Of a DNA stretch of 64,000 nt, positions 1 to 64,000 are shown piece after piece (position 1 is the stretch's first letter; the number at the start of each line of letters is the position of its first letter). The translations under genes and the position numbers were made by a program. The notes beneath the pieces are model-generated. The model was not told where the DNA came from. It saw only the letters and a list, made by a program, of their open reading frames with translations, and did not search any database. Location: positions 9,754-73,753 of the forward strand of contig CADBLE010000001.1 in NCBI GenBank assembly GCA_902795435.1, given 5' to 3'. The stretch is from an uncultured Pseudomonadota bacterium. Its GTDB lineage: Bacteria > Pseudomonadota > Alphaproteobacteria > Rs-D84.

Positions 1-1062
1 GCTTTGACTGACCAAGATCAAATTTATGAAGGCTGGGTAAATGCAGATTATGAAGCGACAAATGAAAATACAACCGTTGTTGCGTGTGGTGATAATGCGA
101 TAATGAATAATTCTATGTTGGGTCGTCGTGCCAAAAACAAAAGCGGTACCAATGTTCGCAGTATGGATGAAATCAGTACTTGGTTGGCCCAGGTTGAACC
201 AGGTGCAAAAAAATCTGGTGAAACACCAGAATCAATTGCTGACAAATATTGTTCTGTGAAAGGCAAAGATGATATTCTGCGTGAAGCCGCTTTGAGTAAA
301 ACTATCCCGACCAAGAAGGCAGCATTATGTATAAATCAGTTGGGAAAAACACAAACAAAAGAAGATGAAGATTGTCCATATATAAACCCAATATATGCGA
401 TTTGTGACACACATGCTTATAATTATGGATTGTCTAAAAATCCATCTGAATCGTCATCTAAGGCGGAATTGCAAGAAATAATCGCACTTAAAACGACAGT
501 TATTACACAGCAATTATACAAACAATATGAATATTTATCCGCAACATTACGCAGATTAAAGATTCAATTGGAAAAGGCAGTTTTGACCGCAAATCTTGAA
601 GCGGCGGGTGCGAAAGATGGTGAATCTTCTTCTTCTAAAACTGGTGGTTTGGCGGGCGGTTCGTCCAGTTCTGATAAACAAAACGGAATATATTTGCCAA
701 ATGCACAAAATTGTTCTTTGGTTTATGACCCATATGTTGCCTATGGTTGTTTGCAACAGAATGCAACAATTATATCTCAAGAATACAAAACCAAAAACGC
801 TGTAAAACAATTACGTGAAACATTGGCCAGTGCTTTTTATGTTTTTGGTGATGATGCAAAATCTACATTGGCTAGTTCTTGTCCGGAATGTGTAGAAACC
901 AAAGATGGAAAATATTTTGTGAAAGACAAATGTGATTCTTTCTCGTCCAAGGACAAGATAAAGCAATGTGCGGTTGCTATAAATTGGGCAGTGAATGCAG
1001 ATAAACAGGCAAAAGAAAACGAAAAAAGTGGCGTTAATGTATTAAAGGGGTTGTTAAAATAG
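1..1062 (+). CDS. C-terminal part of a Cys-rich, probably exported protein (5' end outside window)
   Basis: Frame 1 is open from nt 1. The track ORF starts on TTG at 4, so the true start lies upstream. It has many Cys, a Ser/Gly linker (GESSSSKTGGLAGGSSSS), and a hairpin terminator follows. Confidence 0.6.
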   Translation, partial: ALTDQDQIYEGWVNADYEATNENTTVVACGDNAIMNNSMLGRRAKNKSGTNVRSMDEISTWLAQVEPGAKKSGETPESIADKYCSVKGKDDILREAALSKTIPTKKAALCINQLGKTQTKEDEDCPYINPIYAICDTHAYNYGLSKNPSESSSKAELQEIIALKTTVITQQLYKQYEYLSATLRRLKIQLEKAVLTANLEAAGAKDGESSSSKTGGLAGGSSSSDKQNGIYLPNAQNCSLVYDPYVAYGCLQQNATIISQEYKTKNAVKQLRETLASAFYVFGDDAKSTLASSCPECVETKDGKYFVKDKCDSFSSKDKIKQCAVAINWAVNADKQAKENEKSGVNVLKGLLK

Positions 1063-1084
1063 AAACTGTAATAATCAAAAATTC

Positions 1085-1110
1085 AACCGTCCGAAAGGGC
1101 GGTTTTTTAT
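1085..1110 (+). terminator. Rho-independent terminator
   Basis: AACCGTCC-GAAA-GGGCGGTT stem-loop followed by a T-tract. Confidence 0.6.
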
Positions 1111-1214
1111 TATTAAAAATTGTGTTTTTGTATAATTTGCATAAATTTTTATACAAAATGTATATCAAAATATGTGTTATTTAATAAAATGGCATAAAAA
1201 TTTGTGCAAAATAG

Positions 1215-1242
1215 TTGACTTTTGTTGTTTTGTAGATATAAT
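1215..1242 (+). promoter_or_regulatory. sigma70-type promoter for rplU-rpmA
   Basis: TTGACT (1215-1220), 16-nt spacer, TATAAT (1237-1242). Confidence 0.55.
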
Positions 1243-1308
1243 CTGTATAAACATTTTGCCAAAAGCGAAATTTTTAACAATAACAATATAAACAAAAGAG
1301 AAAGAAAA

Positions 1309-1608
1309 ATGGCTACATTTGCAATCTTTCAAACTGGTGGAAAACAATACCGCGTATCAGAAGGCGATATTGTAAAGGTTGAAAAACTGAATGCTACTGG
1401 TGAGGTTAGTTTTGACCAGGTTTTAATGGTCGCAGACAAAGTTGGTAATCCTTTTGTAGAAGGTGCCAAAGTTGTCGCAGAAGTCGTTGAACAAACACGT
1501 GATGACAAAGTTTTGGTGTTCAAGAAAAAACGTCGCCAAAATTATCGCAGAACTGCCGGTCATCGTCAGTTTATCACTGTGTTGAAAATTAAATCAATCA
1601 AGGCCTAG
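1309..1608 (+). CDS. rplU: 50S ribosomal protein L21
   Basis: [27 protein letters not shown]... is a typical L21 N-terminus. The internal ATG at 1309 has an AG-rich leader; the track start at 1222 is an artefactual extension. Confidence 0.93.
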
Positions 1609-1638
1609 TGACAGACCCAAAACGTAAGGAGTTTAATC

Positions 1639-1905
1639 ATGGCACATAAGAAAGCCGGTTCAGCATCAACAAACGGACGCGATTCAGCCGGACGCAGATT
1701 GGGTGTAAAGAAAAGTGGCGGCAGCCGCGTTATCCCAGGTAACATCATTATTCGTCAGCGTGGAACAGCGGTCCATCCTGGTCTTAATGTTGGTATGGGC
1801 AAAGACCATACTTTGTTCGCAAAGATTGCTGGAATCGTTACATTTAAACGTGGAAACGGCGACAGAAAAACAGTTTCTGTTGTTCCAGATACTGAATCTA
1901 AATAA
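1639..1905 (+). CDS. rpmA: 50S ribosomal protein L27 (no N-terminal propeptide)
   Basis: [25 protein letters not shown]...[11 protein letters not shown] is the L27 signature. AGGAG RBS lies upstream. Confidence 0.95.
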
Positions 1906-1913
1906 TAAAAAAA

Positions 1914-1968
1914 AGACCACCCAATCGGGTGGTTTTTTTATACCCGTTTTTTTACGGGTATTTTTTTG
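1914..1968 (+). terminator. Tandem Rho-independent terminators
   Basis: ACCACCC-AATC-GGGTGGT plus T-run, then TACCCG-TTTTTTT-ACGGGTA plus T-run. Confidence 0.65.
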
Positions 1969-1997
1969 TGTAAATGCTTTTTTTTACCGTTTTTTTG

Positions 1998-2006
1998 TGG
2001 TATAAT
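1998..2006 (+). promoter_or_regulatory. Extended -10 promoter element (TGGTATAAT)
   Basis: TGnTATAAT lies 15 nt upstream of the AAGGAAA RBS/ATG of the 2021 gene. Confidence 0.45.
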
Positions 2007-2020
2007 AAAACACAAGGAAA

Positions 2021-4390
2021 ATGAGAAAGTTTATAGCACTTTTGGTTGTTTTTTATACTGCAAATTGTTTTGCGGCAGATACAACTATATCCCGTGTGAT
2101 TCCAAACAAGGCAAATTCTGATAATTCAACCGTTCAAACAACCGCTGAAACACAACGTGTTGCGCGTCGTGGTGCAAATCAATCAGCAAATGGTGATGTT
2201 GAAAATCGTGCTGCGGCTTCTCGTACAATTTCTCGTGTTGTAAATAATAAACAATCAGATACAAATGCGCGTTCACAAAAAACAGGTGTTGTTTCTCGTT
2301 CTGGAACCAGAAACACAAATGCGCGTGCAACAATGCAAGAAACAATAGGTAACGTCGGACAAAGTAAACGTGTTGCGGCGGCCAGTGTGAACAGCACAGC
2401 AGCGGTCAGACGTGCGGGGGTTGTTTTGCGTGCTTCTACTGCGGAAGTTGGTGGTCGTGCAACAATTGGTGATACGGGTGTGCAAACTGGTTCTAATATG
2501 GACGAACAGGTTCGTGGTGTTCATTCCCGTGCAGGTATTTTTGGAAACAGTGTTAAAAAACAACAAACTGTACCAACTGCGGAATCTATTGCAGAAGCAA
2601 AAGATATTTTGGAAAGAACTGCGGATTTGAACAGTGTATGCCAACAACAATACAATGATTGTATGGACCAATTCTGTGCGGTTGTGGATACAAACCAAAA
2701 AAGATGTTCTTGTTCTGCAAATCTGGCTAAATATGCCAAGGCACAAAAGGCCGTAGAAGATGCAAATCTTGAATTAAATGATGTTGCCCAACGTATTCGT
2801 TATGTCGGTTTGTCCGCTGATGAAATTCGTGCAATTATGTCTGAAACAGAAGCAGAACAGGCAATGTCCCGTACACGCGATAACACAACAAATCGTTCTA
2901 TGTTGGAAGATATTGCAGATATGATAAAAGATCCAACTGCATCAACTGTGTCATATACACAAACATCCAATGGAAATATGATGTTAGATATGGATATGGA
3001 TTTTTCATCTGATTCCGGGGATATGTTCGGGTTGGATATGTTTAACAATTCATCATCTGATATTTCTAATAAACGTGGTCGTGAATTGTATAAAGAAGCA
3101 ACAAAACGTTGTAAATCTGTATTGAATTCTTGCAAAGACGCCGGTGGAACAGAAGCGCAAATCACAGGTAATTATGATTTGGCAATTGATAAAGATTGTA
3201 TTGCATACGAACAGGGTCTTGAAAAATTAAATAAAACATTGGTTTCAAATGTTCGTAGTGCGAATTTGATGTTGCAAAAAGCGCGTTTATCTGTGATGCA
3301 AAACAAAAACCAATATGATACCAAGGGCTGTGTTGCTGCATTGGAAACATGTATGTTAGATGAAATGGTTTGTGGTGAAAACTATATCAAATGTGTTGAC
3401 CCAACTAAAAAATACATAGATGAAAATGGTAATGTTGTTTTGGGCAGAAATATTGCTGCAATTACAGATATTATGACTAATTTCAACAATTCTAAAATAA
3501 ATTCAGAATTTATTAAATCATCTATAAATGATACGGCGTGTGAAAATCGTGATGGTGCATGTATTGTTGGTTATTTGATGTCTAAAATTGGAACAGGTCC
3601 AACCGTAAAAGAAGGTGGTTTATGTCGTGCGGTTTTGGATAAATGTCAACAGGTTTCTTATAATTCAGGAAACAAAAAATCTACATATAATCCATACAAT
3701 GATGTTATTGTAAATTATATCCAACGTGCAATGGTAAATATCAAAGCGGCACAATCAAAAATTATATCTGAATATGCATCTACATGTATGGCTAATATAT
3801 CAACTTGCTATAATCAACAGGTAAATCAGGTTTCGTCTTGGGCTACATCAGCCAGTGCGGACAGTATTTACAGTGTTATGACGGGTGCTTGTTATAATGT
3901 TGCGTTGACATGTGGTTATGCGGTGTTTGCGTATGATTTACCAATGGCACAAAAGGTGGCCTCTTATACTGAAGCGTGTAACAGTTGTAAAAATACCAAT
4001 AATTGTACTGCGACAGATACTTGTTCTGCATGTGCAAGTGTATGTAATGCGAATACAATAGATAAACAACAAAAACTTGCTCTAATCCAGGGGATATCCG
4101 ATTTGTTCTATCAATCATTGTTGTGTCCAGATAATGCAAGATTTGTTGCAGATGGTGCGAAAACTGTATCTGATAATGGAACAATTGGTGGCTATGTAAA
4201 TGCACGCTGTCAATGTGAAAAGAATTATACTGTATATGATGGCGCATGTGTTACAAGTTGCGCGACTACAGAAATTCGTAATAATTTAGGTGCATGTACA
4301 GCATGTTCAACAGGTAACCCTAATGGTGGTGGAACAATTACAATAGATGATATTACATTTACGACAGAAAATACAAAATGCACCCAATAA
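2021..4390 (+). CDS. Large Cys-rich exported protein (789 aa), function unknown
   Basis: Signal peptide MRKFIALLVVFYTANCFA. It is followed by about 170 aa of Arg/Ser/Thr/Asn-rich low complexity with reiterated ISRV/VVSRS motifs, an acidic Met/Asp stretch, and dozens of Cys to the C-terminus. Confidence 0.75.
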   Translation: MRKFIALLVVFYTANCFAADTTISRVIPNKANSDNSTVQTTAETQRVARRGANQSANGDVENRAAASRTISRVVNNKQSDTNARSQKTGVVSRSGTRNTNARATMQETIGNVGQSKRVAAASVNSTAAVRRAGVVLRASTAEVGGRATIGDTGVQTGSNMDEQVRGVHSRAGIFGNSVKKQQTVPTAESIAEAKDILERTADLNSVCQQQYNDCMDQFCAVVDTNQKRCSCSANLAKYAKAQKAVEDANLELNDVAQRIRYVGLSADEIRAIMSETEAEQAMSRTRDNTTNRSMLEDIADMIKDPTASTVSYTQTSNGNMMLDMDMDFSSDSGDMFGLDMFNNSSSDISNKRGRELYKEATKRCKSVLNSCKDAGGTEAQITGNYDLAIDKDCIAYEQGLEKLNKTLVSNVRSANLMLQKARLSVMQNKNQYDTKGCVAALETCMLDEMVCGENYIKCVDPTKKYIDENGNVVLGRNIAAITDIMTNFNNSKINSEFIKSSINDTACENRDGACIVGYLMSKIGTGPTVKEGGLCRAVLDKCQQVSYNSGNKKSTYNPYNDVIVNYIQRAMVNIKAAQSKIISEYASTCMANISTCYNQQVNQVSSWATSASADSIYSVMTGACYNVALTCGYAVFAYDLPMAQKVASYTEACNSCKNTNNCTATDTCSACASVCNANTIDKQQKLALIQGISDLFYQSLLCPDNARFVADGAKTVSDNGTIGGYVNARCQCEKNYTVYDGACVTSCATTEIRNNLGACTACSTGNPNGGGTITIDDITFTTENTKCTQ

Positions 4391-4419
4391 AAAACCGAAA
4401 TTAAATTCGGTTTTTTTTA
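4389..4419. terminator. Bidirectional hairpin terminator between convergent genes
   Basis: AACCGAA-loop-TTCGGTT flanked by an A-run and a T-run. Confidence 0.6.
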
Positions 4420-5103
4420 TTTTTTTGGATTTAACAAATTGTCCATAAATTCTTCGTGAATTTGTAATTCGTCTGCGGGTATGTCAAAATGACGAATTGG
4501 GAAATCGCCATTTGTTTTCGGTGTGTTCAGAAATGCTTCGTGTTGTTTTTTGATATAATCTTTTATGTCTTCTACCTGGTCTGTTTTTTCAAGTTCCAAA
4601 TAAACATTTGCCAATATTTCAGAGTCAATCAATGCCCCGTGTGCATCTGCACGTGCGGTTAAAGATACACCAAAATATTTTGCCAATGCATCCAGGTTAA
4701 ATACCTTTAATTGGTATAAACGATTACGTGCGATAACAAGTGAATCTATCATTTGTTCGCGTGGAATTTGTTTTAACCCCAGATTTGATAATTCTTTATT
4801 TACAAATGGAAAGTCAAAGTCCAATCCGTTGTGTGCAACAATTGGGGAATCGCCGATGTATTCAAGAAATTTTGGTCCAACAACGGCCATTGTTGGTTTG
4901 TCTTCCAAAAAAGCATTTGATATTTTATGAACCATATATGATTCAGGTGGAATAACTTTGCCTTCTGGGTTTATATATTCGTGAAACGAATTGTCTGTGA
5001 TTTTATTATCTATTATTTCCACAGCACCGATTTCAATACATCTGTCGCCGTGCATATAATCAAGACCAGTAGATTCAATATCAAAACAAATAATTCGTGA
5101 CAT
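4417..5103 (-). CDS. dnaQ: DNA polymerase III epsilon subunit-like 3'-5' exonuclease
   Basis: DEDDh motifs: FDIESTGL, HNGLDFDFPF, HGALIDSEILANVY. Length 228 aa. Confidence 0.85.
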   Translation of the reverse strand: MSRIICFDIESTGLDYMHGDRCIEIGAVEIIDNKITDNSFHEYINPEGKVIPPESYMVHKISNAFLEDKPTMAVVGPKFLEYIGDSPIVAHNGLDFDFPFVNKELSNLGLKQIPREQMIDSLVIARNRLYQLKVFNLDALAKYFGVSLTARADAHGALIDSEILANVYLELEKTDQVEDIKDYIKKQHEAFLNTPKTNGDFPIRHFDIPADELQIHEEFMDNLLNPKK

Positions 5104-5185
5104 AACAAAAAACCTATTGTTTTATTTAACAAAATGATTGTATAGAAAACTTTTATAAATTACAATACGGAAAATTGGATTTTCT

Positions 5186-7258
5186 ATGAATTATATGAAT
5201 GATTTGAATCAAGAACAAAAACAAGCCGTAGAGACAGTTTGTGGGCCGTTGTTGGTGTTATCTGGGGCGGGAACTGGTAAAACACGGGTTTTGACATCTC
5301 GTATTGCACATATTTTATATCAAGGTTTTGCAAATCCATGGCAAATATTGGCTCTGACTTTTACGAACAAAGCCGCAAATGAAATGCGTTTTCGTGTTGC
5401 ACAATATGAAGAAATAGCACATCTGTGTCGTGATTTGTGGATGGGAACATTTCATTCAATATGTTTGCGAATTTTGCGTGCAAACAGTGAATTGGTTGGA
5501 TTACGACGCGATTTCTTGATTTATGACGATAGCCAACAGCAAAAAATCTTGAAACATGTTATGGAAAATTTAGGACTAAGCACAAAAGAATATAGTCCTG
5601 CTGATTGGGTGGATAGAATATCAAATATCAAAGACAAAGGTGTCTATGATATTGATAAATTAGTATTGTCTGATATAGCAAAAAAAATACTTGCCGAATA
5701 TAACGCAGAATTAGCCCGTACAGGCGCAATAGATTTCGGAGATATAATCTTATATGTTATTAAATTATTTTCTACCAACGAAGAAATTTTGCGTAAATAT
5801 CAACGCCAATTCAAATTCATTTTGGTTGATGAATTTCAGGATACAAATGCGGCACAAATGAAATTATTAAAATTGCTGACCGCCGGTGAAGAATCACCAA
5901 ATATATGTTGTGTTGGTGATGATGACCAATCTATTTATTCGTGGCGTGGTGCGGAAATAAGAAATATTCTAGATTTCAACAAGACATATAAAGATACAAA
6001 GATAATTCGCCTTGAAACAAATTATCGCAGCAGTGGAAATATATTGGGTGCTGCAAATTCTTTGATAAGAAATAATAAAGAACGTTTGGGTAAAGAATTG
6101 AAAAAATCTCCAAATGCAGATATGGGTGAAAGTGTTTATGTTTTAACAATGCCTAATGAATGGGAAGAAGCGCGTTTTATTGCAGACACAATTCAACGAA
6201 ATGGAAATAATAATTACAATGATTTTGTTGTTTTAATCAGGGCGGGTTCAATATCCAGAACATTTGAAGAAGAATTTAATTCACGTGGAATACCATATAA
6301 AATAATTGGTGCTACAAAATTCTATGAACGTGAAGAAATAAAAGATACAATCAGTTATATCAGATTATTGGTTTATCCATTTGATGATATTTCTTTTGAA
6401 AGAATTATTTCTAAACCAAGTCGTCAAATCGGTGGCGCAACAATAAACAAATTGCGTGCCAGTGGTAAAAGTTTGATGGACGCAATTAAAACTGAAAAAT
6501 TATCTGCAAAACAAAGTGCAAATATTCAATCTTTTATAAATGCTTTTGATTTTGATTGGCAAAACATGGAACCAAAAGAAGCGGTTAAAACATTGTTAGA
6601 AACCAGTGGCTATTTGGATATGTGGCGCAATTCTAAAAACGAAGACGACAAAGAAAGAATTGAACATATCAAAGATTTATTAGATGTAATTTCTAAATAT
6701 GATAATTTGCCGTTGTTTTTGGAACATGCTGCGTTGATGATGACTGATGATAATGATAATGAATCAGAAGATAAAAATATGGTTTATATCATGACAATTC
6801 ATGCGGCCAAGGGACTTGAATTTGCAAATGTATTTTTACCTGCATGGGAAGAGGGTATATTTCCAAATGATAAAACTACCAAGGAAGGTGATTTAGAAGA
6901 AGAAAGAAGATTGGCGTATGTTGCAATTACACGTGCCAGAAAACGTGTGATTATAACAAATGCTATGGCGCGAACTGTTTTTGGAGAAAGAAGATATAAT
7001 CCGCCGTCCAGATTTATAAATGAAATAGATAAATCTTTTGTAAAATCATTTGGTGATTATGATAGTGTTGTTGAACATAAAACTGTACAGCATCATGTGT
7101 CAAAACCGAAAAAGCAAGACAGCATTGTTGGTAAAATGGTTAAACATAAAACTTTGGGTAATGGTGTAGTTATTGCTGAAAACGGAAATGTTTTAACGAT
7201 TGCTTTCAAAAGCAAGGGTGTAAAAAATATTGTTCGTGAATTTATAGAATTTATTTAA
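5186..7258 (+). CDS. uvrD: UvrD/PcrA/Rep-family ATP-dependent DNA helicase
   Basis: Walker A GAGTGKT, DEFQDT, YSWRGA, TIHAAKGLEF, VAITRAR motifs. Confidence 0.88.
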   Translation: MNYMNDLNQEQKQAVETVCGPLLVLSGAGTGKTRVLTSRIAHILYQGFANPWQILALTFTNKAANEMRFRVAQYEEIAHLCRDLWMGTFHSICLRILRANSELVGLRRDFLIYDDSQQQKILKHVMENLGLSTKEYSPADWVDRISNIKDKGVYDIDKLVLSDIAKKILAEYNAELARTGAIDFGDIILYVIKLFSTNEEILRKYQRQFKFILVDEFQDTNAAQMKLLKLLTAGEESPNICCVGDDDQSIYSWRGAEIRNILDFNKTYKDTKIIRLETNYRSSGNILGAANSLIRNNKERLGKELKKSPNADMGESVYVLTMPNEWEEARFIADTIQRNGNNNYNDFVVLIRAGSISRTFEEEFNSRGIPYKIIGATKFYEREEIKDTISYIRLLVYPFDDISFERIISKPSRQIGGATINKLRASGKSLMDAIKTEKLSAKQSANIQSFINAFDFDWQNMEPKEAVKTLLETSGYLDMWRNSKNEDDKERIEHIKDLLDVISKYDNLPLFLEHAALMMTDDNDNESEDKNMVYIMTIHAAKGLEFANVFLPAWEEGIFPNDKTTKEGDLEEERRLAYVAITRARKRVIITNAMARTVFGERRYNPPSRFINEIDKSFVKSFGDYDSVVEHKTVQHHVSKPKKQDSIVGKMVKHKTLGNGVVIAENGNVLTIAFKSKGVKNIVREFIEFI

Positions 7259-8542
7259 TTATTTGCTGGCCCATTCCTTTATCAATTTACCAGCAAATTT
7301 TTTGGCGTTACCCCACATCTGTTTTGTGTCATTCTTTAGTTTTTCACCAAATGAATTATCTATACTGCCACCAATTTCTTTGGTTATTTCGTCTGCTTTA
7401 CCCAGTATGTGTAATACCAAACAACCACATAAAATATTTGTCATTGCAGTGCCAACAACATAGGTTGTATTTGCACCTGTTTTTACAATATAGGATAACA
7501 ATGATGCCGCAATCGCAATCACAATAGACAGAGATACAAAATAAATTGCAGTATTTATAAATGTTGCGATTACTTCTGATAATTTTTTAGTGTTGAATAC
7601 TTTCAAGAATCCAGAAAATATTTGACCTGCATAATTTGTTTCTTTTATTGTTGGCATAGATTCTGCCAATGCAGTAAATGGTAACATTAACAGAGTTAAA
7701 AATAAATCTGCAACAATACCTAATGTCATAAATGCGTATTTCAAAATAGATTTTATAAATATATATAAAGAAATAATGCCCATTACAACGGCGGTTGCGC
7801 TGGATCCAAATCCGTTGATTATCCATTTAAAACTTAAACTGATTGCGTTATAGAAATATACAGAAAGACGAGCAGGCAAACACATAATGTTTGCAGCAGT
7901 TTGTGAATCTACAAGTAATTTAGCGGAAGAATTCGTGTTCACATATTGTTGAATTGTGGTGCATGTGTCTGGAATATCTATGTGATATGTTTCTGCAACA
8001 GAAGACAATATGAAATCAGATATGTATCTGCCCAATGAAATAATAGGGTTTATAATCATAGTAAATATTTTTGCAGGCCCATAATTCAATATAATTATCC
8101 ATATTGCAATTATAATTCCTTTCTTGAATATATCATATACAACGGTTTTATAATCACTTGATTCACGAATCATCTTGTATGCTTCCAATCCAATCCAAAA
8201 TGCATACATGAAAAACAAGAATATGATTGTAAATCGGACCAAAGATATTTGTAAAACAGAATCTATGGAAGAAAGTGCCTTCATAAATGCCAAACCAATT
8301 TTTACTTCCAATGGAACAAAATCAGAAGAATGTAAATGTGTATCAAATTTATTTTGAAAAGATGTCATATCTTCTTTCATGCCATTATTCACAACATCCA
8401 TATTAGATTGCGTCACCCATGAACCGAACTCTCCAATTTCACCCAATGGTAAATTAGTATCCGCGAAAGAATTAAAACATAAACACCAACCGCATAAAAT
8501 GCACGCAAAAAACATTTTCAAGATACTTATAAATTTTTTCAT
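7259..8542 (-). CDS. VirB6/TrbL-like polytopic membrane protein, paralogue 1 of 5
   Basis: Signal/anchor, Cys-pair loop, multiple TM helices, and tail KQMWGNAKKFAGKLIKEW. Homologous by eye to the four neighbouring ORFs. The family call rests on architecture only. Confidence 0.5.
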   Translation of the reverse strand: MKKFISILKMFFACILCGWCLCFNSFADTNLPLGEIGEFGSWVTQSNMDVVNNGMKEDMTSFQNKFDTHLHSSDFVPLEVKIGLAFMKALSSIDSVLQISLVRFTIIFLFFMYAFWIGLEAYKMIRESSDYKTVVYDIFKKGIIIAIWIIILNYGPAKIFTMIINPIISLGRYISDFILSSVAETYHIDIPDTCTTIQQYVNTNSSAKLLVDSQTAANIMCLPARLSVYFYNAISLSFKWIINGFGSSATAVVMGIISLYIFIKSILKYAFMTLGIVADLFLTLLMLPFTALAESMPTIKETNYAGQIFSGFLKVFNTKKLSEVIATFINTAIYFVSLSIVIAIAASLLSYIVKTGANTTYVVGTAMTNILCGCLVLHILGKADEITKEIGGSIDNSFGEKLKNDTKQMWGNAKKFAGKLIKEWASK

Positions 8543-9984
8543 TCTAATTTATCTTTTAATTTATCATAAATGTTTCCTGGTATGTTATACACGGTTTTTC
8601 CAAAATTTTTCAACCAAACACCGTATTCAAACACATCTTTGGAATCTTTATCTTTCAACATATCGTCAATTTTTGGAGAAACAATCCATGCGTATAAAAA
8701 GTATATACTGAACATAAATAATAAAAATTCAAAACCAGAATCCATGAAATCAAACGCCCCAGGATACTTTGATTCTACTGTCGCTTTTTTTGCATGGAAA
8801 CATTGCTTAAATATGTCTTTGTCCATTTTGCCATCTTTTAGAGCGACTTTTTCACAATCAGAAAATACCTTCATAACAGACATTGCTTCTGGGGAAGCGG
8901 CTTCTTTTTTTGTGTGTCCCATCAAAGGTGGCATTATTGTTGTGAAACTGTCTTCTGGTGATGGATAATACGCGTCCGCAGCAAAGAATACAACCGCATA
9001 AATAATTGTTATTTTAAGTGATATTTTCAATATCTTTATACTGGATGTAATAAGTATGCCTACGGACGCGTCAAATAAACCTTTGGCTAACCCCCACACC
9101 TTTTCAAATGCGGCCGCTGCAATAAGTAGTGGCATAAATATTATTATAAATATCAACCTGAATAATACATTTAATACCTGGAATATTAAATCAAATCCAA
9201 TAATCATAAATATTATTACCAGTGCCAATCCAGCCAGCCATGTGAATACACCGCCACCCAGTCCCATCCATGCATAATTCATCAAAGCAAAACCACCACC
9301 AGCACCAGCCAACATAACCGTATTCAGATTTCCCATAACGCACATGAAAGGTTTTAATACAGGATTCAATATGTCTTCATCTTGAGAAGTGGTTTTAGGA
9401 ATTTCACATGTTGTGCCACTGATTACACCAGTTGCAGCCATTGATAAAGTTGAACCAATATATAAAACAGGTGTAACAACCACATTTGTTGTTGCTCTTA
9501 AAACACCGGTGCCCCCCCAATTCATAATGCCCAAAAATGCGGCGGCTATTAAAATTCTGAGACCTGTTTTCCATACACTATCAAACCATTTTTTGAAATC
9601 CATTTCTGGTTCTTTATTGGTCAAATCTATAACATCTTTTGATGTAGCGTTTTCGCGCAAGAATTTTAATGTGTGATATATTATGAATAAACCAAAGCCA
9701 ATAACCATCAATATCCATAAATTGTGAATTATTGCATTCCAAAACATTTCTGTTGCACGTCCCAGAACTGCAAATAAATCTTGAATATAACCACATAAAA
9801 AACAACCGTTTGCAGATGCAATATCACCATTTTCAACACCAATTTGTGTCATGAAGGCATCAACGCTGGTATATGATAAAGAAGCCCCGCCAAGTGATGA
9901 AGATAAATACCAAATTCCGCACCCAATCGCGACTGCGAAGACAAGTGTTTTTAACAAAAGTTTTATCAACATTGTTTTTATCAT
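8539..9984 (-). CDS. VirB6/TrbL-like polytopic membrane protein, paralogue 2 of 5
   Basis: CFLCGYIQD motif before the first core helix, Cys-pair loop, many TM helices. Its stop overlaps the downstream start by 4 nt. Confidence 0.5.
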   Translation of the reverse strand: MIKTMLIKLLLKTLVFAVAIGCGIWYLSSSLGGASLSYTSVDAFMTQIGVENGDIASANGCFLCGYIQDLFAVLGRATEMFWNAIIHNLWILMVIGFGLFIIYHTLKFLRENATSKDVIDLTNKEPEMDFKKWFDSVWKTGLRILIAAAFLGIMNWGGTGVLRATTNVVVTPVLYIGSTLSMAATGVISGTTCEIPKTTSQDEDILNPVLKPFMCVMGNLNTVMLAGAGGGFALMNYAWMGLGGGVFTWLAGLALVIIFMIIGFDLIFQVLNVLFRLIFIIIFMPLLIAAAAFEKVWGLAKGLFDASVGILITSSIKILKISLKITIIYAVVFFAADAYYPSPEDSFTTIMPPLMGHTKKEAASPEAMSVMKVFSDCEKVALKDGKMDKDIFKQCFHAKKATVESKYPGAFDFMDSGFEFLLFMFSIYFLYAWIVSPKIDDMLKDKDSKDVFEYGVWLKNFGKTVYNIPGNIYDKLKDKLE

Positions 9985-11228
9985 TTCTTACCGTCTTTTT
10001 TGTCGTCTTTCTTATCTTCCTTTTTATCTTCTTTCTTTTCTTCTTCTTTTTTCTTTGACTCAGCAAGTGCCTTATCAGGATTTGCAATTGTTTTTGCAAC
10101 CTGTTTAACATTATCAACCATTATATTGGTCAATGCTAACACATTATCACCCATTTCTTTGGATAAAGAATCTTCTTGTTTTACACCAAATGTATCCAAC
10201 AACTTTTTCGTTATTTCTGGAATTTGTTTTTCTATGTATTCAAGAACATAAACCAAAACAATTGAACCCGCTAATGTCAATTCTTCTACGGTTGAATTAT
10301 CCAGATCAAAATCAAAAAATGATTCTGCAGAATTCTGAATTGCATCTGCATCAACACCGTTTTGATTCAGAAAACCACGAATCAACAACATGATTATTGT
10401 ATATGTCAAAATAGCAGATGACATAGACACAATTGCATTTACCAATTTCTTAATTTGACCAGCACCCAATGAACCACCTAATTTTTCCATCCATTTTGGT
10501 AAATCTTTTGCGCCCTTGAATATAAACAAGACAACAGATAATGGAAAAAAGAAACCAAACATTGCCATTGCTATGATAACGTCCATAAAACAAAAAGAAT
10601 AATGGATAAACAATTTTCCGAATTTATAGGTTAAAAATAAACCAATTATGAAAATCAGAATATGTTTTATTAAATGACCAATTCCAAATAATGCCTTGAT
10701 AGAAAACGCAGAATCCATAATTGCGACACCTATTTTTACATACACTTGGAAATTAGCAATACTGGTTTCTATTATTTTTATAAGCGTGTCACGTAATTCT
10801 GGATTAAATAAACCTTTGTCATCCAAATTTATGCTTTGGTAATTTTCTGGGATTTGATAATCTTTTGGTAACAAGGTTTTTGAATAACCTAATGTCATAA
10901 CTGCGGCTGGTTCAAATGTGATTTTGGAAATAATTTTTGGAACGGTAATCCCCAGGCTGAGTATAGATAGAGCCAGTAAAGATTTAATCAACACAGGTTT
11001 TAATGATTTATGAAAGAAAGGATCTTCAAAACCGCTTTTCATGTTTTGCCAAACAGCGTTTATAACATAAAAAGAAAACAATAAACAAAATATAATAACA
11101 CTGATGATGGTTAAACGCTGGTATGCCGCAGACGCAGCATTTGAAATAATAGAAAACAAAGAATCAAATACTGGACATGTCCAACATTGCATTCCTGAAT
11201 CTATTAAAGAGTTTGCCAGTGCTTCCAT
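9981..11228 (-). CDS. VirB6/TrbL-like polytopic membrane protein, paralogue 3 of 5, with Lys/Glu/Asp tail
   Basis: CWTCPVFD motif, TM helices, and C-terminal KKKEEEKKEDKKEDKKDDKKDGKK. There is a 4-nt overlap with the next gene. Confidence 0.5.
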   Translation of the reverse strand: MEALANSLIDSGMQCWTCPVFDSLFSIISNAASAAYQRLTIISVIIFCLLFSFYVINAVWQNMKSGFEDPFFHKSLKPVLIKSLLALSILSLGITVPKIISKITFEPAAVMTLGYSKTLLPKDYQIPENYQSINLDDKGLFNPELRDTLIKIIETSIANFQVYVKIGVAIMDSAFSIKALFGIGHLIKHILIFIIGLFLTYKFGKLFIHYSFCFMDVIIAMAMFGFFFPLSVVLFIFKGAKDLPKWMEKLGGSLGAGQIKKLVNAIVSMSSAILTYTIIMLLIRGFLNQNGVDADAIQNSAESFFDFDLDNSTVEELTLAGSIVLVYVLEYIEKQIPEITKKLLDTFGVKQEDSLSKEMGDNVLALTNIMVDNVKQVAKTIANPDKALAESKKKEEEKKEDKKEDKKDDKKDGKK

Positions 11229-11231
11229 TTT

Positions 11232-12533
11232 TTATTTCTTTTTTGACGCCTTTTCGCCGATATCCCAAATTGTTTCTATTTTTCCAGGTATTGCTTTTAT
11301 CTTTTTCCAATATTCTGATAAATCGCCTGTTACTTGGGTGTGTAAATCGTGTTTTGTTCCAGATGTATACATATCCAATCTTTCGCGTGTCATTTTGAAT
11401 ATGTTTTGCATCAAGAAAAATGTCAAAATTGCAGACAGCCATAAAATAGAATGTTGACCAAAATTCATAGCGGTATTTGTAATTGCAGGAACATTTGAAT
11501 TCGAAACACCGTTTGCACCAACAACGAATACAGATGAAGACCAATTAAACAAAGCACGAACAACAGCGATATTTACGCATAATATGAACGCGCAAGCAAT
11601 CATAGTTATAACCAGTTTCTTTAATGAATCTACTATCTGGTTAAATGCCGGCCATATATCAAACCATTTATTTGATTTTTTTGCCACCCATGCCAACACA
11701 TTAAATGGATACATAATCAAAGCCAAACAAAAATCAAAAATCGCCTGGATAATAAGCAACGACATAAACAGGTTCGCAGACACAAAAGCAACCAACAATA
11801 ATATTCCAGTTATTATATTCAATATTGGTTCTGGGTTATGTAAAAACAGAGTCAATATACTGCGAACACCAGTTTTCAAGAAACCGAAAGCATATTTTAT
11901 AACTTTGTTGTTTTCTTTGGAAATAATATAAACAGGTTTGATTAAGAAATCACAACTTCGTTTTGATATCCAACCAGATTCTTCAATAGATGCTGGGCAA
12001 ATTGGTGCGTTTTGAGATTCTGCAGTCGTAGATGTGACGGTGGTCAATATTCCTTCGGTATATATTGAACCAAATTCTAAGAAAGGATTCACCACCCATT
12101 CAGTTACATATACAGGTTTTATTTGTAATAACAGAAATATTGCAACTATTGCACGAACACAAGGTTTCATGACATTATCAGCAATTGACCAAGCAGTTGT
12201 TTTACCGTCCCACATTTCACCGCCATCACTGAACCCGATAAACGACAACCAATCTTTTGGTAAATGCATTTTCGCCAAATACAAAGATAAATAAAACAGC
12301 AAGAAAGCATAAACCAAGATATAAATAATACCGTCGCCCTGGCCAACAAAATAGTCATATAGAGATGTGGCGATGTTCATCATTGTTTCAAGAACCAATG
12401 GGACGAATGGTGCAAGATTAAAAGAATCAATTATATCTGCGTGCGCTGGTTGGGAACAACACAGTAAAAAAATCCCAACACAAACCATGTTGCGACAAAA
12501 AGTTCGTAAGAAATTTTTGTTAAAAAAACGCAT
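11232..12533 (-). CDS. VirB6/TrbL-like polytopic membrane protein, paralogue 4 of 5
   Basis: First gene of the minus-strand operon. Signal peptide ending AHADII, Cys-pair loop, TM helices, and YWKKIKAIPGKIETIW tail. Confidence 0.5.
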   Translation of the reverse strand: MRFFNKNFLRTFCRNMVCVGIFLLCCSQPAHADIIDSFNLAPFVPLVLETMMNIATSLYDYFVGQGDGIIYILVYAFLLFYLSLYLAKMHLPKDWLSFIGFSDGGEMWDGKTTAWSIADNVMKPCVRAIVAIFLLLQIKPVYVTEWVVNPFLEFGSIYTEGILTTVTSTTAESQNAPICPASIEESGWISKRSCDFLIKPVYIISKENNKVIKYAFGFLKTGVRSILTLFLHNPEPILNIITGILLLVAFVSANLFMSLLIIQAIFDFCLALIMYPFNVLAWVAKKSNKWFDIWPAFNQIVDSLKKLVITMIACAFILCVNIAVVRALFNWSSSVFVVGANGVSNSNVPAITNTAMNFGQHSILWLSAILTFFLMQNIFKMTRERLDMYTSGTKHDLHTQVTGDLSEYWKKIKAIPGKIETIWDIGEKASKKK

Positions 12534-12605
12534 TCTCTCTCTTATATATATTTTTTATTATTGAATTATATCACATTTTACATAATTTGTGGTATAATTA
12601 AAATC

Positions 12606-13898
12606 ATGAAAGTGTTAAAAAATTTTTGGCTATGGTTTTTAGCATTGTTTCCATTTGGTGCTAATGCAGTTGTGCCATTGGTTATTGGTGGTGCAGCGGT
12701 TGGTGCTGGGATAATAGGGGTTTCTATTTGGCGCAGTTCTACGCCTGTTGATATGGCCAGTGCGCTTGAATTTTTTTCTGCATGTTGGACGTGCCAAATG
12801 TTTTCAGATGTTATGATTTCTATGTCTAATTTGTTGCCAAAGGTTTATTCTGCAATCGGTAAAATAGTTATTCCAATGGCGGGCGGGTTGTTAGCATTGT
12901 TTATTGCATGGCGATTAGTATCTGGTTTTTTGAATGGAAAACTGGAAGAAGGTTCTAAATTGATGGGGAATTTTACTTCGTATTTCGTTAAATTTGTGGT
13001 TTTAGTTACGTTGTTGTTGTTGCCATTACCACGAATCATTACTTCTGTTCTGATGGAACCGGGTTTGACAATTGGAACATCACTTGATTACGCAGTTTCT
13101 GATAATAACAAATTTTCAGAATGTATGATTGCAACGGCGGTCGCAGATCCGGTTACTGCTTCTGCATCGGCGTCTTCGTATGGTGCATTTTCACCAAAAT
13201 TACGGCACCAATTGGCATGTGAAATTGCAAATGTTCATCAGGTAACTGGTTTGGGTATGATGGTTGGTTGGACAATGATGAATATGGCTTTTGATAGTGA
13301 TTATGAACATAAAATATTTTGGGTAATGCCTATATTTCCGAACATTCCAATATTTTTTGCGGGTCTTTTGATATTTGTATTGTATTTTATAGCATTGTTG
13401 CCAATACCACTATATTTTCTGGAAGTATTTGTTAAATTGTCTATGGATTTAATCATGTTGCCATTGATGTTGATGTCTTGGATGTTTGAAGATAAAAATT
13501 TTGATTTGTTTCCAAAAGGTGGCAGAACGATTCGCCAAATGATAGATGATGTTATCAAAGCGATTGTTGGAATTGCATTGACTGTGGTATTTTTAACATT
13601 TTCTATCATGGTGTTAAATGCAGCATTTGGTTCTTTCTATGGTTCAGATGTTTTAATGACCGCGATAGAGAAAAACGATTCGAAATTTTTGATAGACGGC
13701 TTGATGATGGCGAATAACAGCATTGTTACAGTGGTTTTGTTGGGTATATTTATGGCCATGTTTATGACCATGATTCCACAATTGACTAATATGTTATTCA
13801 AGATACAAATATCAGAAAAATACTATGAAACCGCAAAAAGTGATATGAAAATAATGTGGGAAAACGCTAAAAAATGGGCGTCCGCAATAAAAAAATAA
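12606..13898 (+). CDS. VirB6/TrbL-like polytopic membrane protein, paralogue 5 of 5 (divergent)
   Basis: Start moved to ATG 12606 (MKVLKNFWLWF...). CWTCQMFSD motif, Cys-pair loop, TM helices, and tail MWENAKKWASAIKK. Confidence 0.5.
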   Translation: MKVLKNFWLWFLALFPFGANAVVPLVIGGAAVGAGIIGVSIWRSSTPVDMASALEFFSACWTCQMFSDVMISMSNLLPKVYSAIGKIVIPMAGGLLALFIAWRLVSGFLNGKLEEGSKLMGNFTSYFVKFVVLVTLLLLPLPRIITSVLMEPGLTIGTSLDYAVSDNNKFSECMIATAVADPVTASASASSYGAFSPKLRHQLACEIANVHQVTGLGMMVGWTMMNMAFDSDYEHKIFWVMPIFPNIPIFFAGLLIFVLYFIALLPIPLYFLEVFVKLSMDLIMLPLMLMSWMFEDKNFDLFPKGGRTIRQMIDDVIKAIVGIALTVVFLTFSIMVLNAAFGSFYGSDVLMTAIEKNDSKFLIDGLMMANNSIVTVVLLGIFMAMFMTMIPQLTNMLFKIQISEKYYETAKSDMKIMWENAKKWASAIKK

Positions 13899-13966
13899 AA
13901 AATCAAGTAATTTATTTAACTTTCACTACTTTTTTCATTGAACCGAATCTGATATAATTCACAGTG

Positions 13967-14476
13967 ATGAGAAGTTTTCCGATTCTTTATTGGCCAGGTT
14001 CAACAAATGGTAACACAGATTACCAGTTGGCACGCAAGGTTATAAATAATGACACTGGTATTATGCCAGATGTTATTCTTGATGATTTTGATTTAGGCGA
14101 AATTTTCAAGAAGAACATAGATGCCACTATTTATTATCCTGTGTTTTGCGAATCAACTGGCTGGTGGGGTGAATTATTGGGTGGAAACGGTGTTATCGTT
14201 GAAAAAATCATTATTTCCCCAGAATGTCAATTGATGGTAATTGTCGCTGAATCAAAGGCGAAACCACATGGAAAACAACAATTATTTGCCGCTGAAATCC
14301 GTCCAACCAGCGGTTTTTTCAAGAAAATGAATTCATCTATCGCAACGGTGTCTGATATGTTGGCAACAGATGCGGGAACAATTTTGGCTTTGTTCAAGGG
14401 TAAAAATCAAAACCAATTCATAAATATCTTGGAATCTACGGGTAATTCATACCTGGGGTGTATTGGACAATATTAA
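13967..14476 (+). CDS. Hypothetical soluble protein (about 169 aa)
   Basis: Clean ORF in the coding orientation of its neighbours. No motif recognised. Confidence 0.4.
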   Translation: MRSFPILYWPGSTNGNTDYQLARKVINNDTGIMPDVILDDFDLGEIFKKNIDATIYYPVFCESTGWWGELLGGNGVIVEKIIISPECQLMVIVAESKAKPHGKQQLFAAEIRPTSGFFKKMNSSIATVSDMLATDAGTILALFKGKNQNQFINILESTGNSYLGCIGQY

Positions 14477-14495
14477 AAAAACTCTGTAATTTATC

Positions 14496-14523
14496 TTGAT
14501 TTTACGAAAAAACCAGGTATAAT
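14496..14523 (+). promoter_or_regulatory. sigma70-type promoter for rpmE
   Basis: TTGATT (14496-14501), 16-nt spacer, TATAAT (14518-14523). Confidence 0.55.
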
Positions 14524-14566
14524 CTTTCGGCTAGTAAGTTTTACAAAAAATAAAAAGGACATAAAG

Positions 14567-14779
14567 ATGAAAAAAGGAATTCATCCAGAATATCATGAAA
14601 TCAACGTCACAACAACTGACGGAAAAACAGTAAAAATGTATTCTTCTGTTAAAAAAGATTTGATTTTATCAACAGATAATTTGAACCATCCTGCATGGAC
14701 CGGCCAACGTAATAACGAAGGTGCCAAAGGTAAACGTGCAGAAGAATTCAAAAGCAAATTTGCTGGATTTAATTTTTAA
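14567..14779 (+). CDS. rpmE: 50S ribosomal protein L31 (Cys-less form)
   Basis: MKKGIHPEYHEINV...HPAWTG is the L31 signature. AAGGA RBS present. Confidence 0.9.
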   Translation: MKKGIHPEYHEINVTTTDGKTVKMYSSVKKDLILSTDNLNHPAWTGQRNNEGAKGKRAEEFKSKFAGFNF

Positions 14780-14806
14780 TAATTCTCTGAATTTGAGGGG
14801 GATATT

Positions 14807-15517
14807 ATGGATTTGCTGATAAAAGGTTCAACAGAATTAAATAAAATGTTTGCTGCGTTGCAAAATACAGCAACGGGTTTGCGCCATGATTTTGGCGAAG
14901 TTGAAAATTTACAGCAATCTCTGCGTGGTGCACGCGATTTCGTAGCCAAGGCATCTGCAAGAATCGAAGAAAGCATTCTTGACGATTTGCAATTGGTTCG
15001 CCCAAGTGCCGGTTTGTTGACCCCAAATGTTTCTAAATCAGGCGAAGGCCGCGATGAATTTGTTCTGGCATTATCTGGCGCGGGCAATTTTGTTCGTGGA
15101 AATCCACATTTTGCGATTTCTTTGGCGTTGCGTTCAAACGGCGAAACAAAAATAGCATTGGTTTATTCCCCAATCGAAGACAGATTATATTATGCCGAAG
15201 CGGGCAATGGCGCATATATCTTTTATGCGTATCATTCTGAAAAAATCCATGTTTCTAATTTGGTTGAACCACGCGATTTAACAATTGGTTATAATACAAC
15301 CGGAATGCGCCCAGTAATAGAAGGAACCGCATTGGAAACGGGTTGTCCTGCATTGGATTTGGCATTTGTTGCATCTGGTAAAATGGACGCGTTTGTTTCA
15401 GACCCAATTGATTTTGCAGAAATTGCCGCCGGTGAATTATTGGTTCGTGAAGCGGGCGGAAAAATCAAAATAGATGGTGCGGATATAATCGTAACAAATG
15501 GCCGTGTTGAATTATAA
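14807..15517 (+). CDS. Inositol monophosphatase/SuhB-family protein with degenerate metal-binding motifs
   Basis: The C-terminal half aligns by eye with SuhB (PHFAISLAL, ALDLAFVASGKMDAF, AAGELLVREAGG). The DPxDGT motif is replaced by LALSGAGNF. Confidence 0.65.
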   Translation: MDLLIKGSTELNKMFAALQNTATGLRHDFGEVENLQQSLRGARDFVAKASARIEESILDDLQLVRPSAGLLTPNVSKSGEGRDEFVLALSGAGNFVRGNPHFAISLALRSNGETKIALVYSPIEDRLYYAEAGNGAYIFYAYHSEKIHVSNLVEPRDLTIGYNTTGMRPVIEGTALETGCPALDLAFVASGKMDAFVSDPIDFAEIAAGELLVREAGGKIKIDGADIIVTNGRVEL

Positions 15518-15540
15518 ATAAATGAAAAAGCAATAAACAA

Positions 15541-15571
15541 AAACACCTGCGAATTCGCAGGTGTTTTTTTG
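15541..15571 (+). terminator. Rho-independent terminator
   Basis: ACACCTGCGAATTCGCAGGTGT palindrome plus T-run. Confidence 0.7.
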
Positions 15572-15644
15572 TGTGAAAAAAATACTTGCACAACGAATCG
15601 CTTTTTTTGTAAAGTGAAAATAGGAAAAAGGAAAGGAGAAAACC

Positions 15645-16880
15645 ATGAAACAAAAAATCTTTTTAACAAGCGCTATTGCGCTTGGGGTTACATATCCTGC
15701 CATGGCTGTGCCAACAAATACGGGAACATTCCCAAATGACGGTTATATGCAGGAAGATTACACATATACCAATGCGGCAACCGCAGACAACATGGACAGC
15801 GTATATGAAGGGTCTGTCAACGCGATTGCGGAATATACAGAAATTCCATATTCAGCCGCAGAAGGTTTTTATTTAACCGGTGTTGATGATAACAATAATG
15901 CAACAACAGCCGAATGTACATCTGGCAATTTCTGTCCGGGGGTTCAATCAACAACATACGAAAACAATGCATTCGGAAATACCGGTTTGCAATCATGTTC
16001 AACAGCAACAAGTGGGGCGTATACATTGTCAGACGCGGGTGCATCAAGCAGTGACCAGTGTTATAGAACATGTAGCGGTAATATAACATTATCACATGCA
16101 ACTGGCGTAAGTGGTAATGATTATTATGACGGAACAAATACATGTGAACCAACAGGCTGTGAAAACGGATGGCATGTTAAACCAAGATTGAATTTAACAT
16201 CAACAATTGGAACCAGTGAAGGCGCTACCATCAGAGCATATATAGACAATAAAGGTAGATTCATTGAAGAGGGTGCAAGTCATGGACAAAGTTATTATGG
16301 CATAACAGATAATAACACATGGGCGGTAGATTACGGTTCGTCCAAAGGAATGTTGGTTGGGCAGGTCCGTTGCAGCACAACACCAGGTACAATAAATTGG
16401 GGTCATGGTATCACAACTACAACATTCTCAACCGAAACAAATATAGCAGATGAAACAGGACAAGAAGGGGCACAATATTGTTATTGTAATGTAACGGGAT
16501 ATAAAGATGGAAATGGCAACTTGCAAAGCTTGTCTTCTGTTTGGGTGTTCGGCGTCGACCTCGACAGTGCGTCTTATTGTGCTAGGGACTGCTCTTACCG
16601 CTGTTCGAACTACATGCGTAGCGACGACTCGGACTACCTCGTGTTGCGTGCTGAGGTGTTAGATTCTGTTACAGGCTTTCAATCAGAACCAGCCTCATGT
16701 GAAGCAAATGTTATCAACATTAATTGGTATAATGCAGATGCAAACGATATATCCGCAAACAATGCGGGAACCGCCACATACGGTTCTGACGTTCGTACCC
16801 CTGTTAAAGCCCAGACCATTAAGGGTAAAACATTCAAGGGTTGGCGTTTCAGCAAACCAGAACAAACCGATTTGCCATAA
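15645..16880 (+). CDS. Cys-rich exported protein with C-terminal B-repeat-like module
   Basis: Signal peptide ...YPAMAVP and many Cys. The C-terminal INWYN...GKTFKGWRF resembles Listeria-Bacteroides/InlB B-type repeats. Confidence 0.7.
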   Translation: MKQKIFLTSAIALGVTYPAMAVPTNTGTFPNDGYMQEDYTYTNAATADNMDSVYEGSVNAIAEYTEIPYSAAEGFYLTGVDDNNNATTAECTSGNFCPGVQSTTYENNAFGNTGLQSCSTATSGAYTLSDAGASSSDQCYRTCSGNITLSHATGVSGNDYYDGTNTCEPTGCENGWHVKPRLNLTSTIGTSEGATIRAYIDNKGRFIEEGASHGQSYYGITDNNTWAVDYGSSKGMLVGQVRCSTTPGTINWGHGITTTTFSTETNIADETGQEGAQYCYCNVTGYKDGNGNLQSLSSVWVFGVDLDSASYCARDCSYRCSNYMRSDDSDYLVLRAEVLDSVTGFQSEPASCEANVININWYNADANDISANNAGTATYGSDVRTPVKAQTIKGKTFKGWRFSKPEQTDLP

Positions 16881-16900
16881 CAGGCAAACCGAGGTTATGG

Positions 16901-16927
16901 CACCCCGTTTCAACGGGGTGTTTTTTT
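16901..16927 (+). terminator. Rho-independent terminator
   Basis: CACCCCG-TTTCAA-CGGGGTG plus T7. Confidence 0.7.
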
Positions 16928-17190
16928 GTCTCGATAAGGCTTTTGTCATTGCGAATGAGTATTGTCGGCGACCGTGTTCGTCGCAATACGAATGTGGCAA
17001 TCCAGGTTATAAAAGTTTCGGCAGAATGCCGATACAGTCATAAAATCAACAACAATGGTTGTTGTATTTTATTCCTCGGGATGACAAATGAACCCTCCCT
17101 GTCTTGCTGATGCAAGGCACCCCAATTTATTCGGTGTTTTTTTTATTCATATACTTGCATTGTTCAAATATTTAACATAAAATTAAATGT

Positions 17191-19239
17191 ATGAAATTCA
17201 AGAAATATTTACATTATTTTACTAATTTTATTTTCTGGGGCTTTGTGGCCGCTATCGCGGGTTTGGCTATATTGGTTTTGATTTATGGTCATGATTTACC
17301 AGATTACAAAAAATTGGCAACCTATACACCACCCGTTGCAACGCGTTTATATGCGTCCGATGGTTCTCTGTTAATCGAATATGCCGAAGAAAGACGCGTT
17401 TTCATAGATTTTGAAGATATGCCACCACAATTGGTAAATGCGTTTATTGCCGCCGAAGACCAAAATTTCTGGACCCATCCGGGCATTGATATTCAGGGTA
17501 TCATTCGTGCAAGTCTTAATAACGCCATGCGTTTAATGGGATTTGATAAAAAATTCACCGGTGCATCAACCATTACACAACAGGTTGCAAAAAATTTCTT
17601 TCTGACATCCGACCGAACCATTTCAAGAAAGGTGAAAGAGGCAATTCTTGCCCTGCGTTTGGAACGCACTTTCTCTAAAAAACATATAATGACATTGTAT
17701 TTGAACGAAATATTTTTGGGTGCACGCGCGTATGGTGTTGGGTCCGCGTCTTTGATGTATTTCAATAAATCTGTGAAAGATCTCAGTTTGTCTGAATGTG
17801 CGTTTTTGGCATCTCTGCCAAAGGCACCAAATGACAGAAATCGTGCCGTTGAACGCAGAAACTATGTTTTACGTCGTATGGTTGATGATGGATATATCAC
17901 AAAAGAAGAAGCACAAATTGCGTCCGCAGAACCATTGAACATAAATTCTGGCTTTACCGCCCAGATGGAGGTTGATTTCCAATATTTCGCAGAAGATGTT
18001 CGTCGCAGATTATTGGAATCTATCGGTCGTGATACATTGTATAATGACGGTTTATATATTAAAACAACTATCGTTCCAGAATTTCAGCGCGCCGCAGCCA
18101 CCGCTTTGGCCAAAGAATTAGACGCTTTTAACAAAGGCAAGGGCGAAAACGAACCAAAATTACAGGGTGCAATTATTGCCATGAATCCACATACGGGTCG
18201 TATTGTTGCAATGACGGGTGGTCGTTCTTTCCGTGAATCTTCTTTCAACCGCGCAACCCAGGCATACCGTCAAATTGGTTCTACGATTAAACCATTTGTT
18301 TATTTGGCTGCGCTGGAAAAAGGATACAGTCCGGAACATTTGATATTGGACGCACCGGTTGTTGGTTGGCGCGAAAATAACAAAGAATGGAAACCTGAAA
18401 ATTACGACAGAAAATTTTTGGGTAATATTCCACTAAGATTTTCGTTGGAAACATCTCGTAATGTGCCAACCGTTCGTTTGGTGGAAGAAATCGGGGTCAA
18501 AGAATCTATTGATGCCGCACAGAGATTTGGTGTTTATCCAAAAGATTTACAACAAATGAATGAATCTATGGCGTTGGGTTCTGGGGAAACAACTTTGCAG
18601 AAATTGGTGTTGGGTTATTCTGCTTTCATAAACGGTGGGCGCGCGATAGAACCAAAAATGATTGACTATGTCGAAGACAGATATGGTAATGTTTTGGGCG
18701 GTCAAAAAACATCCCAAATTGAATGGAGTGAAGATTTATTACCACCCCAGGAAGAAGCCAAAACAGAACCTTTGTCTGATGCACAAAGTTTATATCAAAT
18801 CGTTTCCATATTACAGGGTGCGGTTGAACGCGGAACTGGGAAACAGGCACGCGTTGCAGGACACACAATTGCCGGTAAAACGGGAACTACGAACCAGGTA
18901 AAAGATGTTTGGTTTATTGGATTTTCTAAAAATCTGATTGCGGGCGTATATTTGGGATATGATATTCCAAAACCGTTGGGCAAGGGTGCTGGTTCCCACA
19001 TGGCGGCACGCGTATTCGCAGATTTTATGAATGTTGCATTGAAAAACGAAAGTAATCAACCGTTCCCTGTGCCAGATGGTTTAACATTTATGCGTGTAAA
19101 TCGTAACAGCGGTATTTCTGCATCTCTTGACCCAGAAGGCATGATTATAAACGAAGCATTCAAAGACGGTCAAAAACCAAACACACCGCACACGGTTCAA
19201 AAACAGGTTGAACAGACAACGGTTGGTGGAATTTTCTAA
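17191..19239 (+). CDS. mrcA: Class A penicillin-binding protein 1A (transglycosylase/transpeptidase)
   Basis: EDQNFWTHPGID (GT51 motif), STIKP (SxxK), KTGTT. Confidence 0.9.
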   Translation: MKFKKYLHYFTNFIFWGFVAAIAGLAILVLIYGHDLPDYKKLATYTPPVATRLYASDGSLLIEYAEERRVFIDFEDMPPQLVNAFIAAEDQNFWTHPGIDIQGIIRASLNNAMRLMGFDKKFTGASTITQQVAKNFFLTSDRTISRKVKEAILALRLERTFSKKHIMTLYLNEIFLGARAYGVGSASLMYFNKSVKDLSLSECAFLASLPKAPNDRNRAVERRNYVLRRMVDDGYITKEEAQIASAEPLNINSGFTAQMEVDFQYFAEDVRRRLLESIGRDTLYNDGLYIKTTIVPEFQRAAATALAKELDAFNKGKGENEPKLQGAIIAMNPHTGRIVAMTGGRSFRESSFNRATQAYRQIGSTIKPFVYLAALEKGYSPEHLILDAPVVGWRENNKEWKPENYDRKFLGNIPLRFSLETSRNVPTVRLVEEIGVKESIDAAQRFGVYPKDLQQMNESMALGSGETTLQKLVLGYSAFINGGRAIEPKMIDYVEDRYGNVLGGQKTSQIEWSEDLLPPQEEAKTEPLSDAQSLYQIVSILQGAVERGTGKQARVAGHTIAGKTGTTNQVKDVWFIGFSKNLIAGVYLGYDIPKPLGKGAGSHMAARVFADFMNVALKNESNQPFPVPDGLTFMRVNRNSGISASLDPEGMIINEAFKDGQKPNTPHTVQKQVEQTTVGGIF

Positions 19240-19246
19240 AAAAATA

Positions 19247-19274
19247 AACCCGATTTTTATCGGGTTTTGTTTTA
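19247..19274 (+). terminator. Rho-independent terminator
   Basis: AACCCGAT-TTTT-ATCGGGTT plus T-rich tail. Confidence 0.6.
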
Positions 19275-19352
19275 TAAAAAATATATTTTTTATAATCGTT
19301 TTATTTATGCTTTTTTTATGATAAAATATCAGCATAAGAAAAGGAGATTTTT

Positions 19353-20486
19353 ATGCTGACTGATTTCTTGATTTCAAATGGATATCAATTTTTTGCAAGT
19401 GGTTGGACTCAATTTTCTGCCGCGTTCGGTTTGTCGTTTATTATCATGTTGCTGTTCGGAAACAGTTTTATTCGTTTAATGCATAAAATTCAAGGTATGG
19501 GGCAACCTATCAGTGATAATGTTCCATTGGAACACCAAAAGAAAGCAGGCACACCATCTATGGGTGGGGTGCTGATGATAATTGCTATATTGGTATCATC
19601 TCTGTTATTTATGCCAACACATAATGCAACAGGTTGGATTGCATTGGCGTCTTTGTTGATGTTTGGTTTAATCGGTTTTGCAGATGACTATAAAAAAATT
19701 TCAAGCCAATCTAAAAAGGCATCAAATGGTTTGTCCCCGTCTTTGCGTTTGGTCTTGGAAGGGGTATGTGTTTTAATTTTGGCGTATTTGATAGATAAAA
19801 CAATGCCGGGCTATGTTCCAAATTTATCCATTGTTTTGGGGTCTAGTATTATTTTACCTTTGGATTCTTGGGAAATTGGTTATTTGTTTGGTGTGCCATT
19901 GACATTGGGATTTTTATATTATGTGTTCGCTTATTTTGTGATTTGTGGTTCTGCAAATGCTGCAAATATCACAGATGGTTTGGACGGTATGTTATCAAAA
20001 ATTTATTTGCCAGTTTTAATCGTTTTGGTTGTTGCATTGTACGGTGCAACCAGAATTGGTTTTATGGACGCTGTTATGTTTTTACCAGAAGCCAGCGCGC
20101 TGTACGCGGTATTGGGTGGCGCGTTCGGTGCGGTTCTTGGGTTCTTGTGGTTTAATACAAAACCTGCGGCTATATTTATGGGTGATGTTGGTTCGCTTGC
20201 GTTGGGTGGATTTATGGGCACGGTCGCAATGTTATTGAAATCTGAAATCATTATGGGTGTTGCAGCGGGTATGATGGTTTTGATTTTATTGTCTTCTTTT
20301 ACACAAACAATGTATTTCAAATTGACACGCAAAATTTCTGGTACGGGAAAACGTATATTCTTGCGTGCACCATTACATCATCATTTTGAAGAATTAGGTT
20401 GGCCTGAAACAAAAATCGTAGATAGATTTTTTGTGTTGTCTATCTTGTTTTCTGGGTTGGCATTGGTATTGTTGAAATTTGCATAA
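19353..20486 (+). CDS. mraY: Phospho-N-acetylmuramoyl-pentapeptide transferase
   Basis: NITDGLDGM, FMGDVGSLALGG, PLHHHFE motifs. AAGGAG RBS present. Confidence 0.92.
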   Translation: MLTDFLISNGYQFFASGWTQFSAAFGLSFIIMLLFGNSFIRLMHKIQGMGQPISDNVPLEHQKKAGTPSMGGVLMIIAILVSSLLFMPTHNATGWIALASLLMFGLIGFADDYKKISSQSKKASNGLSPSLRLVLEGVCVLILAYLIDKTMPGYVPNLSIVLGSSIILPLDSWEIGYLFGVPLTLGFLYYVFAYFVICGSANAANITDGLDGMLSKIYLPVLIVLVVALYGATRIGFMDAVMFLPEASALYAVLGGAFGAVLGFLWFNTKPAAIFMGDVGSLALGGFMGTVAMLLKSEIIMGVAAGMMVLILLSSFTQTMYFKLTRKISGTGKRIFLRAPLHHHFEELGWPETKIVDRFFVLSILFSGLALVLLKFA

Positions 20487-20499
20487 ATGGTAGAATAAA

Positions 20500-21645
20500 A
20501 TGGTAAGAATAACACGTGGCGAAGAAAGTAAACTGACAAGTTGGTATTTCAGAACGGACTGGAAATTGATTGGTCTGTTGGTGGGTCTGTTCTTTTTCAG
20601 TGTTATAATGATGGTTACTGCGGGTTCTGCAGAAGCAAGCCGTATGGCACACCCGTGGTATTATTTCTTGCAAAAGGCAACACCTTTTTATTTGCTGGGA
20701 ATATTTTTCTTGTTCTTTTGCAGTATGTTAAATAAAAAATTGATACTGTATATGTCATGGGCAATGTTGGTTGTTGGGGTGGCAAGTTTGTTTTTTACCC
20801 TGTTTCAACACAGCGCTATAAACGGCAGTACCAGATGGGTGAATTTAGGCGGAATCACGTTTATGCCTGCGGATGTGTTAAAGCCCGCTTTGATTATGTT
20901 GACGGCCTGGTTCTTGCAACGATTACAGGGAATTTATGGCGAAAATATCTTTACGAAAGAAGTTCTCAAATTCAAGAAAGATAGTTGGTTGCCGTATATT
21001 TTGATTTTTGCAATATGTGTTATAATTATGGCTAAACAACCAGATATTGGAACTGCGATATTATTTGCGGGGGTTGTTTTTGTAATGGTTTTTGTTGCAG
21101 GTATGCCATTAAAGTTGTTTTTTGCAACTGTTGGAATCGGTATCAGTGGTTTGTTTGTTTATGCTTTGTCCATGTCGCATATACAAAACCGTATAGCCCA
21201 AATGATTCATGTGCCACCACGAACCCAGGTTTGGTATTCACTGAACGCAATTCGTCATGGTGGATTATTTGGCAGTGGTGACGAAGCCTATGTCCAAGAT
21301 GTTTTACCAGAAGCAACCAATGATTTTATCTATGCCGCTGTGGTGGAAAGTTGGGGTGCAATAGCGGGTTTGTTTTTAATCGCAATATTATACACGATAT
21401 TAAAAGTTTTGGTGAATCAAGCAACCACGGCAAAAGATGATTTTGTTATTTATGCTCTGACAGGAACTGCAGCATTATTCTTTGGCCAGGTTGTTTTCAA
21501 TTTAATGACGTCTTTACACATTTTAATAAACAAAGGAATGACATTGCCTTTCGTTTCATACGGTGGCGGTTCTTTCGTTTCGTTTTGTATATTGTTTGGA
21601 ATGGTATTGGCGTTGATAAGAGAAGATATTTGGAACAACAGATAA
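20500..21645 (+). CDS. ftsW: SEDS-family cell division protein FtsW
   Basis: QPDIGTA, TNDFIYAAV, LPFVSYGG motifs, with 10 TM-like helices. Confidence 0.88.
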   Translation: MVRITRGEESKLTSWYFRTDWKLIGLLVGLFFFSVIMMVTAGSAEASRMAHPWYYFLQKATPFYLLGIFFLFFCSMLNKKLILYMSWAMLVVGVASLFFTLFQHSAINGSTRWVNLGGITFMPADVLKPALIMLTAWFLQRLQGIYGENIFTKEVLKFKKDSWLPYILIFAICVIIMAKQPDIGTAILFAGVVFVMVFVAGMPLKLFFATVGIGISGLFVYALSMSHIQNRIAQMIHVPPRTQVWYSLNAIRHGGLFGSGDEAYVQDVLPEATNDFIYAAVVESWGAIAGLFLIAILYTILKVLVNQATTAKDDFVIYALTGTAALFFGQVVFNLMTSLHILINKGMTLPFVSYGGGSFVSFCILFGMVLALIREDIWNNR

Positions 21646-21658
21646 CAAGGGGTCAAAT

Positions 21659-22705
21659 ATGAAAATATGGATTGCAACAGGTGGAACAGGCGGACATGTT
21701 TTTCCAGCATTAAGTGTTGCTACTGAATTGGCAAAACGTGGACATAAAATAACTGTTTCTACGGACGGTCGTGTTATGAAAATGGTCAAAGATGGAAAAC
21801 CGACCAAGGCAAAGGTTGTATTTATTTGGGCATCTGGTGTTGGGGCTAAATCAAAAATAAAACAAATTTTATCTTTGGCTAAAATTGGTGTTTCCGCCAG
21901 TGCTTTGATTATAAGATTTTTGTTTTCACGTCCAGACAGAATGGTTGCGTTTGGTGGATATGCGTCTGTGCCGGCGGTGTTTGCTGCACATGTTTGGAAA
22001 ATACCAACGTTTTTACATGAACAAAATGCGGCAATCGGTCGTGCGAATAAATTTACTATGCGTTGGGTTAAAACTTTGATGACCAGTTTTCCAACCGTTG
22101 ATGGAATTCCATCTAAATCAAAGGCAAATGTTATTTATACAGGATTACCAGTACGTGAAGATTTTATAAATGCGTCAAATACCCCATTGAAACACGAAAA
22201 TAAAATTTTGATAACAGGTGGTTCTCTGGGGGCGCAAATACTGGACGAAATTGTTCCGTTGGCGATTGCTGAAATAAAAAACAAGAAATTGTTTATAACA
22301 CATCAAACCAGACCTGAAAATGTCGCGAAATTGCAAAAATTTTATGCAGACCATAAAATTCATGCAAATGTTTTGTCTTTTATCCGTGATATGTCCAGTG
22401 CGATTATAGATGCTGATTTAATTATAGGACGCAGTGGGGCCAGCACGGTAATAGAACTTGAAACAGTTGGCCGTCCTGCAATATTGGTGCCGTTGGGAAT
22501 AAATCCAGACCAGGCCGCAAATGCAGCGTCTTTTGCAAAATTAGGTGGTGGTTTCAATATTCCGCAAGATAAATTTACAGTAAAATGGTTGGCGACAACA
22601 TTGGACGATTTATTTGATAATCCTGTGCGTTTGGACAAGATGGCAAAAAAATCGTATGTCGAAAATCTTGCTGTGCAAAAAATAGCGGATACAATAACAA
22701 AATAA
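21659..22705 (+). CDS. murG: UDP-GlcNAc:lipid I N-acetylglucosaminyltransferase
   Basis: TGGTGGHVFPAL, HEQNA, GGSLGA motifs. Confidence 0.92.
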   Translation: MKIWIATGGTGGHVFPALSVATELAKRGHKITVSTDGRVMKMVKDGKPTKAKVVFIWASGVGAKSKIKQILSLAKIGVSASALIIRFLFSRPDRMVAFGGYASVPAVFAAHVWKIPTFLHEQNAAIGRANKFTMRWVKTLMTSFPTVDGIPSKSKANVIYTGLPVREDFINASNTPLKHENKILITGGSLGAQILDEIVPLAIAEIKNKKLFITHQTRPENVAKLQKFYADHKIHANVLSFIRDMSSAIIDADLIIGRSGASTVIELETVGRPAILVPLGINPDQAANAASFAKLGGGFNIPQDKFTVKWLATTLDDLFDNPVRLDKMAKKSYVENLAVQKIADTITK

Positions 22706-22708
22706 AAG

Positions 22709-22731
22709 ACACCCTAAAGGGTGTTTTTTTA
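22709..22731 (+). terminator. Rho-independent terminator
   Basis: ACACCC-TAAA-GGGTGT plus T-run. Confidence 0.65.
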
Positions 22732-22819
22732 TAGATTAAAAAAATTTTTATAATGTATATTTTTTTGCTTGCTTGACTTTCGTGATTTGTTCTATGATAA
22801 AGCAAGGAAGGAAAGGAAT

Positions 22820-24049
22820 ATGCAGCGTTTTTCTGTTATATTTATATTGTCATTGATATCATTGAACGCCACAGCCAGTGCGTATTTGCCGGTTGTTGAT
22901 GTTTCAAATGGAACCGTTTCAGCAAGGGCCGCTTTCGGTGAAGAAATTGCACCTGTAAAAAAGGTCGCTGTTGAAAAAAATGTAAAAAAGACAGAAAAAA
23001 AAGTTGTCGCACGCAGTGCTAAAAAAACAAATTCTGCAAAAAATTCATACGCGTCAAATGATGTTTTAAGACCACAACGTCCAACATCTAATTTATGGGC
23101 AAATAATGATGCGCCTTTGCGTATGCCACGCATGGATGAAATTGCACTTATTCGTTCTGATGATGTTTTACCAGAAGAAAATCTTAACCCAACAATTGCA
23201 TCTAATTCTGCAAAAGTTGTTGAAAGAAACAATGACACACAACGCGAAATAGATTCTTTGCGTCAGGAAATTGCCCGTTTGTCACAAATGCAAAAAGAAA
23301 CCGAAGAAAGATTGGTTCGTGCACGTCCTGTTATGGTCAGAACACCAATTGATGGTGAAAGCGATGTTAAACCAGTGGCCAGAAACAGTAATGTAAATGT
23401 TAAACGTGAAATTGTTCCTTATGCTACAAATAAAGATACAATGGCACGCAGTGCTGCGGTTGCAGAACCAAAATTTGCATCAGTCACTAGCGATATGTCA
23501 AAAATGTCACCAAACGAATTGAAAAAGGCATTCAAGAAAACATATCTGTCTGAAAACAAACATTTATCAACATATCAAATAGATGACCGTTATGATGTGG
23601 CCAGTGATATGTCTTCTGATATAGAAGGTTTTTCTGCACAACGTGATTTGTCTGAAACCGGGGACGGTGTTCGTCCATTGGAAATTAAAATATCTTTCTT
23701 GAACGGTGATTCTGGGTTGTCACGTGAAAATTATAATTTGTTAAGTGAAACCGCGTCTATCGTTGTAAATAATCCAAAACGTGCGATTCAGGTTGCAATT
23801 CCAGAATCTGCAACTTATGACAAAGATGCACGTAAATTGGCAGCACGTCGTTTGGCAATTGTAGAACAGGTTTTACGTGATACTGGTGTTGCAGAACAAC
23901 GTATCGTTCCAGTGTTATCACAACGTGATGATGATGTATTTGTATTGCGTGTTATTTCTGGTGATTTATTTGAAACTTTGACACAACAAAAACGTAATAT
24001 GTTTGGCGACAGTGTTTCAAATAAAACATACAAAAGTATGTCGTGGTAA
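22820..24049 (+). CDS. Exported coiled-coil protein with degenerate OmpA/MotB-like C-terminal domain
   Basis: Start moved to ATG 22820 (MQRFSVIFILSLISLNATASA signal). Coiled-coil segment REIDSLRQEIARLSQMQKE. The C-terminus ...ARKLAARRLAIVEQVLRDTGV... is OmpA_C-like. Confidence 0.55.
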   Translation: MQRFSVIFILSLISLNATASAYLPVVDVSNGTVSARAAFGEEIAPVKKVAVEKNVKKTEKKVVARSAKKTNSAKNSYASNDVLRPQRPTSNLWANNDAPLRMPRMDEIALIRSDDVLPEENLNPTIASNSAKVVERNNDTQREIDSLRQEIARLSQMQKETEERLVRARPVMVRTPIDGESDVKPVARNSNVNVKREIVPYATNKDTMARSAAVAEPKFASVTSDMSKMSPNELKKAFKKTYLSENKHLSTYQIDDRYDVASDMSSDIEGFSAQRDLSETGDGVRPLEIKISFLNGDSGLSRENYNLLSETASIVVNNPKRAIQVAIPESATYDKDARKLAARRLAIVEQVLRDTGVAEQRIVPVLSQRDDDVFVLRVISGDLFETLTQQKRNMFGDSVSNKTYKSMSW

Positions 24050-24765
24050 AATTTTTCAATAATCTTTTCAATTTTATATATCCCGCGGTTTGTCCCGTAT
24101 GCAACGATTTTGTTGAAAGACATGGTATGTTATGTGCGAAATGTTGGAATGATTTTAATTGGATATCAAATCCAAAATGTTTCAAATGTGGTTATCCGTT
24201 TCCTGCGGATTTAGATTTGGGACCACGACCGTTTTGTCCGCATTGTGCGACCGGTGAATGTGAATTAGATTTTATTCGCAGTGCATGTGTGTATGATGAT
24301 GTTTCTAAAAATATAATGTTGCCGTTCAAACACGCGTCAAACCTGAAATACGGGCGTTTGATGTCGCATGCCATGATAAATTGTTTGAAAGACATGGATA
24401 TAAAATTTGATATTGTTATGCCGGTGCCATTGGCTTATAAAAGATTATTCAAACGTGGATATAACCAGGCGACTTTATTAGCGCGTCCAATTGCCAAACA
24501 TTGTAATGCAATTTTAGATGTTGATTCTGTGTCCAGAAAATACAGGCAAGATATGGGCCACAAAACCGCAAAAGAAAGGAAAATCAATGTAAAGGGCGTT
24601 TTTGTTGTGAAAAATAAAGATGCTATAAAGGGCAAGAATATTTTATTGGTTGATGATGTTATGACATCTGGTGCAACTTTTTATGAATTGAATCATGTAT
24701 TAAGAAAGGCGGGTGCAAAATCTGTGTGCGCGGTTTCTTTCTGTCGTGTTGTTCATGCAATTTAA
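24043..24765 (+). CDS. comF: ComF-family phosphoribosyltransferase-like protein
   Basis: N-terminal CxxC...CxxC zinc finger and PRT motif ILLVDDVMTSGAT. GTG start overlaps the upstream stop. Confidence 0.8.
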   Translation: MVKFFNNLFNFIYPAVCPVCNDFVERHGMLCAKCWNDFNWISNPKCFKCGYPFPADLDLGPRPFCPHCATGECELDFIRSACVYDDVSKNIMLPFKHASNLKYGRLMSHAMINCLKDMDIKFDIVMPVPLAYKRLFKRGYNQATLLARPIAKHCNAILDVDSVSRKYRQDMGHKTAKERKINVKGVFVVKNKDAIKGKNILLVDDVMTSGATFYELNHVLRKAGAKSVCAVSFCRVVHAI

Positions 24766-25124
24766 TGTTTAACAGAGCACAATTTTGTTTGTAAAAAATT
24801 TGCCAATTCTAATTCTTTGTGATTCATGGTTTGTGCTGTTTCTTGTAAATCTATTTTTTCTTTGCAGGCATTTATTATATCCAACATATCTTTTTGTTCG
24901 GTTGTCAAAGGTCTGGAATTAGTTTCGTCCCATTTTACAGCCAGAATAATTTTGCCGTCTATTGCGATATTGTATTGGTTTGTTGCCCAACCATTATGGA
25001 CAGATAAAATTTCATGCCCGTTTTTATCAAAAATAACATATTGATTTCCAGAATTTGTTGCACGATTAGAAATCATATTGTTATGAATTGTTTCTTTGAC
25101 CAATATTTTAAGAATTTTATTCAT
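24762..25124 (-). CDS. Hypothetical protein (120 aa)
   Basis: Clean ORF convergent with comF. No motif recognised. Confidence 0.4.
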   Translation of the reverse strand: MNKILKILVKETIHNNMISNRATNSGNQYVIFDKNGHEILSVHNGWATNQYNIAIDGKIILAVKWDETNSRPLTTEQKDMLDIINACKEKIDLQETAQTMNHKELELANFLQTKLCSVKH

Positions 25125-25202
25125 TTCTGACCCCCAGTTTATGTGTTAAATAATAACTGTTTTAATGGGTATTTTCACTAGGAACCTTTTTCGTTTATTT
25201 AT

Positions 25203-25230
25203 TTGATTTTGTATTTTTATTGTGTAAAAT
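25203..25230 (+). promoter_or_regulatory. sigma70-type promoter for valS
   Basis: TTGATT, 16-nt spacer, TG-extended TAAAAT. Confidence 0.5.
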
Positions 25231-25260
25231 TTGTCTTGGAATAAATTATTGGGGTGAAAA

Positions 25261-27663
25261 ATGAATATAGATTTGGGTAAAAATATAAACACACGTGAAT
25301 TAGAAACCAAAATTCAAGAATTTTGGGATAATAACCATTTTTGGGATAACCAGGTTGAAAGTGATAAAAAATCTTTCTGTATTATGATGCCACCACCAAA
25401 CGTGACTGGTAATTTGCACATGGGTCATGCATTGGACAATGTTTTGACAGATATTATTTGTCGTTATAAACGTATGGATGGTTTTGATGTGTTGTGGCAA
25501 CCGGGTACAGACCATGCGTCTATTGCAACCCAATTATTGGTTGAACGTGATTTATCTAAACGCGGTATAAACCCAAATACAATGACTTTGGATGAAAAAT
25601 TAAACGCCGCCTGGACATGGAAGGCAGACAAGGGCGGACAAATCATGAACCAATTGCATATTCTTGGTGTGACACCTGTTTGGAAACGTGAAAGATTCAC
25701 AATGGACGAAGGTTTATCCCGTGCGGTTACAAAATTGTTCGTCAAAATGTATAACGAAGGTTTAATCTATCGTGAAAAACGCCTTGTGAATTGGTGTCCA
25801 AAACAACAAACATCTGTTTCAGATTTGGAAATTGATACACGTGAAGAACACGGTAAATTCTATTATTTCAATTATCCATTGAAAGACGGTGGATTTATTG
25901 AAATTGCAACAACGCGTCCTGAAACTTTGTTTGGAGATAAAGCAATTGCTGTTCATCCAGAAAATGAAAAATTGAAACATTTGATTGGAAAACATGCAAT
26001 CATCCCATTGACAGATATTGAAATTCCAATCGTAGCGGACGAACACGCAGACCCTGAAAAAGGAACTGGTGCGGTTAAAATTACACCTGCACACGATTTT
26101 GATGACTATGAAGTTGGTCTTCGTCATAACCTTGAACCACTTTGCATTTTAACGAAAGACGCAAAATTAAATAATGAATCTGTTATTCCAGAAAAATATC
26201 GTGGTATGGACAGATATGTTGCACGCAAGGCAATTATTGAAGATTTAGAAGCCGCGGGTTTAATGGTTAAAATTGAAGATAAAATTATTCCAACACCATA
26301 TTCAGAACGCGGTGGTGTTCCTGTGGAACCAATGCTGACAACACAATGGTTTGTTGATGCTGAAAAACTTGCAAAACCTGCGATTAAAGCCGTAGAAGAA
26401 GGTAAAATTAAATTCTTGCCAGAACACAGATATAATTTGTTTATGGCATGGATGCGTGAAATTCGTCCATGGACTATTTCTCGTCAATTGTGGTGGGGAC
26501 ATCATATACCGGCTTGGTATGATGAAGATGGTAATGTTTATGTTGCAGAAACAGAAGAAGAAGCAATTAAACAATCTGGTGGTAAAACATTAACACGTGA
26601 TAAAGATGTTTTGGATACTTGGTTTTCATCTGGACTGTGGCCATTTTCAACGTTGGGTTGGCCAGATGACACAGCAGAATTGAAAAAATATTACCCAACA
26701 GATTTATTATACACCGGTGCAGATATTATATTCTTCTGGGTTGCGCGTATGATAATGATGGGTATGTATGTAATGGGTGATGTTCCATTCCGTACGGTGA
26801 ATTTCCATGGTCTGGTTCGTGATTCCAAGGGACAAAAAATGTCCAAGACCAAAGGAAATGGTACAGACCCATTAGATTCTGTAAATAAATTTGGCGCGGA
26901 CGCGTTGCGTTATTGGATTGCAACTGCGCCAATTGGGACTGATTTAAGATACAGTGATGATGAGGTTAAACGTGGTTCAAGATTATTAACAAAATTGTGG
27001 AATGCATCAAAATATGTTTTGATGAATTTGAATGATTTTGATCCAAAATCTGCACAACAAATTCCTGTATCTGACAGATTTATCGAAGACAGATGGGTAT
27101 TAAGTGAATTGAATAAAGCAATCGCAGAAACAAGACGTAATCTGGACAGATATGATAATTATAACGGACGCAGTGCGATTGATACTTTCTTCTGGGATAT
27201 ATTCTGTGACCAATATCTTGAATTTATCAAAGACAGATTCTGGTCACCTGAAAAATACAGCGTGGAATCTAAATTGTCTGCTCAATGGACATTGTATACT
27301 GTATTGCGTGCAATAATTGGTTTATATGCACCATTTATTCCATTTATCACAGAAGAATTATGGCAAAAAATCTACAAAGATTTTGAAGGTGGCAACACAT
27401 TGCATTTGACACAATATCCAACTGTGAAAGAAGAATATAACACAGATGTTTCCCAAATGAATATTGCATTGGAAATATTGAAAAATGTTCGTGGCCTTCG
27501 CACAGACAGAAAGGTTGGTAATGGTGCAAAATTGGAAACTTTGACAATTCCATCAGATACACCTGAAATCTTGCACGGGTTGATTAAATCTGCGGCACGT
27601 GCAAATGAAATTGTTTTGGGTAATGGAATAGATTTTGTTGTTATGCAAAATAACGAACAATAA
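25261..27663 (+). CDS. valS: Valine--tRNA ligase (short, 800 aa)
   Basis: PPPNVTGNLHMGHAL (HIGH) and KMSKTKGN (KMSKS). The N-terminal half is collinear with bacterial ValRS. Confidence 0.93.
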   Translation: MNIDLGKNINTRELETKIQEFWDNNHFWDNQVESDKKSFCIMMPPPNVTGNLHMGHALDNVLTDIICRYKRMDGFDVLWQPGTDHASIATQLLVERDLSKRGINPNTMTLDEKLNAAWTWKADKGGQIMNQLHILGVTPVWKRERFTMDEGLSRAVTKLFVKMYNEGLIYREKRLVNWCPKQQTSVSDLEIDTREEHGKFYYFNYPLKDGGFIEIATTRPETLFGDKAIAVHPENEKLKHLIGKHAIIPLTDIEIPIVADEHADPEKGTGAVKITPAHDFDDYEVGLRHNLEPLCILTKDAKLNNESVIPEKYRGMDRYVARKAIIEDLEAAGLMVKIEDKIIPTPYSERGGVPVEPMLTTQWFVDAEKLAKPAIKAVEEGKIKFLPEHRYNLFMAWMREIRPWTISRQLWWGHHIPAWYDEDGNVYVAETEEEAIKQSGGKTLTRDKDVLDTWFSSGLWPFSTLGWPDDTAELKKYYPTDLLYTGADIIFFWVARMIMMGMYVMGDVPFRTVNFHGLVRDSKGQKMSKTKGNGTDPLDSVNKFGADALRYWIATAPIGTDLRYSDDEVKRGSRLLTKLWNASKYVLMNLNDFDPKSAQQIPVSDRFIEDRWVLSELNKAIAETRRNLDRYDNYNGRSAIDTFFWDIFCDQYLEFIKDRFWSPEKYSVESKLSAQWTLYTVLRAIIGLYAPFIPFITEELWQKIYKDFEGGNTLHLTQYPTVKEEYNTDVSQMNIALEILKNVRGLRTDRKVGNGAKLETLTIPSDTPEILHGLIKSAARANEIVLGNGIDFVVMQNNEQ

Positions 27664-27684
27664 ATCATACAACAGGAGGGCGCA

Positions 27685-28413
27685 ATGGTTGAAAAAATGA
27701 TTGAAACACATGTATTAAAATCCTATCAATGTGATAGATATGGTTTTATGCGCCCAATAATGTTGATGAATGAATTGCAGGGTTTGGCGGGAAAACATGC
27801 TGATATTTTGGGTGCAGGACGCGAAAATTGTTTCGCGCGTGGTATCGCATGGGTTGTGACCCACATGTTCATAGACATAATAGATATGCCAACCGCGAAA
27901 GAAAAATTGGTTTATTCAACATGGCCGTCTGTATCGGGTGCGGTTCGCAGTGAACGTGATTTTGAAATCAGAGATGAAGCGGGCAATCTGAAAATTCGTG
28001 CAATTTCCCAATGGGTTTTAATAGATTTGCAAACGCGTCGTCCGGTTCGTATTACCGATTATTTCCCAGAATGGACGGGATTACCAGAACGTATCTGGGA
28101 CAGAAATTTTGACAAAGCATCTGATTTTATTCCAACTAAATCACATGTTATGGCATGTCGTTTTGATGATATTGATGTAAATCAGCATATAAACAATGCG
28201 GTTTACAGTGTATGGGCGACTGAATCAGTCGGATTTGAATACAGAAATAATCATAAATTGCGTGGTATGGATATTTATTTTGAACACGAAATAAACCCAA
28301 ATACCCCGACGGTCAGAATAGAAGTCGCATTGGACGATAATATAACGCGTCATAAAATAATGACTGATGAAACCGAACACGCAAATATTGTGTGTTATTG
28401 GAACGAAAAATAA
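27685..28413 (+). CDS. Acyl-ACP thioesterase family protein
   Basis: Double hot-dog pattern with RFDDIDVNQHINNAVYSVW, typical of FatA/B-like thioesterases. Confidence 0.75.
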   Translation: MVEKMIETHVLKSYQCDRYGFMRPIMLMNELQGLAGKHADILGAGRENCFARGIAWVVTHMFIDIIDMPTAKEKLVYSTWPSVSGAVRSERDFEIRDEAGNLKIRAISQWVLIDLQTRRPVRITDYFPEWTGLPERIWDRNFDKASDFIPTKSHVMACRFDDIDVNQHINNAVYSVWATESVGFEYRNNHKLRGMDIYFEHEINPNTPTVRIEVALDDNITRHKIMTDETEHANIVCYWNEK

Positions 28414-28417
28414 AAAT

Positions 28418-28445
28418 TTGATAACACAATAATTTATGGTAAAAT
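28418..28445 (+). promoter_or_regulatory. sigma70-type promoter for cassette A
   Basis: TTGATA (28418-28423), 16-nt spacer, TG-extended TAAAAT (28440-28445). Confidence 0.5.
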
Positions 28446-28474
28446 ATCCTATATGAGAATATAGGATTTTTATT
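28446..28474 (+). terminator. Perfect 9-bp hairpin with GAGA loop and T-tract; 3' arm carries the AGGA Shine-Dalgarno of the next gene
   Basis: ATCCTATAT-GAGA-ATATAGGAT followed by TTTTATT, immediately before ATG 28475. Confidence 0.5.
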
Positions 28475-29521
28475 ATGAAAAAAATTGCTTTGTTATTCAC
28501 TGTTTTGCCGATTTCTGCGTTTGCTGCATCAGAAGCGGAAATTGCATTGACTACTGCTTTGTCACATGCACGTGAAAATTGTTCCGGGGTATCTGCCAAA
28601 ATGGAAAATATAAAAAAGATGGCTGGTATTGGAACGGCTGTGAATGCTGTCGGAACCGCGGCGGGTGTTGGTGGTGTGGCCAGTGGTGTTATAAAACAAA
28701 AAACAGATGTCGAAATGGCCAGAACAATGGGTGAAAAAGCCGGTATAGATTTAATAATAGAAAAATTGAAACAAAAAGAATTATCCCCAGAAAACCAAAA
28801 TCTTTTAAAACAGAGGTTTTCAATAGGTCCTGATTTAGAAAAAAATTTGGAAAAATTGGCAGCGGAGATGTCTGAATCTGACATGGGAGAAAAAATCAAC
28901 GACCTTGAAAAGAAAAGTGATGAATTGCAAAACAAAATAAACCAACAACAAAAGAAATCTGATATTGCTGGTAATGTCAGAACGGGTATGTTCGCCGTTG
29001 ATACTGTTTCTAATGTTGCGGGTGCGGTTGTTTCGTCAAAAACAATAGTAGATGATGATTTTGTAGAACAAATCAAAAAATGTACAGAATCTGTGGCGGA
29101 ATTACGTGATGCGCGTGTAAGGGCAAAGGTAGAAGATGGTGGTATGGGATTGACTCAGAATATGGATATAAGTCAGAAAATAATTGAAAAATGTGGTGAA
29201 TATGAATATGTAAATTTAACGCCATTGAAAAATTTAGGCAAAGGCGCGGTTGCAGCAAATTCTATCGGTTCTGTAACTGGTGCCACAGCAACCATAACCA
29301 GTGCGTTGGGAAACAGTAAACATTTATCTGATATGGATTTCAGAACAAAGCAAGGTTTATCAGATGTAAAAAAATATGAAAGTATGAATACTGCAAGTAA
29401 TGTTTTGGGTGGTGTGACAACGGCTGCATCTTTGACGGGAACTGTGTTAAATGCAATCCAGATAAAAGAAGCAAAAAAGATTTTAGATATTTCTTCAGAA
29501 TGTGAGGGGGCTTTGCAATGA
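28475..29521 (+). CDS. Exported small-residue/glycine-zipper-like protein, cassette A gene 1 (paralogue of 38832..39779)
   Basis: Signal peptide, four Gly/Ala/Thr/Val-rich segments (AGIGTAVNAVGTAAGVGGVASGV...), 4 conserved Cys, C-terminal ECEGALQ. Clearly alignable with the 38832 protein. Confidence 0.8.
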   Translation: MKKIALLFTVLPISAFAASEAEIALTTALSHARENCSGVSAKMENIKKMAGIGTAVNAVGTAAGVGGVASGVIKQKTDVEMARTMGEKAGIDLIIEKLKQKELSPENQNLLKQRFSIGPDLEKNLEKLAAEMSESDMGEKINDLEKKSDELQNKINQQQKKSDIAGNVRTGMFAVDTVSNVAGAVVSSKTIVDDDFVEQIKKCTESVAELRDARVRAKVEDGGMGLTQNMDISQKIIEKCGEYEYVNLTPLKNLGKGAVAANSIGSVTGATATITSALGNSKHLSDMDFRTKQGLSDVKKYESMNTASNVLGGVTTAASLTGTVLNAIQIKEAKKILDISSECEGALQ

Positions 29522-30360
29522 TAAAACGTATATTATTAGCATCTTTGTTTTTATTTATGCCAATATTCGCACATGGGGATGTTGTTTTTGGTGAAAATAT
29601 GGACGAAAAAAATATCCCATTAGATATGGATATTATGACATATGCTTTTGAAAAAGCGTTTGATATGATTATACAATATAATGACCATATTGGAGCTACA
29701 AATAAAATTCAGGATAAATTTTATAATTATTTGTTTAATAAGTATTCTGCACCTTTTTCATTAAGAGATTTAGTTGATGTATGCAGAAAGGGGGTTGGTA
29801 AAACAAAAACAAAAGAATGTGTGGATTTTGTTAATCTTTATGTTAATAGATTGGTTGAGTATCATGGAAGTGGCGTTTTTGTACCGACAGTCAAGGTAGA
29901 TAAACTTGCAGGTGCGATAGATACAAATGATGTTGCAACTGTTGAAAGATATATTCAACAAGGTGGTAATGTAAATATTATTATCAATAAGGAATTGAAT
30001 CAAACTCCTTTGAATAGAGCAGCCATGAAAGGACAAGAACAAATCGTTGATATGCTTATAAAAGCTGGAGCTTATGTAAATGTTGCTGATGCCAATAATA
30101 TTACCCCTTTGGCATGGGCAGTGTATGAAAATAATGAAAAGATAACTTTATCTTTAATAAAAGCGGGTGCAAATGTAAATGTATCTAATATTATTGGTGA
30201 TAATCTGATTGCAAGTATAATAAGTAAACAAAATATAAATATGTTTCATCTGTTGGCTAAGGCGGGGGTAGATTTACATATAACAGAAGCGTGTAATACT
30301 GTAGAACAAATGCAGGATTGGGAATATTATACAGAAGTTAGAAAGAAAGTTTGTTTTTAA
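29518..30360 (+). CDS. Exported ankyrin-repeat protein, cassette A gene 2
   Basis: ATGA overlap with the upstream gene. Signal peptide MIKRILLASLFLFMPIFAHG. ANK repeats (TPLNRAAMKGQEQIVDMLIKAGAYVN, TPLAWAVYENNEKITLSLIKAGANVN). Confidence 0.82.
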   Translation: MIKRILLASLFLFMPIFAHGDVVFGENMDEKNIPLDMDIMTYAFEKAFDMIIQYNDHIGATNKIQDKFYNYLFNKYSAPFSLRDLVDVCRKGVGKTKTKECVDFVNLYVNRLVEYHGSGVFVPTVKVDKLAGAIDTNDVATVERYIQQGGNVNIIINKELNQTPLNRAAMKGQEQIVDMLIKAGAYVNVADANNITPLAWAVYENNEKITLSLIKAGANVNVSNIIGDNLIASIISKQNINMFHLLAKAGVDLHITEACNTVEQMQDWEYYTEVRKKVCF

Positions 30361-30364
30361 AAAT

Positions 30365-30392
30365 AAAAAAAATCGCCGAAAGGCGATTTTTA
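30365..30392. terminator. Bidirectional terminator (ankyrin gene / rpmH)
   Basis: ATCGCC-GAAA-GGCGAT flanked by an A-run and a T-run. Confidence 0.65.
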
Positions 30393-30412
30393 ATTTCTGG
30401 TTACCATCATAA

Positions 30413-30565
30413 TTATTTAACAGCAGACACTGCCAAACGTTTACGGCCGGCAGCACGACGACGATTCAATACGTCACGTCCAGATTTTGTTGCCATTTTT
30501 TCACGGAATCCGTGTGTCTTTACACGACGTGTTTTAGATGGTTGATATGTTCTTTTTGTTGCCAT
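30413..30565 (-). CDS. rpmH: 50S ribosomal protein L34
   Basis: Hand translation gives [50 protein letters not shown] (50 aa, below the track cutoff). AAGGA RBS present. The track ORF 30351..30545(+) is its antisense. Confidence 0.93.
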
Positions 30566-30588
30566 AATTTATCCTTTTGCTGCACCCT

Positions 30589-30617
30589 ATTTAACCACAT
30601 GTTTTTAGAAAACGCAA
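30589..30617 (-). promoter_or_regulatory. sigma70-type promoter for rpmH
   Basis: On the minus strand: TTGCGT, 17-nt spacer, TG-extended TTAAAT. Confidence 0.45.
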
Positions 30618-30905
30618 CTATTTTATTTACTTTTTACCAAACCGACCTTTTTAAGCAGTTCTAAAAACAAATAATATACAAAAAGCCAACTCATAAATTG
30701 CCAAAATGGTAAAAATATATTTTTAGTATTCATACGTTTTTTATCCTTTGTTTATGGTTAAATTATAACACACAAAATAAATTTGTCAATAATTGTTTAG
30801 TGGTAAAATTATTTGCAAAAAAATGTGTTTTTTTATGCTTTAATCCTTGACCGAAAGGGTTAAATTTTGCTATCTTTCAAGTATTGAAAAACAAGGGAAA
30901 AAGTA

Positions 30906-33680
30906 ATGTCAGAAATAAATGATTTAAACAACGAAATAAATGAAATCAAGGTTCCTACTTCGCCTATTGAACATGAAATGCGAACAAGTTTCCTTGATTA
31001 TGCTATGTCGGTTATTGTTGACCGTGCATTGCCAGATGTAAGGGACGGTTGTAAACCGGTGCATCGTCGTATTTTGTATGTTATGAATGAGGTTGCACCT
31101 GCTACAAAATCAACTGTGAAATCTGCGCGTATCGTCGGTGATGTTATGGGGCGTTATCACCCACATGGAGATTCTTCTATCTACGAAGCAATGGCACGTA
31201 TGGCACAAGATTTCTCGATGGGTGAAATGCTGGTTCAAGGTCAAGGTAACTTTGGTTCTCGCGACGGTGATAAACCTGCGGCTATGCGTTATACAGAAGC
31301 ACGCCTTTCTAAACTGGGTGCATCTTTGATGGAAGATTTAGACAAAGATACTGTTGATTGGCAACCAAATTTTGACGGTACATTACAAGAACCAGTTGTA
31401 TTGCCAACTAAATTCCCAAATTTCTTGGTGAACGGGGGCAGTGGTATTGCTGTTGGTATGGCAACAAATGTTCCAACTTATAATCTTGGTGAAATTTGCA
31501 ATGGTATTTTGGCAGTATTGGATAACAAAGATTTATCAGATGATGAATTGTTTGGAATTATACCGGGACCTGATTTCCCAACTGGTGGTGTTATCATGGG
31601 ACATGCCGGTGCATATAAAGCACACACAACCGGACGCGGTTCTATAATTGTTCGTTCTAAGACACATTTTGAAACAATCCATGACCATCCTGCAATTATC
31701 GTAGATGAATTACCATACCAGGTAAATAAATCTCAATTGATTATCAAAATTGCAGAAATGGTGAAAGATAAACGTATAGAAGGTATTTCTGATATCCGTG
31801 ATGAATCATCAAAAGAAGGCTTGCGCGTGGTTATTGAATTGAAACGTGATGTTGTGCCAGAAGTTGTTTTGAATCATTTATTCCAAGATACAGAAATGCA
31901 ATCTAATTTCCCTGTAAATATGATGGCATTGAATCGTGGTCGTCCAATGTTATTCAATGTTCGTGGTGTATTAGATGCGTTTATTGAATTCCGTGAAGAA
32001 GTTATTCGTCGTCGCACAATATTTGATTTGAACAAGGCTCGTAATCGTGCACACACATTGTTGGGTCTGTCTGTTGCATGCGGTAATCTTGACGAAGTAA
32101 TTAAATTGATTAAAGAATCTGCAAACCCAGATGAAGCAAAAACTGCGTTGTTATCACGCGGTTGGGCTGCATCTGATATTGAATCTTATATCAATTTGAT
32201 AGATGACCCAAATACTGAATACAAAGATGGAATGTTCTATATGTCCGAAGACCAAGCGAAAGCAATTCTTGAATTGCAATTACACAGATTGACTGGTCTT
32301 GAACGTGATAAAATCCACAATGATTTGACAGAATTGGGTGCGGTTATCAAAGATTTGCTGGCCATTTTGGGTAGTCACGAACGCATTGTTCAGATTATTC
32401 GTGACGAAACAACCGCGGTTCGCGACAGTTGGTCTCAACCACGCAGAACAGAAATCTCTGATGCTGAAATTGATATAGATATCGAAGATTTGATTGCACG
32501 CGAAGATATGGTTGTAACTGTTTCTAATACTGGTTATATCAAACGTGTTGCGCTGGATACATATCGTGCACAAAAACGTGGTGGCAAGGGACGTAATGCA
32601 ATGACAACAAAAGATGATGATTATGTTGTAAATGTATTCGTTGCAAATACACATACACCATTGTTGTTCTTCTCGTCTAAGGGATTATGTTATAAATTGA
32701 AAACATACAAATTACCAGAAGCATCTGCCGCAGGCAAGGGACGCCCATTGGTCAATTTGTTGCCTTTGACAGAAGGTGAAACAATAACCGCTATCTTGCC
32801 AGTGCCAGAAGACGAAGTAAAACGCGTCCAGGAATCTGGTGTAGAACATTTCTTGATGTTTGCAACTGCATCTGGAACGGTTCGTCGTAATCGTATGTCT
32901 GATTTTGATTCTATACGCGCAAATGGAAAGATTGCTATGAAATTAGACGAAGGCGATTCTTTGATTTCTGTATTGCCATGTAATGAAAACCAAGATGTGT
33001 TCTTGTCAACATATCGTGGCCGTTGCATCAGATTTGCGGTTCCTGAAATTCGTATCTTTGCAGGCCGTAATTCAACCGGTGTTCGTGGTTTAACATTACA
33101 GAAAGACGATTATGTAATCGGTATGGCTATGTTGAATCATGGTGAATCTGATTCTGTTGTTCGTGCTGCGTATGTAAAGCAAAGCCGTGCATTACGTCGT
33201 GCACAAACAGGTATAGAAGAAGAAGCAGATGCCGAAGAAGAAAACACAACATTGGTTTTGAGCGATGAACAAATGGCAAAAATGGCATTAACCGAAGAAT
33301 TCATTTTGACAATATCTGAAAATGGATTTGGAAAACGTACATCTTCATACGAATATCGTTTGACACATCGTGGCGGTAATGGATTTACCAACATTAAATT
33401 GGGTGGTAAAAATACAGCCGTTGCGGGTTCATTCCCTGTGAACGAAGACCAAGATATTATGATGGTTACAAACGGTGGTAAAATTATCAGAACTCCGGTC
33501 AAAGACGTTCGTATTGCGGGTCGTTCAACAGCGGGTGTGACATTATTCAGAACTGCTGAAAATGAAAAGGTTGTATCTGCAATCGCAATTGACCACGAAG
33601 AACCAGAAGAAAGTGTTGAATCTGAAGTTTCAGAAAACACCTCTACGGCAGAAAACGTGACGGATGGCGAAAACGCATAA
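30906..33680 (+). CDS. gyrA: DNA gyrase subunit A
   Basis: [37 protein letters not shown] (catalytic Tyr), and C-terminal beta-pinwheel repeats with an acidic tail. Confidence 0.94.
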
Positions 33681-33704
33681 TGAAACAAAAGGAAATGTGC
33701 AGAC

Positions 33705-34088
33705 ATGGTAAACAATAATGAATATTTTGTTGCAATAAATGATGTGGCAAAAAAATTAGATGTGCCTGCACATACCTTGCGTTATTGGGAAAAACAATTT
33801 CCAACCGCAATACGTCCAACAACTGGGGCGGGCGGACGCAGATATTATCGCCAAGAAACAATTACAAAATTGGAAACAATTAAATCTCTGCTTTATGACA
33901 AAGGTATGACAATTGCCGGTGTAAAAAAGATTTTACATAATGGCGAATTTGGTAATGAAGTAGATGAAGTAAAAAATACAAAAACACCTGTTGTAATGGA
34001 AACAAAAACAGTTGTGAAATCAGAGGACCAAGATTCCATAGAAATCGCAATAAATTTGTTAAAACAGGCCAAGATGTTTTTGGAATAA
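33705..34088 (+). CDS. MerR-family transcriptional regulator
   Basis: HTH ...VAKKLDVPAHTLRYWEKQF...GGRRYY, as in small alphaproteobacterial MerR-like proteins. Confidence 0.75.
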   Translation: MVNNNEYFVAINDVAKKLDVPAHTLRYWEKQFPTAIRPTTGAGGRRYYRQETITKLETIKSLLYDKGMTIAGVKKILHNGEFGNEVDEVKNTKTPVVMETKTVVKSEDQDSIEIAINLLKQAKMFLE

Positions 34089-34108
34089 AAAGACAGTAAA
34101 AAAATTAA

Positions 34109-34138
34109 AAAAAAGCCGGTAAATGCCGGCCTTTTTTT
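34109..34138. terminator. Bidirectional terminator; copy 1 of a repeated hairpin
   Basis: A-run, then GCCGG-TAAAT-GCCGGC, then T-run. The same 23-mer recurs at 35077..35099. Confidence 0.65.
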
Positions 34139-34142
34139 GTTA

Positions 34143-35012
34143 TTATTTTTTTATTTTTAATACAGGTATTTTACGGAATAAATATACTTTATAATTGACT
34201 TTGTTTTTAACAGCAATACGCAACAATGGAATGTTAAATAAAAATAATTCATATACAGTATTGTAAGAATCTTTTTCCATTTTTATATTGTTTCTGAGCA
34301 TATATGATTTTATGTAATCAATTAAAATTTCATTATCAAGATATGGGTATAAACAACGTAATTTTTTAATCTTAGCAATAACAACCTTTTTTACGAAAGG
34401 AAGTCCTTTAGTTAATGTTTCCAATGGGTTTGGACTGGTTTGCATAAGAGATTTTATTTTGAAACCATGACGAATTATCATATTTGATAAACCAACTTCG
34501 TATTTATAACAAATATCTATTTTTGTGTTTTCGTGTTTTATTTTATTTACGAAATTATCAAAAAATTCACTTGTAAATATTTGTTTAGAAAAACCCACAA
34601 ACCATGATTGTATATGAACAGGTGTATGTGCACCATGGGAATCTGTCATACCAACCAATTGTGTATCAGAAGATTCAAGTGTTTCTAAAATGTGGCTGAT
34701 GTCAAATAATGGCCCAAACACAGAATCGTTTACAAAATACATCCAATCATAGTTGGCTAAAATTTTGTTTTCTTTTGCCCATAAATATCCGCGTTTATAA
34801 GAACCAAAATCATATTCCAAATGTCTTTTTGCATTTGCATATAAAACATTTGGAATGGTTGATATTTTTTCCAGTTCTGTATCTGGTAAATCATTATCAG
34901 CAAAGAAAACAACATCACCGATTTTAGATAATTCTGATACATAATAAATTACAGTATTATCAACAATGTTGTCTTTATCATAACCAGCAAATAAAAATAA
35001 ACGTCTAGTCAT
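34143..35012 (-). CDS. Rhamnan-synthesis-protein-F (RgpF)-like glycosyltransferase
   Basis: LFAGYDKDNIVDNTVIYYVSEL...EYDFGSYKRG resembles the RgpF family as I remember it. Confidence 0.55.
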   Translation of the reverse strand: MTRRLFLFAGYDKDNIVDNTVIYYVSELSKIGDVVFFADNDLPDTELEKISTIPNVLYANAKRHLEYDFGSYKRGYLWAKENKILANYDWMYFVNDSVFGPLFDISHILETLESSDTQLVGMTDSHGAHTPVHIQSWFVGFSKQIFTSEFFDNFVNKIKHENTKIDICYKYEVGLSNMIIRHGFKIKSLMQTSPNPLETLTKGLPFVKKVVIAKIKKLRCLYPYLDNEILIDYIKSYMLRNNIKMEKDSYNTVYELFLFNIPLLRIAVKNKVNYKVYLFRKIPVLKIKK

Positions 35013-35076
35013 CAGATATCCTTTTGTTATTCATACTGTATAAATTTGATATTATAAAGACAAGATATTTTTTTAT

Positions 35077-35105
35077 AAAAAAAGCCGGTAAATGCCGGCA
35101 ATTTT
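35077..35105. repeat. Copy 2 of the AAAAAAAGCCGGTAAATGCCGGC hairpin
   Basis: Identical 23-mer, in the same orientation as 34108..34130, with a similar T-rich tail. Confidence 0.8.
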
Positions 35106-35151
35106 TTGTTTAATTTAAAAATATGTTTTTGAATACATATTTATACTTTAT

Positions 35152-35179
35152 TTGATTATTGAAATATATGACTTATAAT
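35152..35179 (+). promoter_or_regulatory. sigma70-type promoter placed for a leaderless transcript
   Basis: TTGATT (35152-35157), 16-nt spacer, TATAAT (35174-35179). ATG 35186 lies 6 nt after the -10, with no SD. Confidence 0.5.
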
Positions 35180-35185
35180 TGGCTT

Positions 35186-36916
35186 ATGAAATCAAAAACC
35201 TATCTTATCAATAACAAAGAACTCATGTCCGAATGGGACTATGAGAAGAATATTGATTTAGATCCAAAAATATTAACACCTGGTTCAAATAAAAAATCGT
35301 GGTGGGTTTGTAAAAAATGTGGGCATAAGTGGTGTACAACAATTCATCATAGAGCAGTTAGAAAACAAGATTGTCCAAAGTGTCGTTATGTTTTTAAGAA
35401 AAAAATAAATTCTAAATTAACAATTACACACCAAAAAACAAATCAATATTGGTTGTATGAAAAAAACGGTTTGTTAAAACCAGAATTATTTAGTCAATAT
35501 TCTAGTCAAAAGGTATGGTGGAAATGTCCAGATTGTGGTTACGAATGGGAAGAAAAAATTAAAAACCAAGTAAAAAAACTGGTATGGTGCCCACAATGTA
35601 AAAGGGGTATAAAAGATTTGGCTTCTACAAAACCAGAACTTTTAAAAGAGTGGAATTATAACAAAAATACCATATCACCAAACCATATAACATATGCTAG
35701 TAATAAATATGCTTGGTGGAAATGTAGTAAATGTGGTTATGAATGGAAAGCAAAAATCTCTAACAGATCATTATTAAACCGTGGTTGCCCTTGTTGTTCA
35801 GAACCTGTAAGAGTTGTTGTCCCAGGGATAAATGATTTAAAAACAAAATTTCCATACATAGCCAAAGAATGGCACCCAACAAAAAATGGTGATTTGGTAC
35901 CAGAACAATTTGCTGGTGGTTCTAAACAAAAAGTTTGGTGGCTATGCCCAATTGGGCACGAATATCAAGCCACTATAAATCATAGAACACACCCAGACGG
36001 AACAGGGTGTCCAATATGTTATTCTGGCAGACAAACATCATTTGCTGAACAAGCAATATATTTTTATGTGAATAAATTATATCCTGATGCAATAAGCAGA
36101 TATACAGCAGATTTCCTTGGTAAATTTGAATTGGATATTTATATACCATCAATTAAATACGCAATAGAATACGACGGCGAAGCGTGGCATAAAGAAAACA
36201 AAATAGAACGAGAAAAAAGAAAATATAAACTTTGTAAAGATAACGGAATTACATTACTCAGAATGCGTGAAAAAATGCCAGAATTGGGGACTGAAATTGC
36301 TGACTATATGATAAGTATGCCAAATTTATATGAACATAAAAATCTAGAATTTGCTTTAAGACAATTGCTAATAAAATTGAATTTATACAAACCAATATCA
36401 AATACTTTGATAAATTTAGAAAGAGATAAAAACAAGATTCTTGAATATAAAAAATCTGCTGTATCAGATTCTTTATTATCAGTTAGACCGGATATAGCTA
36501 TGGAATGGCATCCAACTAAAAATGGTAATTTATTACCTAGCATGTTTAAACCTGGTTCTAGTCATAGGGTGTGGTGGATGTGTCCTAAATGTGGTTGTGA
36601 ATATCAAACGGCTATACACCATAGAACAAGAAAGGGACAGGAAACCGGTTGTCCAAAATGTGCCTTAAAGAAGAATGGAGTTTCTAGTCGGGTTGCAGTA
36701 AACATGATATCTCTCGAAACAAATGAAGTGATAAAAACATTTGTTTCTATATCTGAAGCAGGAAGACAGATGAAAATAAATCCAGCAAATATAGGAAGTG
36801 TATGTAGAGGACAACGAAATTATGCGGGTGGTTATAAGTGGAAATACGCTGATGAGAAAATAGCTAAAAAATATAAAGAACACATTACACAAATAGAAAT
36901 GAAATTTAATAACTAA
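35186..36916 (+). CDS. Five-fold zinc-ribbon repeat protein with PD-(D/E)XK nuclease core and C-terminal NUMOD/IENR-like HTH (homing-endonuclease-like)
   Basis: Five repeats of W..(K/T)KN.....GS..K.WW.C..CG..W......R.....CP.C. Nuclease-like ELDIYIP...IEYDGEAWH. C-terminal ...ISEAGRQMKINPANIGSVCRG...AGGYKWKY. The start could also be TTG 35159. Confidence 0.7.
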   Translation: MKSKTYLINNKELMSEWDYEKNIDLDPKILTPGSNKKSWWVCKKCGHKWCTTIHHRAVRKQDCPKCRYVFKKKINSKLTITHQKTNQYWLYEKNGLLKPELFSQYSSQKVWWKCPDCGYEWEEKIKNQVKKLVWCPQCKRGIKDLASTKPELLKEWNYNKNTISPNHITYASNKYAWWKCSKCGYEWKAKISNRSLLNRGCPCCSEPVRVVVPGINDLKTKFPYIAKEWHPTKNGDLVPEQFAGGSKQKVWWLCPIGHEYQATINHRTHPDGTGCPICYSGRQTSFAEQAIYFYVNKLYPDAISRYTADFLGKFELDIYIPSIKYAIEYDGEAWHKENKIEREKRKYKLCKDNGITLLRMREKMPELGTEIADYMISMPNLYEHKNLEFALRQLLIKLNLYKPISNTLINLERDKNKILEYKKSAVSDSLLSVRPDIAMEWHPTKNGNLLPSMFKPGSSHRVWWMCPKCGCEYQTAIHHRTRKGQETGCPKCALKKNGVSSRVAVNMISLETNEVIKTFVSISEAGRQMKINPANIGSVCRGQRNYAGGYKWKYADEKIAKKYKEHITQIEMKFNN

Positions 36917-36945
36917 TTAAAGTGTATAAAAAAACGAAGTTTTCT

Positions 36946-37020
36946 TGGCAGTCCCAATGGGAATCGAACCCATATTGTCAGAATGAGAATCTGATGTCCT
37001 AACCGTTAGACGATGGGACC
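36946..37020 (-). tRNA. tRNA-Glu (anticodon CUC by manual folding), CCA encoded
   Basis: The reverse complement GGTCCCATCGTCTAACGGTTAGGACATCAGATTCTCATTCTGACAATATGGGTTCGATTCCCATTGGGACTGCCA folds into a cloverleaf with anticodon loop TTCTCAT. Confidence 0.85.
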
Positions 37021-37040
37021 TTTGGTTTTTTATTCTAATA

Positions 37041-37574
37041 TTATAAATCGGCTTTTTCAAGTAATGGTGCCCAAATAGATTTTACATATTCATCATCTGT
37101 TTTTTCATGAATGATTTCAAATGATTTTTTGATTATTTCCATTTGTTCGTCTGTCCACCCCAAATTTGCCATTTTGTTTTCAAACCATGTTTCGATTTCT
37201 ACGGCTTCTGGGTCATGAATAATATTTTTTTGTTCAAAATTAGCAGACGCCCAATCTGCAACCATTTCATAAACATGAATCAATGGAATTTCGCTGACAT
37301 GGTTATAATGTTGAATATGATGTGTGGAACCCGCATGGTGTATGTTTATTGCATCACGACATAATGATTCGTGTTCTGGGGTTGGGTGAAAATTTTTATG
37401 ATATGTTTTATAAAATATATATGAATATCCCGTGCGAACTGGTTCGGCTGTTTTATCGCCATCATGTTCTGGAAAATGATATCCCAACAGTGATGCAAAA
37501 TAATTTACCGCGGCAACATGGCTTTTTACACGCAATTCATAAAAATCAAAAATATCATTTACATTTATATTCAT
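37041..37574 (-). CDS. Hypothetical His-rich (HD-like?) protein
   Basis: Start moved to ATG 37574 (MNINVNDIF..., AAGGA RBS). Contains PEHDGDK and HHAGSTHHIQHY motifs. Confidence 0.45.
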   Translation of the reverse strand: MNINVNDIFDFYELRVKSHVAAVNYFASLLGYHFPEHDGDKTAEPVRTGYSYIFYKTYHKNFHPTPEHESLCRDAINIHHAGSTHHIQHYNHVSEIPLIHVYEMVADWASANFEQKNIIHDPEAVEIETWFENKMANLGWTDEQMEIIKKSFEIIHEKTDDEYVKSIWAPLLEKADL

Positions 37575-37698
37575 GGTTAAAATCCTTTCATAAAAATATA
37601 TAAAAAAATGGTTTTTATAACAATAAAAAAATAGCAATTTTTATAATTTAATGTATAATGTTCCGTGAAGAAAATAATAAAACCATAGGGGGGAGAAA

Positions 37699-38748
37699 AT
37701 GAAAATATCTATGTTTGGTATATTTGCAGTAATTTTAATTTCAGGCGTTGTTGGTTATGTATTTGCAAATCGTGAAATACCACATCTGTCAAATCAATGG
37801 GATAAAGTTTTTGCAAAAAATGAAAATGTTTCAAGTCAAAAGGTAACTTTCAAAAACAGATATGGTATAAAATTGGTTGGTGATTTATACATGCCAAAAG
37901 AAAAAATTGCAGATTATAAATATCCTGCGATTGCTGTTTCGGGACCTTTCGGTGCAGTGAAAGAACAATCTTCGGGTCTGTATGCCCAAGAAATGGCAAG
38001 ACGTGGTTTTATAACATTGGCTTTTGATCCATCTTTCACCGGTGAAAGTGGGGGCAAGGTTCGTAATGTTGCGTCCCCAGATATCAACACCGAAGATTTT
38101 TCTGCCGCGGTTGATTATTTATCAAATCGCAAAGATGTGAACCCTGAAAAAATCGGTATCATTGGTATTTGCGGTTGGGGTGGTATGGCTATAAATGCGG
38201 CTGCTATGGATACGCGTATCAAGGCAACAGTTGCATCAACTATGTATGATATGACACGTGTTACTGCAAATGGTTATTTTGATGCAGACAACAATGAAGA
38301 TGCCCGTTTTGCAAGCAAGAAAGCAATGAATGAACAAAGAACAATAGATTACAAAAACGGAAAATATGAATTGGCGGGTGGCGTTGTTGATCCATTACCA
38401 GCGGACGCCCCACAATTTGTAAAAGATTATTATGCTTATTACAAAACACCACGCGGATATCATAAACGGTCATTAAATTCCAATGGTGGCTGGAATAAAA
38501 CAAGTGCTCTGTCTTTTATAAATATGCCAATATTACAACGTGCTGATGAAATCAGAAGTGCGGTTTTGATTGTTCATGGTGAAAATGCACATTCCCGTTA
38601 TTTCAGCGAAGATGCGTTTGCTAAATTAAAGGGTGATAACAAAGAATTGTTGATTATTCCGGGTGCAAACCATGTTGATTTATATGACAATATGGAAAAA
38701 ATCCCATTTGATAAAATAGACGATTTCTTTGAATCAAATCTGAAATAA
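37699..38748 (+). CDS. Alpha/beta hydrolase, dienelactone-hydrolase-like with Cys nucleophile
   Basis: N-terminal anchor, nucleophile elbow GICGWGG (G-x-C-x-G), C-terminal PGANHVDLY. Confidence 0.65.
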   Translation: MKISMFGIFAVILISGVVGYVFANREIPHLSNQWDKVFAKNENVSSQKVTFKNRYGIKLVGDLYMPKEKIADYKYPAIAVSGPFGAVKEQSSGLYAQEMARRGFITLAFDPSFTGESGGKVRNVASPDINTEDFSAAVDYLSNRKDVNPEKIGIIGICGWGGMAINAAAMDTRIKATVASTMYDMTRVTANGYFDADNNEDARFASKKAMNEQRTIDYKNGKYELAGGVVDPLPADAPQFVKDYYAYYKTPRGYHKRSLNSNGGWNKTSALSFINMPILQRADEIRSAVLIVHGENAHSRYFSEDAFAKLKGDNKELLIIPGANHVDLYDNMEKIPFDKIDDFFESNLK

Positions 38749-38769
38749 TAAAAAAAAACAACAAAAAAG

Positions 38770-38794
38770 ACGCCCGAAAGGGCGTTTTTATTTT
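38770..38794 (+). terminator. Rho-independent terminator
   Basis: ACGCCC-GAAA-GGGCGT plus T-run. Confidence 0.65.
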
Positions 38795-38821
38795 GGTTTC
38801 TGTGTATAAAAATGGTATAAT
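38793..38821 (+). promoter_or_regulatory. sigma70-type promoter for cassette B (near-leaderless)
   Basis: TTGGTT, 17-nt spacer, TG-extended TATAAT (38816-38821). ATG 38832 lies 10 nt after the -10, with no SD. Confidence 0.5.
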
Positions 38822-38831
38822 ATATAACAAT

Positions 38832-39779
38832 ATGAATATTAAAAAGAATGTAGTTATTTGCTTGTTATCGGTATTTGTAATAGGCAATTCTGCAAATGCA
38901 GAATTGTTGGATTTAAATACTGCATTACAAAATACCTATAAATCGTGTGTCGGTATAGATGAAATTTTAACAGATATGAAAAAATTAGCCGGAATAAATA
39001 CTGCTGTAACTGCGGTCGGTTCTGGGCTTGGTATCGGGGCAACTGTTACTGGATTTGTAAAGGCATCAAAAGATAAAAAAATAGAACAATTATTAAAACG
39101 ACTGAAAGAAATAGAAGAATCAAAAATAAATACAACCGTTCCTGATAAAAGGGAAGTTTTAAGTGCTGCAGATGATTATTTTTCAGAAAACAGAGATGAA
39201 AATCGTGCAAATGAATATCAAAGTGAAATTGATAAATTAACAAAACAATCAAAAACACTGGGGAATTGGAGAACAGGTTTGTTGGCTGGTAATACTGTGA
39301 CGAATATTGCTGGTGCGATTATTGCGGGTAAAAACAACGGTGATGAAGTCCAGGTTTTAATAGATGAATGTCGTGATAGTATAACTGGGTTGAATAATTC
39401 TATATTGCAGGCAAAGATAAACGGTGAAGATGTAAGCGAAGCAGAAAGCATTAAAAAAGCGTGCGGTGCGTATGATATGGTTGATGTTTCTAAAATAAAT
39501 ATTCGTGCCAAGGGGGCAAAAATATCTTCTATCATTGGTGCCGGTATGGGTGCTGCGGGAACTATAACAAGTGGTGTCGCAAATTCAGACAAAATTCGTG
39601 ATGATGATAGTGTCAGCGGAAAACAAAAAGAAAAAAATTTAAATACTGCGGCGAATGTTTTGTCTGTGGGGGCAACCGCTGCAACAATTTCTGCGACTGT
39701 ATTTAATGCAACCCAAATAAGTGCAATTAAAAAAGCAGCCACCGTTGCACAAGAATGTGAAAAGGTTCTGCGTCAATGA
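38832..39779 (+). CDS. Exported small-residue/glycine-zipper-like protein, cassette B gene 1 (paralogue of 28475..29521)
   Basis: MNIKKNVVICLLSVFVIGNSANA signal. The segments LAGINTAVTAVGSGLGIGATVTG, GNWRTGLLAGNTVTNIAGAIIA and NTAANVLSVGATAATISATVFNATQ match cassette A gene 1. Same 4 Cys positions; ends ECEKVLRQ. Confidence 0.8.
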   Translation: MNIKKNVVICLLSVFVIGNSANAELLDLNTALQNTYKSCVGIDEILTDMKKLAGINTAVTAVGSGLGIGATVTGFVKASKDKKIEQLLKRLKEIEESKINTTVPDKREVLSAADDYFSENRDENRANEYQSEIDKLTKQSKTLGNWRTGLLAGNTVTNIAGAIIAGKNNGDEVQVLIDECRDSITGLNNSILQAKINGEDVSEAESIKKACGAYDMVDVSKINIRAKGAKISSIIGAGMGAAGTITSGVANSDKIRDDDSVSGKQKEKNLNTAANVLSVGATAATISATVFNATQISAIKKAATVAQECEKVLRQ

Positions 39780-42700
39780 TTAAACGTTGTCTTGCATCTT
39801 TGGTAATATTCTTAACAACAATGGTTGCTGGTTTTGCGAGCAGTTATTTGAACACTGAAAAGAAATATTTCTTTTCTTCAGATAATATTTTTGAAAGCGT
39901 TACCGCTGTTATCACAGATGAAGACCAATATTCATCAGCAATAAAAAAATATGTAGAAATTATGGACCAGGCAACTGGTATGGTTTCTATTGAAGATTTG
40001 TTTGTTGTTTGCCGTGCAGGTGGAATAAATACATATCGTGAAGAAGGTTATCAAAAATGTCGTGAAATTATCATAAAAATGCTGGAAAACGCTGAATTAG
40101 AAGCAGAAGAAGGTGTCTTAGGTGGATATTGTCCAGGACTTGATAAAAACGGAAAGAATCCAAACGCACTTCAAACAATTACAGATAAAACAAAGATTGG
40201 TGATTTTTGTAATTCTACCAATATATATCTTGGCGAAGTTGTTTTCAAAAAAGGTTATAATTGCACATGTATGGCAACCGCATGTAATCATGGCTATTTC
40301 ATCAAGGGTGGGGCCTGTCATACAGAGGTTGGTGATGCCAATGGAAATTGTTTACGCAAAGAATATGATGGAACAAGTGAAAATAATTCAAAAGAAAAAT
40401 GTTTTGCTTTCTGTGGAAAAATGGGCGAAAAACTGGGGTGCAAGGCAAACACTTCTATTTGGAATAAAAACACAAACAAATGCACATGTAATGCGTCTTA
40501 TGATGAATTAGATGCTGTACGTCAGGCACGTATAGCTGCACTGTCTTATAAAGCGGTTTGTGGTGCAGATAAAGGTAAAACTGGTGGTACAGAATATTGT
40601 ATTAAAGATATTTTCAATTGGACAAATGTTGGTATGATTCAGGCAACTGGATTGGCAGAAGAATACGCACTTGTCAAACATGGCAAGGTTATTCATTGTT
40701 CTGATAAATATCGTCAAGAATCTAATGATGATTGGGTTCAATGTGTAACTGATGATAAAAAGACATTTTATGAATTTAAGTTTGATGATGTTGTTGAATC
40801 TTTTGATGCAAGAATTCAAGGGGATTTAATAAAAGGTATTATAACTATACATGGTAAAATCGCTATTTCTTCATCTGAAGGTGGTGGTTATTATGATTCT
40901 TACGCGGGTGCTTGTGATGAAAAAATAACAAAGTCAGCAAACAAATTTGGATTGAAATCAGAAACTGTTAATAAATATGGTGCAGATTATTGCTTCCTAA
41001 AAAGCACAAGACTTGGTAAAAAAGAAAAAGGTAAATTGGCAAAAATTGATGGTATAGATAACTACATCTTTTATGCTGGTATTCAAATTCAAGGAGACCA
41101 AGATTTAATACGTAAATTACGTCAATATATCGCAAGTACTGGTAAATACGAAGTTAAAACATTTACTTGTGATAAAGGTGTTGGCAAAATTATGAACGGA
41201 AATATTGAAACTGATGATATTTTGCGTTGTTATTTAAATGGAACGCCGATTGATTTTGTGTTTGATGATAATTCTGAAATGTGGAAAACCTATCAAAAGG
41301 CTGGTAAACAAGCGATAAATTGTGTTGTTCAGGGTGGAACTTTTTCTGGTAAAGGGTGCCTTGGGCTTAGTGAACAATTGTGTCAAAAGGTTGCTGAACA
41401 AGATAAAAAATCATGTCCAGAATGTGCAGTGGCACATTGGGATTCGGAACTTGAACAATGTGTGTTACCTGCGGGTGCGGCAGCAAGAAACCTTGAACAG
41501 GGTATCAAAGTTGGAACAATAGTTGTTGCGGCTGTTGCGGGAACTGCGGTGACAATTGCAACTGGTGGTGCCACAGGTGCGGGTGTTGCATTGCTTTTAG
41601 TCGAAGTTGTTGGTGCAACCGTAGAAACTGCAGCGACAGTAAAAATACAACAAGCTGCGGTTGATTTCTTGAATAACAGTAATCGTTGTAAAGATGCAAG
41701 TTGCGCTGAATCTATGATAAAAGATAATTTCCAAAGATTGGCAAATATGCAAAATGATTTTGCTGCCGCAGAAGTTGATGCTATTGATAAAGAATTTGCA
41801 AGGTTGTTTGGATTAGTGCCAGAAACATCTGCTTTATTCAATAGTTCAAGGTTATCTGATAATCAATTGTCTTTGTTTGATTCAAATTCATGGGAACCTG
41901 AACAGGTATGGCGTGCAGTTGGTGTTGGGTTGCAAATGGCCGGATTGGTGGCAAGTGCTGTTCAATGGATTTCTGATAAAGCACCACGAATGTTGGGCAG
42001 AACAACCCAGATTGTCACGAAAAAGATGCAAGTTGCAGCATCACATGCAGATGATGCGGCAAGATTAGCATTGGAGCACGGAGATGATGCAGCCAGATTG
42101 GCATTGACTCAGGGTGATGATGTGGCCAGATTGGCATTGACTCAAGGAGATGACGCAGCCAGATTAGCATTGACGCAGGGTGATGATGCAGCCAGATTGG
42201 CATTGACACAGGGTGATGATGCAGCCAGATTGGCATTGACTCAGGGTGATGACGCAGCCAGATTAGCGTTGACGCAGGGAGATGACGCAGCTAGATTAGC
42301 GTTGACGCAGGGTGATGATGCAGCAAAATCAGTATTATCTAATGCAGATGAATTTGCATCTATTGGTGTAAGGGAAGAAACAACAGCGTCTGGTGCACTT
42401 AGATATCGTGATACCAAGACAGGACGTTTTATATCACAGGATGAGGTGTATAAGAGATTAGACGATTTACCATCTGCTGTGACAAAAACAACATCATCAT
42501 TATCTAACGCAGATGAATTTGCAGCAATAGGGGTAAGAGAAGAAACAACAGCGTCTGGTGCATTCAGATATCGTGATACAAAAACAGGCCGCTTTATATC
42601 ACAGGATGAGGTATATAAGAGATTAGACGATTTACCATCTTCTGTGACAAAAACAACAGCCGCAACCAATACAGCAACAAAATCTGATGATGTGGCAAAT

Positions 42701-43363
42701 TCTTTGTCAAAAATAGATAATCTTGATAATAATCGTCTTGCGTTACCTGCACATGTTGATGATGCTGCGAATACCGCAAGTGATGCTGCAAGAAATACGA
42801 GCAGGGCAGCGGATACCGCAAGTGGTGCCGCACGTGGTGCTGCCAATGCAAGTCGCACTGTAAATGATTTTGATGATATGTATCAAATTGGTTATAAAGC
42901 ATCAAGCAGAGATGAAATATTAAAGAAATGGGGATTACCATTAGATGCAAGTGATAGTGATATTGCAAAAAGATTTAAAGAATTACAAAGAAGATTCCAT
43001 CCTGACAGGGCGGGTCCAGATAAAGCATTGGCAGACCAATTAGATGAAATATTCAAAGATATTGGTCAAGAAAGAGATTTATTAAATTCTTTGTCAAAAA
43101 CAAATGGCGCGAATAATGTATCTGATGTTATAAGAACCGCACCAACAACAGATGTTGTTGCAACTGGTGTGACAAATACGGCCACATCTGCAACATCTGC
43201 CGCTAATAAAACATCTGGTGTTTCAAAAGTTGCTATAAATAACGTAACAGAGGGAACAAATACTGTGTCCACGATTGAACAAAGAGATGGCTTCTCTATG
43301 GTTGGACATGATTTATTAGGGATTTTGGCTGGTATTCGTGCTGGTGATAATGCTTCAAAATAA
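39776..43363 (+). CDS. 1195-aa multidomain exported/membrane protein, cassette B gene 2
   Basis: ATGA overlap with the upstream gene. MIKRCLASLVIFL... signal, Cys-rich region of about 450 aa, Gly/Ala/Val/Thr hydrophobic block(s), 8.5 x 11-aa repeats, 2 x 55-aa repeats, and a J-domain with HPD at 42998-43006. Confidence 0.85.
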   Translation: MIKRCLASLVIFLTTMVAGFASSYLNTEKKYFFSSDNIFESVTAVITDEDQYSSAIKKYVEIMDQATGMVSIEDLFVVCRAGGINTYREEGYQKCREIIIKMLENAELEAEEGVLGGYCPGLDKNGKNPNALQTITDKTKIGDFCNSTNIYLGEVVFKKGYNCTCMATACNHGYFIKGGACHTEVGDANGNCLRKEYDGTSENNSKEKCFAFCGKMGEKLGCKANTSIWNKNTNKCTCNASYDELDAVRQARIAALSYKAVCGADKGKTGGTEYCIKDIFNWTNVGMIQATGLAEEYALVKHGKVIHCSDKYRQESNDDWVQCVTDDKKTFYEFKFDDVVESFDARIQGDLIKGIITIHGKIAISSSEGGGYYDSYAGACDEKITKSANKFGLKSETVNKYGADYCFLKSTRLGKKEKGKLAKIDGIDNYIFYAGIQIQGDQDLIRKLRQYIASTGKYEVKTFTCDKGVGKIMNGNIETDDILRCYLNGTPIDFVFDDNSEMWKTYQKAGKQAINCVVQGGTFSGKGCLGLSEQLCQKVAEQDKKSCPECAVAHWDSELEQCVLPAGAAARNLEQGIKVGTIVVAAVAGTAVTIATGGATGAGVALLLVEVVGATVETAATVKIQQAAVDFLNNSNRCKDASCAESMIKDNFQRLANMQNDFAAAEVDAIDKEFARLFGLVPETSALFNSSRLSDNQLSLFDSNSWEPEQVWRAVGVGLQMAGLVASAVQWISDKAPRMLGRTTQIVTKKMQVAASHADDAARLALEHGDDAARLALTQGDDVARLALTQGDDAARLALTQGDDAARLALTQGDDAARLALTQGDDAARLALTQGDDAARLALTQGDDAAKSVLSNADEFASIGVREETTASGALRYRDTKTGRFISQDEVYKRLDDLPSAVTKTTSSLSNADEFAAIGVREETTASGAFRYRDTKTGRFISQDEVYKRLDDLPSSVTKTTAATNTATKSDDVANSLSKIDNLDNNRLALPAHVDDAANTASDAARNTSRAADTASGAARGAANASRTVNDFDDMYQIGYKASSRDEILKKWGLPLDASDSDIAKRFKELQRRFHPDRAGPDKALADQLDEIFKDIGQERDLLNSLSKTNGANNVSDVIRTAPTTDVVATGVTNTATSATSAANKTSGVSKVAINNVTEGTNTVSTIEQRDGFSMVGHDLLGILAGIRAGDNASK
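42050..42328 (+). repeat. 33-bp in-frame tandem repeat, 8 full copies plus a partial one (DDAARLALTQG)
   Basis: Units start at 42050, 42083, 42116, 42149, 42182, 42215, 42248, 42281 and 42314 (partial). A few synonymous or conservative differences between units. Confidence 0.95.
42335..42664 (+). repeat. 165-bp in-frame tandem duplication (55 aa x 2)
   Basis: LSNADEF(A/A)(S/A)IGVREETTASGA(L/F)RYRDTKTGRFISQDEVYKRLDDLPS(A/S)VTKTT occurs twice, starting at 42335 and 42500. Confidence 0.9.
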
Positions 43364-43448
43364 AATTTCTTTTTAATGGATTTTTATATTATAAATTACT
43401 TGACAAAAACTTTTGTTGTGTTATTTCTTTATAAAAAAAGAGGGCAAA

Positions 43449-43811
43449 ATGGAAAATTATGAAAAACAAATTCATTCCAATATCATAGGGCGTGTTAAAA
43501 ATCATGCTGGTTATGTAAAGGAAGAAGATGAATATTCAACAAATCCAGATGATTTGTATATTACAAATGAAAAAGAATATGGTTTGGATGAAGATATGGT
43601 CCGGGTTGATAAAAACGAAGTTGTCGTTTCGTATGTTAAAAAATTAAAAAAAGTCCAGGCCCGTCTTAATACCGAAAAAAATCCAAAAGAAAAAAGAAAG
43701 TTAGAAAAGATTATAGGAAATATAAAATCTGGTTTGTTTTTGGAACGTGAATTTATAGAACGTTCAAAAAAACAAAAATTTGCCGAATTTATAGCCGGTT
43801 TATCAAAATAA
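43449..43811 (+). CDS. Hypothetical Lys/Glu-rich protein (120 aa)
   Basis: Start moved to ATG 43449 with AGAGGG RBS. No motif recognised. Confidence 0.4.
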   Translation: MENYEKQIHSNIIGRVKNHAGYVKEEDEYSTNPDDLYITNEKEYGLDEDMVRVDKNEVVVSYVKKLKKVQARLNTEKNPKEKRKLEKIIGNIKSGLFLEREFIERSKKQKFAEFIAGLSK

Positions 43812-43814
43812 AAA

Positions 43815-43836
43815 ACGCCCATTTGGGCGTTTTTTA
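43815..43836. terminator. Bidirectional terminator
   Basis: ACGCCC-ATTT-GGGCGT flanked by an A-run and a T-run. Confidence 0.6.
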
Positions 43837-44385
43837 TATGTCTGATTTTAATTTTCCAAAATAACATTTATCCCGTAATGAGCCGTTTGGCCATTTGGAA
43901 TCTTGACGGATAATACCTTCTAATTTATAACCGTTTTTTTCTGCGATTTTTCTGGACGCTGTGTTTTCTGTGTCACAATGTATTTGGATTTTATGACACC
44001 AATCACAATCAAAAGCCATTTTTTCAATGTGTGGTAATAATTTATTTATTATACCATTACCACGGGCAGATTTTTTAATCCAAAACGCAATTTCAACTTT
44101 GCCAATTCGTGGATTTATCATAGAAAAACCAATTTCACCCAATAATTCATCATCTTGAAAAATCTGAAACATTTTTCTGTTTGGTGTTATTGTGCGTTTT
44201 TTGTAATGCATGTATGTTTCTTCTATGGATTCAAAAACACCGTCTGGTAAAAAGAAAGTCATTTTTTCGCGATCTGAATCAAATATGTTGAAAACTTCAA
44301 CAGCCAATTTAAATGTTGGGGGCAATATTTTTAATGTGAAACCTTCGGCGTTTAATTCGGTTGTTGATATAAAATCTGGATTCAT
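43834..44385 (-). CDS. GNAT-family N-acetyltransferase (RimJ/RimL-like)
   Basis: ARGNGIINKLLPHIEKMAF (acetyl-CoA binding R/QxxGxG/A) and ASRKIAEKNGYKLEG. Confidence 0.75.
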   Translation of the reverse strand: MNPDFISTTELNAEGFTLKILPPTFKLAVEVFNIFDSDREKMTFFLPDGVFESIEETYMHYKKRTITPNRKMFQIFQDDELLGEIGFSMINPRIGKVEIAFWIKKSARGNGIINKLLPHIEKMAFDCDWCHKIQIHCDTENTASRKIAEKNGYKLEGIIRQDSKWPNGSLRDKCYFGKLKSDI

Positions 44386-44457
44386 GATGTATCCTTTTTT
44401 TTATATTATAACATATCTTTTTGTTATGGTATAATCAAAATATATCGGGGGTATGAT

Positions 44458-45144
44458 ATGAAAAAATTACTGATATGGGATTTTGATGGTGTTATCGCAG
44501 ACAGCGAAAAATTGTGGGTTCGTGCATGGGATGAAGTTCTGAACAGTGAAAAAAATATTTCTTTGTCTGAAAATGATAAAAAGAATTTGTTGGTTGGTGT
44601 TGCGGATAAAACAAGACGTGACAGATTGCAAAATTTAATTCCAAATTTAATTTTAGATGATGATTTTATGAATAAAATCAGCGAACGTGAATTTTATCTG
44701 GGAACTAATTTTATGACGGCGATAGATGGGGTTGAAAATGTTATGAATAATAATTTATTTGAACATTGTATTGCAACCGGTGGAACACGTGAACAACATA
44801 ATTGGAAAATGACACAATTCAAATGGATTGAAAAATATATGTCTGGGGACGATTATTTTACAGTTGATATGGTTGAACATGGAAAACCAGAACCTGATTT
44901 ATTTTTAACTGCTGCCAAAACAAAGGGGTATAAACCGTCTGATTGTATTGTTATTGGCGACAGTATAAATGATTTTATTGCCGCAGCAAAGGCGGGTATG
45001 TCATGTATAGCGTTTATTGGTGCAACTGGTAATAATACACCTGAATACGCTGAAAAATGTAAACAATATGGCGTTTATGCCGTATGTAATACAATGATTC
45101 GGGTAAATGATGTTTTGAATAAATGGTATGAAGAAGGGAAGTAA
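44458..45144 (+). CDS. HAD-superfamily hydrolase (beta-phosphoglucomutase-like)
   Basis: DFDGVIADSE motif I and GDSINDFIAAAKAGM motif IV. Confidence 0.75.
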   Translation: MKKLLIWDFDGVIADSEKLWVRAWDEVLNSEKNISLSENDKKNLLVGVADKTRRDRLQNLIPNLILDDDFMNKISEREFYLGTNFMTAIDGVENVMNNNLFEHCIATGGTREQHNWKMTQFKWIEKYMSGDDYFTVDMVEHGKPEPDLFLTAAKTKGYKPSDCIVIGDSINDFIAAAKAGMSCIAFIGATGNNTPEYAEKCKQYGVYAVCNTMIRVNDVLNKWYEEGK

Positions 45145-45146
45145 AT

Positions 45147-45725
45147 ATGGAAAAATTTTTTAGTTTATTTAAAAGAAATCTTAAAACAGAACGTTTGGAT
45201 TTACGTATATTAGAACCAAGTTTAAAAAACGCACAAATTGTTTGGAATGTTATGAAAAACGAAAATCCAGACGATTATAAATATATGTGGTTTTCAATGA
45301 CACATAAATCACATTTGGTTGAATCTGTGGAAGAAACTTTTGACAGAATCAATGTTGATTATAACCAAAAAAATGGTTGCGCATATTATATTTTCTATGA
45401 AAATAAATTTATTGGCTATATGCGTGTTCATTATATTGAAAACAATAATTCATTACAGTGTGCCAGTGTTTGGTTTATAAAATCACAATGGGGAAATGGT
45501 TTTAACAAAGAAGTTCATAAGAAATTGGAAGAATTGGCATTTAATGAATTACATGTAAATCGTATCTGTCGCCAGGTTATGGCTGATAATGAACGTTCCA
45601 AACATTCCATAGAATCAAGTGGCTATCATTTGGACGGTATTGACCGCCAGGCAAATAAAATGGAAGACGGGACATATATGGACCATTTGTGGTATTCTAA
45701 ATTGGCCAGCGAATATAAAGGTTAG
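45147..45725 (+). CDS. GNAT-family N-acetyltransferase (second RimJ/L-like paralogue)
   Basis: QWGNGFNKEVHKKLEELAF and RSKHSIESSGYHLDG. Alignable with 43834..44385. Confidence 0.7.
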   Translation: MEKFFSLFKRNLKTERLDLRILEPSLKNAQIVWNVMKNENPDDYKYMWFSMTHKSHLVESVEETFDRINVDYNQKNGCAYYIFYENKFIGYMRVHYIENNNSLQCASVWFIKSQWGNGFNKEVHKKLEELAFNELHVNRICRQVMADNERSKHSIESSGYHLDGIDRQANKMEDGTYMDHLWYSKLASEYKG

Positions 45726-46432
45726 TCCTGTTCGTGTCCACCAAATTGGTTTTGTATGTTAAATAAATTTTTGATTTTTATAGACGCATTGTTAAATATG
45801 CGTTTCATAAAAACACGATTATATATCTTTTTCAATTTTTCATAAGAATCAATTTGTGTGTGTTCTTTTGGTGTTAAAATCGCAGATATTATGTAATCGT
45901 TTGTTCCGTGTTGTGTGGCATCTATTTTGTTTCCAATTTTGCATTCAAAATCTATTTTTGCACGGTTGAAATTTTTTACACCACCCGCTGGATTTAATAA
46001 TTGTAAACCATTTGACATTTTGATAGCCACAATTTGATGACCAGATAATTGGTGATTGTTATTTTCTATTTTTACACATGGAATAATAAATATATCTGAT
46101 AAACCGGTTTCTTGGACATATTTTGCAAACATATCTGCACGTCCAGAACACCCGACAACATAGGATGGAATTTTGTATTGTTCAATTTCATCTGCGTTGA
46201 AAGAAAACATATTCTGATTTGGTTTTATTTTGTGGTTTTCATCATGTAACCATAAATTACGATAATAAAATGCACCACGGCGGTTGTCGGCCCGTGCCAT
46301 TTGTTTATAAGATTCAGGAACAATATCAACAGACGTAAAAAAATCATCTGTTTTACGCAATGCGATATTTATTTTTTCAATGATGTCTTTATCTGTCATG
46401 GCTTTGTGTGTTTTTGGTTGATTCTTGTGCAT
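45722..46432 (-). CDS. Hypothetical protein with Cys/His transglutaminase-like (papain-fold) signature
   Basis: VVGCSGRADMFAKYVQETGL ... SGHQIVAIKMSNGLQLLNP resembles the G-x-C..FA / H.w.e / DP core. The start may be ATG 46399. Confidence 0.45.
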   Translation of the reverse strand: MHKNQPKTHKAMTDKDIIEKINIALRKTDDFFTSVDIVPESYKQMARADNRRGAFYYRNLWLHDENHKIKPNQNMFSFNADEIEQYKIPSYVVGCSGRADMFAKYVQETGLSDIFIIPCVKIENNNHQLSGHQIVAIKMSNGLQLLNPAGGVKNFNRAKIDFECKIGNKIDATQHGTNDYIISAILTPKEHTQIDSYEKLKKIYNRVFMKRIFNNASIKIKNLFNIQNQFGGHEQD

Positions 46433-47141
46433 CCAGCATTTGTTGTATTTTTATACGCAAATCTTTGCGGTTTTGATTTGCGTTTAATTCAAGAGGGTTT
46501 TCTTTGTATAAATCTCTGTCGCGTTTTGGGTTAACATAAAACATTTGCGCTTCTTCATTAACCGTTGGATCAAGAATAGATATGTTTTGAATATACATAT
46601 CAACCACATGAGTCATTTCGTGTTTCAAATCCATCAAGAAAAACAAAGGTGTGTTTTGATAAAAAGCATCTGATGTATTTATATATAATTCATTGGTTCT
46701 GGTTAAACCCATCATGGCGCCTGGGACATCTCTGTTTATTATGGTAAGATTTGGAATACATGATACAACATCTTCACGAAATGCTTTGTCTGCAATATCG
46801 CTAGTTTTCACATAATCACTGCCATCACGGTTATGCAGGGCAACTTTGTCATTCAAGATATCAAATTTAATGTTTTGCAAGAATGCCTTTACAATTTTAT
46901 CTGTGATAGATACTTTTTCATCAGGTGTTTTTTTATCCCAATTTATAAATGAACCAAATACGGTTTTATCATTACATGCGTCTAAAAATCTTTGTGTTAA
47001 ATAGTTGGCAAATTTTTCTGCTTTTTCTTTGTCTAATTGACCACGAAAAACTTCGTTTTTCGCACGAACATATTTTTCCCATTTTTCTGTTGTTTCCATT
47101 GCATCAAATATTTCTGTGAGCTTTTTGTTTTCGTTAGTCAT
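46389..47141 (-). CDS. Hypothetical HExxH (zincin-like) protein
   Basis: LKHEMTHVVDMY contains HEMTH, with downstream Glu candidates (NEEAQ, ENPLE). No signal peptide. Confidence 0.5.
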   Translation of the reverse strand: MTNENKKLTEIFDAMETTEKWEKYVRAKNEVFRGQLDKEKAEKFANYLTQRFLDACNDKTVFGSFINWDKKTPDEKVSITDKIVKAFLQNIKFDILNDKVALHNRDGSDYVKTSDIADKAFREDVVSCIPNLTIINRDVPGAMMGLTRTNELYINTSDAFYQNTPLFFLMDLKHEMTHVVDMYIQNISILDPTVNEEAQMFYVNPKRDRDLYKENPLELNANQNRKDLRIKIQQMLDAQESTKNTQSHDR

Positions 47142-47154
47142 AATAACCCCTTTC

Positions 47155-47742
47155 TTATGCAGCCTGTTTCGCAGAACCTTTGATTAATTCAAGATTTTGT
47201 TGATAGAAAGCAAGCGAACTGTCCATCGTCTTTTTTAATGTTTCAGCCAAATTTAATGCCATTGTGTGTTTTATTTTTGCAAATACTAATCTTTCTGTCA
47301 GTGTTTTTATGGTTGCTTCTATATCTGGTGCAGGATTTTTAGAATATTGTAATCTTGCCGCTGCCAATTTTGCTTCTATTGTTGTTACTGATTTAAAAGC
47401 AGGAATAGTTTCATTATCTAATTGTTTACGCCATGCCTGTTTGTCGTTCAAATATTGTTGCCATAATTTGTCCAGATAATTATTTAAATTAGAATCTTCA
47501 AATTTTGTTTCATCTTTTACTGGTTCTGCTGGTTTTTGAACATTTTTATTTTGTTCCAAGAAATGTTTTTGGAAAACCATATTTGCTGCATTTACAGATT
47601 GCATCATATCTTTCGCATTTTCATCGTCTGGGTGCAGGTCAGGGTGATACAATTTTGTCATTTTCTTATATGCAGTATGAACCTGTTCTTTTGTAGCGTT
47701 TGGTTCAATGTTTAATATTTTGGCAGCTTCTGTTAAATTCAT
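47155..47742 (-). CDS. J-domain protein (195 aa, non-DnaJ/CbpA/DjlA architecture)
   Basis: N-terminal AAKILNIEPNATKEQVHTAYKKMTKLYHPDLHPDD with an HPD tripeptide. The remainder is helical with no known domain. Confidence 0.75.
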   Translation of the reverse strand: MNLTEAAKILNIEPNATKEQVHTAYKKMTKLYHPDLHPDDENAKDMMQSVNAANMVFQKHFLEQNKNVQKPAEPVKDETKFEDSNLNNYLDKLWQQYLNDKQAWRKQLDNETIPAFKSVTTIEAKLAAARLQYSKNPAPDIEATIKTLTERLVFAKIKHTMALNLAETLKKTMDSSLAFYQQNLELIKGSAKQAA

Positions 47743-47782
47743 GTTTTAAATCCTTTTACAGATATATTATACCATATTTTGA

Positions 47783-48082
47783 TTAATTTTTGTTTGATTT
47801 TTTAATAGGTTTGTGGTTTTGATAATACAAAGTCAAAACAAACACAATTATTACCAATGATAAACTTAAAATAGAAACAGATATAATTCCGATTTCTGGT
47901 GTTTCCAATAAAACATAAATCAGATAGCATACATCTGAAACAACCCATGATGCCCACGAAGCCAAACTTAAATCATCTGCGGATTTTGTTTTGATGATTT
48001 TAACAATTTGTGGAACATAAGAAACAAATTCCATAACCGTATAAACTGATAAGAAACATAACGCAATCAAAGTTTTCGTCAT
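47783..48082 (-). CDS. SemiSWEET / PQ-loop small transporter
   Basis: 99 aa, three TM helices, and PQ motif YVPQIVKIIKTKSADDLSL. Confidence 0.6.
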   Translation of the reverse strand: MTKTLIALCFLSVYTVMEFVSYVPQIVKIIKTKSADDLSLASWASWVVSDVCYLIYVLLETPEIGIISVSILSLSLVIIVFVLTLYYQNHKPIKKSNKN

Positions 48083-48148
48083 AATAAATCCTTTTAAGGA
48101 ATTATATCATAAATATATGTAAATAAAAACACCAGTTTGGGTGTTTTT

Positions 48149-48832
48149 TTATTCGTATTTAGCCAATAAATCTTTCCATTTTTGTGGGGCGTTTATTTCA
48201 TCAAAATATGTTCTAAGAAAATTTACAACTGTTTGATGTCTTTTATTTATACATTTTTTTCCAGGTTCTGTTAAACACACATCGCGCAATTTTAATATTT
48301 TTTCAAAAAAATGATTTACAGTTGGTGTGTAAACGCGTTGTTTATATGTTTCTGCATCTAATGATTCACGTGGAAAACAATCTGGGTCGAAAAATGGTTC
48401 GTGAATTGACCCCGAACGATATTCTATTGCACGAATCAAACCAATTAAACCAGACGCATCACACATATCTGCATCAGATACAATTGCGCCTTCTATGCCG
48501 TATGCTTGGATTCCTTTTAATCTTTTGCTGTATCCGATGGTTTTTACAATATTGATACAATTTTCACAAAAATCGTTATCAAAACCAGACCCCGCCAATA
48601 TACGTCGTGTATTGGTCAGCAAACGTTCTGATTCAGTACCAAATAATTTGTAATCATCACAATCATGTAATAATGCAGCGGCTGCAACCAAATCACGATT
48701 TGCATTTGGAATTTCATCACAGAAAGACATGGCGTTATCATAGACACGAAATACATGTTTATCGTCATGACCAACAGAATTGTTGCCCAATAATTCAGAA
48801 ACTGCATTTTTAATGTATTCTATGTTCGCCAT
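48149..48832 (-). CDS. HD-domain phosphohydrolase
   Basis: HDDKHVFRV and AALLHDCDD motifs. Confidence 0.7.
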   Translation of the reverse strand: MANIEYIKNAVSELLGNNSVGHDDKHVFRVYDNAMSFCDEIPNANRDLVAAAALLHDCDDYKLFGTESERLLTNTRRILAGSGFDNDFCENCINIVKTIGYSKRLKGIQAYGIEGAIVSDADMCDASGLIGLIRAIEYRSGSIHEPFFDPDCFPRESLDAETYKQRVYTPTVNHFFEKILKLRDVCLTEPGKKCINKRHQTVVNFLRTYFDEINAPQKWKDLLAKYE

Positions 48833-48851
48833 TGTCTTTCTAATTTTTTTA

Positions 48852-50009
48852 TTACAGTGATGATTTAATTATTTCCAATGCTTTCTTTAATGTATCAAAA
48901 GGAATGTTTAACGCAGGCAACAAACGAACTTTGTCTTTTGCAGTTAAACATAAAACACCTTTTTCAATACATTCTTTGACAACATCTGCTGCTTTTTTGT
49001 TTGCAGGTTTTATTCCAACCATTAAACCAATGCCGGATATTTCTGCAACATTAGAATCGCCATTAAAGAATTCTTTGATGAAATCACCTTTCTCTTTAAC
49101 AGATGCTAATAATTCATCATCTATTCTTTCAACGATAGAAACCGCACCAGATGCAACAACTGGATTTCCACCAAATGTAGAACCATGGTCGCCAAATGCA
49201 AATACATCTTTCACTTTTTCGCCCAATAAAGTTGCACCCATTGGCAAACCGCCCGCCAGACCTTTTGCTGTGCTGACAACATCAGGTTTAATTCCATAAT
49301 TCATATATGAATAAAATTTACCAGTTCTGCCGTTTCCAGTTTGCACTTCATCTATGATTAACAGAATATCGTTTTGCGCACAATATTCTGCAACAGATTT
49401 AACATAATCTTGTGGAACAACATTTACACCGCCTTCGCCCTGGATACATTCAATCATAATCGCAGCGGTTGTTTTTGCATCAACTGATTTTAATTCATCT
49501 AAATCGCCAATGTGAATATGTTTGAATCCTGGTGTCAATGGTTGAAACAATTCATGATAGTGGTCTTGACCTGTGGCGGCCAAAGTTGTCAATGTGCGAC
49601 CATGAAAACTGTTCCAAAGAGTGACAATGTTATAACAATCTTTGCCTTTCTTTTCTGCGGCATATTTACGTGCAATTTTGATAGCACATTCGTTTGCTTC
49701 TGCCCCAGAATTAGAAAAGAATACTTTTGACATACCTGTTTTTTCTATCAACAAAGAAGCCAATTTTGTGCAAGGTTCTGTATAATATAAATTTGATGTG
49801 TGTTGTACCAAACCTATTTGTTTTGTGATTGCATTTTTCCAAATTTCATCACAGAAACCGAAACTGGTTACACCAATTCCAGAACCCATATCAATATATT
49901 CTTTGCCATTTTCATCTATCGCAATTGAACCGTGTCCTGAAACGATAGTCACAGGAAATCTGTTATAAGTAGATGCGATAAATTGTTTATCCGTTTCTTG
50001 AATATTCAT
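48852..50009 (-). CDS. argD: Acetylornithine aminotransferase
   Basis: Class III aminotransferase with SGAEANE, DEVQTGNGRTG, and PLP-Lys in STAKGLAGG. Lies in the arg operon. Confidence 0.88.
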   Translation of the reverse strand: MNIQETDKQFIASTYNRFPVTIVSGHGSIAIDENGKEYIDMGSGIGVTSFGFCDEIWKNAITKQIGLVQHTSNLYYTEPCTKLASLLIEKTGMSKVFFSNSGAEANECAIKIARKYAAEKKGKDCYNIVTLWNSFHGRTLTTLAATGQDHYHELFQPLTPGFKHIHIGDLDELKSVDAKTTAAIMIECIQGEGGVNVVPQDYVKSVAEYCAQNDILLIIDEVQTGNGRTGKFYSYMNYGIKPDVVSTAKGLAGGLPMGATLLGEKVKDVFAFGDHGSTFGGNPVVASGAVSIVERIDDELLASVKEKGDFIKEFFNGDSNVAEISGIGLMVGIKPANKKAADVVKECIEKGVLCLTAKDKVRLLPALNIPFDTLKKALEIIKSSL

Positions 50010-50012
50010 TGT

Positions 50013-50879
50013 TTAATCCTTTGTAATCATGGTTCCTGCACCTTCATCAGTCAGCAATTCCATCAGAATTGAATGAGGTACACGACCGTCCATAATAATT
50101 ACATTTTGGACGCCTTCATTTATGGCTTTTACTGCACATTCTACCTTTGGTATCATGCCACCAGAAATTATGCCCATATCATGTAATTGTTTTGATTCTT
50201 CCAATGTTATTTTTGGAATCAGTGTTGTTGGGTCATCTTTATCACGCAATATTCCTGCGATATCTGTCATCATGATAAGTTTTTCTGCACCCAACACCCC
50301 TGCGATATGTGCCACCGCAGTATCACCGTTTATGTTATAAACATTGCCTTCGTAATCGGCACCAACGGTTGAAATCACAGGTATATAATTGTTTGCAATT
50401 AAATCAAGAATTGGTTGTGGATTTACATCTGTAATGTTTCCAACGAAACCAAGTTTTTCATCTTTCTTTTTGCACATTAATAAACCACCGTCCATACCAG
50501 ATAAACCGATAGCGTTTCCACCGTTCATTTCAAGCAGATTAACCAAACTTTTGTTTACTTTACCTGCCAAAACCATTTGAACGATATCAACAGTTTCTTT
50601 ATCTGTAACACGACAACCGTCTATGAATTGTGGAACATGTCCCAATCTTTCCATTAAATTGGTAATTTCTGGGCCACCACCATGAACCAAAACAACTTTG
50701 ACCCCAATCAGCCATAACAGAACAATGTCTTCCATGACCTGTTGTTTTAATTCTTCGTTTATCATGGCGTTTCCGCCATATTTAACAACGACGATTTTCC
50801 CAGTATAACGTTTAATATATGGCAGAGCCTGGGTTAAAACTTCGGCTCTGTCTGAATTTGTGAAATCTTTTTTCATCAT
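50013..50879 (-). CDS. argB: Acetylglutamate kinase
   Basis: VVVKYGGNAM, LVHGGGP, NINGDTAA-like motifs. Confidence 0.9.
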   Translation of the reverse strand: MMKKDFTNSDRAEVLTQALPYIKRYTGKIVVVKYGGNAMINEELKQQVMEDIVLLWLIGVKVVLVHGGGPEITNLMERLGHVPQFIDGCRVTDKETVDIVQMVLAGKVNKSLVNLLEMNGGNAIGLSGMDGGLLMCKKKDEKLGFVGNITDVNPQPILDLIANNYIPVISTVGADYEGNVYNINGDTAVAHIAGVLGAEKLIMMTDIAGILRDKDDPTTLIPKITLEESKQLHDMGIISGGMIPKVECAVKAINEGVQNVIIMDGRVPHSILMELLTDEGAGTMITKD

Positions 50880-52090
50880 GTTCTGTAATCCCCGTTTATT
50901 TTTACATAATCGTATGTTAAATCACAACCGTATGCAGTTGCAGATTCGTTTCCTGAATTCAGAGAAACCAAAATTTCAATTTCATCTTCTAATAAAATTT
51001 CTTTTGCAATTTCTTCTGAGAAAGGAACGCCCGCACCATCTTTGCAAACATCAATTGTTCCTTTTGCACTTTTGAATGCGACATCAACCTTTGTTACATC
51101 AACATCCGCACCGCTGTATCCAATTGCGCATAATACACGGCCCCAGTTTGCGTCTGAACCAAACATGGCTGCTTTTACAAGTGATGAACAAATCACACTT
51201 TTTGCAACTGTTCTTGCAATGTCTTTTGTTTTTGCACCAGAAACTTTGCATTCAAGTAATTTTGTTGCACCTTCGCCGTCTTTTGCGATTTTTCTGCAAA
51301 GGTAAACCATCAATTCGTTTAACGCATTTTGGAAAATGTTGTAATCTTCGTTTTCTTTTTCAATTCTTCTGTTTCCGGCAAGACCATTTGCCATGATAGC
51401 AACTGTATCATTTGTTGAAGTATCACCATCAACAGAAATCATATTGAAAGTATCAGCAACTGTGTCACTTAATGCTTTCTGCAAAAGTTTTGAATCAATA
51501 TTGACATCTGATGTGATATAAACAAGCATTGTTGCCATGTTTGGGTGAATCATACCGCTACCTTTTGCGATACCACCAATATGGCAAGGTTTTCCATCTA
51601 TTTCAAATTCAAATGCAATTTCTTTTAATTTAGTATCGGTTGTCATGATACCCAATGCGGCATCTTGACTGCCTTCTTCTGTAAGACCCGCAACCAAATC
51701 AGGAATACCTCTTTTAAATGGTTCTATATCCATAGGTTGTCCGATAACACCTGTGGAACCAACAATTACATTTGATTCATCTATATTAAGTGCATCAGCA
51801 ATAAGTTTGCTTGTTTCTTCTGCAATTTCTATTCCATTTGCATTGCAAGTGTTTGCGTTTCCGCTGTTACAAATTATTGCTTGTGCTTTGCCATCTTTCA
51901 AATGTTCTTTTGTTACAATCAAAGGCGCGCCTTTGACTAAATTGGTTGTAAAAACAGCGGCCGCATCTGCTTGGGTAGAACTGTAAATCAAAGATAAATC
52001 TTTCTTTGTCTTGTTTTTTCTTATTCCACAGTGTACCCCGTACGCTTTGAAACCTTTTGGTGCGCATATGCCCAAATCAACTCTTTTCAT
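50876..52090 (-). CDS. argJ: Bifunctional ornithine acetyltransferase / N-acetylglutamate synthase
   Basis: Autoprocessing site HPNMATMLVY and GMIHP motif. Length 404 aa. Confidence 0.9.
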   Translation of the reverse strand: MKRVDLGICAPKGFKAYGVHCGIRKNKTKKDLSLIYSSTQADAAAVFTTNLVKGAPLIVTKEHLKDGKAQAIICNSGNANTCNANGIEIAEETSKLIADALNIDESNVIVGSTGVIGQPMDIEPFKRGIPDLVAGLTEEGSQDAALGIMTTDTKLKEIAFEFEIDGKPCHIGGIAKGSGMIHPNMATMLVYITSDVNIDSKLLQKALSDTVADTFNMISVDGDTSTNDTVAIMANGLAGNRRIEKENEDYNIFQNALNELMVYLCRKIAKDGEGATKLLECKVSGAKTKDIARTVAKSVICSSLVKAAMFGSDANWGRVLCAIGYSGADVDVTKVDVAFKSAKGTIDVCKDGAGVPFSEEIAKEILLEDEIEILVSLNSGNESATAYGCDLTYDYVKINGDYRT

Positions 52091-52091
52091 G

Positions 52092-53033
52092 TTATTTTTC
52101 TCCTTTGGCTGTTACCAGTCCGGTATCTTTATTTAATCCCAATACAATATTCATATTTTCAATTGCTGAACCAGAAGCACCTTTGCCCAGATTATCAAAT
52201 CTTGAAATCAGTGTTATTCTTTCAGGGTTTCCAAATACAGATACTTCCATATCATCTCTGCCTGCAAAAGCGACAGCAGATATAAAACCATCTTCGTCAT
52301 TATTTTCAGAAAAATGGACAAGTCCATCATCATGATAAAATGATTTATATATTTGTTTAATATCTTCAATGTTTCCTTTTACCATATCAGCAGGTAAAAA
52401 CACAACTGTCGCCATACCTTCAAGATAAGAAGCAACGATTGGTGAAAACAAAGGTTCTTTGTTTAAGCCACAATGTTTTTTCATTTCTGGCAAATGTTTA
52501 TGGTTTTGTGAGAGACCATAAATTCTTGGTGCAGATAACAGAATTGACATATCGTCAGATTCATATTCTGCAATCATTTTTTTGCCACCACCAGAATAAC
52601 CAGTCAACGAATAAGATGTCAACAAAGAGTCGGCAGATATCATTCCGTTTTGTATAAGTGGGGCAACCAAAGATATAAAACCAATCGCATGACATCCAGG
52701 GTTAGCGATTCTTTTAGAATTTCTAATTTTATCTTCTTGATTTGGTAATTCAGGAAAACCATATGTCCAATCATCATTTGTTCTATGAGCAGTAGAAGCA
52801 TCTATGATAACAGTATTTGGATTTTCAACCGTTTTTACTGTTTCTATGCATTCAGCATCAGGCAGACAAAGAAAAGTAACATCAGATTGGTTCAGTGCTT
52901 CTTTTCTAGCATCTGCATTTTTTCTGAGTTCTTCTGGTAAAGTAATAATTTCTAAATCTTCTCTTTTAGACAGTCTGTCTAAGAGTCTTAATCCTACTGT
53001 ACCTTTATTACCATCTATGAATATTTTCTTCAT
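52092..53033 (-). CDS. argC: N-acetyl-gamma-glutamyl-phosphate reductase, short (alphaproteobacterial-type) form
   Basis: KIFIDGNKGTVGL, LCLPD, STAHR, NPGCHA (active Cys). About 313 aa, collinear with the Agrobacterium-type ArgC as I remember it. Confidence 0.88.
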   Translation of the reverse strand: MKKIFIDGNKGTVGLRLLDRLSKREDLEIITLPEELRKNADARKEALNQSDVTFLCLPDAECIETVKTVENPNTVIIDASTAHRTNDDWTYGFPELPNQEDKIRNSKRIANPGCHAIGFISLVAPLIQNGMISADSLLTSYSLTGYSGGGKKMIAEYESDDMSILLSAPRIYGLSQNHKHLPEMKKHCGLNKEPLFSPIVASYLEGMATVVFLPADMVKGNIEDIKQIYKSFYHDDGLVHFSENNDEDGFISAVAFAGRDDMEVSVFGNPERITLISRFDNLGKGASGSAIENMNIVLGLNKDTGLVTAKGEK

Positions 53034-53103
53034 ATTAACCTCTGTTTAAGTTATTATACAGAACCACTTTTTTGATTAAATCGTAGAAAGCGACTCTATT
53101 CAC

Positions 53104-53133
53104 ATTTTAGAGAAAAATGCAAATCCAGGTCAA
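53104..53133 (-). promoter_or_regulatory. Candidate sigma70 promoter for argCJBD
   Basis: On the minus strand: TTGACC, 18-nt spacer, TAAAAT, followed by a partial TGAAT ARG-box-like half site. Confidence 0.4.
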
Positions 53134-53209
53134 GTAAATTGCAACATAAAACAGATGTTTTTTATGGGGTGAAAAATTATAAAAAAATACCCGCATTTTG
53201 CGGGTGTTT

Positions 53210-53884
53210 TTATTTCTTTCTGATTAAAACATGCCAATGATAACTTTCAAAAGTTTTATCATCTTTGGTTATGTATGTTCCAATGTGCTTTGTTTCAATG
53301 ATTTCAAAATCGCAGAATATTTTTAATATCGCATCACGGTCTGCATAAAAATGTGGAACCATGTATTCTGGGCCTGGTTCATCACGCAATTTAGTGTTTT
53401 CATCAACGACAGGCCAATTTTGTTTGAATCCCCATGTTTCTTTTGATGCCAATGTGAAATAACATTCGCCACCAGATTTCAGAACGCGTTTTAATTCGTT
53501 TGCGATTTTATGAACCCCATTTGTATCGGTGTGTGAAATAACATTCATACATAAAATACAATCCATACTGTTGTCTGTAAACGGAATATTTAACATGTCG
53601 CCTTGTTTCAATTCCAGATTGATTCCCAATTCTTTTGCCCATGCGCCGGTGCGTTCAATCGCGTTTTCGCTGATGTCAAAAGCAGACACATCAAAACCGT
53701 TTAATCCAAATAAAATACAATGACGGCCCAAACCGCAACCCAAATCAAGAAAAGTTTTTTTGTTTTGCTGTTTCCAACGGTGCAATAAATAATAAGTTTC
53801 CGGGGCAGGGTTTTTCCAGACGTCTGCAATATTATCTGAAACGATTTTCCAATCCCAACCCTTTGATTCAATAATATCCGCCAT
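53210..53884 (-). CDS. Class I SAM-dependent methyltransferase
   Basis: Start moved to ATG 53884 (MADIIESKGW...). Motif I is LDLGCGLGRH. A hairpin terminator at 53189-53205 follows. Confidence 0.75.
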   Translation of the reverse strand: MADIIESKGWDWKIVSDNIADVWKNPAPETYYLLHRWKQQNKKTFLDLGCGLGRHCILFGLNGFDVSAFDISENAIERTGAWAKELGINLELKQGDMLNIPFTDNSMDCILCMNVISHTDTNGVHKIANELKRVLKSGGECYFTLASKETWGFKQNWPVVDENTKLRDEPGPEYMVPHFYADRDAILKIFCDFEIIETKHIGTYITKDDKTFESYHWHVLIRKK

Positions 53885-54038
53885 TGTTATTCCTTTTGGT
53901 TGCAAGAAAATTATAACATAAATTTGGAAAAATAAATAAAAATCTCTGGGATAATATGTCGCGCACGGATTGTAAAATAATAATATTGAAATGCCTAAAA
54001 AATATTTGTATGATTGTTTTCGTAAAAGAGGTGTTGCT

Positions 54039-54557
54039 ATGTGGTTTGTAGTTTTTTTATGTGCTATTATACTGTATTTTGTTTTCACTAAGTCTATCAA
54101 TAATGAATATTCTGCTGAAACAGTAAATGAACCTATGTCGGTTTTAAAGAATGCAGATGTAAAAGATTTAATAAAACAAGCCCAATCTGTATTACAAGAA
54201 TTTTATGCTCTTGTTTTGGCTTCTCCTGCTAATTTGAGAGGAGAGTTAGATGTGGATTTTATAGACGATATTATAACTACTTGTAAAGATAAATTAGAAT
54301 CACCAGAATATAAACAATTTTATGCTGTTGTTGTTGAGAAGTATGGTTCTGTTAAATTACAAATGTATGATTGGCTTGGTGGAATGTTGGCAGCCATGTA
54401 CACAGTAAAAACAGATATAACGAAAAAAGAGATTAAAACATTAAATTGGATGTTAACTATCGTGAATGTAAATTTAAAACATTTGGGTTCAAAAGTGTTT
54501 TTTTCAAAGGAAAAACCGATGGGTACATCTGAGTATCCGAAAATTTTTGAAGATTAA
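54039..54557 (+). CDS. Hypothetical N-terminally anchored protein
   Basis: Start moved to ATG 54039 (MWFVVFLCAIILYFVF..., AGAGGTG RBS). Confidence 0.45.
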   Translation: MWFVVFLCAIILYFVFTKSINNEYSAETVNEPMSVLKNADVKDLIKQAQSVLQEFYALVLASPANLRGELDVDFIDDIITTCKDKLESPEYKQFYAVVVEKYGSVKLQMYDWLGGMLAAMYTVKTDITKKEIKTLNWMLTIVNVNLKHLGSKVFFSKEKPMGTSEYPKIFED

Positions 54558-54587
54558 CATGTTATTATTAATAAAAAGGAGTATAAA

Positions 54588-54788
54588 ATGAAAAAAATAA
54601 TTGCTTTATTGATGTTGGTTTCTTTCGTAGGAATTTCTAATGCAGAAGCCGGTTATTATAGAACCAAGAATTCGTTTACAGGTACTTATCGTTCCACAGG
54701 TCGCACAAACAATATGGGGATGCATAGAGCACCTGCTGGATACCATACAAATTCATGGGGACAGGTTCAAAAAAATAGTATTTGGTAA
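54588..54788 (+). CDS. Small exported protein (66 aa)
   Basis: AAGGAG RBS, signal peptide MKKIIALLMLVSFVGISNA, and a terminator follows. Confidence 0.5.
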   Translation: MKKIIALLMLVSFVGISNAEAGYYRTKNSFTGTYRSTGRTNNMGMHRAPAGYHTNSWGQVQKNSIW

Positions 54789-54808
54789 AATTATTTTTTT
54801 AGCATAAA

Positions 54809-54837
54809 ACACTCGTGTTCAAACGGGTGTTTTTTTT
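54809..54837 (+). terminator. Rho-independent terminator
   Basis: ACACTCGT-GTTCAA-ACGGGTGT plus T8. Confidence 0.6.
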
Positions 54838-54943
54838 ATGTTTCGCCCGTACACCCCAACCATTTTGAACGATAATGTCTGGCAGGGCGGCTTATTGTTG
54901 TAAAAATAATCTGTTTACTAGTCCGAAAGTAAAAAAGCCTTTC

Positions 54944-56044
54944 TTAATCGGAAATTTCTTCAACCATTTTATACAAGTCTTTAAATCTGTATATTGATGG
55001 GCTCTGACCAGTACCTCTTTCTTCTACTTCAAGAATTTTTTTATCTTCTAAGCTTTTTAACAGAGATCTTGCGGTACTTGCTTTGATCCCGGTTTTTTCT
55101 ATAAAATCGGTCGTTTTAAATTTAATTTGCTTAAACAAGAAGTTTAATATAGGTATACAAAACTGTGTTTTTAAATCCGATATTTCTTCTTCCGTTTTTC
55201 TTCTGATTTCTTTTAGTCGTCTAAGAGTGTTTGTTAATACAATGGTTTGTTGTTCTATCGCTGTTATGAAAAAATTAATCCAAGTTTGCCAGTCGTTTTC
55301 TTTTGATATTTTTTCTAATGCATTGATGTATTTTGTTCTGTTTATAGAAAAATAATAACTTATATAAAAATATGGTGTGGATAAGATATTATATTTTTTT
55401 AAGAGTATCGGTATCAAAATACGACCAACTCTACCATTTCCATCCTCAAAAGGGTGTATTAATTCAAAATACGCATGAATAATGGCAGTTTTTATTAAAA
55501 GGTTTTCTGAATGATTTGAGTTTATGAAGTCAATCAAGTTATTCATATATTCTTCTGTGTGCAAATATGATACAGGAGTATAAGTTATTTCACCGTCATA
55601 TTTATTGCCAATATAATTTTGTTTTTCTTTATATTTACCTTTTAATTTATCGCCACCCCTAGAATTCGTTAATATAATGGCCTGAATATTTTTAATCAAT
55701 CTACTCGTAATTTTAAAATTGTTATCTTCTGCTTCTTTTATGCAATAACCCAAAGCATCTTTATAATTTTCTATTTCTGTCGCGTCTTTTTCTAATCTTT
55801 CAGATAAATTCTTGCCAACTTTATAGTTTAAGATATCTGTAATTGTGGCTATAGTACCTTCTAATCTTGAAGACATTACAGATTCTTGATAAAAAAGTAT
55901 ACTTGTTAATACTTCTGGATAAGGAATAAATTCTACCATACCATCGTATTTAGCTAATTTCAATAAAGCACTATTAGTATTTTCAGAAAAAGATATATCT
56001 GTCAATATATCTGGAAATTTTTTTAATACAAAAGAATTTGTCAT
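54944..56044 (-). CDS. Fic-family protein (class II, N-terminal inhibitory helix) with C-terminal winged-helix
   Basis: Fic motif HPFEDGNGRVGR. The N-terminal SSRLEG fits the (S/T)xxxE(G/N) inhibitory motif. The C-terminal ARSLLKSLEDKKILEVEERG is wHTH-like. Confidence 0.85.
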   Translation of the reverse strand: MTNSFVLKKFPDILTDISFSENTNSALLKLAKYDGMVEFIPYPEVLTSILFYQESVMSSRLEGTIATITDILNYKVGKNLSERLEKDATEIENYKDALGYCIKEAEDNNFKITSRLIKNIQAIILTNSRGGDKLKGKYKEKQNYIGNKYDGEITYTPVSYLHTEEYMNNLIDFINSNHSENLLIKTAIIHAYFELIHPFEDGNGRVGRILIPILLKKYNILSTPYFYISYYFSINRTKYINALEKISKENDWQTWINFFITAIEQQTIVLTNTLRRLKEIRRKTEEEISDLKTQFCIPILNFLFKQIKFKTTDFIEKTGIKASTARSLLKSLEDKKILEVEERGTGQSPSIYRFKDLYKMVEEISD

Positions 56045-56214
56045 TATAAGACCTTTTATTACAATATTAGCAAAACCAGTTGCTTATATTATAAAATAAG
56101 CAATAGAATTAGTCAACATTATAATATAAGCAATTATTTGGTTCGAAAGCGTTGATAAAGAGATAATTTTTCTAAAAATTACTTTCGAACTCACTCAACC
56201 TTTGTATTCCAAAC

Positions 56215-56243
56215 AAAAAACGCCCCAGTGGGCATTTTGTTAA
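56215..56243 (-). terminator. Rho-independent terminator downstream of tRNA-Gln
   Basis: On the minus strand: GCCC-ACTG-GGGC followed by GTTTTTTGTTT. Confidence 0.45.
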
Positions 56244-56246
56244 CTG

Positions 56247-56320
56247 TGGTTGGAGCGCACGGATTCGAACCATGATAAAGAGAACCAAAATCTCTTGTCC
56301 TACCATTAGACGACGCTCCA
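56247..56320 (-). tRNA. tRNA-Gln (anticodon UUG), CCA encoded
   Basis: The reverse complement TGGAGCGTCGTCTAATGGTAGGACAAGAGATTTTGGTTCTCTTTATCATGGTTCGAATCCGTGCGCTCCAACCA folds into a cloverleaf with anticodon loop TTTTGGT. Confidence 0.88.
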
Positions 56321-56421
56321 AGGACTGTTGCTTATTATATATACTTTCTTTGCTTTTGCAATAAAAAATTTGGGGCAATAAAATTATTTGTGTAATTTAT
56401 TAAATTTTTTAATGTTTTTGC

Positions 56422-56449
56422 TTGACTTTGGTTTCTTTATAAATATAAT
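56422..56449 (+). promoter_or_regulatory. sigma70-type promoter for the marR-efflux operon
   Basis: TTGACT, 16-nt spacer, TATAAT. Confidence 0.55.
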
Positions 56450-56502
56450 CGTTAAAGTTTTTAATGATTTATTTTTTGAATAATCAAAAAAAGGAAAAAA
56501 CA

Positions 56503-56952
56503 ATGACCCATGCAGAAGTGTCAAAATTGATGGCTGAAAATATGCGTATAATTGGTAGATTATCCAGCAGATTACAGCCTATATTTGAAGAAACGTCCAG
56601 AAACAGCAGACAACAGATGTCTGTTTTGGTTCGTTTATATTTGGCCGGTAAAATTAAATTGAAAGATTTTGCCGCGAGAGAGGTTATTTCCACCGCTAAT
56701 TTATGCAGTGTTTTTCGCAAATTGGAACAAGACAAATTGGTTGTTCGTTCTGTGGATAAAAATGACCGCAGGGATACTTGGTATGAAGTCAGCAAATCAG
56801 GAAAAATAATGGCTGAAAAATTGTTGGATAAATTTTTAACCGCACTTGAATCTTTGTGCAAGGTTTTACCAGAAGAAGACGAAGATGCATTGGCGGAAAC
56901 GGTTAAAACTATGAACGGTATTTTGAAAAAGATGGAGATTGCAAATGCGTAA
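56503..56952 (+). CDS. MarR-family transcriptional regulator
   Basis: Start moved to ATG 56503. wHTH ...STANLCSVFRKLEQDKLVVRSVDKNDRRDTWYEVS. Confidence 0.75.
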   Translation: MTHAEVSKLMAENMRIIGRLSSRLQPIFEETSRNSRQQMSVLVRLYLAGKIKLKDFAAREVISTANLCSVFRKLEQDKLVVRSVDKNDRRDTWYEVSKSGKIMAEKLLDKFLTALESLCKVLPEEDEDALAETVKTMNGILKKMEIANA

Positions 56953-58258
56953 ATATTTATTTTGTATTTTATCTGGTTTAATGATTTTGCCAAATGCGTA
57001 TTCTATGGATTTGACATTGAATGATGCGATAGACAAAATTGTTGCGGAATCAAATGATGTTAAAACCGCTGATGCGAATATTAAAAAGGCCAAGGCGCAA
57101 TTACGCAGTGTCAATGCAAATCGTTGGATGTCAATTGATGCGACTGCGACATATATGAATTTGGTTGACCCAACCAACCCAAGCCGTTCCGAAGGTGTAA
57201 AAATTCCGTCTGAAATTGGTGCATTGATAAACAGTTCTTTGCCAATTCCATTAAAAGAAATTCCAGATAATATGTTTATGGCGGGTGTTAAAATTACACA
57301 ACCAATTTACACATTTGGAAAAATTGGACATGCTGTTGATGCAATGCATGATGCAATTGATATGTCTAAATCTGCAAAAGATTTAACTGTCAGAGAGGTT
57401 AAATATGCCGCTGCGAATTTATATTGGACTGCGAAAATGACAGATGGTATTGTTATGGCCAGCCAAAAAAATTTAGATAATGTTCGTGCTGCGAAAAAGA
57501 AATTGACCGCCGCGGGTCGTGCAAACAGAAGCAATTTGATTAAAATTGAATCTGATATTGCAGCAAAAGAAATAAATTTATCTGATGCCGAATTTAATCG
57601 TGATACCGCATACAGAATGTTAAAGATTATGGCGGGTATAGATATGGACGAAGAAATCAAATTGGTTGATGAAATTCCATCTAAATTTTCGGAAATAGAA
57701 GCGAAAGAATTAAAATCTAATCCAGAATGGGATATATATCAAAAACAAATAAAAATGTATGAATCAAATGCGTCATCTAAACGCGCCGGTGGTTATCCAA
57801 CATTGGCTGCGATGGCAGAATATGATTATTTTTCAATGGGAACAAAGATGGATAATATTTTTGCCAAAGAAGGTGACCAATCTGCGTATTGGGGTTTAGC
57901 GTTAAAGGTTCCTTTGTTTAACGGTGGTCTGCATTCTGCAAACGCAACAATAGAAGCGATGAATGCGGAATCTGCCCGTCAGGAATTAGATAAATCTAAA
58001 AAACTGAAAAGGGAAGAATACAATACTGCTGTGAAAAAATATAAACATTTGTGTTCTAATTTAGATAAATTGAACGAAGCGTATTCTTTGGCACAAAAGG
58101 CGTATGATGTTTCTGTGAATCGTTTTGCAGCCGGTCAAACATCTGCAATTGAATTGTCTGATGTTTCAAATGCTTTGTATCAAATGGATATGGCTTTATT
58201 AAATGCGAAATATAATATTTTGATGTCAAAAGAAACTGTTAAAAAATTAGGTGAATAA
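56945..58258 (+). CDS. TolC-like outer-membrane efflux channel
   Basis: Signal peptide ...LPNAYS and a two-fold repeat of helical/beta segments. Sits in the OMP position in the RND operon. ATG 56945 follows a GGAG RBS. Confidence 0.75.
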   Translation: MRKYLFCILSGLMILPNAYSMDLTLNDAIDKIVAESNDVKTADANIKKAKAQLRSVNANRWMSIDATATYMNLVDPTNPSRSEGVKIPSEIGALINSSLPIPLKEIPDNMFMAGVKITQPIYTFGKIGHAVDAMHDAIDMSKSAKDLTVREVKYAAANLYWTAKMTDGIVMASQKNLDNVRAAKKKLTAAGRANRSNLIKIESDIAAKEINLSDAEFNRDTAYRMLKIMAGIDMDEEIKLVDEIPSKFSEIEAKELKSNPEWDIYQKQIKMYESNASSKRAGGYPTLAAMAEYDYFSMGTKMDNIFAKEGDQSAYWGLALKVPLFNGGLHSANATIEAMNAESARQELDKSKKLKREEYNTAVKKYKHLCSNLDKLNEAYSLAQKAYDVSVNRFAAGQTSAIELSDVSNALYQMDMALLNAKYNILMSKETVKKLGE

Positions 58259-58259
58259 A

Positions 58260-58877
58260 ATGACAAAGACCGAAAGAATAGAAAACATTGTTAAAAAATT
58301 GAAAACTCGTAAATCTAAAAATGTGATTTATACGATTATAATTGCGCTGGTTATCGGGGCGTTTGCACACAGATTTTATATTTACGGTGTTGAACAAAAT
58401 ACAAAGGTATTTAATATCGCACGTGATAATATTGAAAATGGTCTGCCGGTTGATGTGTTGGAAATGCACAAAACAGATGGTATTTTATATGAACCTTTAA
58501 ATATTAAAAATAATCGCGCATTTGTTGATGGCAAACGCGTAAAATTATTCAAGGTGGGACAAAAAATTGGTAATTGCAAAATTGTGTCTGTTTCACAAAA
58601 CATAGACCTTGATTATGGTATGCATGTAATCAGAACAAAAAATTGTGAAAACGGTCTGCAAAATGTTGAATTAAATGCAAATGGTTTTTATGTGCCTGTA
58701 TCTGCAATTGTTGGTAATACTGTTTTTGTTGCAGACGGCGGAATTGCCCGTGCGCGTGAAATTGTTATATCTGGTCGTGATTCACAAAACGCATTGGTAA
58801 AATCAGGTTTAAATGATGGTGATATTGTCATTTTATCTGATGTTCGTGAAAACCAAAAAATCAAAATTGAAAAATAA
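58260..58877 (+). CDS. Unusually short periplasmic adaptor (membrane-fusion-protein-like, about 205 aa)
   Basis: N-terminal anchor, then beta-rich sequence ending GLNDGDIVILSD, typical of the MFP C-terminal barrel. No coiled-coil hairpin region is evident. Confidence 0.5.
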   Translation: MTKTERIENIVKKLKTRKSKNVIYTIIIALVIGAFAHRFYIYGVEQNTKVFNIARDNIENGLPVDVLEMHKTDGILYEPLNIKNNRAFVDGKRVKLFKVGQKIGNCKIVSVSQNIDLDYGMHVIRTKNCENGLQNVELNANGFYVPVSAIVGNTVFVADGGIARAREIVISGRDSQNALVKSGLNDGDIVILSDVRENQKIKIEK

Positions 58878-58895
58878 TATGTGGGGGAAAATAAA

Positions 58896-61800
58896 ATGTT
58901 AAAATTCTTTATTCGCAAACCTGTTACAACAATTATGTTTGTTTTGTTCTTTGTAATATTGGGAATTGTTTCTTTCCCAAAAATGAATATTGAAAGAACA
59001 CCATCTGTTGATTTTCCGTATGTGACGGCTACATTTGTTTATCCAGGTGCGTCCAGTGAAGAAATTGAAAGCCAGGTTGTAAAAAAGGCAGAAAATGCAA
59101 TGTCAGAAGTTGCAGGTGTGAAAAAAATCACAACTTCTGTGTATGAAAATTCTGCATTTGTGGTGGCTGAATTTAATTTGGGTGTAAATGTAGATGATAA
59201 AGCGAATGAAGTAAAAGCAAAGATAGACGGGTTGGCCAATGATTTCCCAGATGATTTGAAACAACCTGTGATTGCGAAATTGAATCCTTTGCAACAGGCG
59301 GTTTTGGATATTGTTATCAAGGGTGGTAATCCAAAAGATATTAAAAAATATATAGATGATACATTGTCTAATAAATTGACATCTGTAAAAGGTGTTGCGT
59401 CCGTTGATACTTTCGGTGGTCGCGAAAGGGCAATTCGTATTTCTATGGACCCAGATTTAATGGCTGCGCATGGTGTAACGATAAACGACATTGTGAATGC
59501 AATTGCTATGCGTAATTTAAATGTGCCAGGCGGAAAAATAGAAACAAATATAAATTCTGAAAATGTCAGATTTGTTGGGGAATTTCAATCTGTTGATGAA
59601 ATCGCAAATCTTGAAATAACAACAGCCGAAGGCGAAACTTTCAAATTGTCTGCTGTGGCAAATGTCAGAGATGAAATGCGTGATATTGAAAAAGGTGCAA
59701 GATATAACGGTGAAAATGTTGTTATTATGTCTATTGTGAAAGCATCTGATGGTAACGCGATAAAAATATCAAAGGCATTGCATCAAAAATTGCCAGAATT
59801 AGAAGCGGTAATGCAACAAAAATTCCCAGATACCACAATGGAAATTGTGTTTGATTCATCTATCCATGTTTCAGATGATACAAAAGATACAATCAATGGT
59901 ATTATTTTGGGTGTTATATTCACAATTATTGTTTTGTTGGCTTTCACCAGAAATTGGCGCTCAACAATTATTGCGGGTGTTGTGATTCCTGCGTCTTTGT
60001 TGTCTGGTTTCTTTTTAATGAATGGTTCTGGATTTACTATCAATGCGATGACTCTGTTAGCGTATGCAACGGCACTTGGGACATTGGTATCAAATGCTAT
60101 TATTTTGATTGAATCTGCATTGACCGAATTACGCGCAGGTAAAACCCCAGACGAAGCCGCAGAACAAGGAACCAAGAAAGTTGCAGTTCCAGTATTGGCG
60201 GGTGTTGGAACAAATGTTGTGGTGTTCTTGCCTTTGGCATTTATGGGTGGAATTGCCGGTCAATTTATGTTGCAATTCGGTATGACAGTTGTGTATTTAA
60301 CTTTGTTGTCTTTGCTGTTTTCTTTCACATTGACACCTATGATGATTGCGAAATTGTTGAGATTGCCACGCAAACAACAAACAAAAAAAGATATCAAAGA
60401 ATTGAAAGAACACAATGATGCGACAAGATTACATTCGTGGTATGAATATCAATATAAGCATCCTTTCTTTGTCATATTGGGTGCAATTGGTGTTTTAATT
60501 ATGTCTGCGCAATTGGTTGGTTTTGTTGGAAATGAATTTTCACCATCAACAGATGCAAATGAAATCACTATCAAAGCGCGCACCCCAATGGGCAGTGTTT
60601 ATGCAAAATCTGAATCTGTGGCAAAACAGATAGAAGAAAAATTGAAACAATTCCCAGAGGTTGAATCTACAACTGTAAAAATCGGGGAACGCGGTTTGGA
60701 AAATATCAATGTCAAAGTTTCTTTGGTTGATGTAGAAAAAAGAAATATATCTGATAAAAAATTGGCACAAAAAATATTGCCAACATTGTCAGATATCAAA
60801 GATGCAGAAATCCAAATTCGTGCAGGGGAAGCAATCTCTGGTTCTGCCATCAGTTCCGATATGGTTTTGAATATCTATGGTGATGATGATGTGAAAAGAA
60901 AAGCATACGCAAACCAAGTCTTGGATATGATAAACCAAATTGAAGCGGTACAGAGTGCTGTTATCGCACAACAAGAACCAAGTAACGAAATTCGTTTTGT
61001 TCCAAATGATGAAAAAATGAATTTCTGGGGTGTGAAAAATGCCCAGGCAGGTTCTACTCTGCGTACTGCTTTGTTTGGAAACGATAATTATAAATACAAA
61101 GAAAAAGGTGACGAATACCCAATTATTTTGGAATTTGATAAACAATATAAAAAACAAACTATGTTCGAAAATGTTTATGTAAATTCACACAAAGGTATGG
61201 TTGCGTTATCTCAATTAGGACAAATAGAAAGTGTTCCTGCAACATCTAATATAAACCGTTTGGATAAAAGTCGTGTGACAGAAATAGATATAAATATTGG
61301 TAAATCAACATTGGGCCCAGTACAAAATGAAATCCAAAATAAATTAGATTCTATAAAATGGGAACCAGGTTATCGTGCGTCTTTCGCAGGTATGTCTGAA
61401 ATCCAAGAAGAAACAAATGGTGAAATTGGTCAGGCGTTCTTGTTGGCTACGATTTTGACATTTATGTTGTTGGCCGCGATTATGAATTCTTTGATTCATC
61501 CATTTACAATTGCAACATCTATCATAACCAGTTTTGCCGGTGTGTTTGTTGTATTGTTCTTGTCGGGTGCTTCATTGAATATTGGTGCTATGTTAGCATT
61601 CATTATGTTGGTTGGTTTGGTGGTGAATAACAATATTCTTGTTTTGGAACCAACGGTTGCACGTGTCCAAAATGGCGAAGATGCAAAAACAGTATTGTGG
61701 CAAGAATTGATGGATAAAAAACGTATGATTTGGATGACTACTATCGCAGTTGTTGCGGGTATGGTTCCACAATTATGGGCAAATGACGGTATGAAGGTTG

Positions 61801-61922
61801 CGATGGGTGCAGTTATGATTGGTGGTATGTGTGCATCTTTGGTTTGGACTTTCTCGCTGACCCCAGCATTGTTCTTTGTTATGGAAAAATTGCGTATAAA
61901 ATTATCCAGATTTAAAAGATAA
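58896..61922 (+). CDS. RND-family efflux transporter (AcrB-like)
   Basis: About 1008 aa. N-terminus MLKFFIRKPVTTIMFVLFFVILG, 12 TM helices in a 1+5/1+5 arrangement, and two large periplasmic loops. Confidence 0.88.
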   Translation: MLKFFIRKPVTTIMFVLFFVILGIVSFPKMNIERTPSVDFPYVTATFVYPGASSEEIESQVVKKAENAMSEVAGVKKITTSVYENSAFVVAEFNLGVNVDDKANEVKAKIDGLANDFPDDLKQPVIAKLNPLQQAVLDIVIKGGNPKDIKKYIDDTLSNKLTSVKGVASVDTFGGRERAIRISMDPDLMAAHGVTINDIVNAIAMRNLNVPGGKIETNINSENVRFVGEFQSVDEIANLEITTAEGETFKLSAVANVRDEMRDIEKGARYNGENVVIMSIVKASDGNAIKISKALHQKLPELEAVMQQKFPDTTMEIVFDSSIHVSDDTKDTINGIILGVIFTIIVLLAFTRNWRSTIIAGVVIPASLLSGFFLMNGSGFTINAMTLLAYATALGTLVSNAIILIESALTELRAGKTPDEAAEQGTKKVAVPVLAGVGTNVVVFLPLAFMGGIAGQFMLQFGMTVVYLTLLSLLFSFTLTPMMIAKLLRLPRKQQTKKDIKELKEHNDATRLHSWYEYQYKHPFFVILGAIGVLIMSAQLVGFVGNEFSPSTDANEITIKARTPMGSVYAKSESVAKQIEEKLKQFPEVESTTVKIGERGLENINVKVSLVDVEKRNISDKKLAQKILPTLSDIKDAEIQIRAGEAISGSAISSDMVLNIYGDDDVKRKAYANQVLDMINQIEAVQSAVIAQQEPSNEIRFVPNDEKMNFWGVKNAQAGSTLRTALFGNDNYKYKEKGDEYPIILEFDKQYKKQTMFENVYVNSHKGMVALSQLGQIESVPATSNINRLDKSRVTEIDINIGKSTLGPVQNEIQNKLDSIKWEPGYRASFAGMSEIQEETNGEIGQAFLLATILTFMLLAAIMNSLIHPFTIATSIITSFAGVFVVLFLSGASLNIGAMLAFIMLVGLVVNNNILVLEPTVARVQNGEDAKTVLWQELMDKKRMIWMTTIAVVAGMVPQLWANDGMKVAMGAVMIGGMCASLVWTFSLTPALFFVMEKLRIKLSRFKR

Positions 61923-61985
61923 AAACCATACTTGATATTTTGTCTTTTTGGGCTATATTTTATGTGTGAATAAAATCAGGATAAA

Positions 61986-62642
61986 ATGAAGAAAGAAATA
62001 TTTATAAATGATGTTAAAACCGCTGGGGCTGTGGTTGGTGCTGCATTGGTGTTGAATGCGTGCAGTGGTGATAGGACATTGTCTGAAAAACAAATGCAAA
62101 CTGTCTATCACAAAACAGACAGTGCGGTGAATGCCAATAATCATTACAGGGTTGCACGCGCTATGAATGATATAGCGGGTAAAAAAATAAATGAATATCG
62201 TGCAAAAAATAAATCTTTGGTAAAAAGATATTCTTTATCTTATATTAAATCGGCAATCAAAGAAGAAAAATTGTATAAATTTATGATGACTGCTTTGAAA
62301 TACGAAACAATGGCATTGGATAGTGATGTCATAGTTGATTCCGAAGATTATATTGATCGTGGCGAAAGAAATACTGAAATAAATTATATTCGCAGAAACG
62401 AAAGATGGTTTAATGATTTGATGTTATATTTATCTGGTAAATATGATGATAAACAATTGTTAAACAGTGAATTTTTCAAAACTATCAAAGATAAAAATTT
62501 AAGACAATGTTTTGAAGATAACATAAAACAGATTGAAAAAATGTCTGTTATTGAAAAAGATACAGAAGATGTTCAGAAAAATATTTACACAAAATATCTG
62601 GACGAATATAAATCAGAAGAAATAAAAACAAGAAAGAGATAA
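61986..62642 (+). CDS. Hypothetical lipoprotein
   Basis: Lipobox LVLNAC at residues about 21-26. Confidence 0.55.
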   Translation: MKKEIFINDVKTAGAVVGAALVLNACSGDRTLSEKQMQTVYHKTDSAVNANNHYRVARAMNDIAGKKINEYRAKNKSLVKRYSLSYIKSAIKEEKLYKFMMTALKYETMALDSDVIVDSEDYIDRGERNTEINYIRRNERWFNDLMLYLSGKYDDKQLLNSEFFKTIKDKNLRQCFEDNIKQIEKMSVIEKDTEDVQKNIYTKYLDEYKSEEIKTRKR

Positions 62643-62646
62643 AATT

Positions 62647-63243
62647 ATGTTACAGAAAGTAAATGTAGTGGTTTTTGATTTTGATGGCACATTGTCAGCA
62701 AGTGATTCTAATTATGAATTTGGAAAATATTGTTTTAAACATTCAATTCGTCCTTGGTTCTTTTTACCAATGATTTTTGTTGCACAAATCGGCAAAATAT
62801 TGAATCCAGATGGAATTTGGTGGCGTCAAACTATGCGCAGATTTTTAACAGAAAACATGGTCAAAGAATTATCTGGAAATTTAATTGCTGAACACAAACA
62901 AAGACGTTTCGGTTGGGCCAAAGACCAGGTCGCAAAAGAAAGAAAAAACGGCAACAAAGTTGTTTTGATTTCAGCCAGCACAAATTATATGATTCCTAAA
63001 TTGGTTTCCGATATGAAATTTGATGCGGTTTTGACTTCTCAAATGGAACAATCAAAACCGTGGAAATATAAATTTTTATGTTGGGGAAATAATAAAGTAA
63101 TCGCATTGGATAATTGGGCAAAAGAAAACAAATATATTCCAAATGTGGTTCGTGCTTATTCGGACAGTAAATCTGATTTACCAATCATGGAAATCGCAAA
63201 AGAACAGGTTTGGATAGATAAAAGAACAGGACTCAGGAAATAA
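62647..63243 (+). CDS. HAD-IB-like phosphatase
   Basis: VVFDFDGTLS motif I, ISASTNY motif II, YSDSKSDLP motif IV. Confidence 0.65.
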   Translation: MLQKVNVVVFDFDGTLSASDSNYEFGKYCFKHSIRPWFFLPMIFVAQIGKILNPDGIWWRQTMRRFLTENMVKELSGNLIAEHKQRRFGWAKDQVAKERKNGNKVVLISASTNYMIPKLVSDMKFDAVLTSQMEQSKPWKYKFLCWGNNKVIALDNWAKENKYIPNVVRAYSDSKSDLPIMEIAKEQVWIDKRTGLRK

Positions 63244-63246
63244 TTG

Positions 63247-63274
63247 AAAAAAGCCACTTTTTGTGGCTTTTTTA
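63247..63274 (+). terminator. Rho-independent terminator
   Basis: GCCAC-TTTTT-GTGGC plus T-run. Confidence 0.6.
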
Positions 63275-63289
63275 TTTTTGCCTCGCAAC

Positions 63290-63317
63290 TTGATATTTGG
63301 GTTTTTTAGTGTATAAT
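63290..63317 (+). promoter_or_regulatory. sigma70-type promoter for rmuC
   Basis: TTGATA, 16-nt spacer, TG-extended TATAAT. Confidence 0.5.
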
Positions 63318-63337
63318 TCCGCAAAAGGGGTGTAGAT

Positions 63338-64000
63338 ATGGATATGATTAGTTTTTTTGTTGGTTCTGGTATTGGCATTATCATTGGTATAATGGCTGTT
63401 TTGTTGTTTCGTAAAAACAATAATAATTCTGCCCTGGAATTAGAACGTGCCCGGGCTATTGTTATGAATCAAAAACAAGAATTGGATAAATTACGCCTTG
63501 ATAACCAAGAATTAAATCGCGAAGCCGCATCAAGAAAACAAGAAGTCGAAACATTAAAAGATGTTCGTGATAAAATGTTAAATGATTTCAAGATTATATC
63601 TGCAGATTTAATGGAAAAACAGAAAGAATCTGTTGTTGGAACACAAAAAACTGTGTTGGGGCCAATGCAGGAACAAATGCAAAAATTGAAAGAAGGTTTT
63701 GAAAGTAAAATCACAGAAATTCTTAAAACAACTTCTGCGAACAAAGCAAGCATTGATGAACAAATAAAAAATATGTTGTCGCACAGTGATTCTTTGCAGA
63801 AAGAAGCAAATAATCTTGCAAATGCACTTAAAAACAAAAAGACCCAGGGTTGTTGGGGTGAATTATATTTGGAAAATATTTTACAAATGTTGGGCATGGT
63901 CGAAGGTGTAGATTATACCCGCGAAGAATTTTTCCGTGTTGAACAAGATGATGATGAAAAAAAGAAAAATATTCGTCCTGACTTTATTGTGAATTTGCCA
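63338..64000 (+). CDS. rmuC: DNA recombination protein RmuC (3' end outside window)
   Basis: Hand translation gives an N-terminal TM segment, a long coiled coil, then KKTQGCWGELYLENILQMLGM...IRPDFIVNLP, the RmuC signature. It is not in the ORF track because no stop codon is reached. Confidence 0.8.
   Translation, partial: MDMISFFVGSGIGIIIGIMAVLLFRKNNNNSALELERARAIVMNQKQELDKLRLDNQELNREAASRKQEVETLKDVRDKMLNDFKIISADLMEKQKESVVGTQKTVLGPMQEQMQKLKEGFESKITEILKTTSANKASIDEQIKNMLSHSDSLQKEANNLANALKNKKTQGCWGELYLENILQMLGMVEGVDYTREEFFRVEQDDDEKKKNIRPDFIVNLP

Follow-up and report, generated by a model that had tools for sequence, protein, structure and literature searches.

Polymorphic toxins, which in the Zhang/Aravind classification comprise CDI, Rhs, LXG and T6SS effectors, join a conserved N-terminal trafficking domain to variable C-terminal toxins. 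Some toxins need upstream-encoded, co-expressed helical helpers for their export, as CpnT does with EsxE/EsxF and the LXG toxins do with Lap proteins; these helpers are small, cytoplasmic, WXG100-like and type VII-dependent, and they bind the N-terminal region of the toxin. In the cohesin-dockerin pairing of cellulosomes, one scaffold binds many enzymes through a small docking tag. RARP-1 of Rickettsia is a Sec-exported ankyrin protein of a host-dependent alphaproteobacterium. We compared these systems with a two-gene module from the alphaproteobacterial order Rs-D84, in which a gene for an exported helical protein (g1) is followed by a gene for a partner of variable composition (g2).

The window, that is, the whole 64-kb stretch of DNA analysed, holds two copies of the module, cassette A (g1A and g2A) and cassette B (g1B and g2B), and the module takes up about 10% of it; tblastn found no third g1 copy in the window. 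A preliminary description had presented g1A and g1B as paralogues with four equivalent cysteines and four segments rich in small residues, which both BLASTP (32% identity over 345 columns, E 3e-44) and the family alignment bear out. The two junctions, CAATGATAAAACGT in cassette A and CAATGATTAAACGT in cassette B, are nearly identical, as had also been reported: each is an ATGA overlap, giving MIKR... in both partners. Since the start codon of g2 sits on the stop codon of g1, both proteins should be made together. The features of the two cassettes are listed in Table 1.

Table 1. Features of cassettes A and B, with positions in the window and residues (aa) of the respective protein
Feature	Position	Strand	Evidence
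g1A, exported all-alpha carrier, 348 aa, four invariant Cys	28475..29521	+	ORF; paralogue of g1B
g1A small-residue helix 1, aa 50-73, AGIGTAVNAVGTAAGVGGVASGVI	28622..28693	+	invariant G51, T54, G60, G71
g1A variable coiled-coil insert, aa 75-160	28697..28954	+	gap-rich, variable columns, between helices 1 and 2
g1A small-residue helix 2, aa 166-188, GNVRTG motif	28970..29038	+	invariant G166, R169, T170, A174, G183, A184
g1A small-residue helix 3, aa 255-278	29237..29308	+	invariant G257, G265, S276
g1A small-residue helix 4, aa 305-328	29387..29458	+	invariant N309, T323, N326
ATGA overlap, g2A start codon on g1A stop codon	29518..29521	+	sequence; translational coupling
g2A, handle-tagged exported cargo protein, 280 aa, Cys 89, 101, 259, 279	29518..30360	+	ORF, hydropathy
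g2A handle, aa 68-113, C89 and C101	29719..29856	+	profile match; Cys invariant in alignment
g2A ankyrin-repeat cargo, aa 133-256	29914..30285	+	Pfam Ank 3.5e-12, Ank_2 6.1e-12
g1B, paralogous carrier, 315 aa from ATG	38832..39779	+	ORF, BLASTP, alignment
g2B, long-form partner, 1195 aa	39776..43363	+	ORF; start overlaps g1B stop codon (ATGA)
g2B handle, aa 41-103, C79 and C95	39896..40084	+	handle-profile seed; AF2 helical, pLDDT about 90
g2B Cys-rich alpha/beta outer domain, aa 110-565	40103..41470	+	26 of g2B's 31 Cys; many nearly invariant
g2B hydrophobic hairpin, aa 576-624	41501..41647	+	hydropathy; nearly all long forms have it
g2B third hydrophobic segment, aa 711-733	41906..41974	+	hydropathy
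g2B tail repeats: 33 bp x8.3 (42050-42324), 165 bp x2 (42334-42658)	42050..42658	+	
g2B probable J domain, aa 1053-1101, HPD motif	42932..43078	+	Pfam DnaJ 4.8e-4, sub-gathering

We searched the GTDB species genomes with a 9-member g1 alignment, using the stretch of small-residue helix 2 as a pattern. Further cassettes in related genomes proved abundant: 300 stretches were confirmed, and 167 related loci were gathered from MAGs of Candidatus Enterousia and the order Rs-D84. Judging by this distribution, the module is specific to reduced-genome gut Alphaproteobacteria of that order (Candidatus Enterousia and relatives). A coupled exported g2 partner was present at 163 out of 166 g1 genes in the related loci, starting at −4, −1, −7, +1 or +2 relative to the end of g1; the −4 overlap occurs in 132 of these 163 modules and the −1 overlap in 27. 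The assembly JAZRBB01 contains at least three copies, and the genomes are smaller than 1 Mb. The modules are flanked by housekeeping genes, some of them in stable synteny, e.g. next to ruvC or gyrA. In the flanks of the loci we found no conserved third gene or immunity gene, no co-oriented conserved downstream gene (overall or in any single cargo class), no T5/T6/T7 secretion genes and no fixed secretion locus tied to the modules; of about 163 loci, only 7 have a secretin/TcpQ pair immediately upstream.

The g1 family comprises 475 clusters at 50% identity. g1A has a probable signal peptide (residues 1-17, with cleavage between AFA and AS), and a start of g1B at TTG 38793 is less likely than the ATG used here. 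In a 45-member family alignment, four cysteines are invariant (C36, C203, C240 and C343), the four small-residue segments are the best-conserved blocks and the consensus C-terminal end reads ...xCExALx. The hydrophobicity of these helices is only moderate (Kyte-Doolittle peaks of 1.2-1.5; 1.45 for helix 1 and 1.35 for helix 4 of g1A), and they contain invariant polar residues, so membrane insertion of g1 is speculative. The coiled-coil insert is longer by several hundred residues in the relatives P0191 and P0234. The AF2 model of g1A is all-helical and of medium confidence (pLDDT 74.8), with low pLDDT at residues 110-118, within the insert.

Sequence searches with g1 returned no significant match in Pfam, NCBIfam, PHROGs or the PDB sequence profile, a holin match in PHROGs reaching only E 0.027. 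Foldseek comparisons of its fold gave a best E of 0.066 against the PDB (TM < 0.3, nothing at E <= 0.001) and generic long-helix matches only against BFVD, and neither kind of search linked g1 to an adaptor, a chaperone, a pore former or a translocator. No fold match backs the pore, translocator or chaperone-like role first suggested for g1. The family, which had not been recognised from the sequence at the outset, thus corresponds to no characterised family in Pfam, NCBIfam, PHROGs, PDB or BFVD. Pfam glycine-zipper families (Gly-zipper_Omp, YMGG and similar) did not match g1 even to E 1, and "glycine-zipper-like" remains a compositional description only. The long g1 variants retrieved only coiled-coil noise and sub-threshold patatin matches from Pfam.

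Both g2 proteins appear to start with a signal peptide (about residues 1-20 in g2A), since a basic n-region is followed by a hydrophobic stretch at both starts. Behind it lies a helical domain of about 65 residues with two invariant cysteines, which we call the handle. The weak two-Cys likeness noticed earlier between the N-termini of g2A and g2B escapes pairwise BLASTP (best E 0.89, not at the motif), so a profile was needed. An HMM was built for residues 23-110 of g2B, without the signal peptide, from 38 close relatives only, g2A not being among them. It matches g2A exactly at the motif (E 9.5e-5, 15.3 bits, 85 sequences searched), aligning ...FSLRDLVDVCRKG...ECVDFVNLYVNRLVE of g2A with ...isvddlfkVCraAG...C.kFvnalle of the model; the match rises to E 3.6e-13 once g2A is included. 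The handle is carried by 108 of the 152 unique g2s (about 70%), the remaining 30% or so having no detectable one, and all 114 handle matches in 1.70 Mb (9334 ORF segments) sit in the g2 position, directly after g1. Searching a set of 5.8 billion proteins with the handle alignment found nothing, because the domain is too short for a database of that size. The distances between g1 proteins co-vary with those between handles (Mantel r 0.52, p 0.001); we rejected this as proof of co-evolution, since shared descent alone predicts the same.

This arrangement resembles EsxE/EsxF-CpnT and Lap-LXG in that a helical partner is encoded just upstream of g2; unlike those helpers, g1 is large, predicted to be Sec-exported and Cys-bonded, and from a Gram-negative lineage. 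As in the cohesin-dockerin system, a small conserved tag is found on proteins with different catalytic domains, but each tagged g2 has its own co-translated g1, and neither sequence nor fold relates the module to the cellulosome. Holin-endolysin cassettes likewise pair a gene for a membrane-related protein with a wall-hydrolase gene whose start it overlaps. However, g1 is roughly 3-4 times as large as a holin, with a cleavable-type signal and no strong membrane-spanning helices, the context is not that of a phage, and most cargos, including the ankyrin repeats of cassette A, are not lysins.

The cargo of g2A consists of ankyrin repeats, as first described, with scores above the curated cut-offs for both PF00023 (46.3 bits, cut-off 21.1) and PF12796 (46.4 bits, cut-off 27.3). 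g2A thus resembles RARP-1 in that ankyrin repeats follow a Sec signal peptide, a likeness judged on the repeats only, and differs from it by the handle and the coupled g1. The locus order ValS, acyl-ACP thioesterase, g1, g2, rpmH, gyrA is kept in orthologous loci. In the syntenic orthologues of cassette A, L167 and L168, g2 has 148-149 residues, corresponding to the handle plus about 30 residues, and the ankyrin repeats are absent. Cargo swapping is therefore directly visible at this orthologous locus, and the proposed layout of conserved partner, handle and swapped cargo stands. Among seven modules of the g1A clade, at least five distinct g2 C-termini occur, and one case shows a reversed domain order.

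Among the 152 unique g2s, the short forms fall into at least 21 cargo classes, to which the variable tails of the long forms are added. Other cassettes carry Enc34-type endolysin, Tlde1/YkuD-like, GH108-like, GH73 glucosaminidase or trypsin-like protease cargos, or none. The largest short class (12 members) matches phage Gp29 (9vvp, 6.5e-10) and the Enc34 endolysin (7q47, 5.7e-5; PMC8943055); this class is homologous to the lysozyme-like domain of Enc34 (PHA02564). The Tlde1-like cargo (Tlde1_dom 1.1e-5) has Tlde1a as its sole PDB matches and conserves the HG...SxGC motif, while the GH108-like cargo (GH108 0.0024) has PDB matches of GH108 type. The Glucosaminidase and Trypsin matches reach 1.7e-8 and 9e-10, respectively, and PRANC and kinase matches also occur. 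By these homologies, several cargos are predicted cell-wall enzymes of kinds that serve as antibacterial effectors.

The partner in cassette B is of another kind. g2B has 83 database relatives, all hypothetical, and 79 of the 152 unique g2s share its Cys-rich core of about 500 residues and its hydrophobic hairpin, with only the tail varying. By this count, g2B belongs to the commonest g2 type and is not merely another swapped cargo, as it had first been read. Its features had otherwise been seen correctly, namely the cysteine richness, hydrophobic segments and repeats, but the J domain is weak: PF00226 scores 20.6 bits against a cut-off of 27.8, with the HPD motif present and aligned, and the region gives weak PDB matches (E 0.02-1), nearly all of them to J-domain chains. 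One other family member has a DnaJ match at 3.6e-7. Most of the long tails could be assigned to no domain family. A precomputed PF03536 (SpvC/VRP3) tag on the relative P0301 was not reproduced at E 1e-3 and was dropped.

All 31 cysteines of g2B precede residue 643, and the hairpin is followed by a nearly invariant pair, C638/C643. Across 71 long forms, cysteines make up 3.7% of the residues ahead of the last hydrophobic segment and 0.47% of those in the tails, a pattern consistent with export. The AF2 model of g2B has a pLDDT mostly about 90 over residues 30-570 and about 60-85 over residues 110-190. Foldseek found no fold match in the PDB for the model of residues 1-800, and the g2 core had no match in Pfam, NCBIfam, PHROGs, PDB or BFVD. 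We also considered the g2 hairpin as a homologue of the g1 small-residue helices and rejected this, as hhalign gives no alignment. The module thus contains three protein families without relatives in the databases or among structures: the g1 carrier, the two-Cys handle and the long-form Cys-rich core.

Bacteria of Rs-D84/Enterousia occur widely in the rumen and in the guts of horses, chickens and humans. Their genomes, below 1 Mb in size, encode neither respiration nor the standard transporters, and they specify many unexplained membrane proteins; the bacteria are thought to be obligate symbionts or parasites living at the expense of other cells (PMC12306168). Being lineage-specific and multi-copy, with a conserved exported g1 and fast-changing cargos that include predicted wall-cutting enzymes, the module is therefore a concrete, testable candidate for their partner-interaction machinery, and these partner-dependent bacteria may use it to act on other cells. 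The reading we favour, tentatively and at a little short of even, is that cassette A is one copy of a lineage-specific module made of a Sec-exported carrier and a handle-tagged effector, with delivery as its conjectural part. Both proteins would use the Sec pathway to cross the inner membrane and become disulfide-bonded as they fold. g1 would bind the handle one-to-one and act as a constant carrier, which places, holds or passes the variable domain of g2 at the cell surface or beyond it, where this domain would act on the envelope of the partner cell on which the bacteria depend. Cassette A would deliver a protein-binding ankyrin domain, not an enzyme. In the long forms, the hairpin would insert into a membrane and the nearly Cys-free tail would stay on the reducing side, including, in g2B, its J domain. 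Against delivery speaks the lack of a linked outer-membrane route, given the rarity of the upstream secretin/TcpQ pair (7 of about 163 loci). Further points against the favoured reading are the searches for an immunity gene and for sequence or fold matches to g1, which found nothing, the moderate hydrophobicity of the small-residue helices and the roughly 30% of g2s in which no handle was detected. We consider unlikely the bolder proposal that g1-g2 is an unrecognised Sec-dependent two-component device, with g1 as a new helical translocator or docking stalk that brings tagged enzymes and binding domains, as well as long forms that insert into membranes, into the partner-cell envelope; if true, it would be the main means by which Rs-D84 bacteria attach to, breach and exploit cells.

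A somewhat unlikely but serious alternative is that the module serves the bacterium's own envelope. Coiled-coil factors such as EnvC and PcsB control amidases and hydrolases, and g1 could similarly act as a periplasmic scaffold or regulator, anchoring and controlling the wall hydrolases and membrane proteins of its own cell for growth, division or remodelling. Sec signals on both proteins with no dedicated outer-membrane export route linked, the many peptidoglycan enzymes among the cargos and the stable housekeeping synteny of some modules (ruvC, gyrA) would all fit, as would the finding of no immunity gene, which regulated self-directed enzymes do not need. The topology of the long forms also suits a protein of the inner membrane that has one domain in the periplasm and a J-domain tail in the cytoplasm. 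Wall enzymes, however, are normally single-copy and stable, whereas the present modules have many paralogues and at least 21 short cargo classes, and cargo has been gained or lost at one orthologous locus. Ankyrin, PRANC, kinase and phage-type endolysin cargos would be unusual for upkeep of the cell's own wall, and genomes below 1 Mb rarely retain many paralogues of 1000-1600 residues for redundant housekeeping.

Exported carrier and tagged effector, as we prefer to read the pair, can also be set against the two-component pore-forming toxins of the ClyA superfamily (YaxAB/XaxAB, AhlABC/SmhABC, Hbl/Nhe), with which the module shares adjacent exported genes that are co-translated here, long helices, a variable coiled-coil stalk and hydrophobic helices, conserved and rich in small residues in g1. 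On that comparison, g1 would be an alpha pore former of the ClyA/Yax/Ahl type whose small-residue helices form the inserting head, and g2 the second component or passenger. The pore forms of AhlB and SmhB do appear among the Foldseek matches of g1, but at noise level (E 0.7-1.4, probability 0.09-0.15, TM about 0.2), so that there is no significant fold similarity. Moreover, g2 is unrelated to g1 (hhalign) and mostly not helical, the outer domain of g2B being alpha/beta, and the hydrophobic segments of g1 are weak, with invariant polar residues. We regard a binary pore-forming toxin as distinctly improbable.

The carrier-effector reading retains much of the polymorphic effector layout first suggested for the cassette, that is, a conserved N-terminal module with swappable C-terminal domains, cell-wall enzymes among the cargos, many paralogous loci per genome and fast cargo turnover. 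Unlike polymorphic toxin systems, the module uses Sec signal peptides, its constant partner is an upstream-encoded exported helical protein of 300-350 residues, and half of its cargos are one conserved long membrane-protein type; as it has neither a downstream immunity gene nor a linked T5/T6/T7-type apparatus, it is not a classical system of that kind. That it nevertheless is a toxin-immunity system acting between bacteria, with g1 as immunity protein or secretion adaptor, is barely credible: the conserved N-terminal domain and the variable C-terminal enzymes, including a Tlde1-like type VI effector fold, would suit it, but g1, being encoded upstream and far better conserved than the cargo, cannot provide toxin-specific immunity, no conserved small gene follows, no T5/T6/T7 genes lie nearby and both proteins carry Sec signals.

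The clues to the kind of target cell diverge between eukaryotic and bacterial, with the ankyrin, J-domain and PRANC matches pointing one way and the peptidoglycan enzymes the other.

Each of the two cassettes in the window pairs an exported helical protein (g1, the putative carrier) with an exported partner encoded downstream (g2, the cargo protein). g1A and g1B are paralogues (BLASTP, 32% identity over 345 columns, E 3e-44), as the preliminary description proposed, and tblastn found no third g1 copy in the window. The near-identical junction strings that it quoted are present at both g1/g2 overlaps, each of which is ATGA, and Pfam confirms its ankyrin repeats in g2A, with scores above the cut-offs. 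g2B contains 31 Cys residues, none after residue 643, as well as hydrophobic stretches at 576-624 and 711-732 and a weak J domain with an aligned HPD motif. Its tail (window 42050..42658) carries a 33-bp unit (ALTQGDDAARL) repeated 8.3 times and a 165-bp unit repeated twice, both in tandem, which could give room for length variation. A Shine-Dalgarno-like GAGGGGG is found 8-14 nt 5' of the g2A ATG (window 29501..29521). It overlies the codons for the conserved C-terminal Cys-Glu-Gly of g1A, and the g1 end may therefore be doubly constrained, as protein and as the g2 ribosome-binding site.

Coding features of the two cassettes and of other parts of the window (window positions)
Feature	Position	Strand	Remarks
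g1A	28475..29521	+	348 aa, ORF map
g2A	29518..30360	+	280 aa, ORF map
g1B	38832..39779	+	315 aa counted from ATG, ORF map
g2B	39776..43363	+	1195 aa, ORF map
Four consecutive abutting ORFs (427, 481, 415, 433 aa)	7259..12533	minus	no Pfam match at E up to 1e-5
789-aa ORF	2021..4390	+	signal-peptide-like start, no Pfam match

The nearest relatives of g1A are hypothetical proteins from metagenome-assembled genomes of uncultured gut and rumen Alphaproteobacteria. With each GTDB species represented by a single genome, a scan confirmed 300 g1 stretches, 80 of which were retrieved as loci, from Candidatus Enterousia, Alphaproteobacteria bacterium and similar entries; a profile search run exhaustively over 1.84 billion cluster representatives yielded 475 g1 clusters at E up to 0.001. 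Enterousia is a member of the order Rs-D84, whose members have genomes mostly below 1 Mb, without a TCA cycle, respiration, flagella or standard transporters, and have been suggested to depend on other cells as obligate symbionts or parasites (PMC12306168). In an alignment of 45 g1 sequences, C36, C203, C240 and C343 are invariant and conservation is highest in the four small-residue segments, one of which holds the GNVRTG motif, while segments 1 and 2 are joined by a variable, gap-rich stretch. Among database relatives, g1 variants reach 600-760 aa: in P0191 (616 aa) and P0234 (708 aa), small-residue helices 1 and 2 are separated by an extra coiled coil several hundred residues long, suggestive of a stalk whose length varies, and P0242 has a long Cys-containing insertion instead. 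The AF2 model of g1A is all-helical, with long helices (pLDDT 74.8, pTM 0.53), and the small-residue helices are at most moderately hydrophobic. No significant g1 match was obtained in Pfam, NCBIfam, PHROGs, PDB sequences, PDB folds or BFVD folds; AhlB and SmhB, in their pore forms, came up among the Foldseek matches only at noise level (TM about 0.2).

The g1-g2 pair is conserved and translationally coupled. We extracted the gene after g1 at 167 loci (80 from genomes, 79 from metagenomes, several look-ups and the window). A coupled ORF follows 163 of the 166 g1 genes with a placeable C-terminal end, and two of the three that lack one sit at the end of a contig. The g2 start lies at -4 (n=132), -1 (n=27) or -7 (n=2) relative to the g1 stop, the remainder at +1 or +2, and is ATG in 157/163 cases. 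All g2 proteins of the first 89 modules, where N-termini were read, begin with a signal-peptide-like sequence; sizes span about 136 to 1602 aa. Flanking genes are ordinary housekeeping genes that vary from locus to locus, and clustering of neighbouring ORFs revealed no third conserved gene. The commonest neighbours are another g1 (tandem modules), gyrA, and a secretin with TcpQ (7 loci). At L001 (3315..5897) and six other loci, g1 is immediately preceded on its own strand by the TcpQ-domain and secretin genes, which may give this subset a way out through the outer membrane; the pair is absent beside the cassettes of the window. Tandem modules occur at L032, L057 and L068, one example being a module with handle and Enc34-like lysin that precedes a module in which g1 is paired with a trypsin-like protease. 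At L010, a g2 of 478 aa is followed 4 nt on by a 906-aa ORF, seemingly a split long form, and L147 is similar; a frameshift, a pseudogene or an assembly error could account for both.

The weak similarity between the N-termini of g2A and g2B claimed in the preliminary description is invisible to BLASTP but was recovered with a profile. Seeded with g2B residues 23-110, excluding the signal peptide, and built from 38 close relatives with no g2A-like sequence among them, the first HMM matched g2A (E 9.5e-5) exactly at the motif described. This handle, an N-terminal domain with two invariant Cys, was matched in 65/85 g2 proteins by the iterated profile and in 108/152 unique g2 proteins of the enlarged set; in the AF2 model of g2B it is a confident helical domain with both Cys on neighbouring helices. 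The handle is confined to the gene next to g1: when all stop-to-stop segments of at least 60 aa in all loci were searched (n=9334, 1.70 Mb), 114/114 matches fell in the gene immediately 3' of g1. Divergence of g1 correlates with that of the handle (Mantel r 0.52, p 0.001), which fits co-evolution but also simple co-inheritance.

Beyond the handle, g2 changes fast and often carries cell-wall enzymes. At least 21 C-terminal classes are represented among the 56 complete short forms. Homologues of the largest class (n=12) are the phage Gp29 N-terminal domain (9vvp, 6.5e-10) and the Enc34 endolysin catalytic domain (7q47, 5.7e-5), the latter with a lysozyme-like fold (PMC8943055). A 7-member class matches Pfam Tlde1_dom below the cut-off (1.1e-5); its PDB matches are only to Tlde1a, and it keeps the HG...SxGC motif. 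Trypsin-like proteases form a 5-member class (two members confirmed by Pfam), a 4-member class is weakly GH108-like, and one g2 has a GH73 glucosaminidase domain (1.7e-8). The long forms, homologous to g2B (79/152 unique g2 proteins), share a Cys-rich core and a hydrophobic stretch of 35-50 residues. Their variable tails are nearly Cys-free (0.47% Cys vs 3.7% elsewhere in the protein), with sparse Pfam matches: DnaJ (2/40), Kdo-type kinase (2/38), and PRANC, SprT-like and PBCV_basic_adap once each. For g2B 1-800, AF2 gave a model that is largely confident across residues 30-570 and has no fold match in the PDB.

g1A belongs to a small, distinct clade (7 members in the analysed set) whose partners are all short and mutually different: the ankyrin protein of the window, a 229-aa protein, a 477-aa Cys-rich protein, handle-only proteins of 136-149 aa, and one with ankyrin repeats first and the handle C-terminal. 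This last protein, with its reversed order, is that of L090 (g1 starting at 5001, 43% identical to g1A), where the 301-aa g2 has ankyrin-like repeats, recognised by eye with no Pfam match at E up to 0.01, before a C-terminal handle-like motif IPFSIRNLKDYCEY...CAQFALTYVQEL. Cassette A itself is flanked by valS, an acyl-ACP thioesterase gene, rpmH and gyrA. The rpmH gene (ribosomal protein L34; window about 30400..30560, minus strand, between g2A and gyrA) is below the ORF-listing size, and its presence confirms synteny with two metagenomic contigs, L167 and L168, which repeat the order valS, thioesterase, g1, g2, rpmH, one of them also with gyrA and merR. Their g1 proteins are 70% and 68% identical to g1A. 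In their g2 proteins, signal peptide and handle are followed by only about 30 residues, which marks the ankyrin domain as a lineage-specific addition to a conserved handle. This comparison is the clearest evidence of cargo exchange, and the swapping anticipated in the preliminary description is borne out by the missing ankyrin domain at the orthologous locus.

We propose that g1 binds the handle and would serve as the unchanging carrier by which the variable part of g2 is placed at, or delivered to, the envelope of a partner cell, with long forms inserting via their own hairpin. The main rival places the target in the producer's own envelope, where g1 would scaffold or regulate the cell's own hydrolases; how many paralogues there are, how diverse the cargos are and how they turn over at an orthologous locus make this the less likely of the two readings, though not an improbable one. 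The polymorphic effector or toxin layout suggested earlier stands as regards the constant partner, the N-terminal handle and the variable cargo. A classical toxin-immunity system is nevertheless unlikely, because neither an immunity gene nor a linked secretion system turned up at the examined loci. The fold searches lend no support to a ClyA-type binary toxin. A constant partner with a constant tag and variable cargo is an already known kind of layout; for the proteins themselves, export by the Sec route, an upstream partner in a 1:1 relation and confinement to Rs-D84, we found no description in the searched family libraries and literature. The module offers a concrete entry point to the cell-to-cell interactions of a gut lineage that is widespread, uncultured and dependent on partners.

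Elsewhere in the window, at least three of the four abutting minus-strand ORFs have a hydrophobic N-terminus, and the first and last are weakly similar (E about 2e-4); they are possibly another lineage-specific envelope operon. Between the cassettes, a low-GC patch (34143..36916; about 29-32% vs about 35-39% nearby) contains the gene for a 585-aa protein in which the DUF4379 treble-clef zinc finger occurs five times (E 8.7e-93), as well as a divergent 289-aa ORF, and may have been acquired horizontally.
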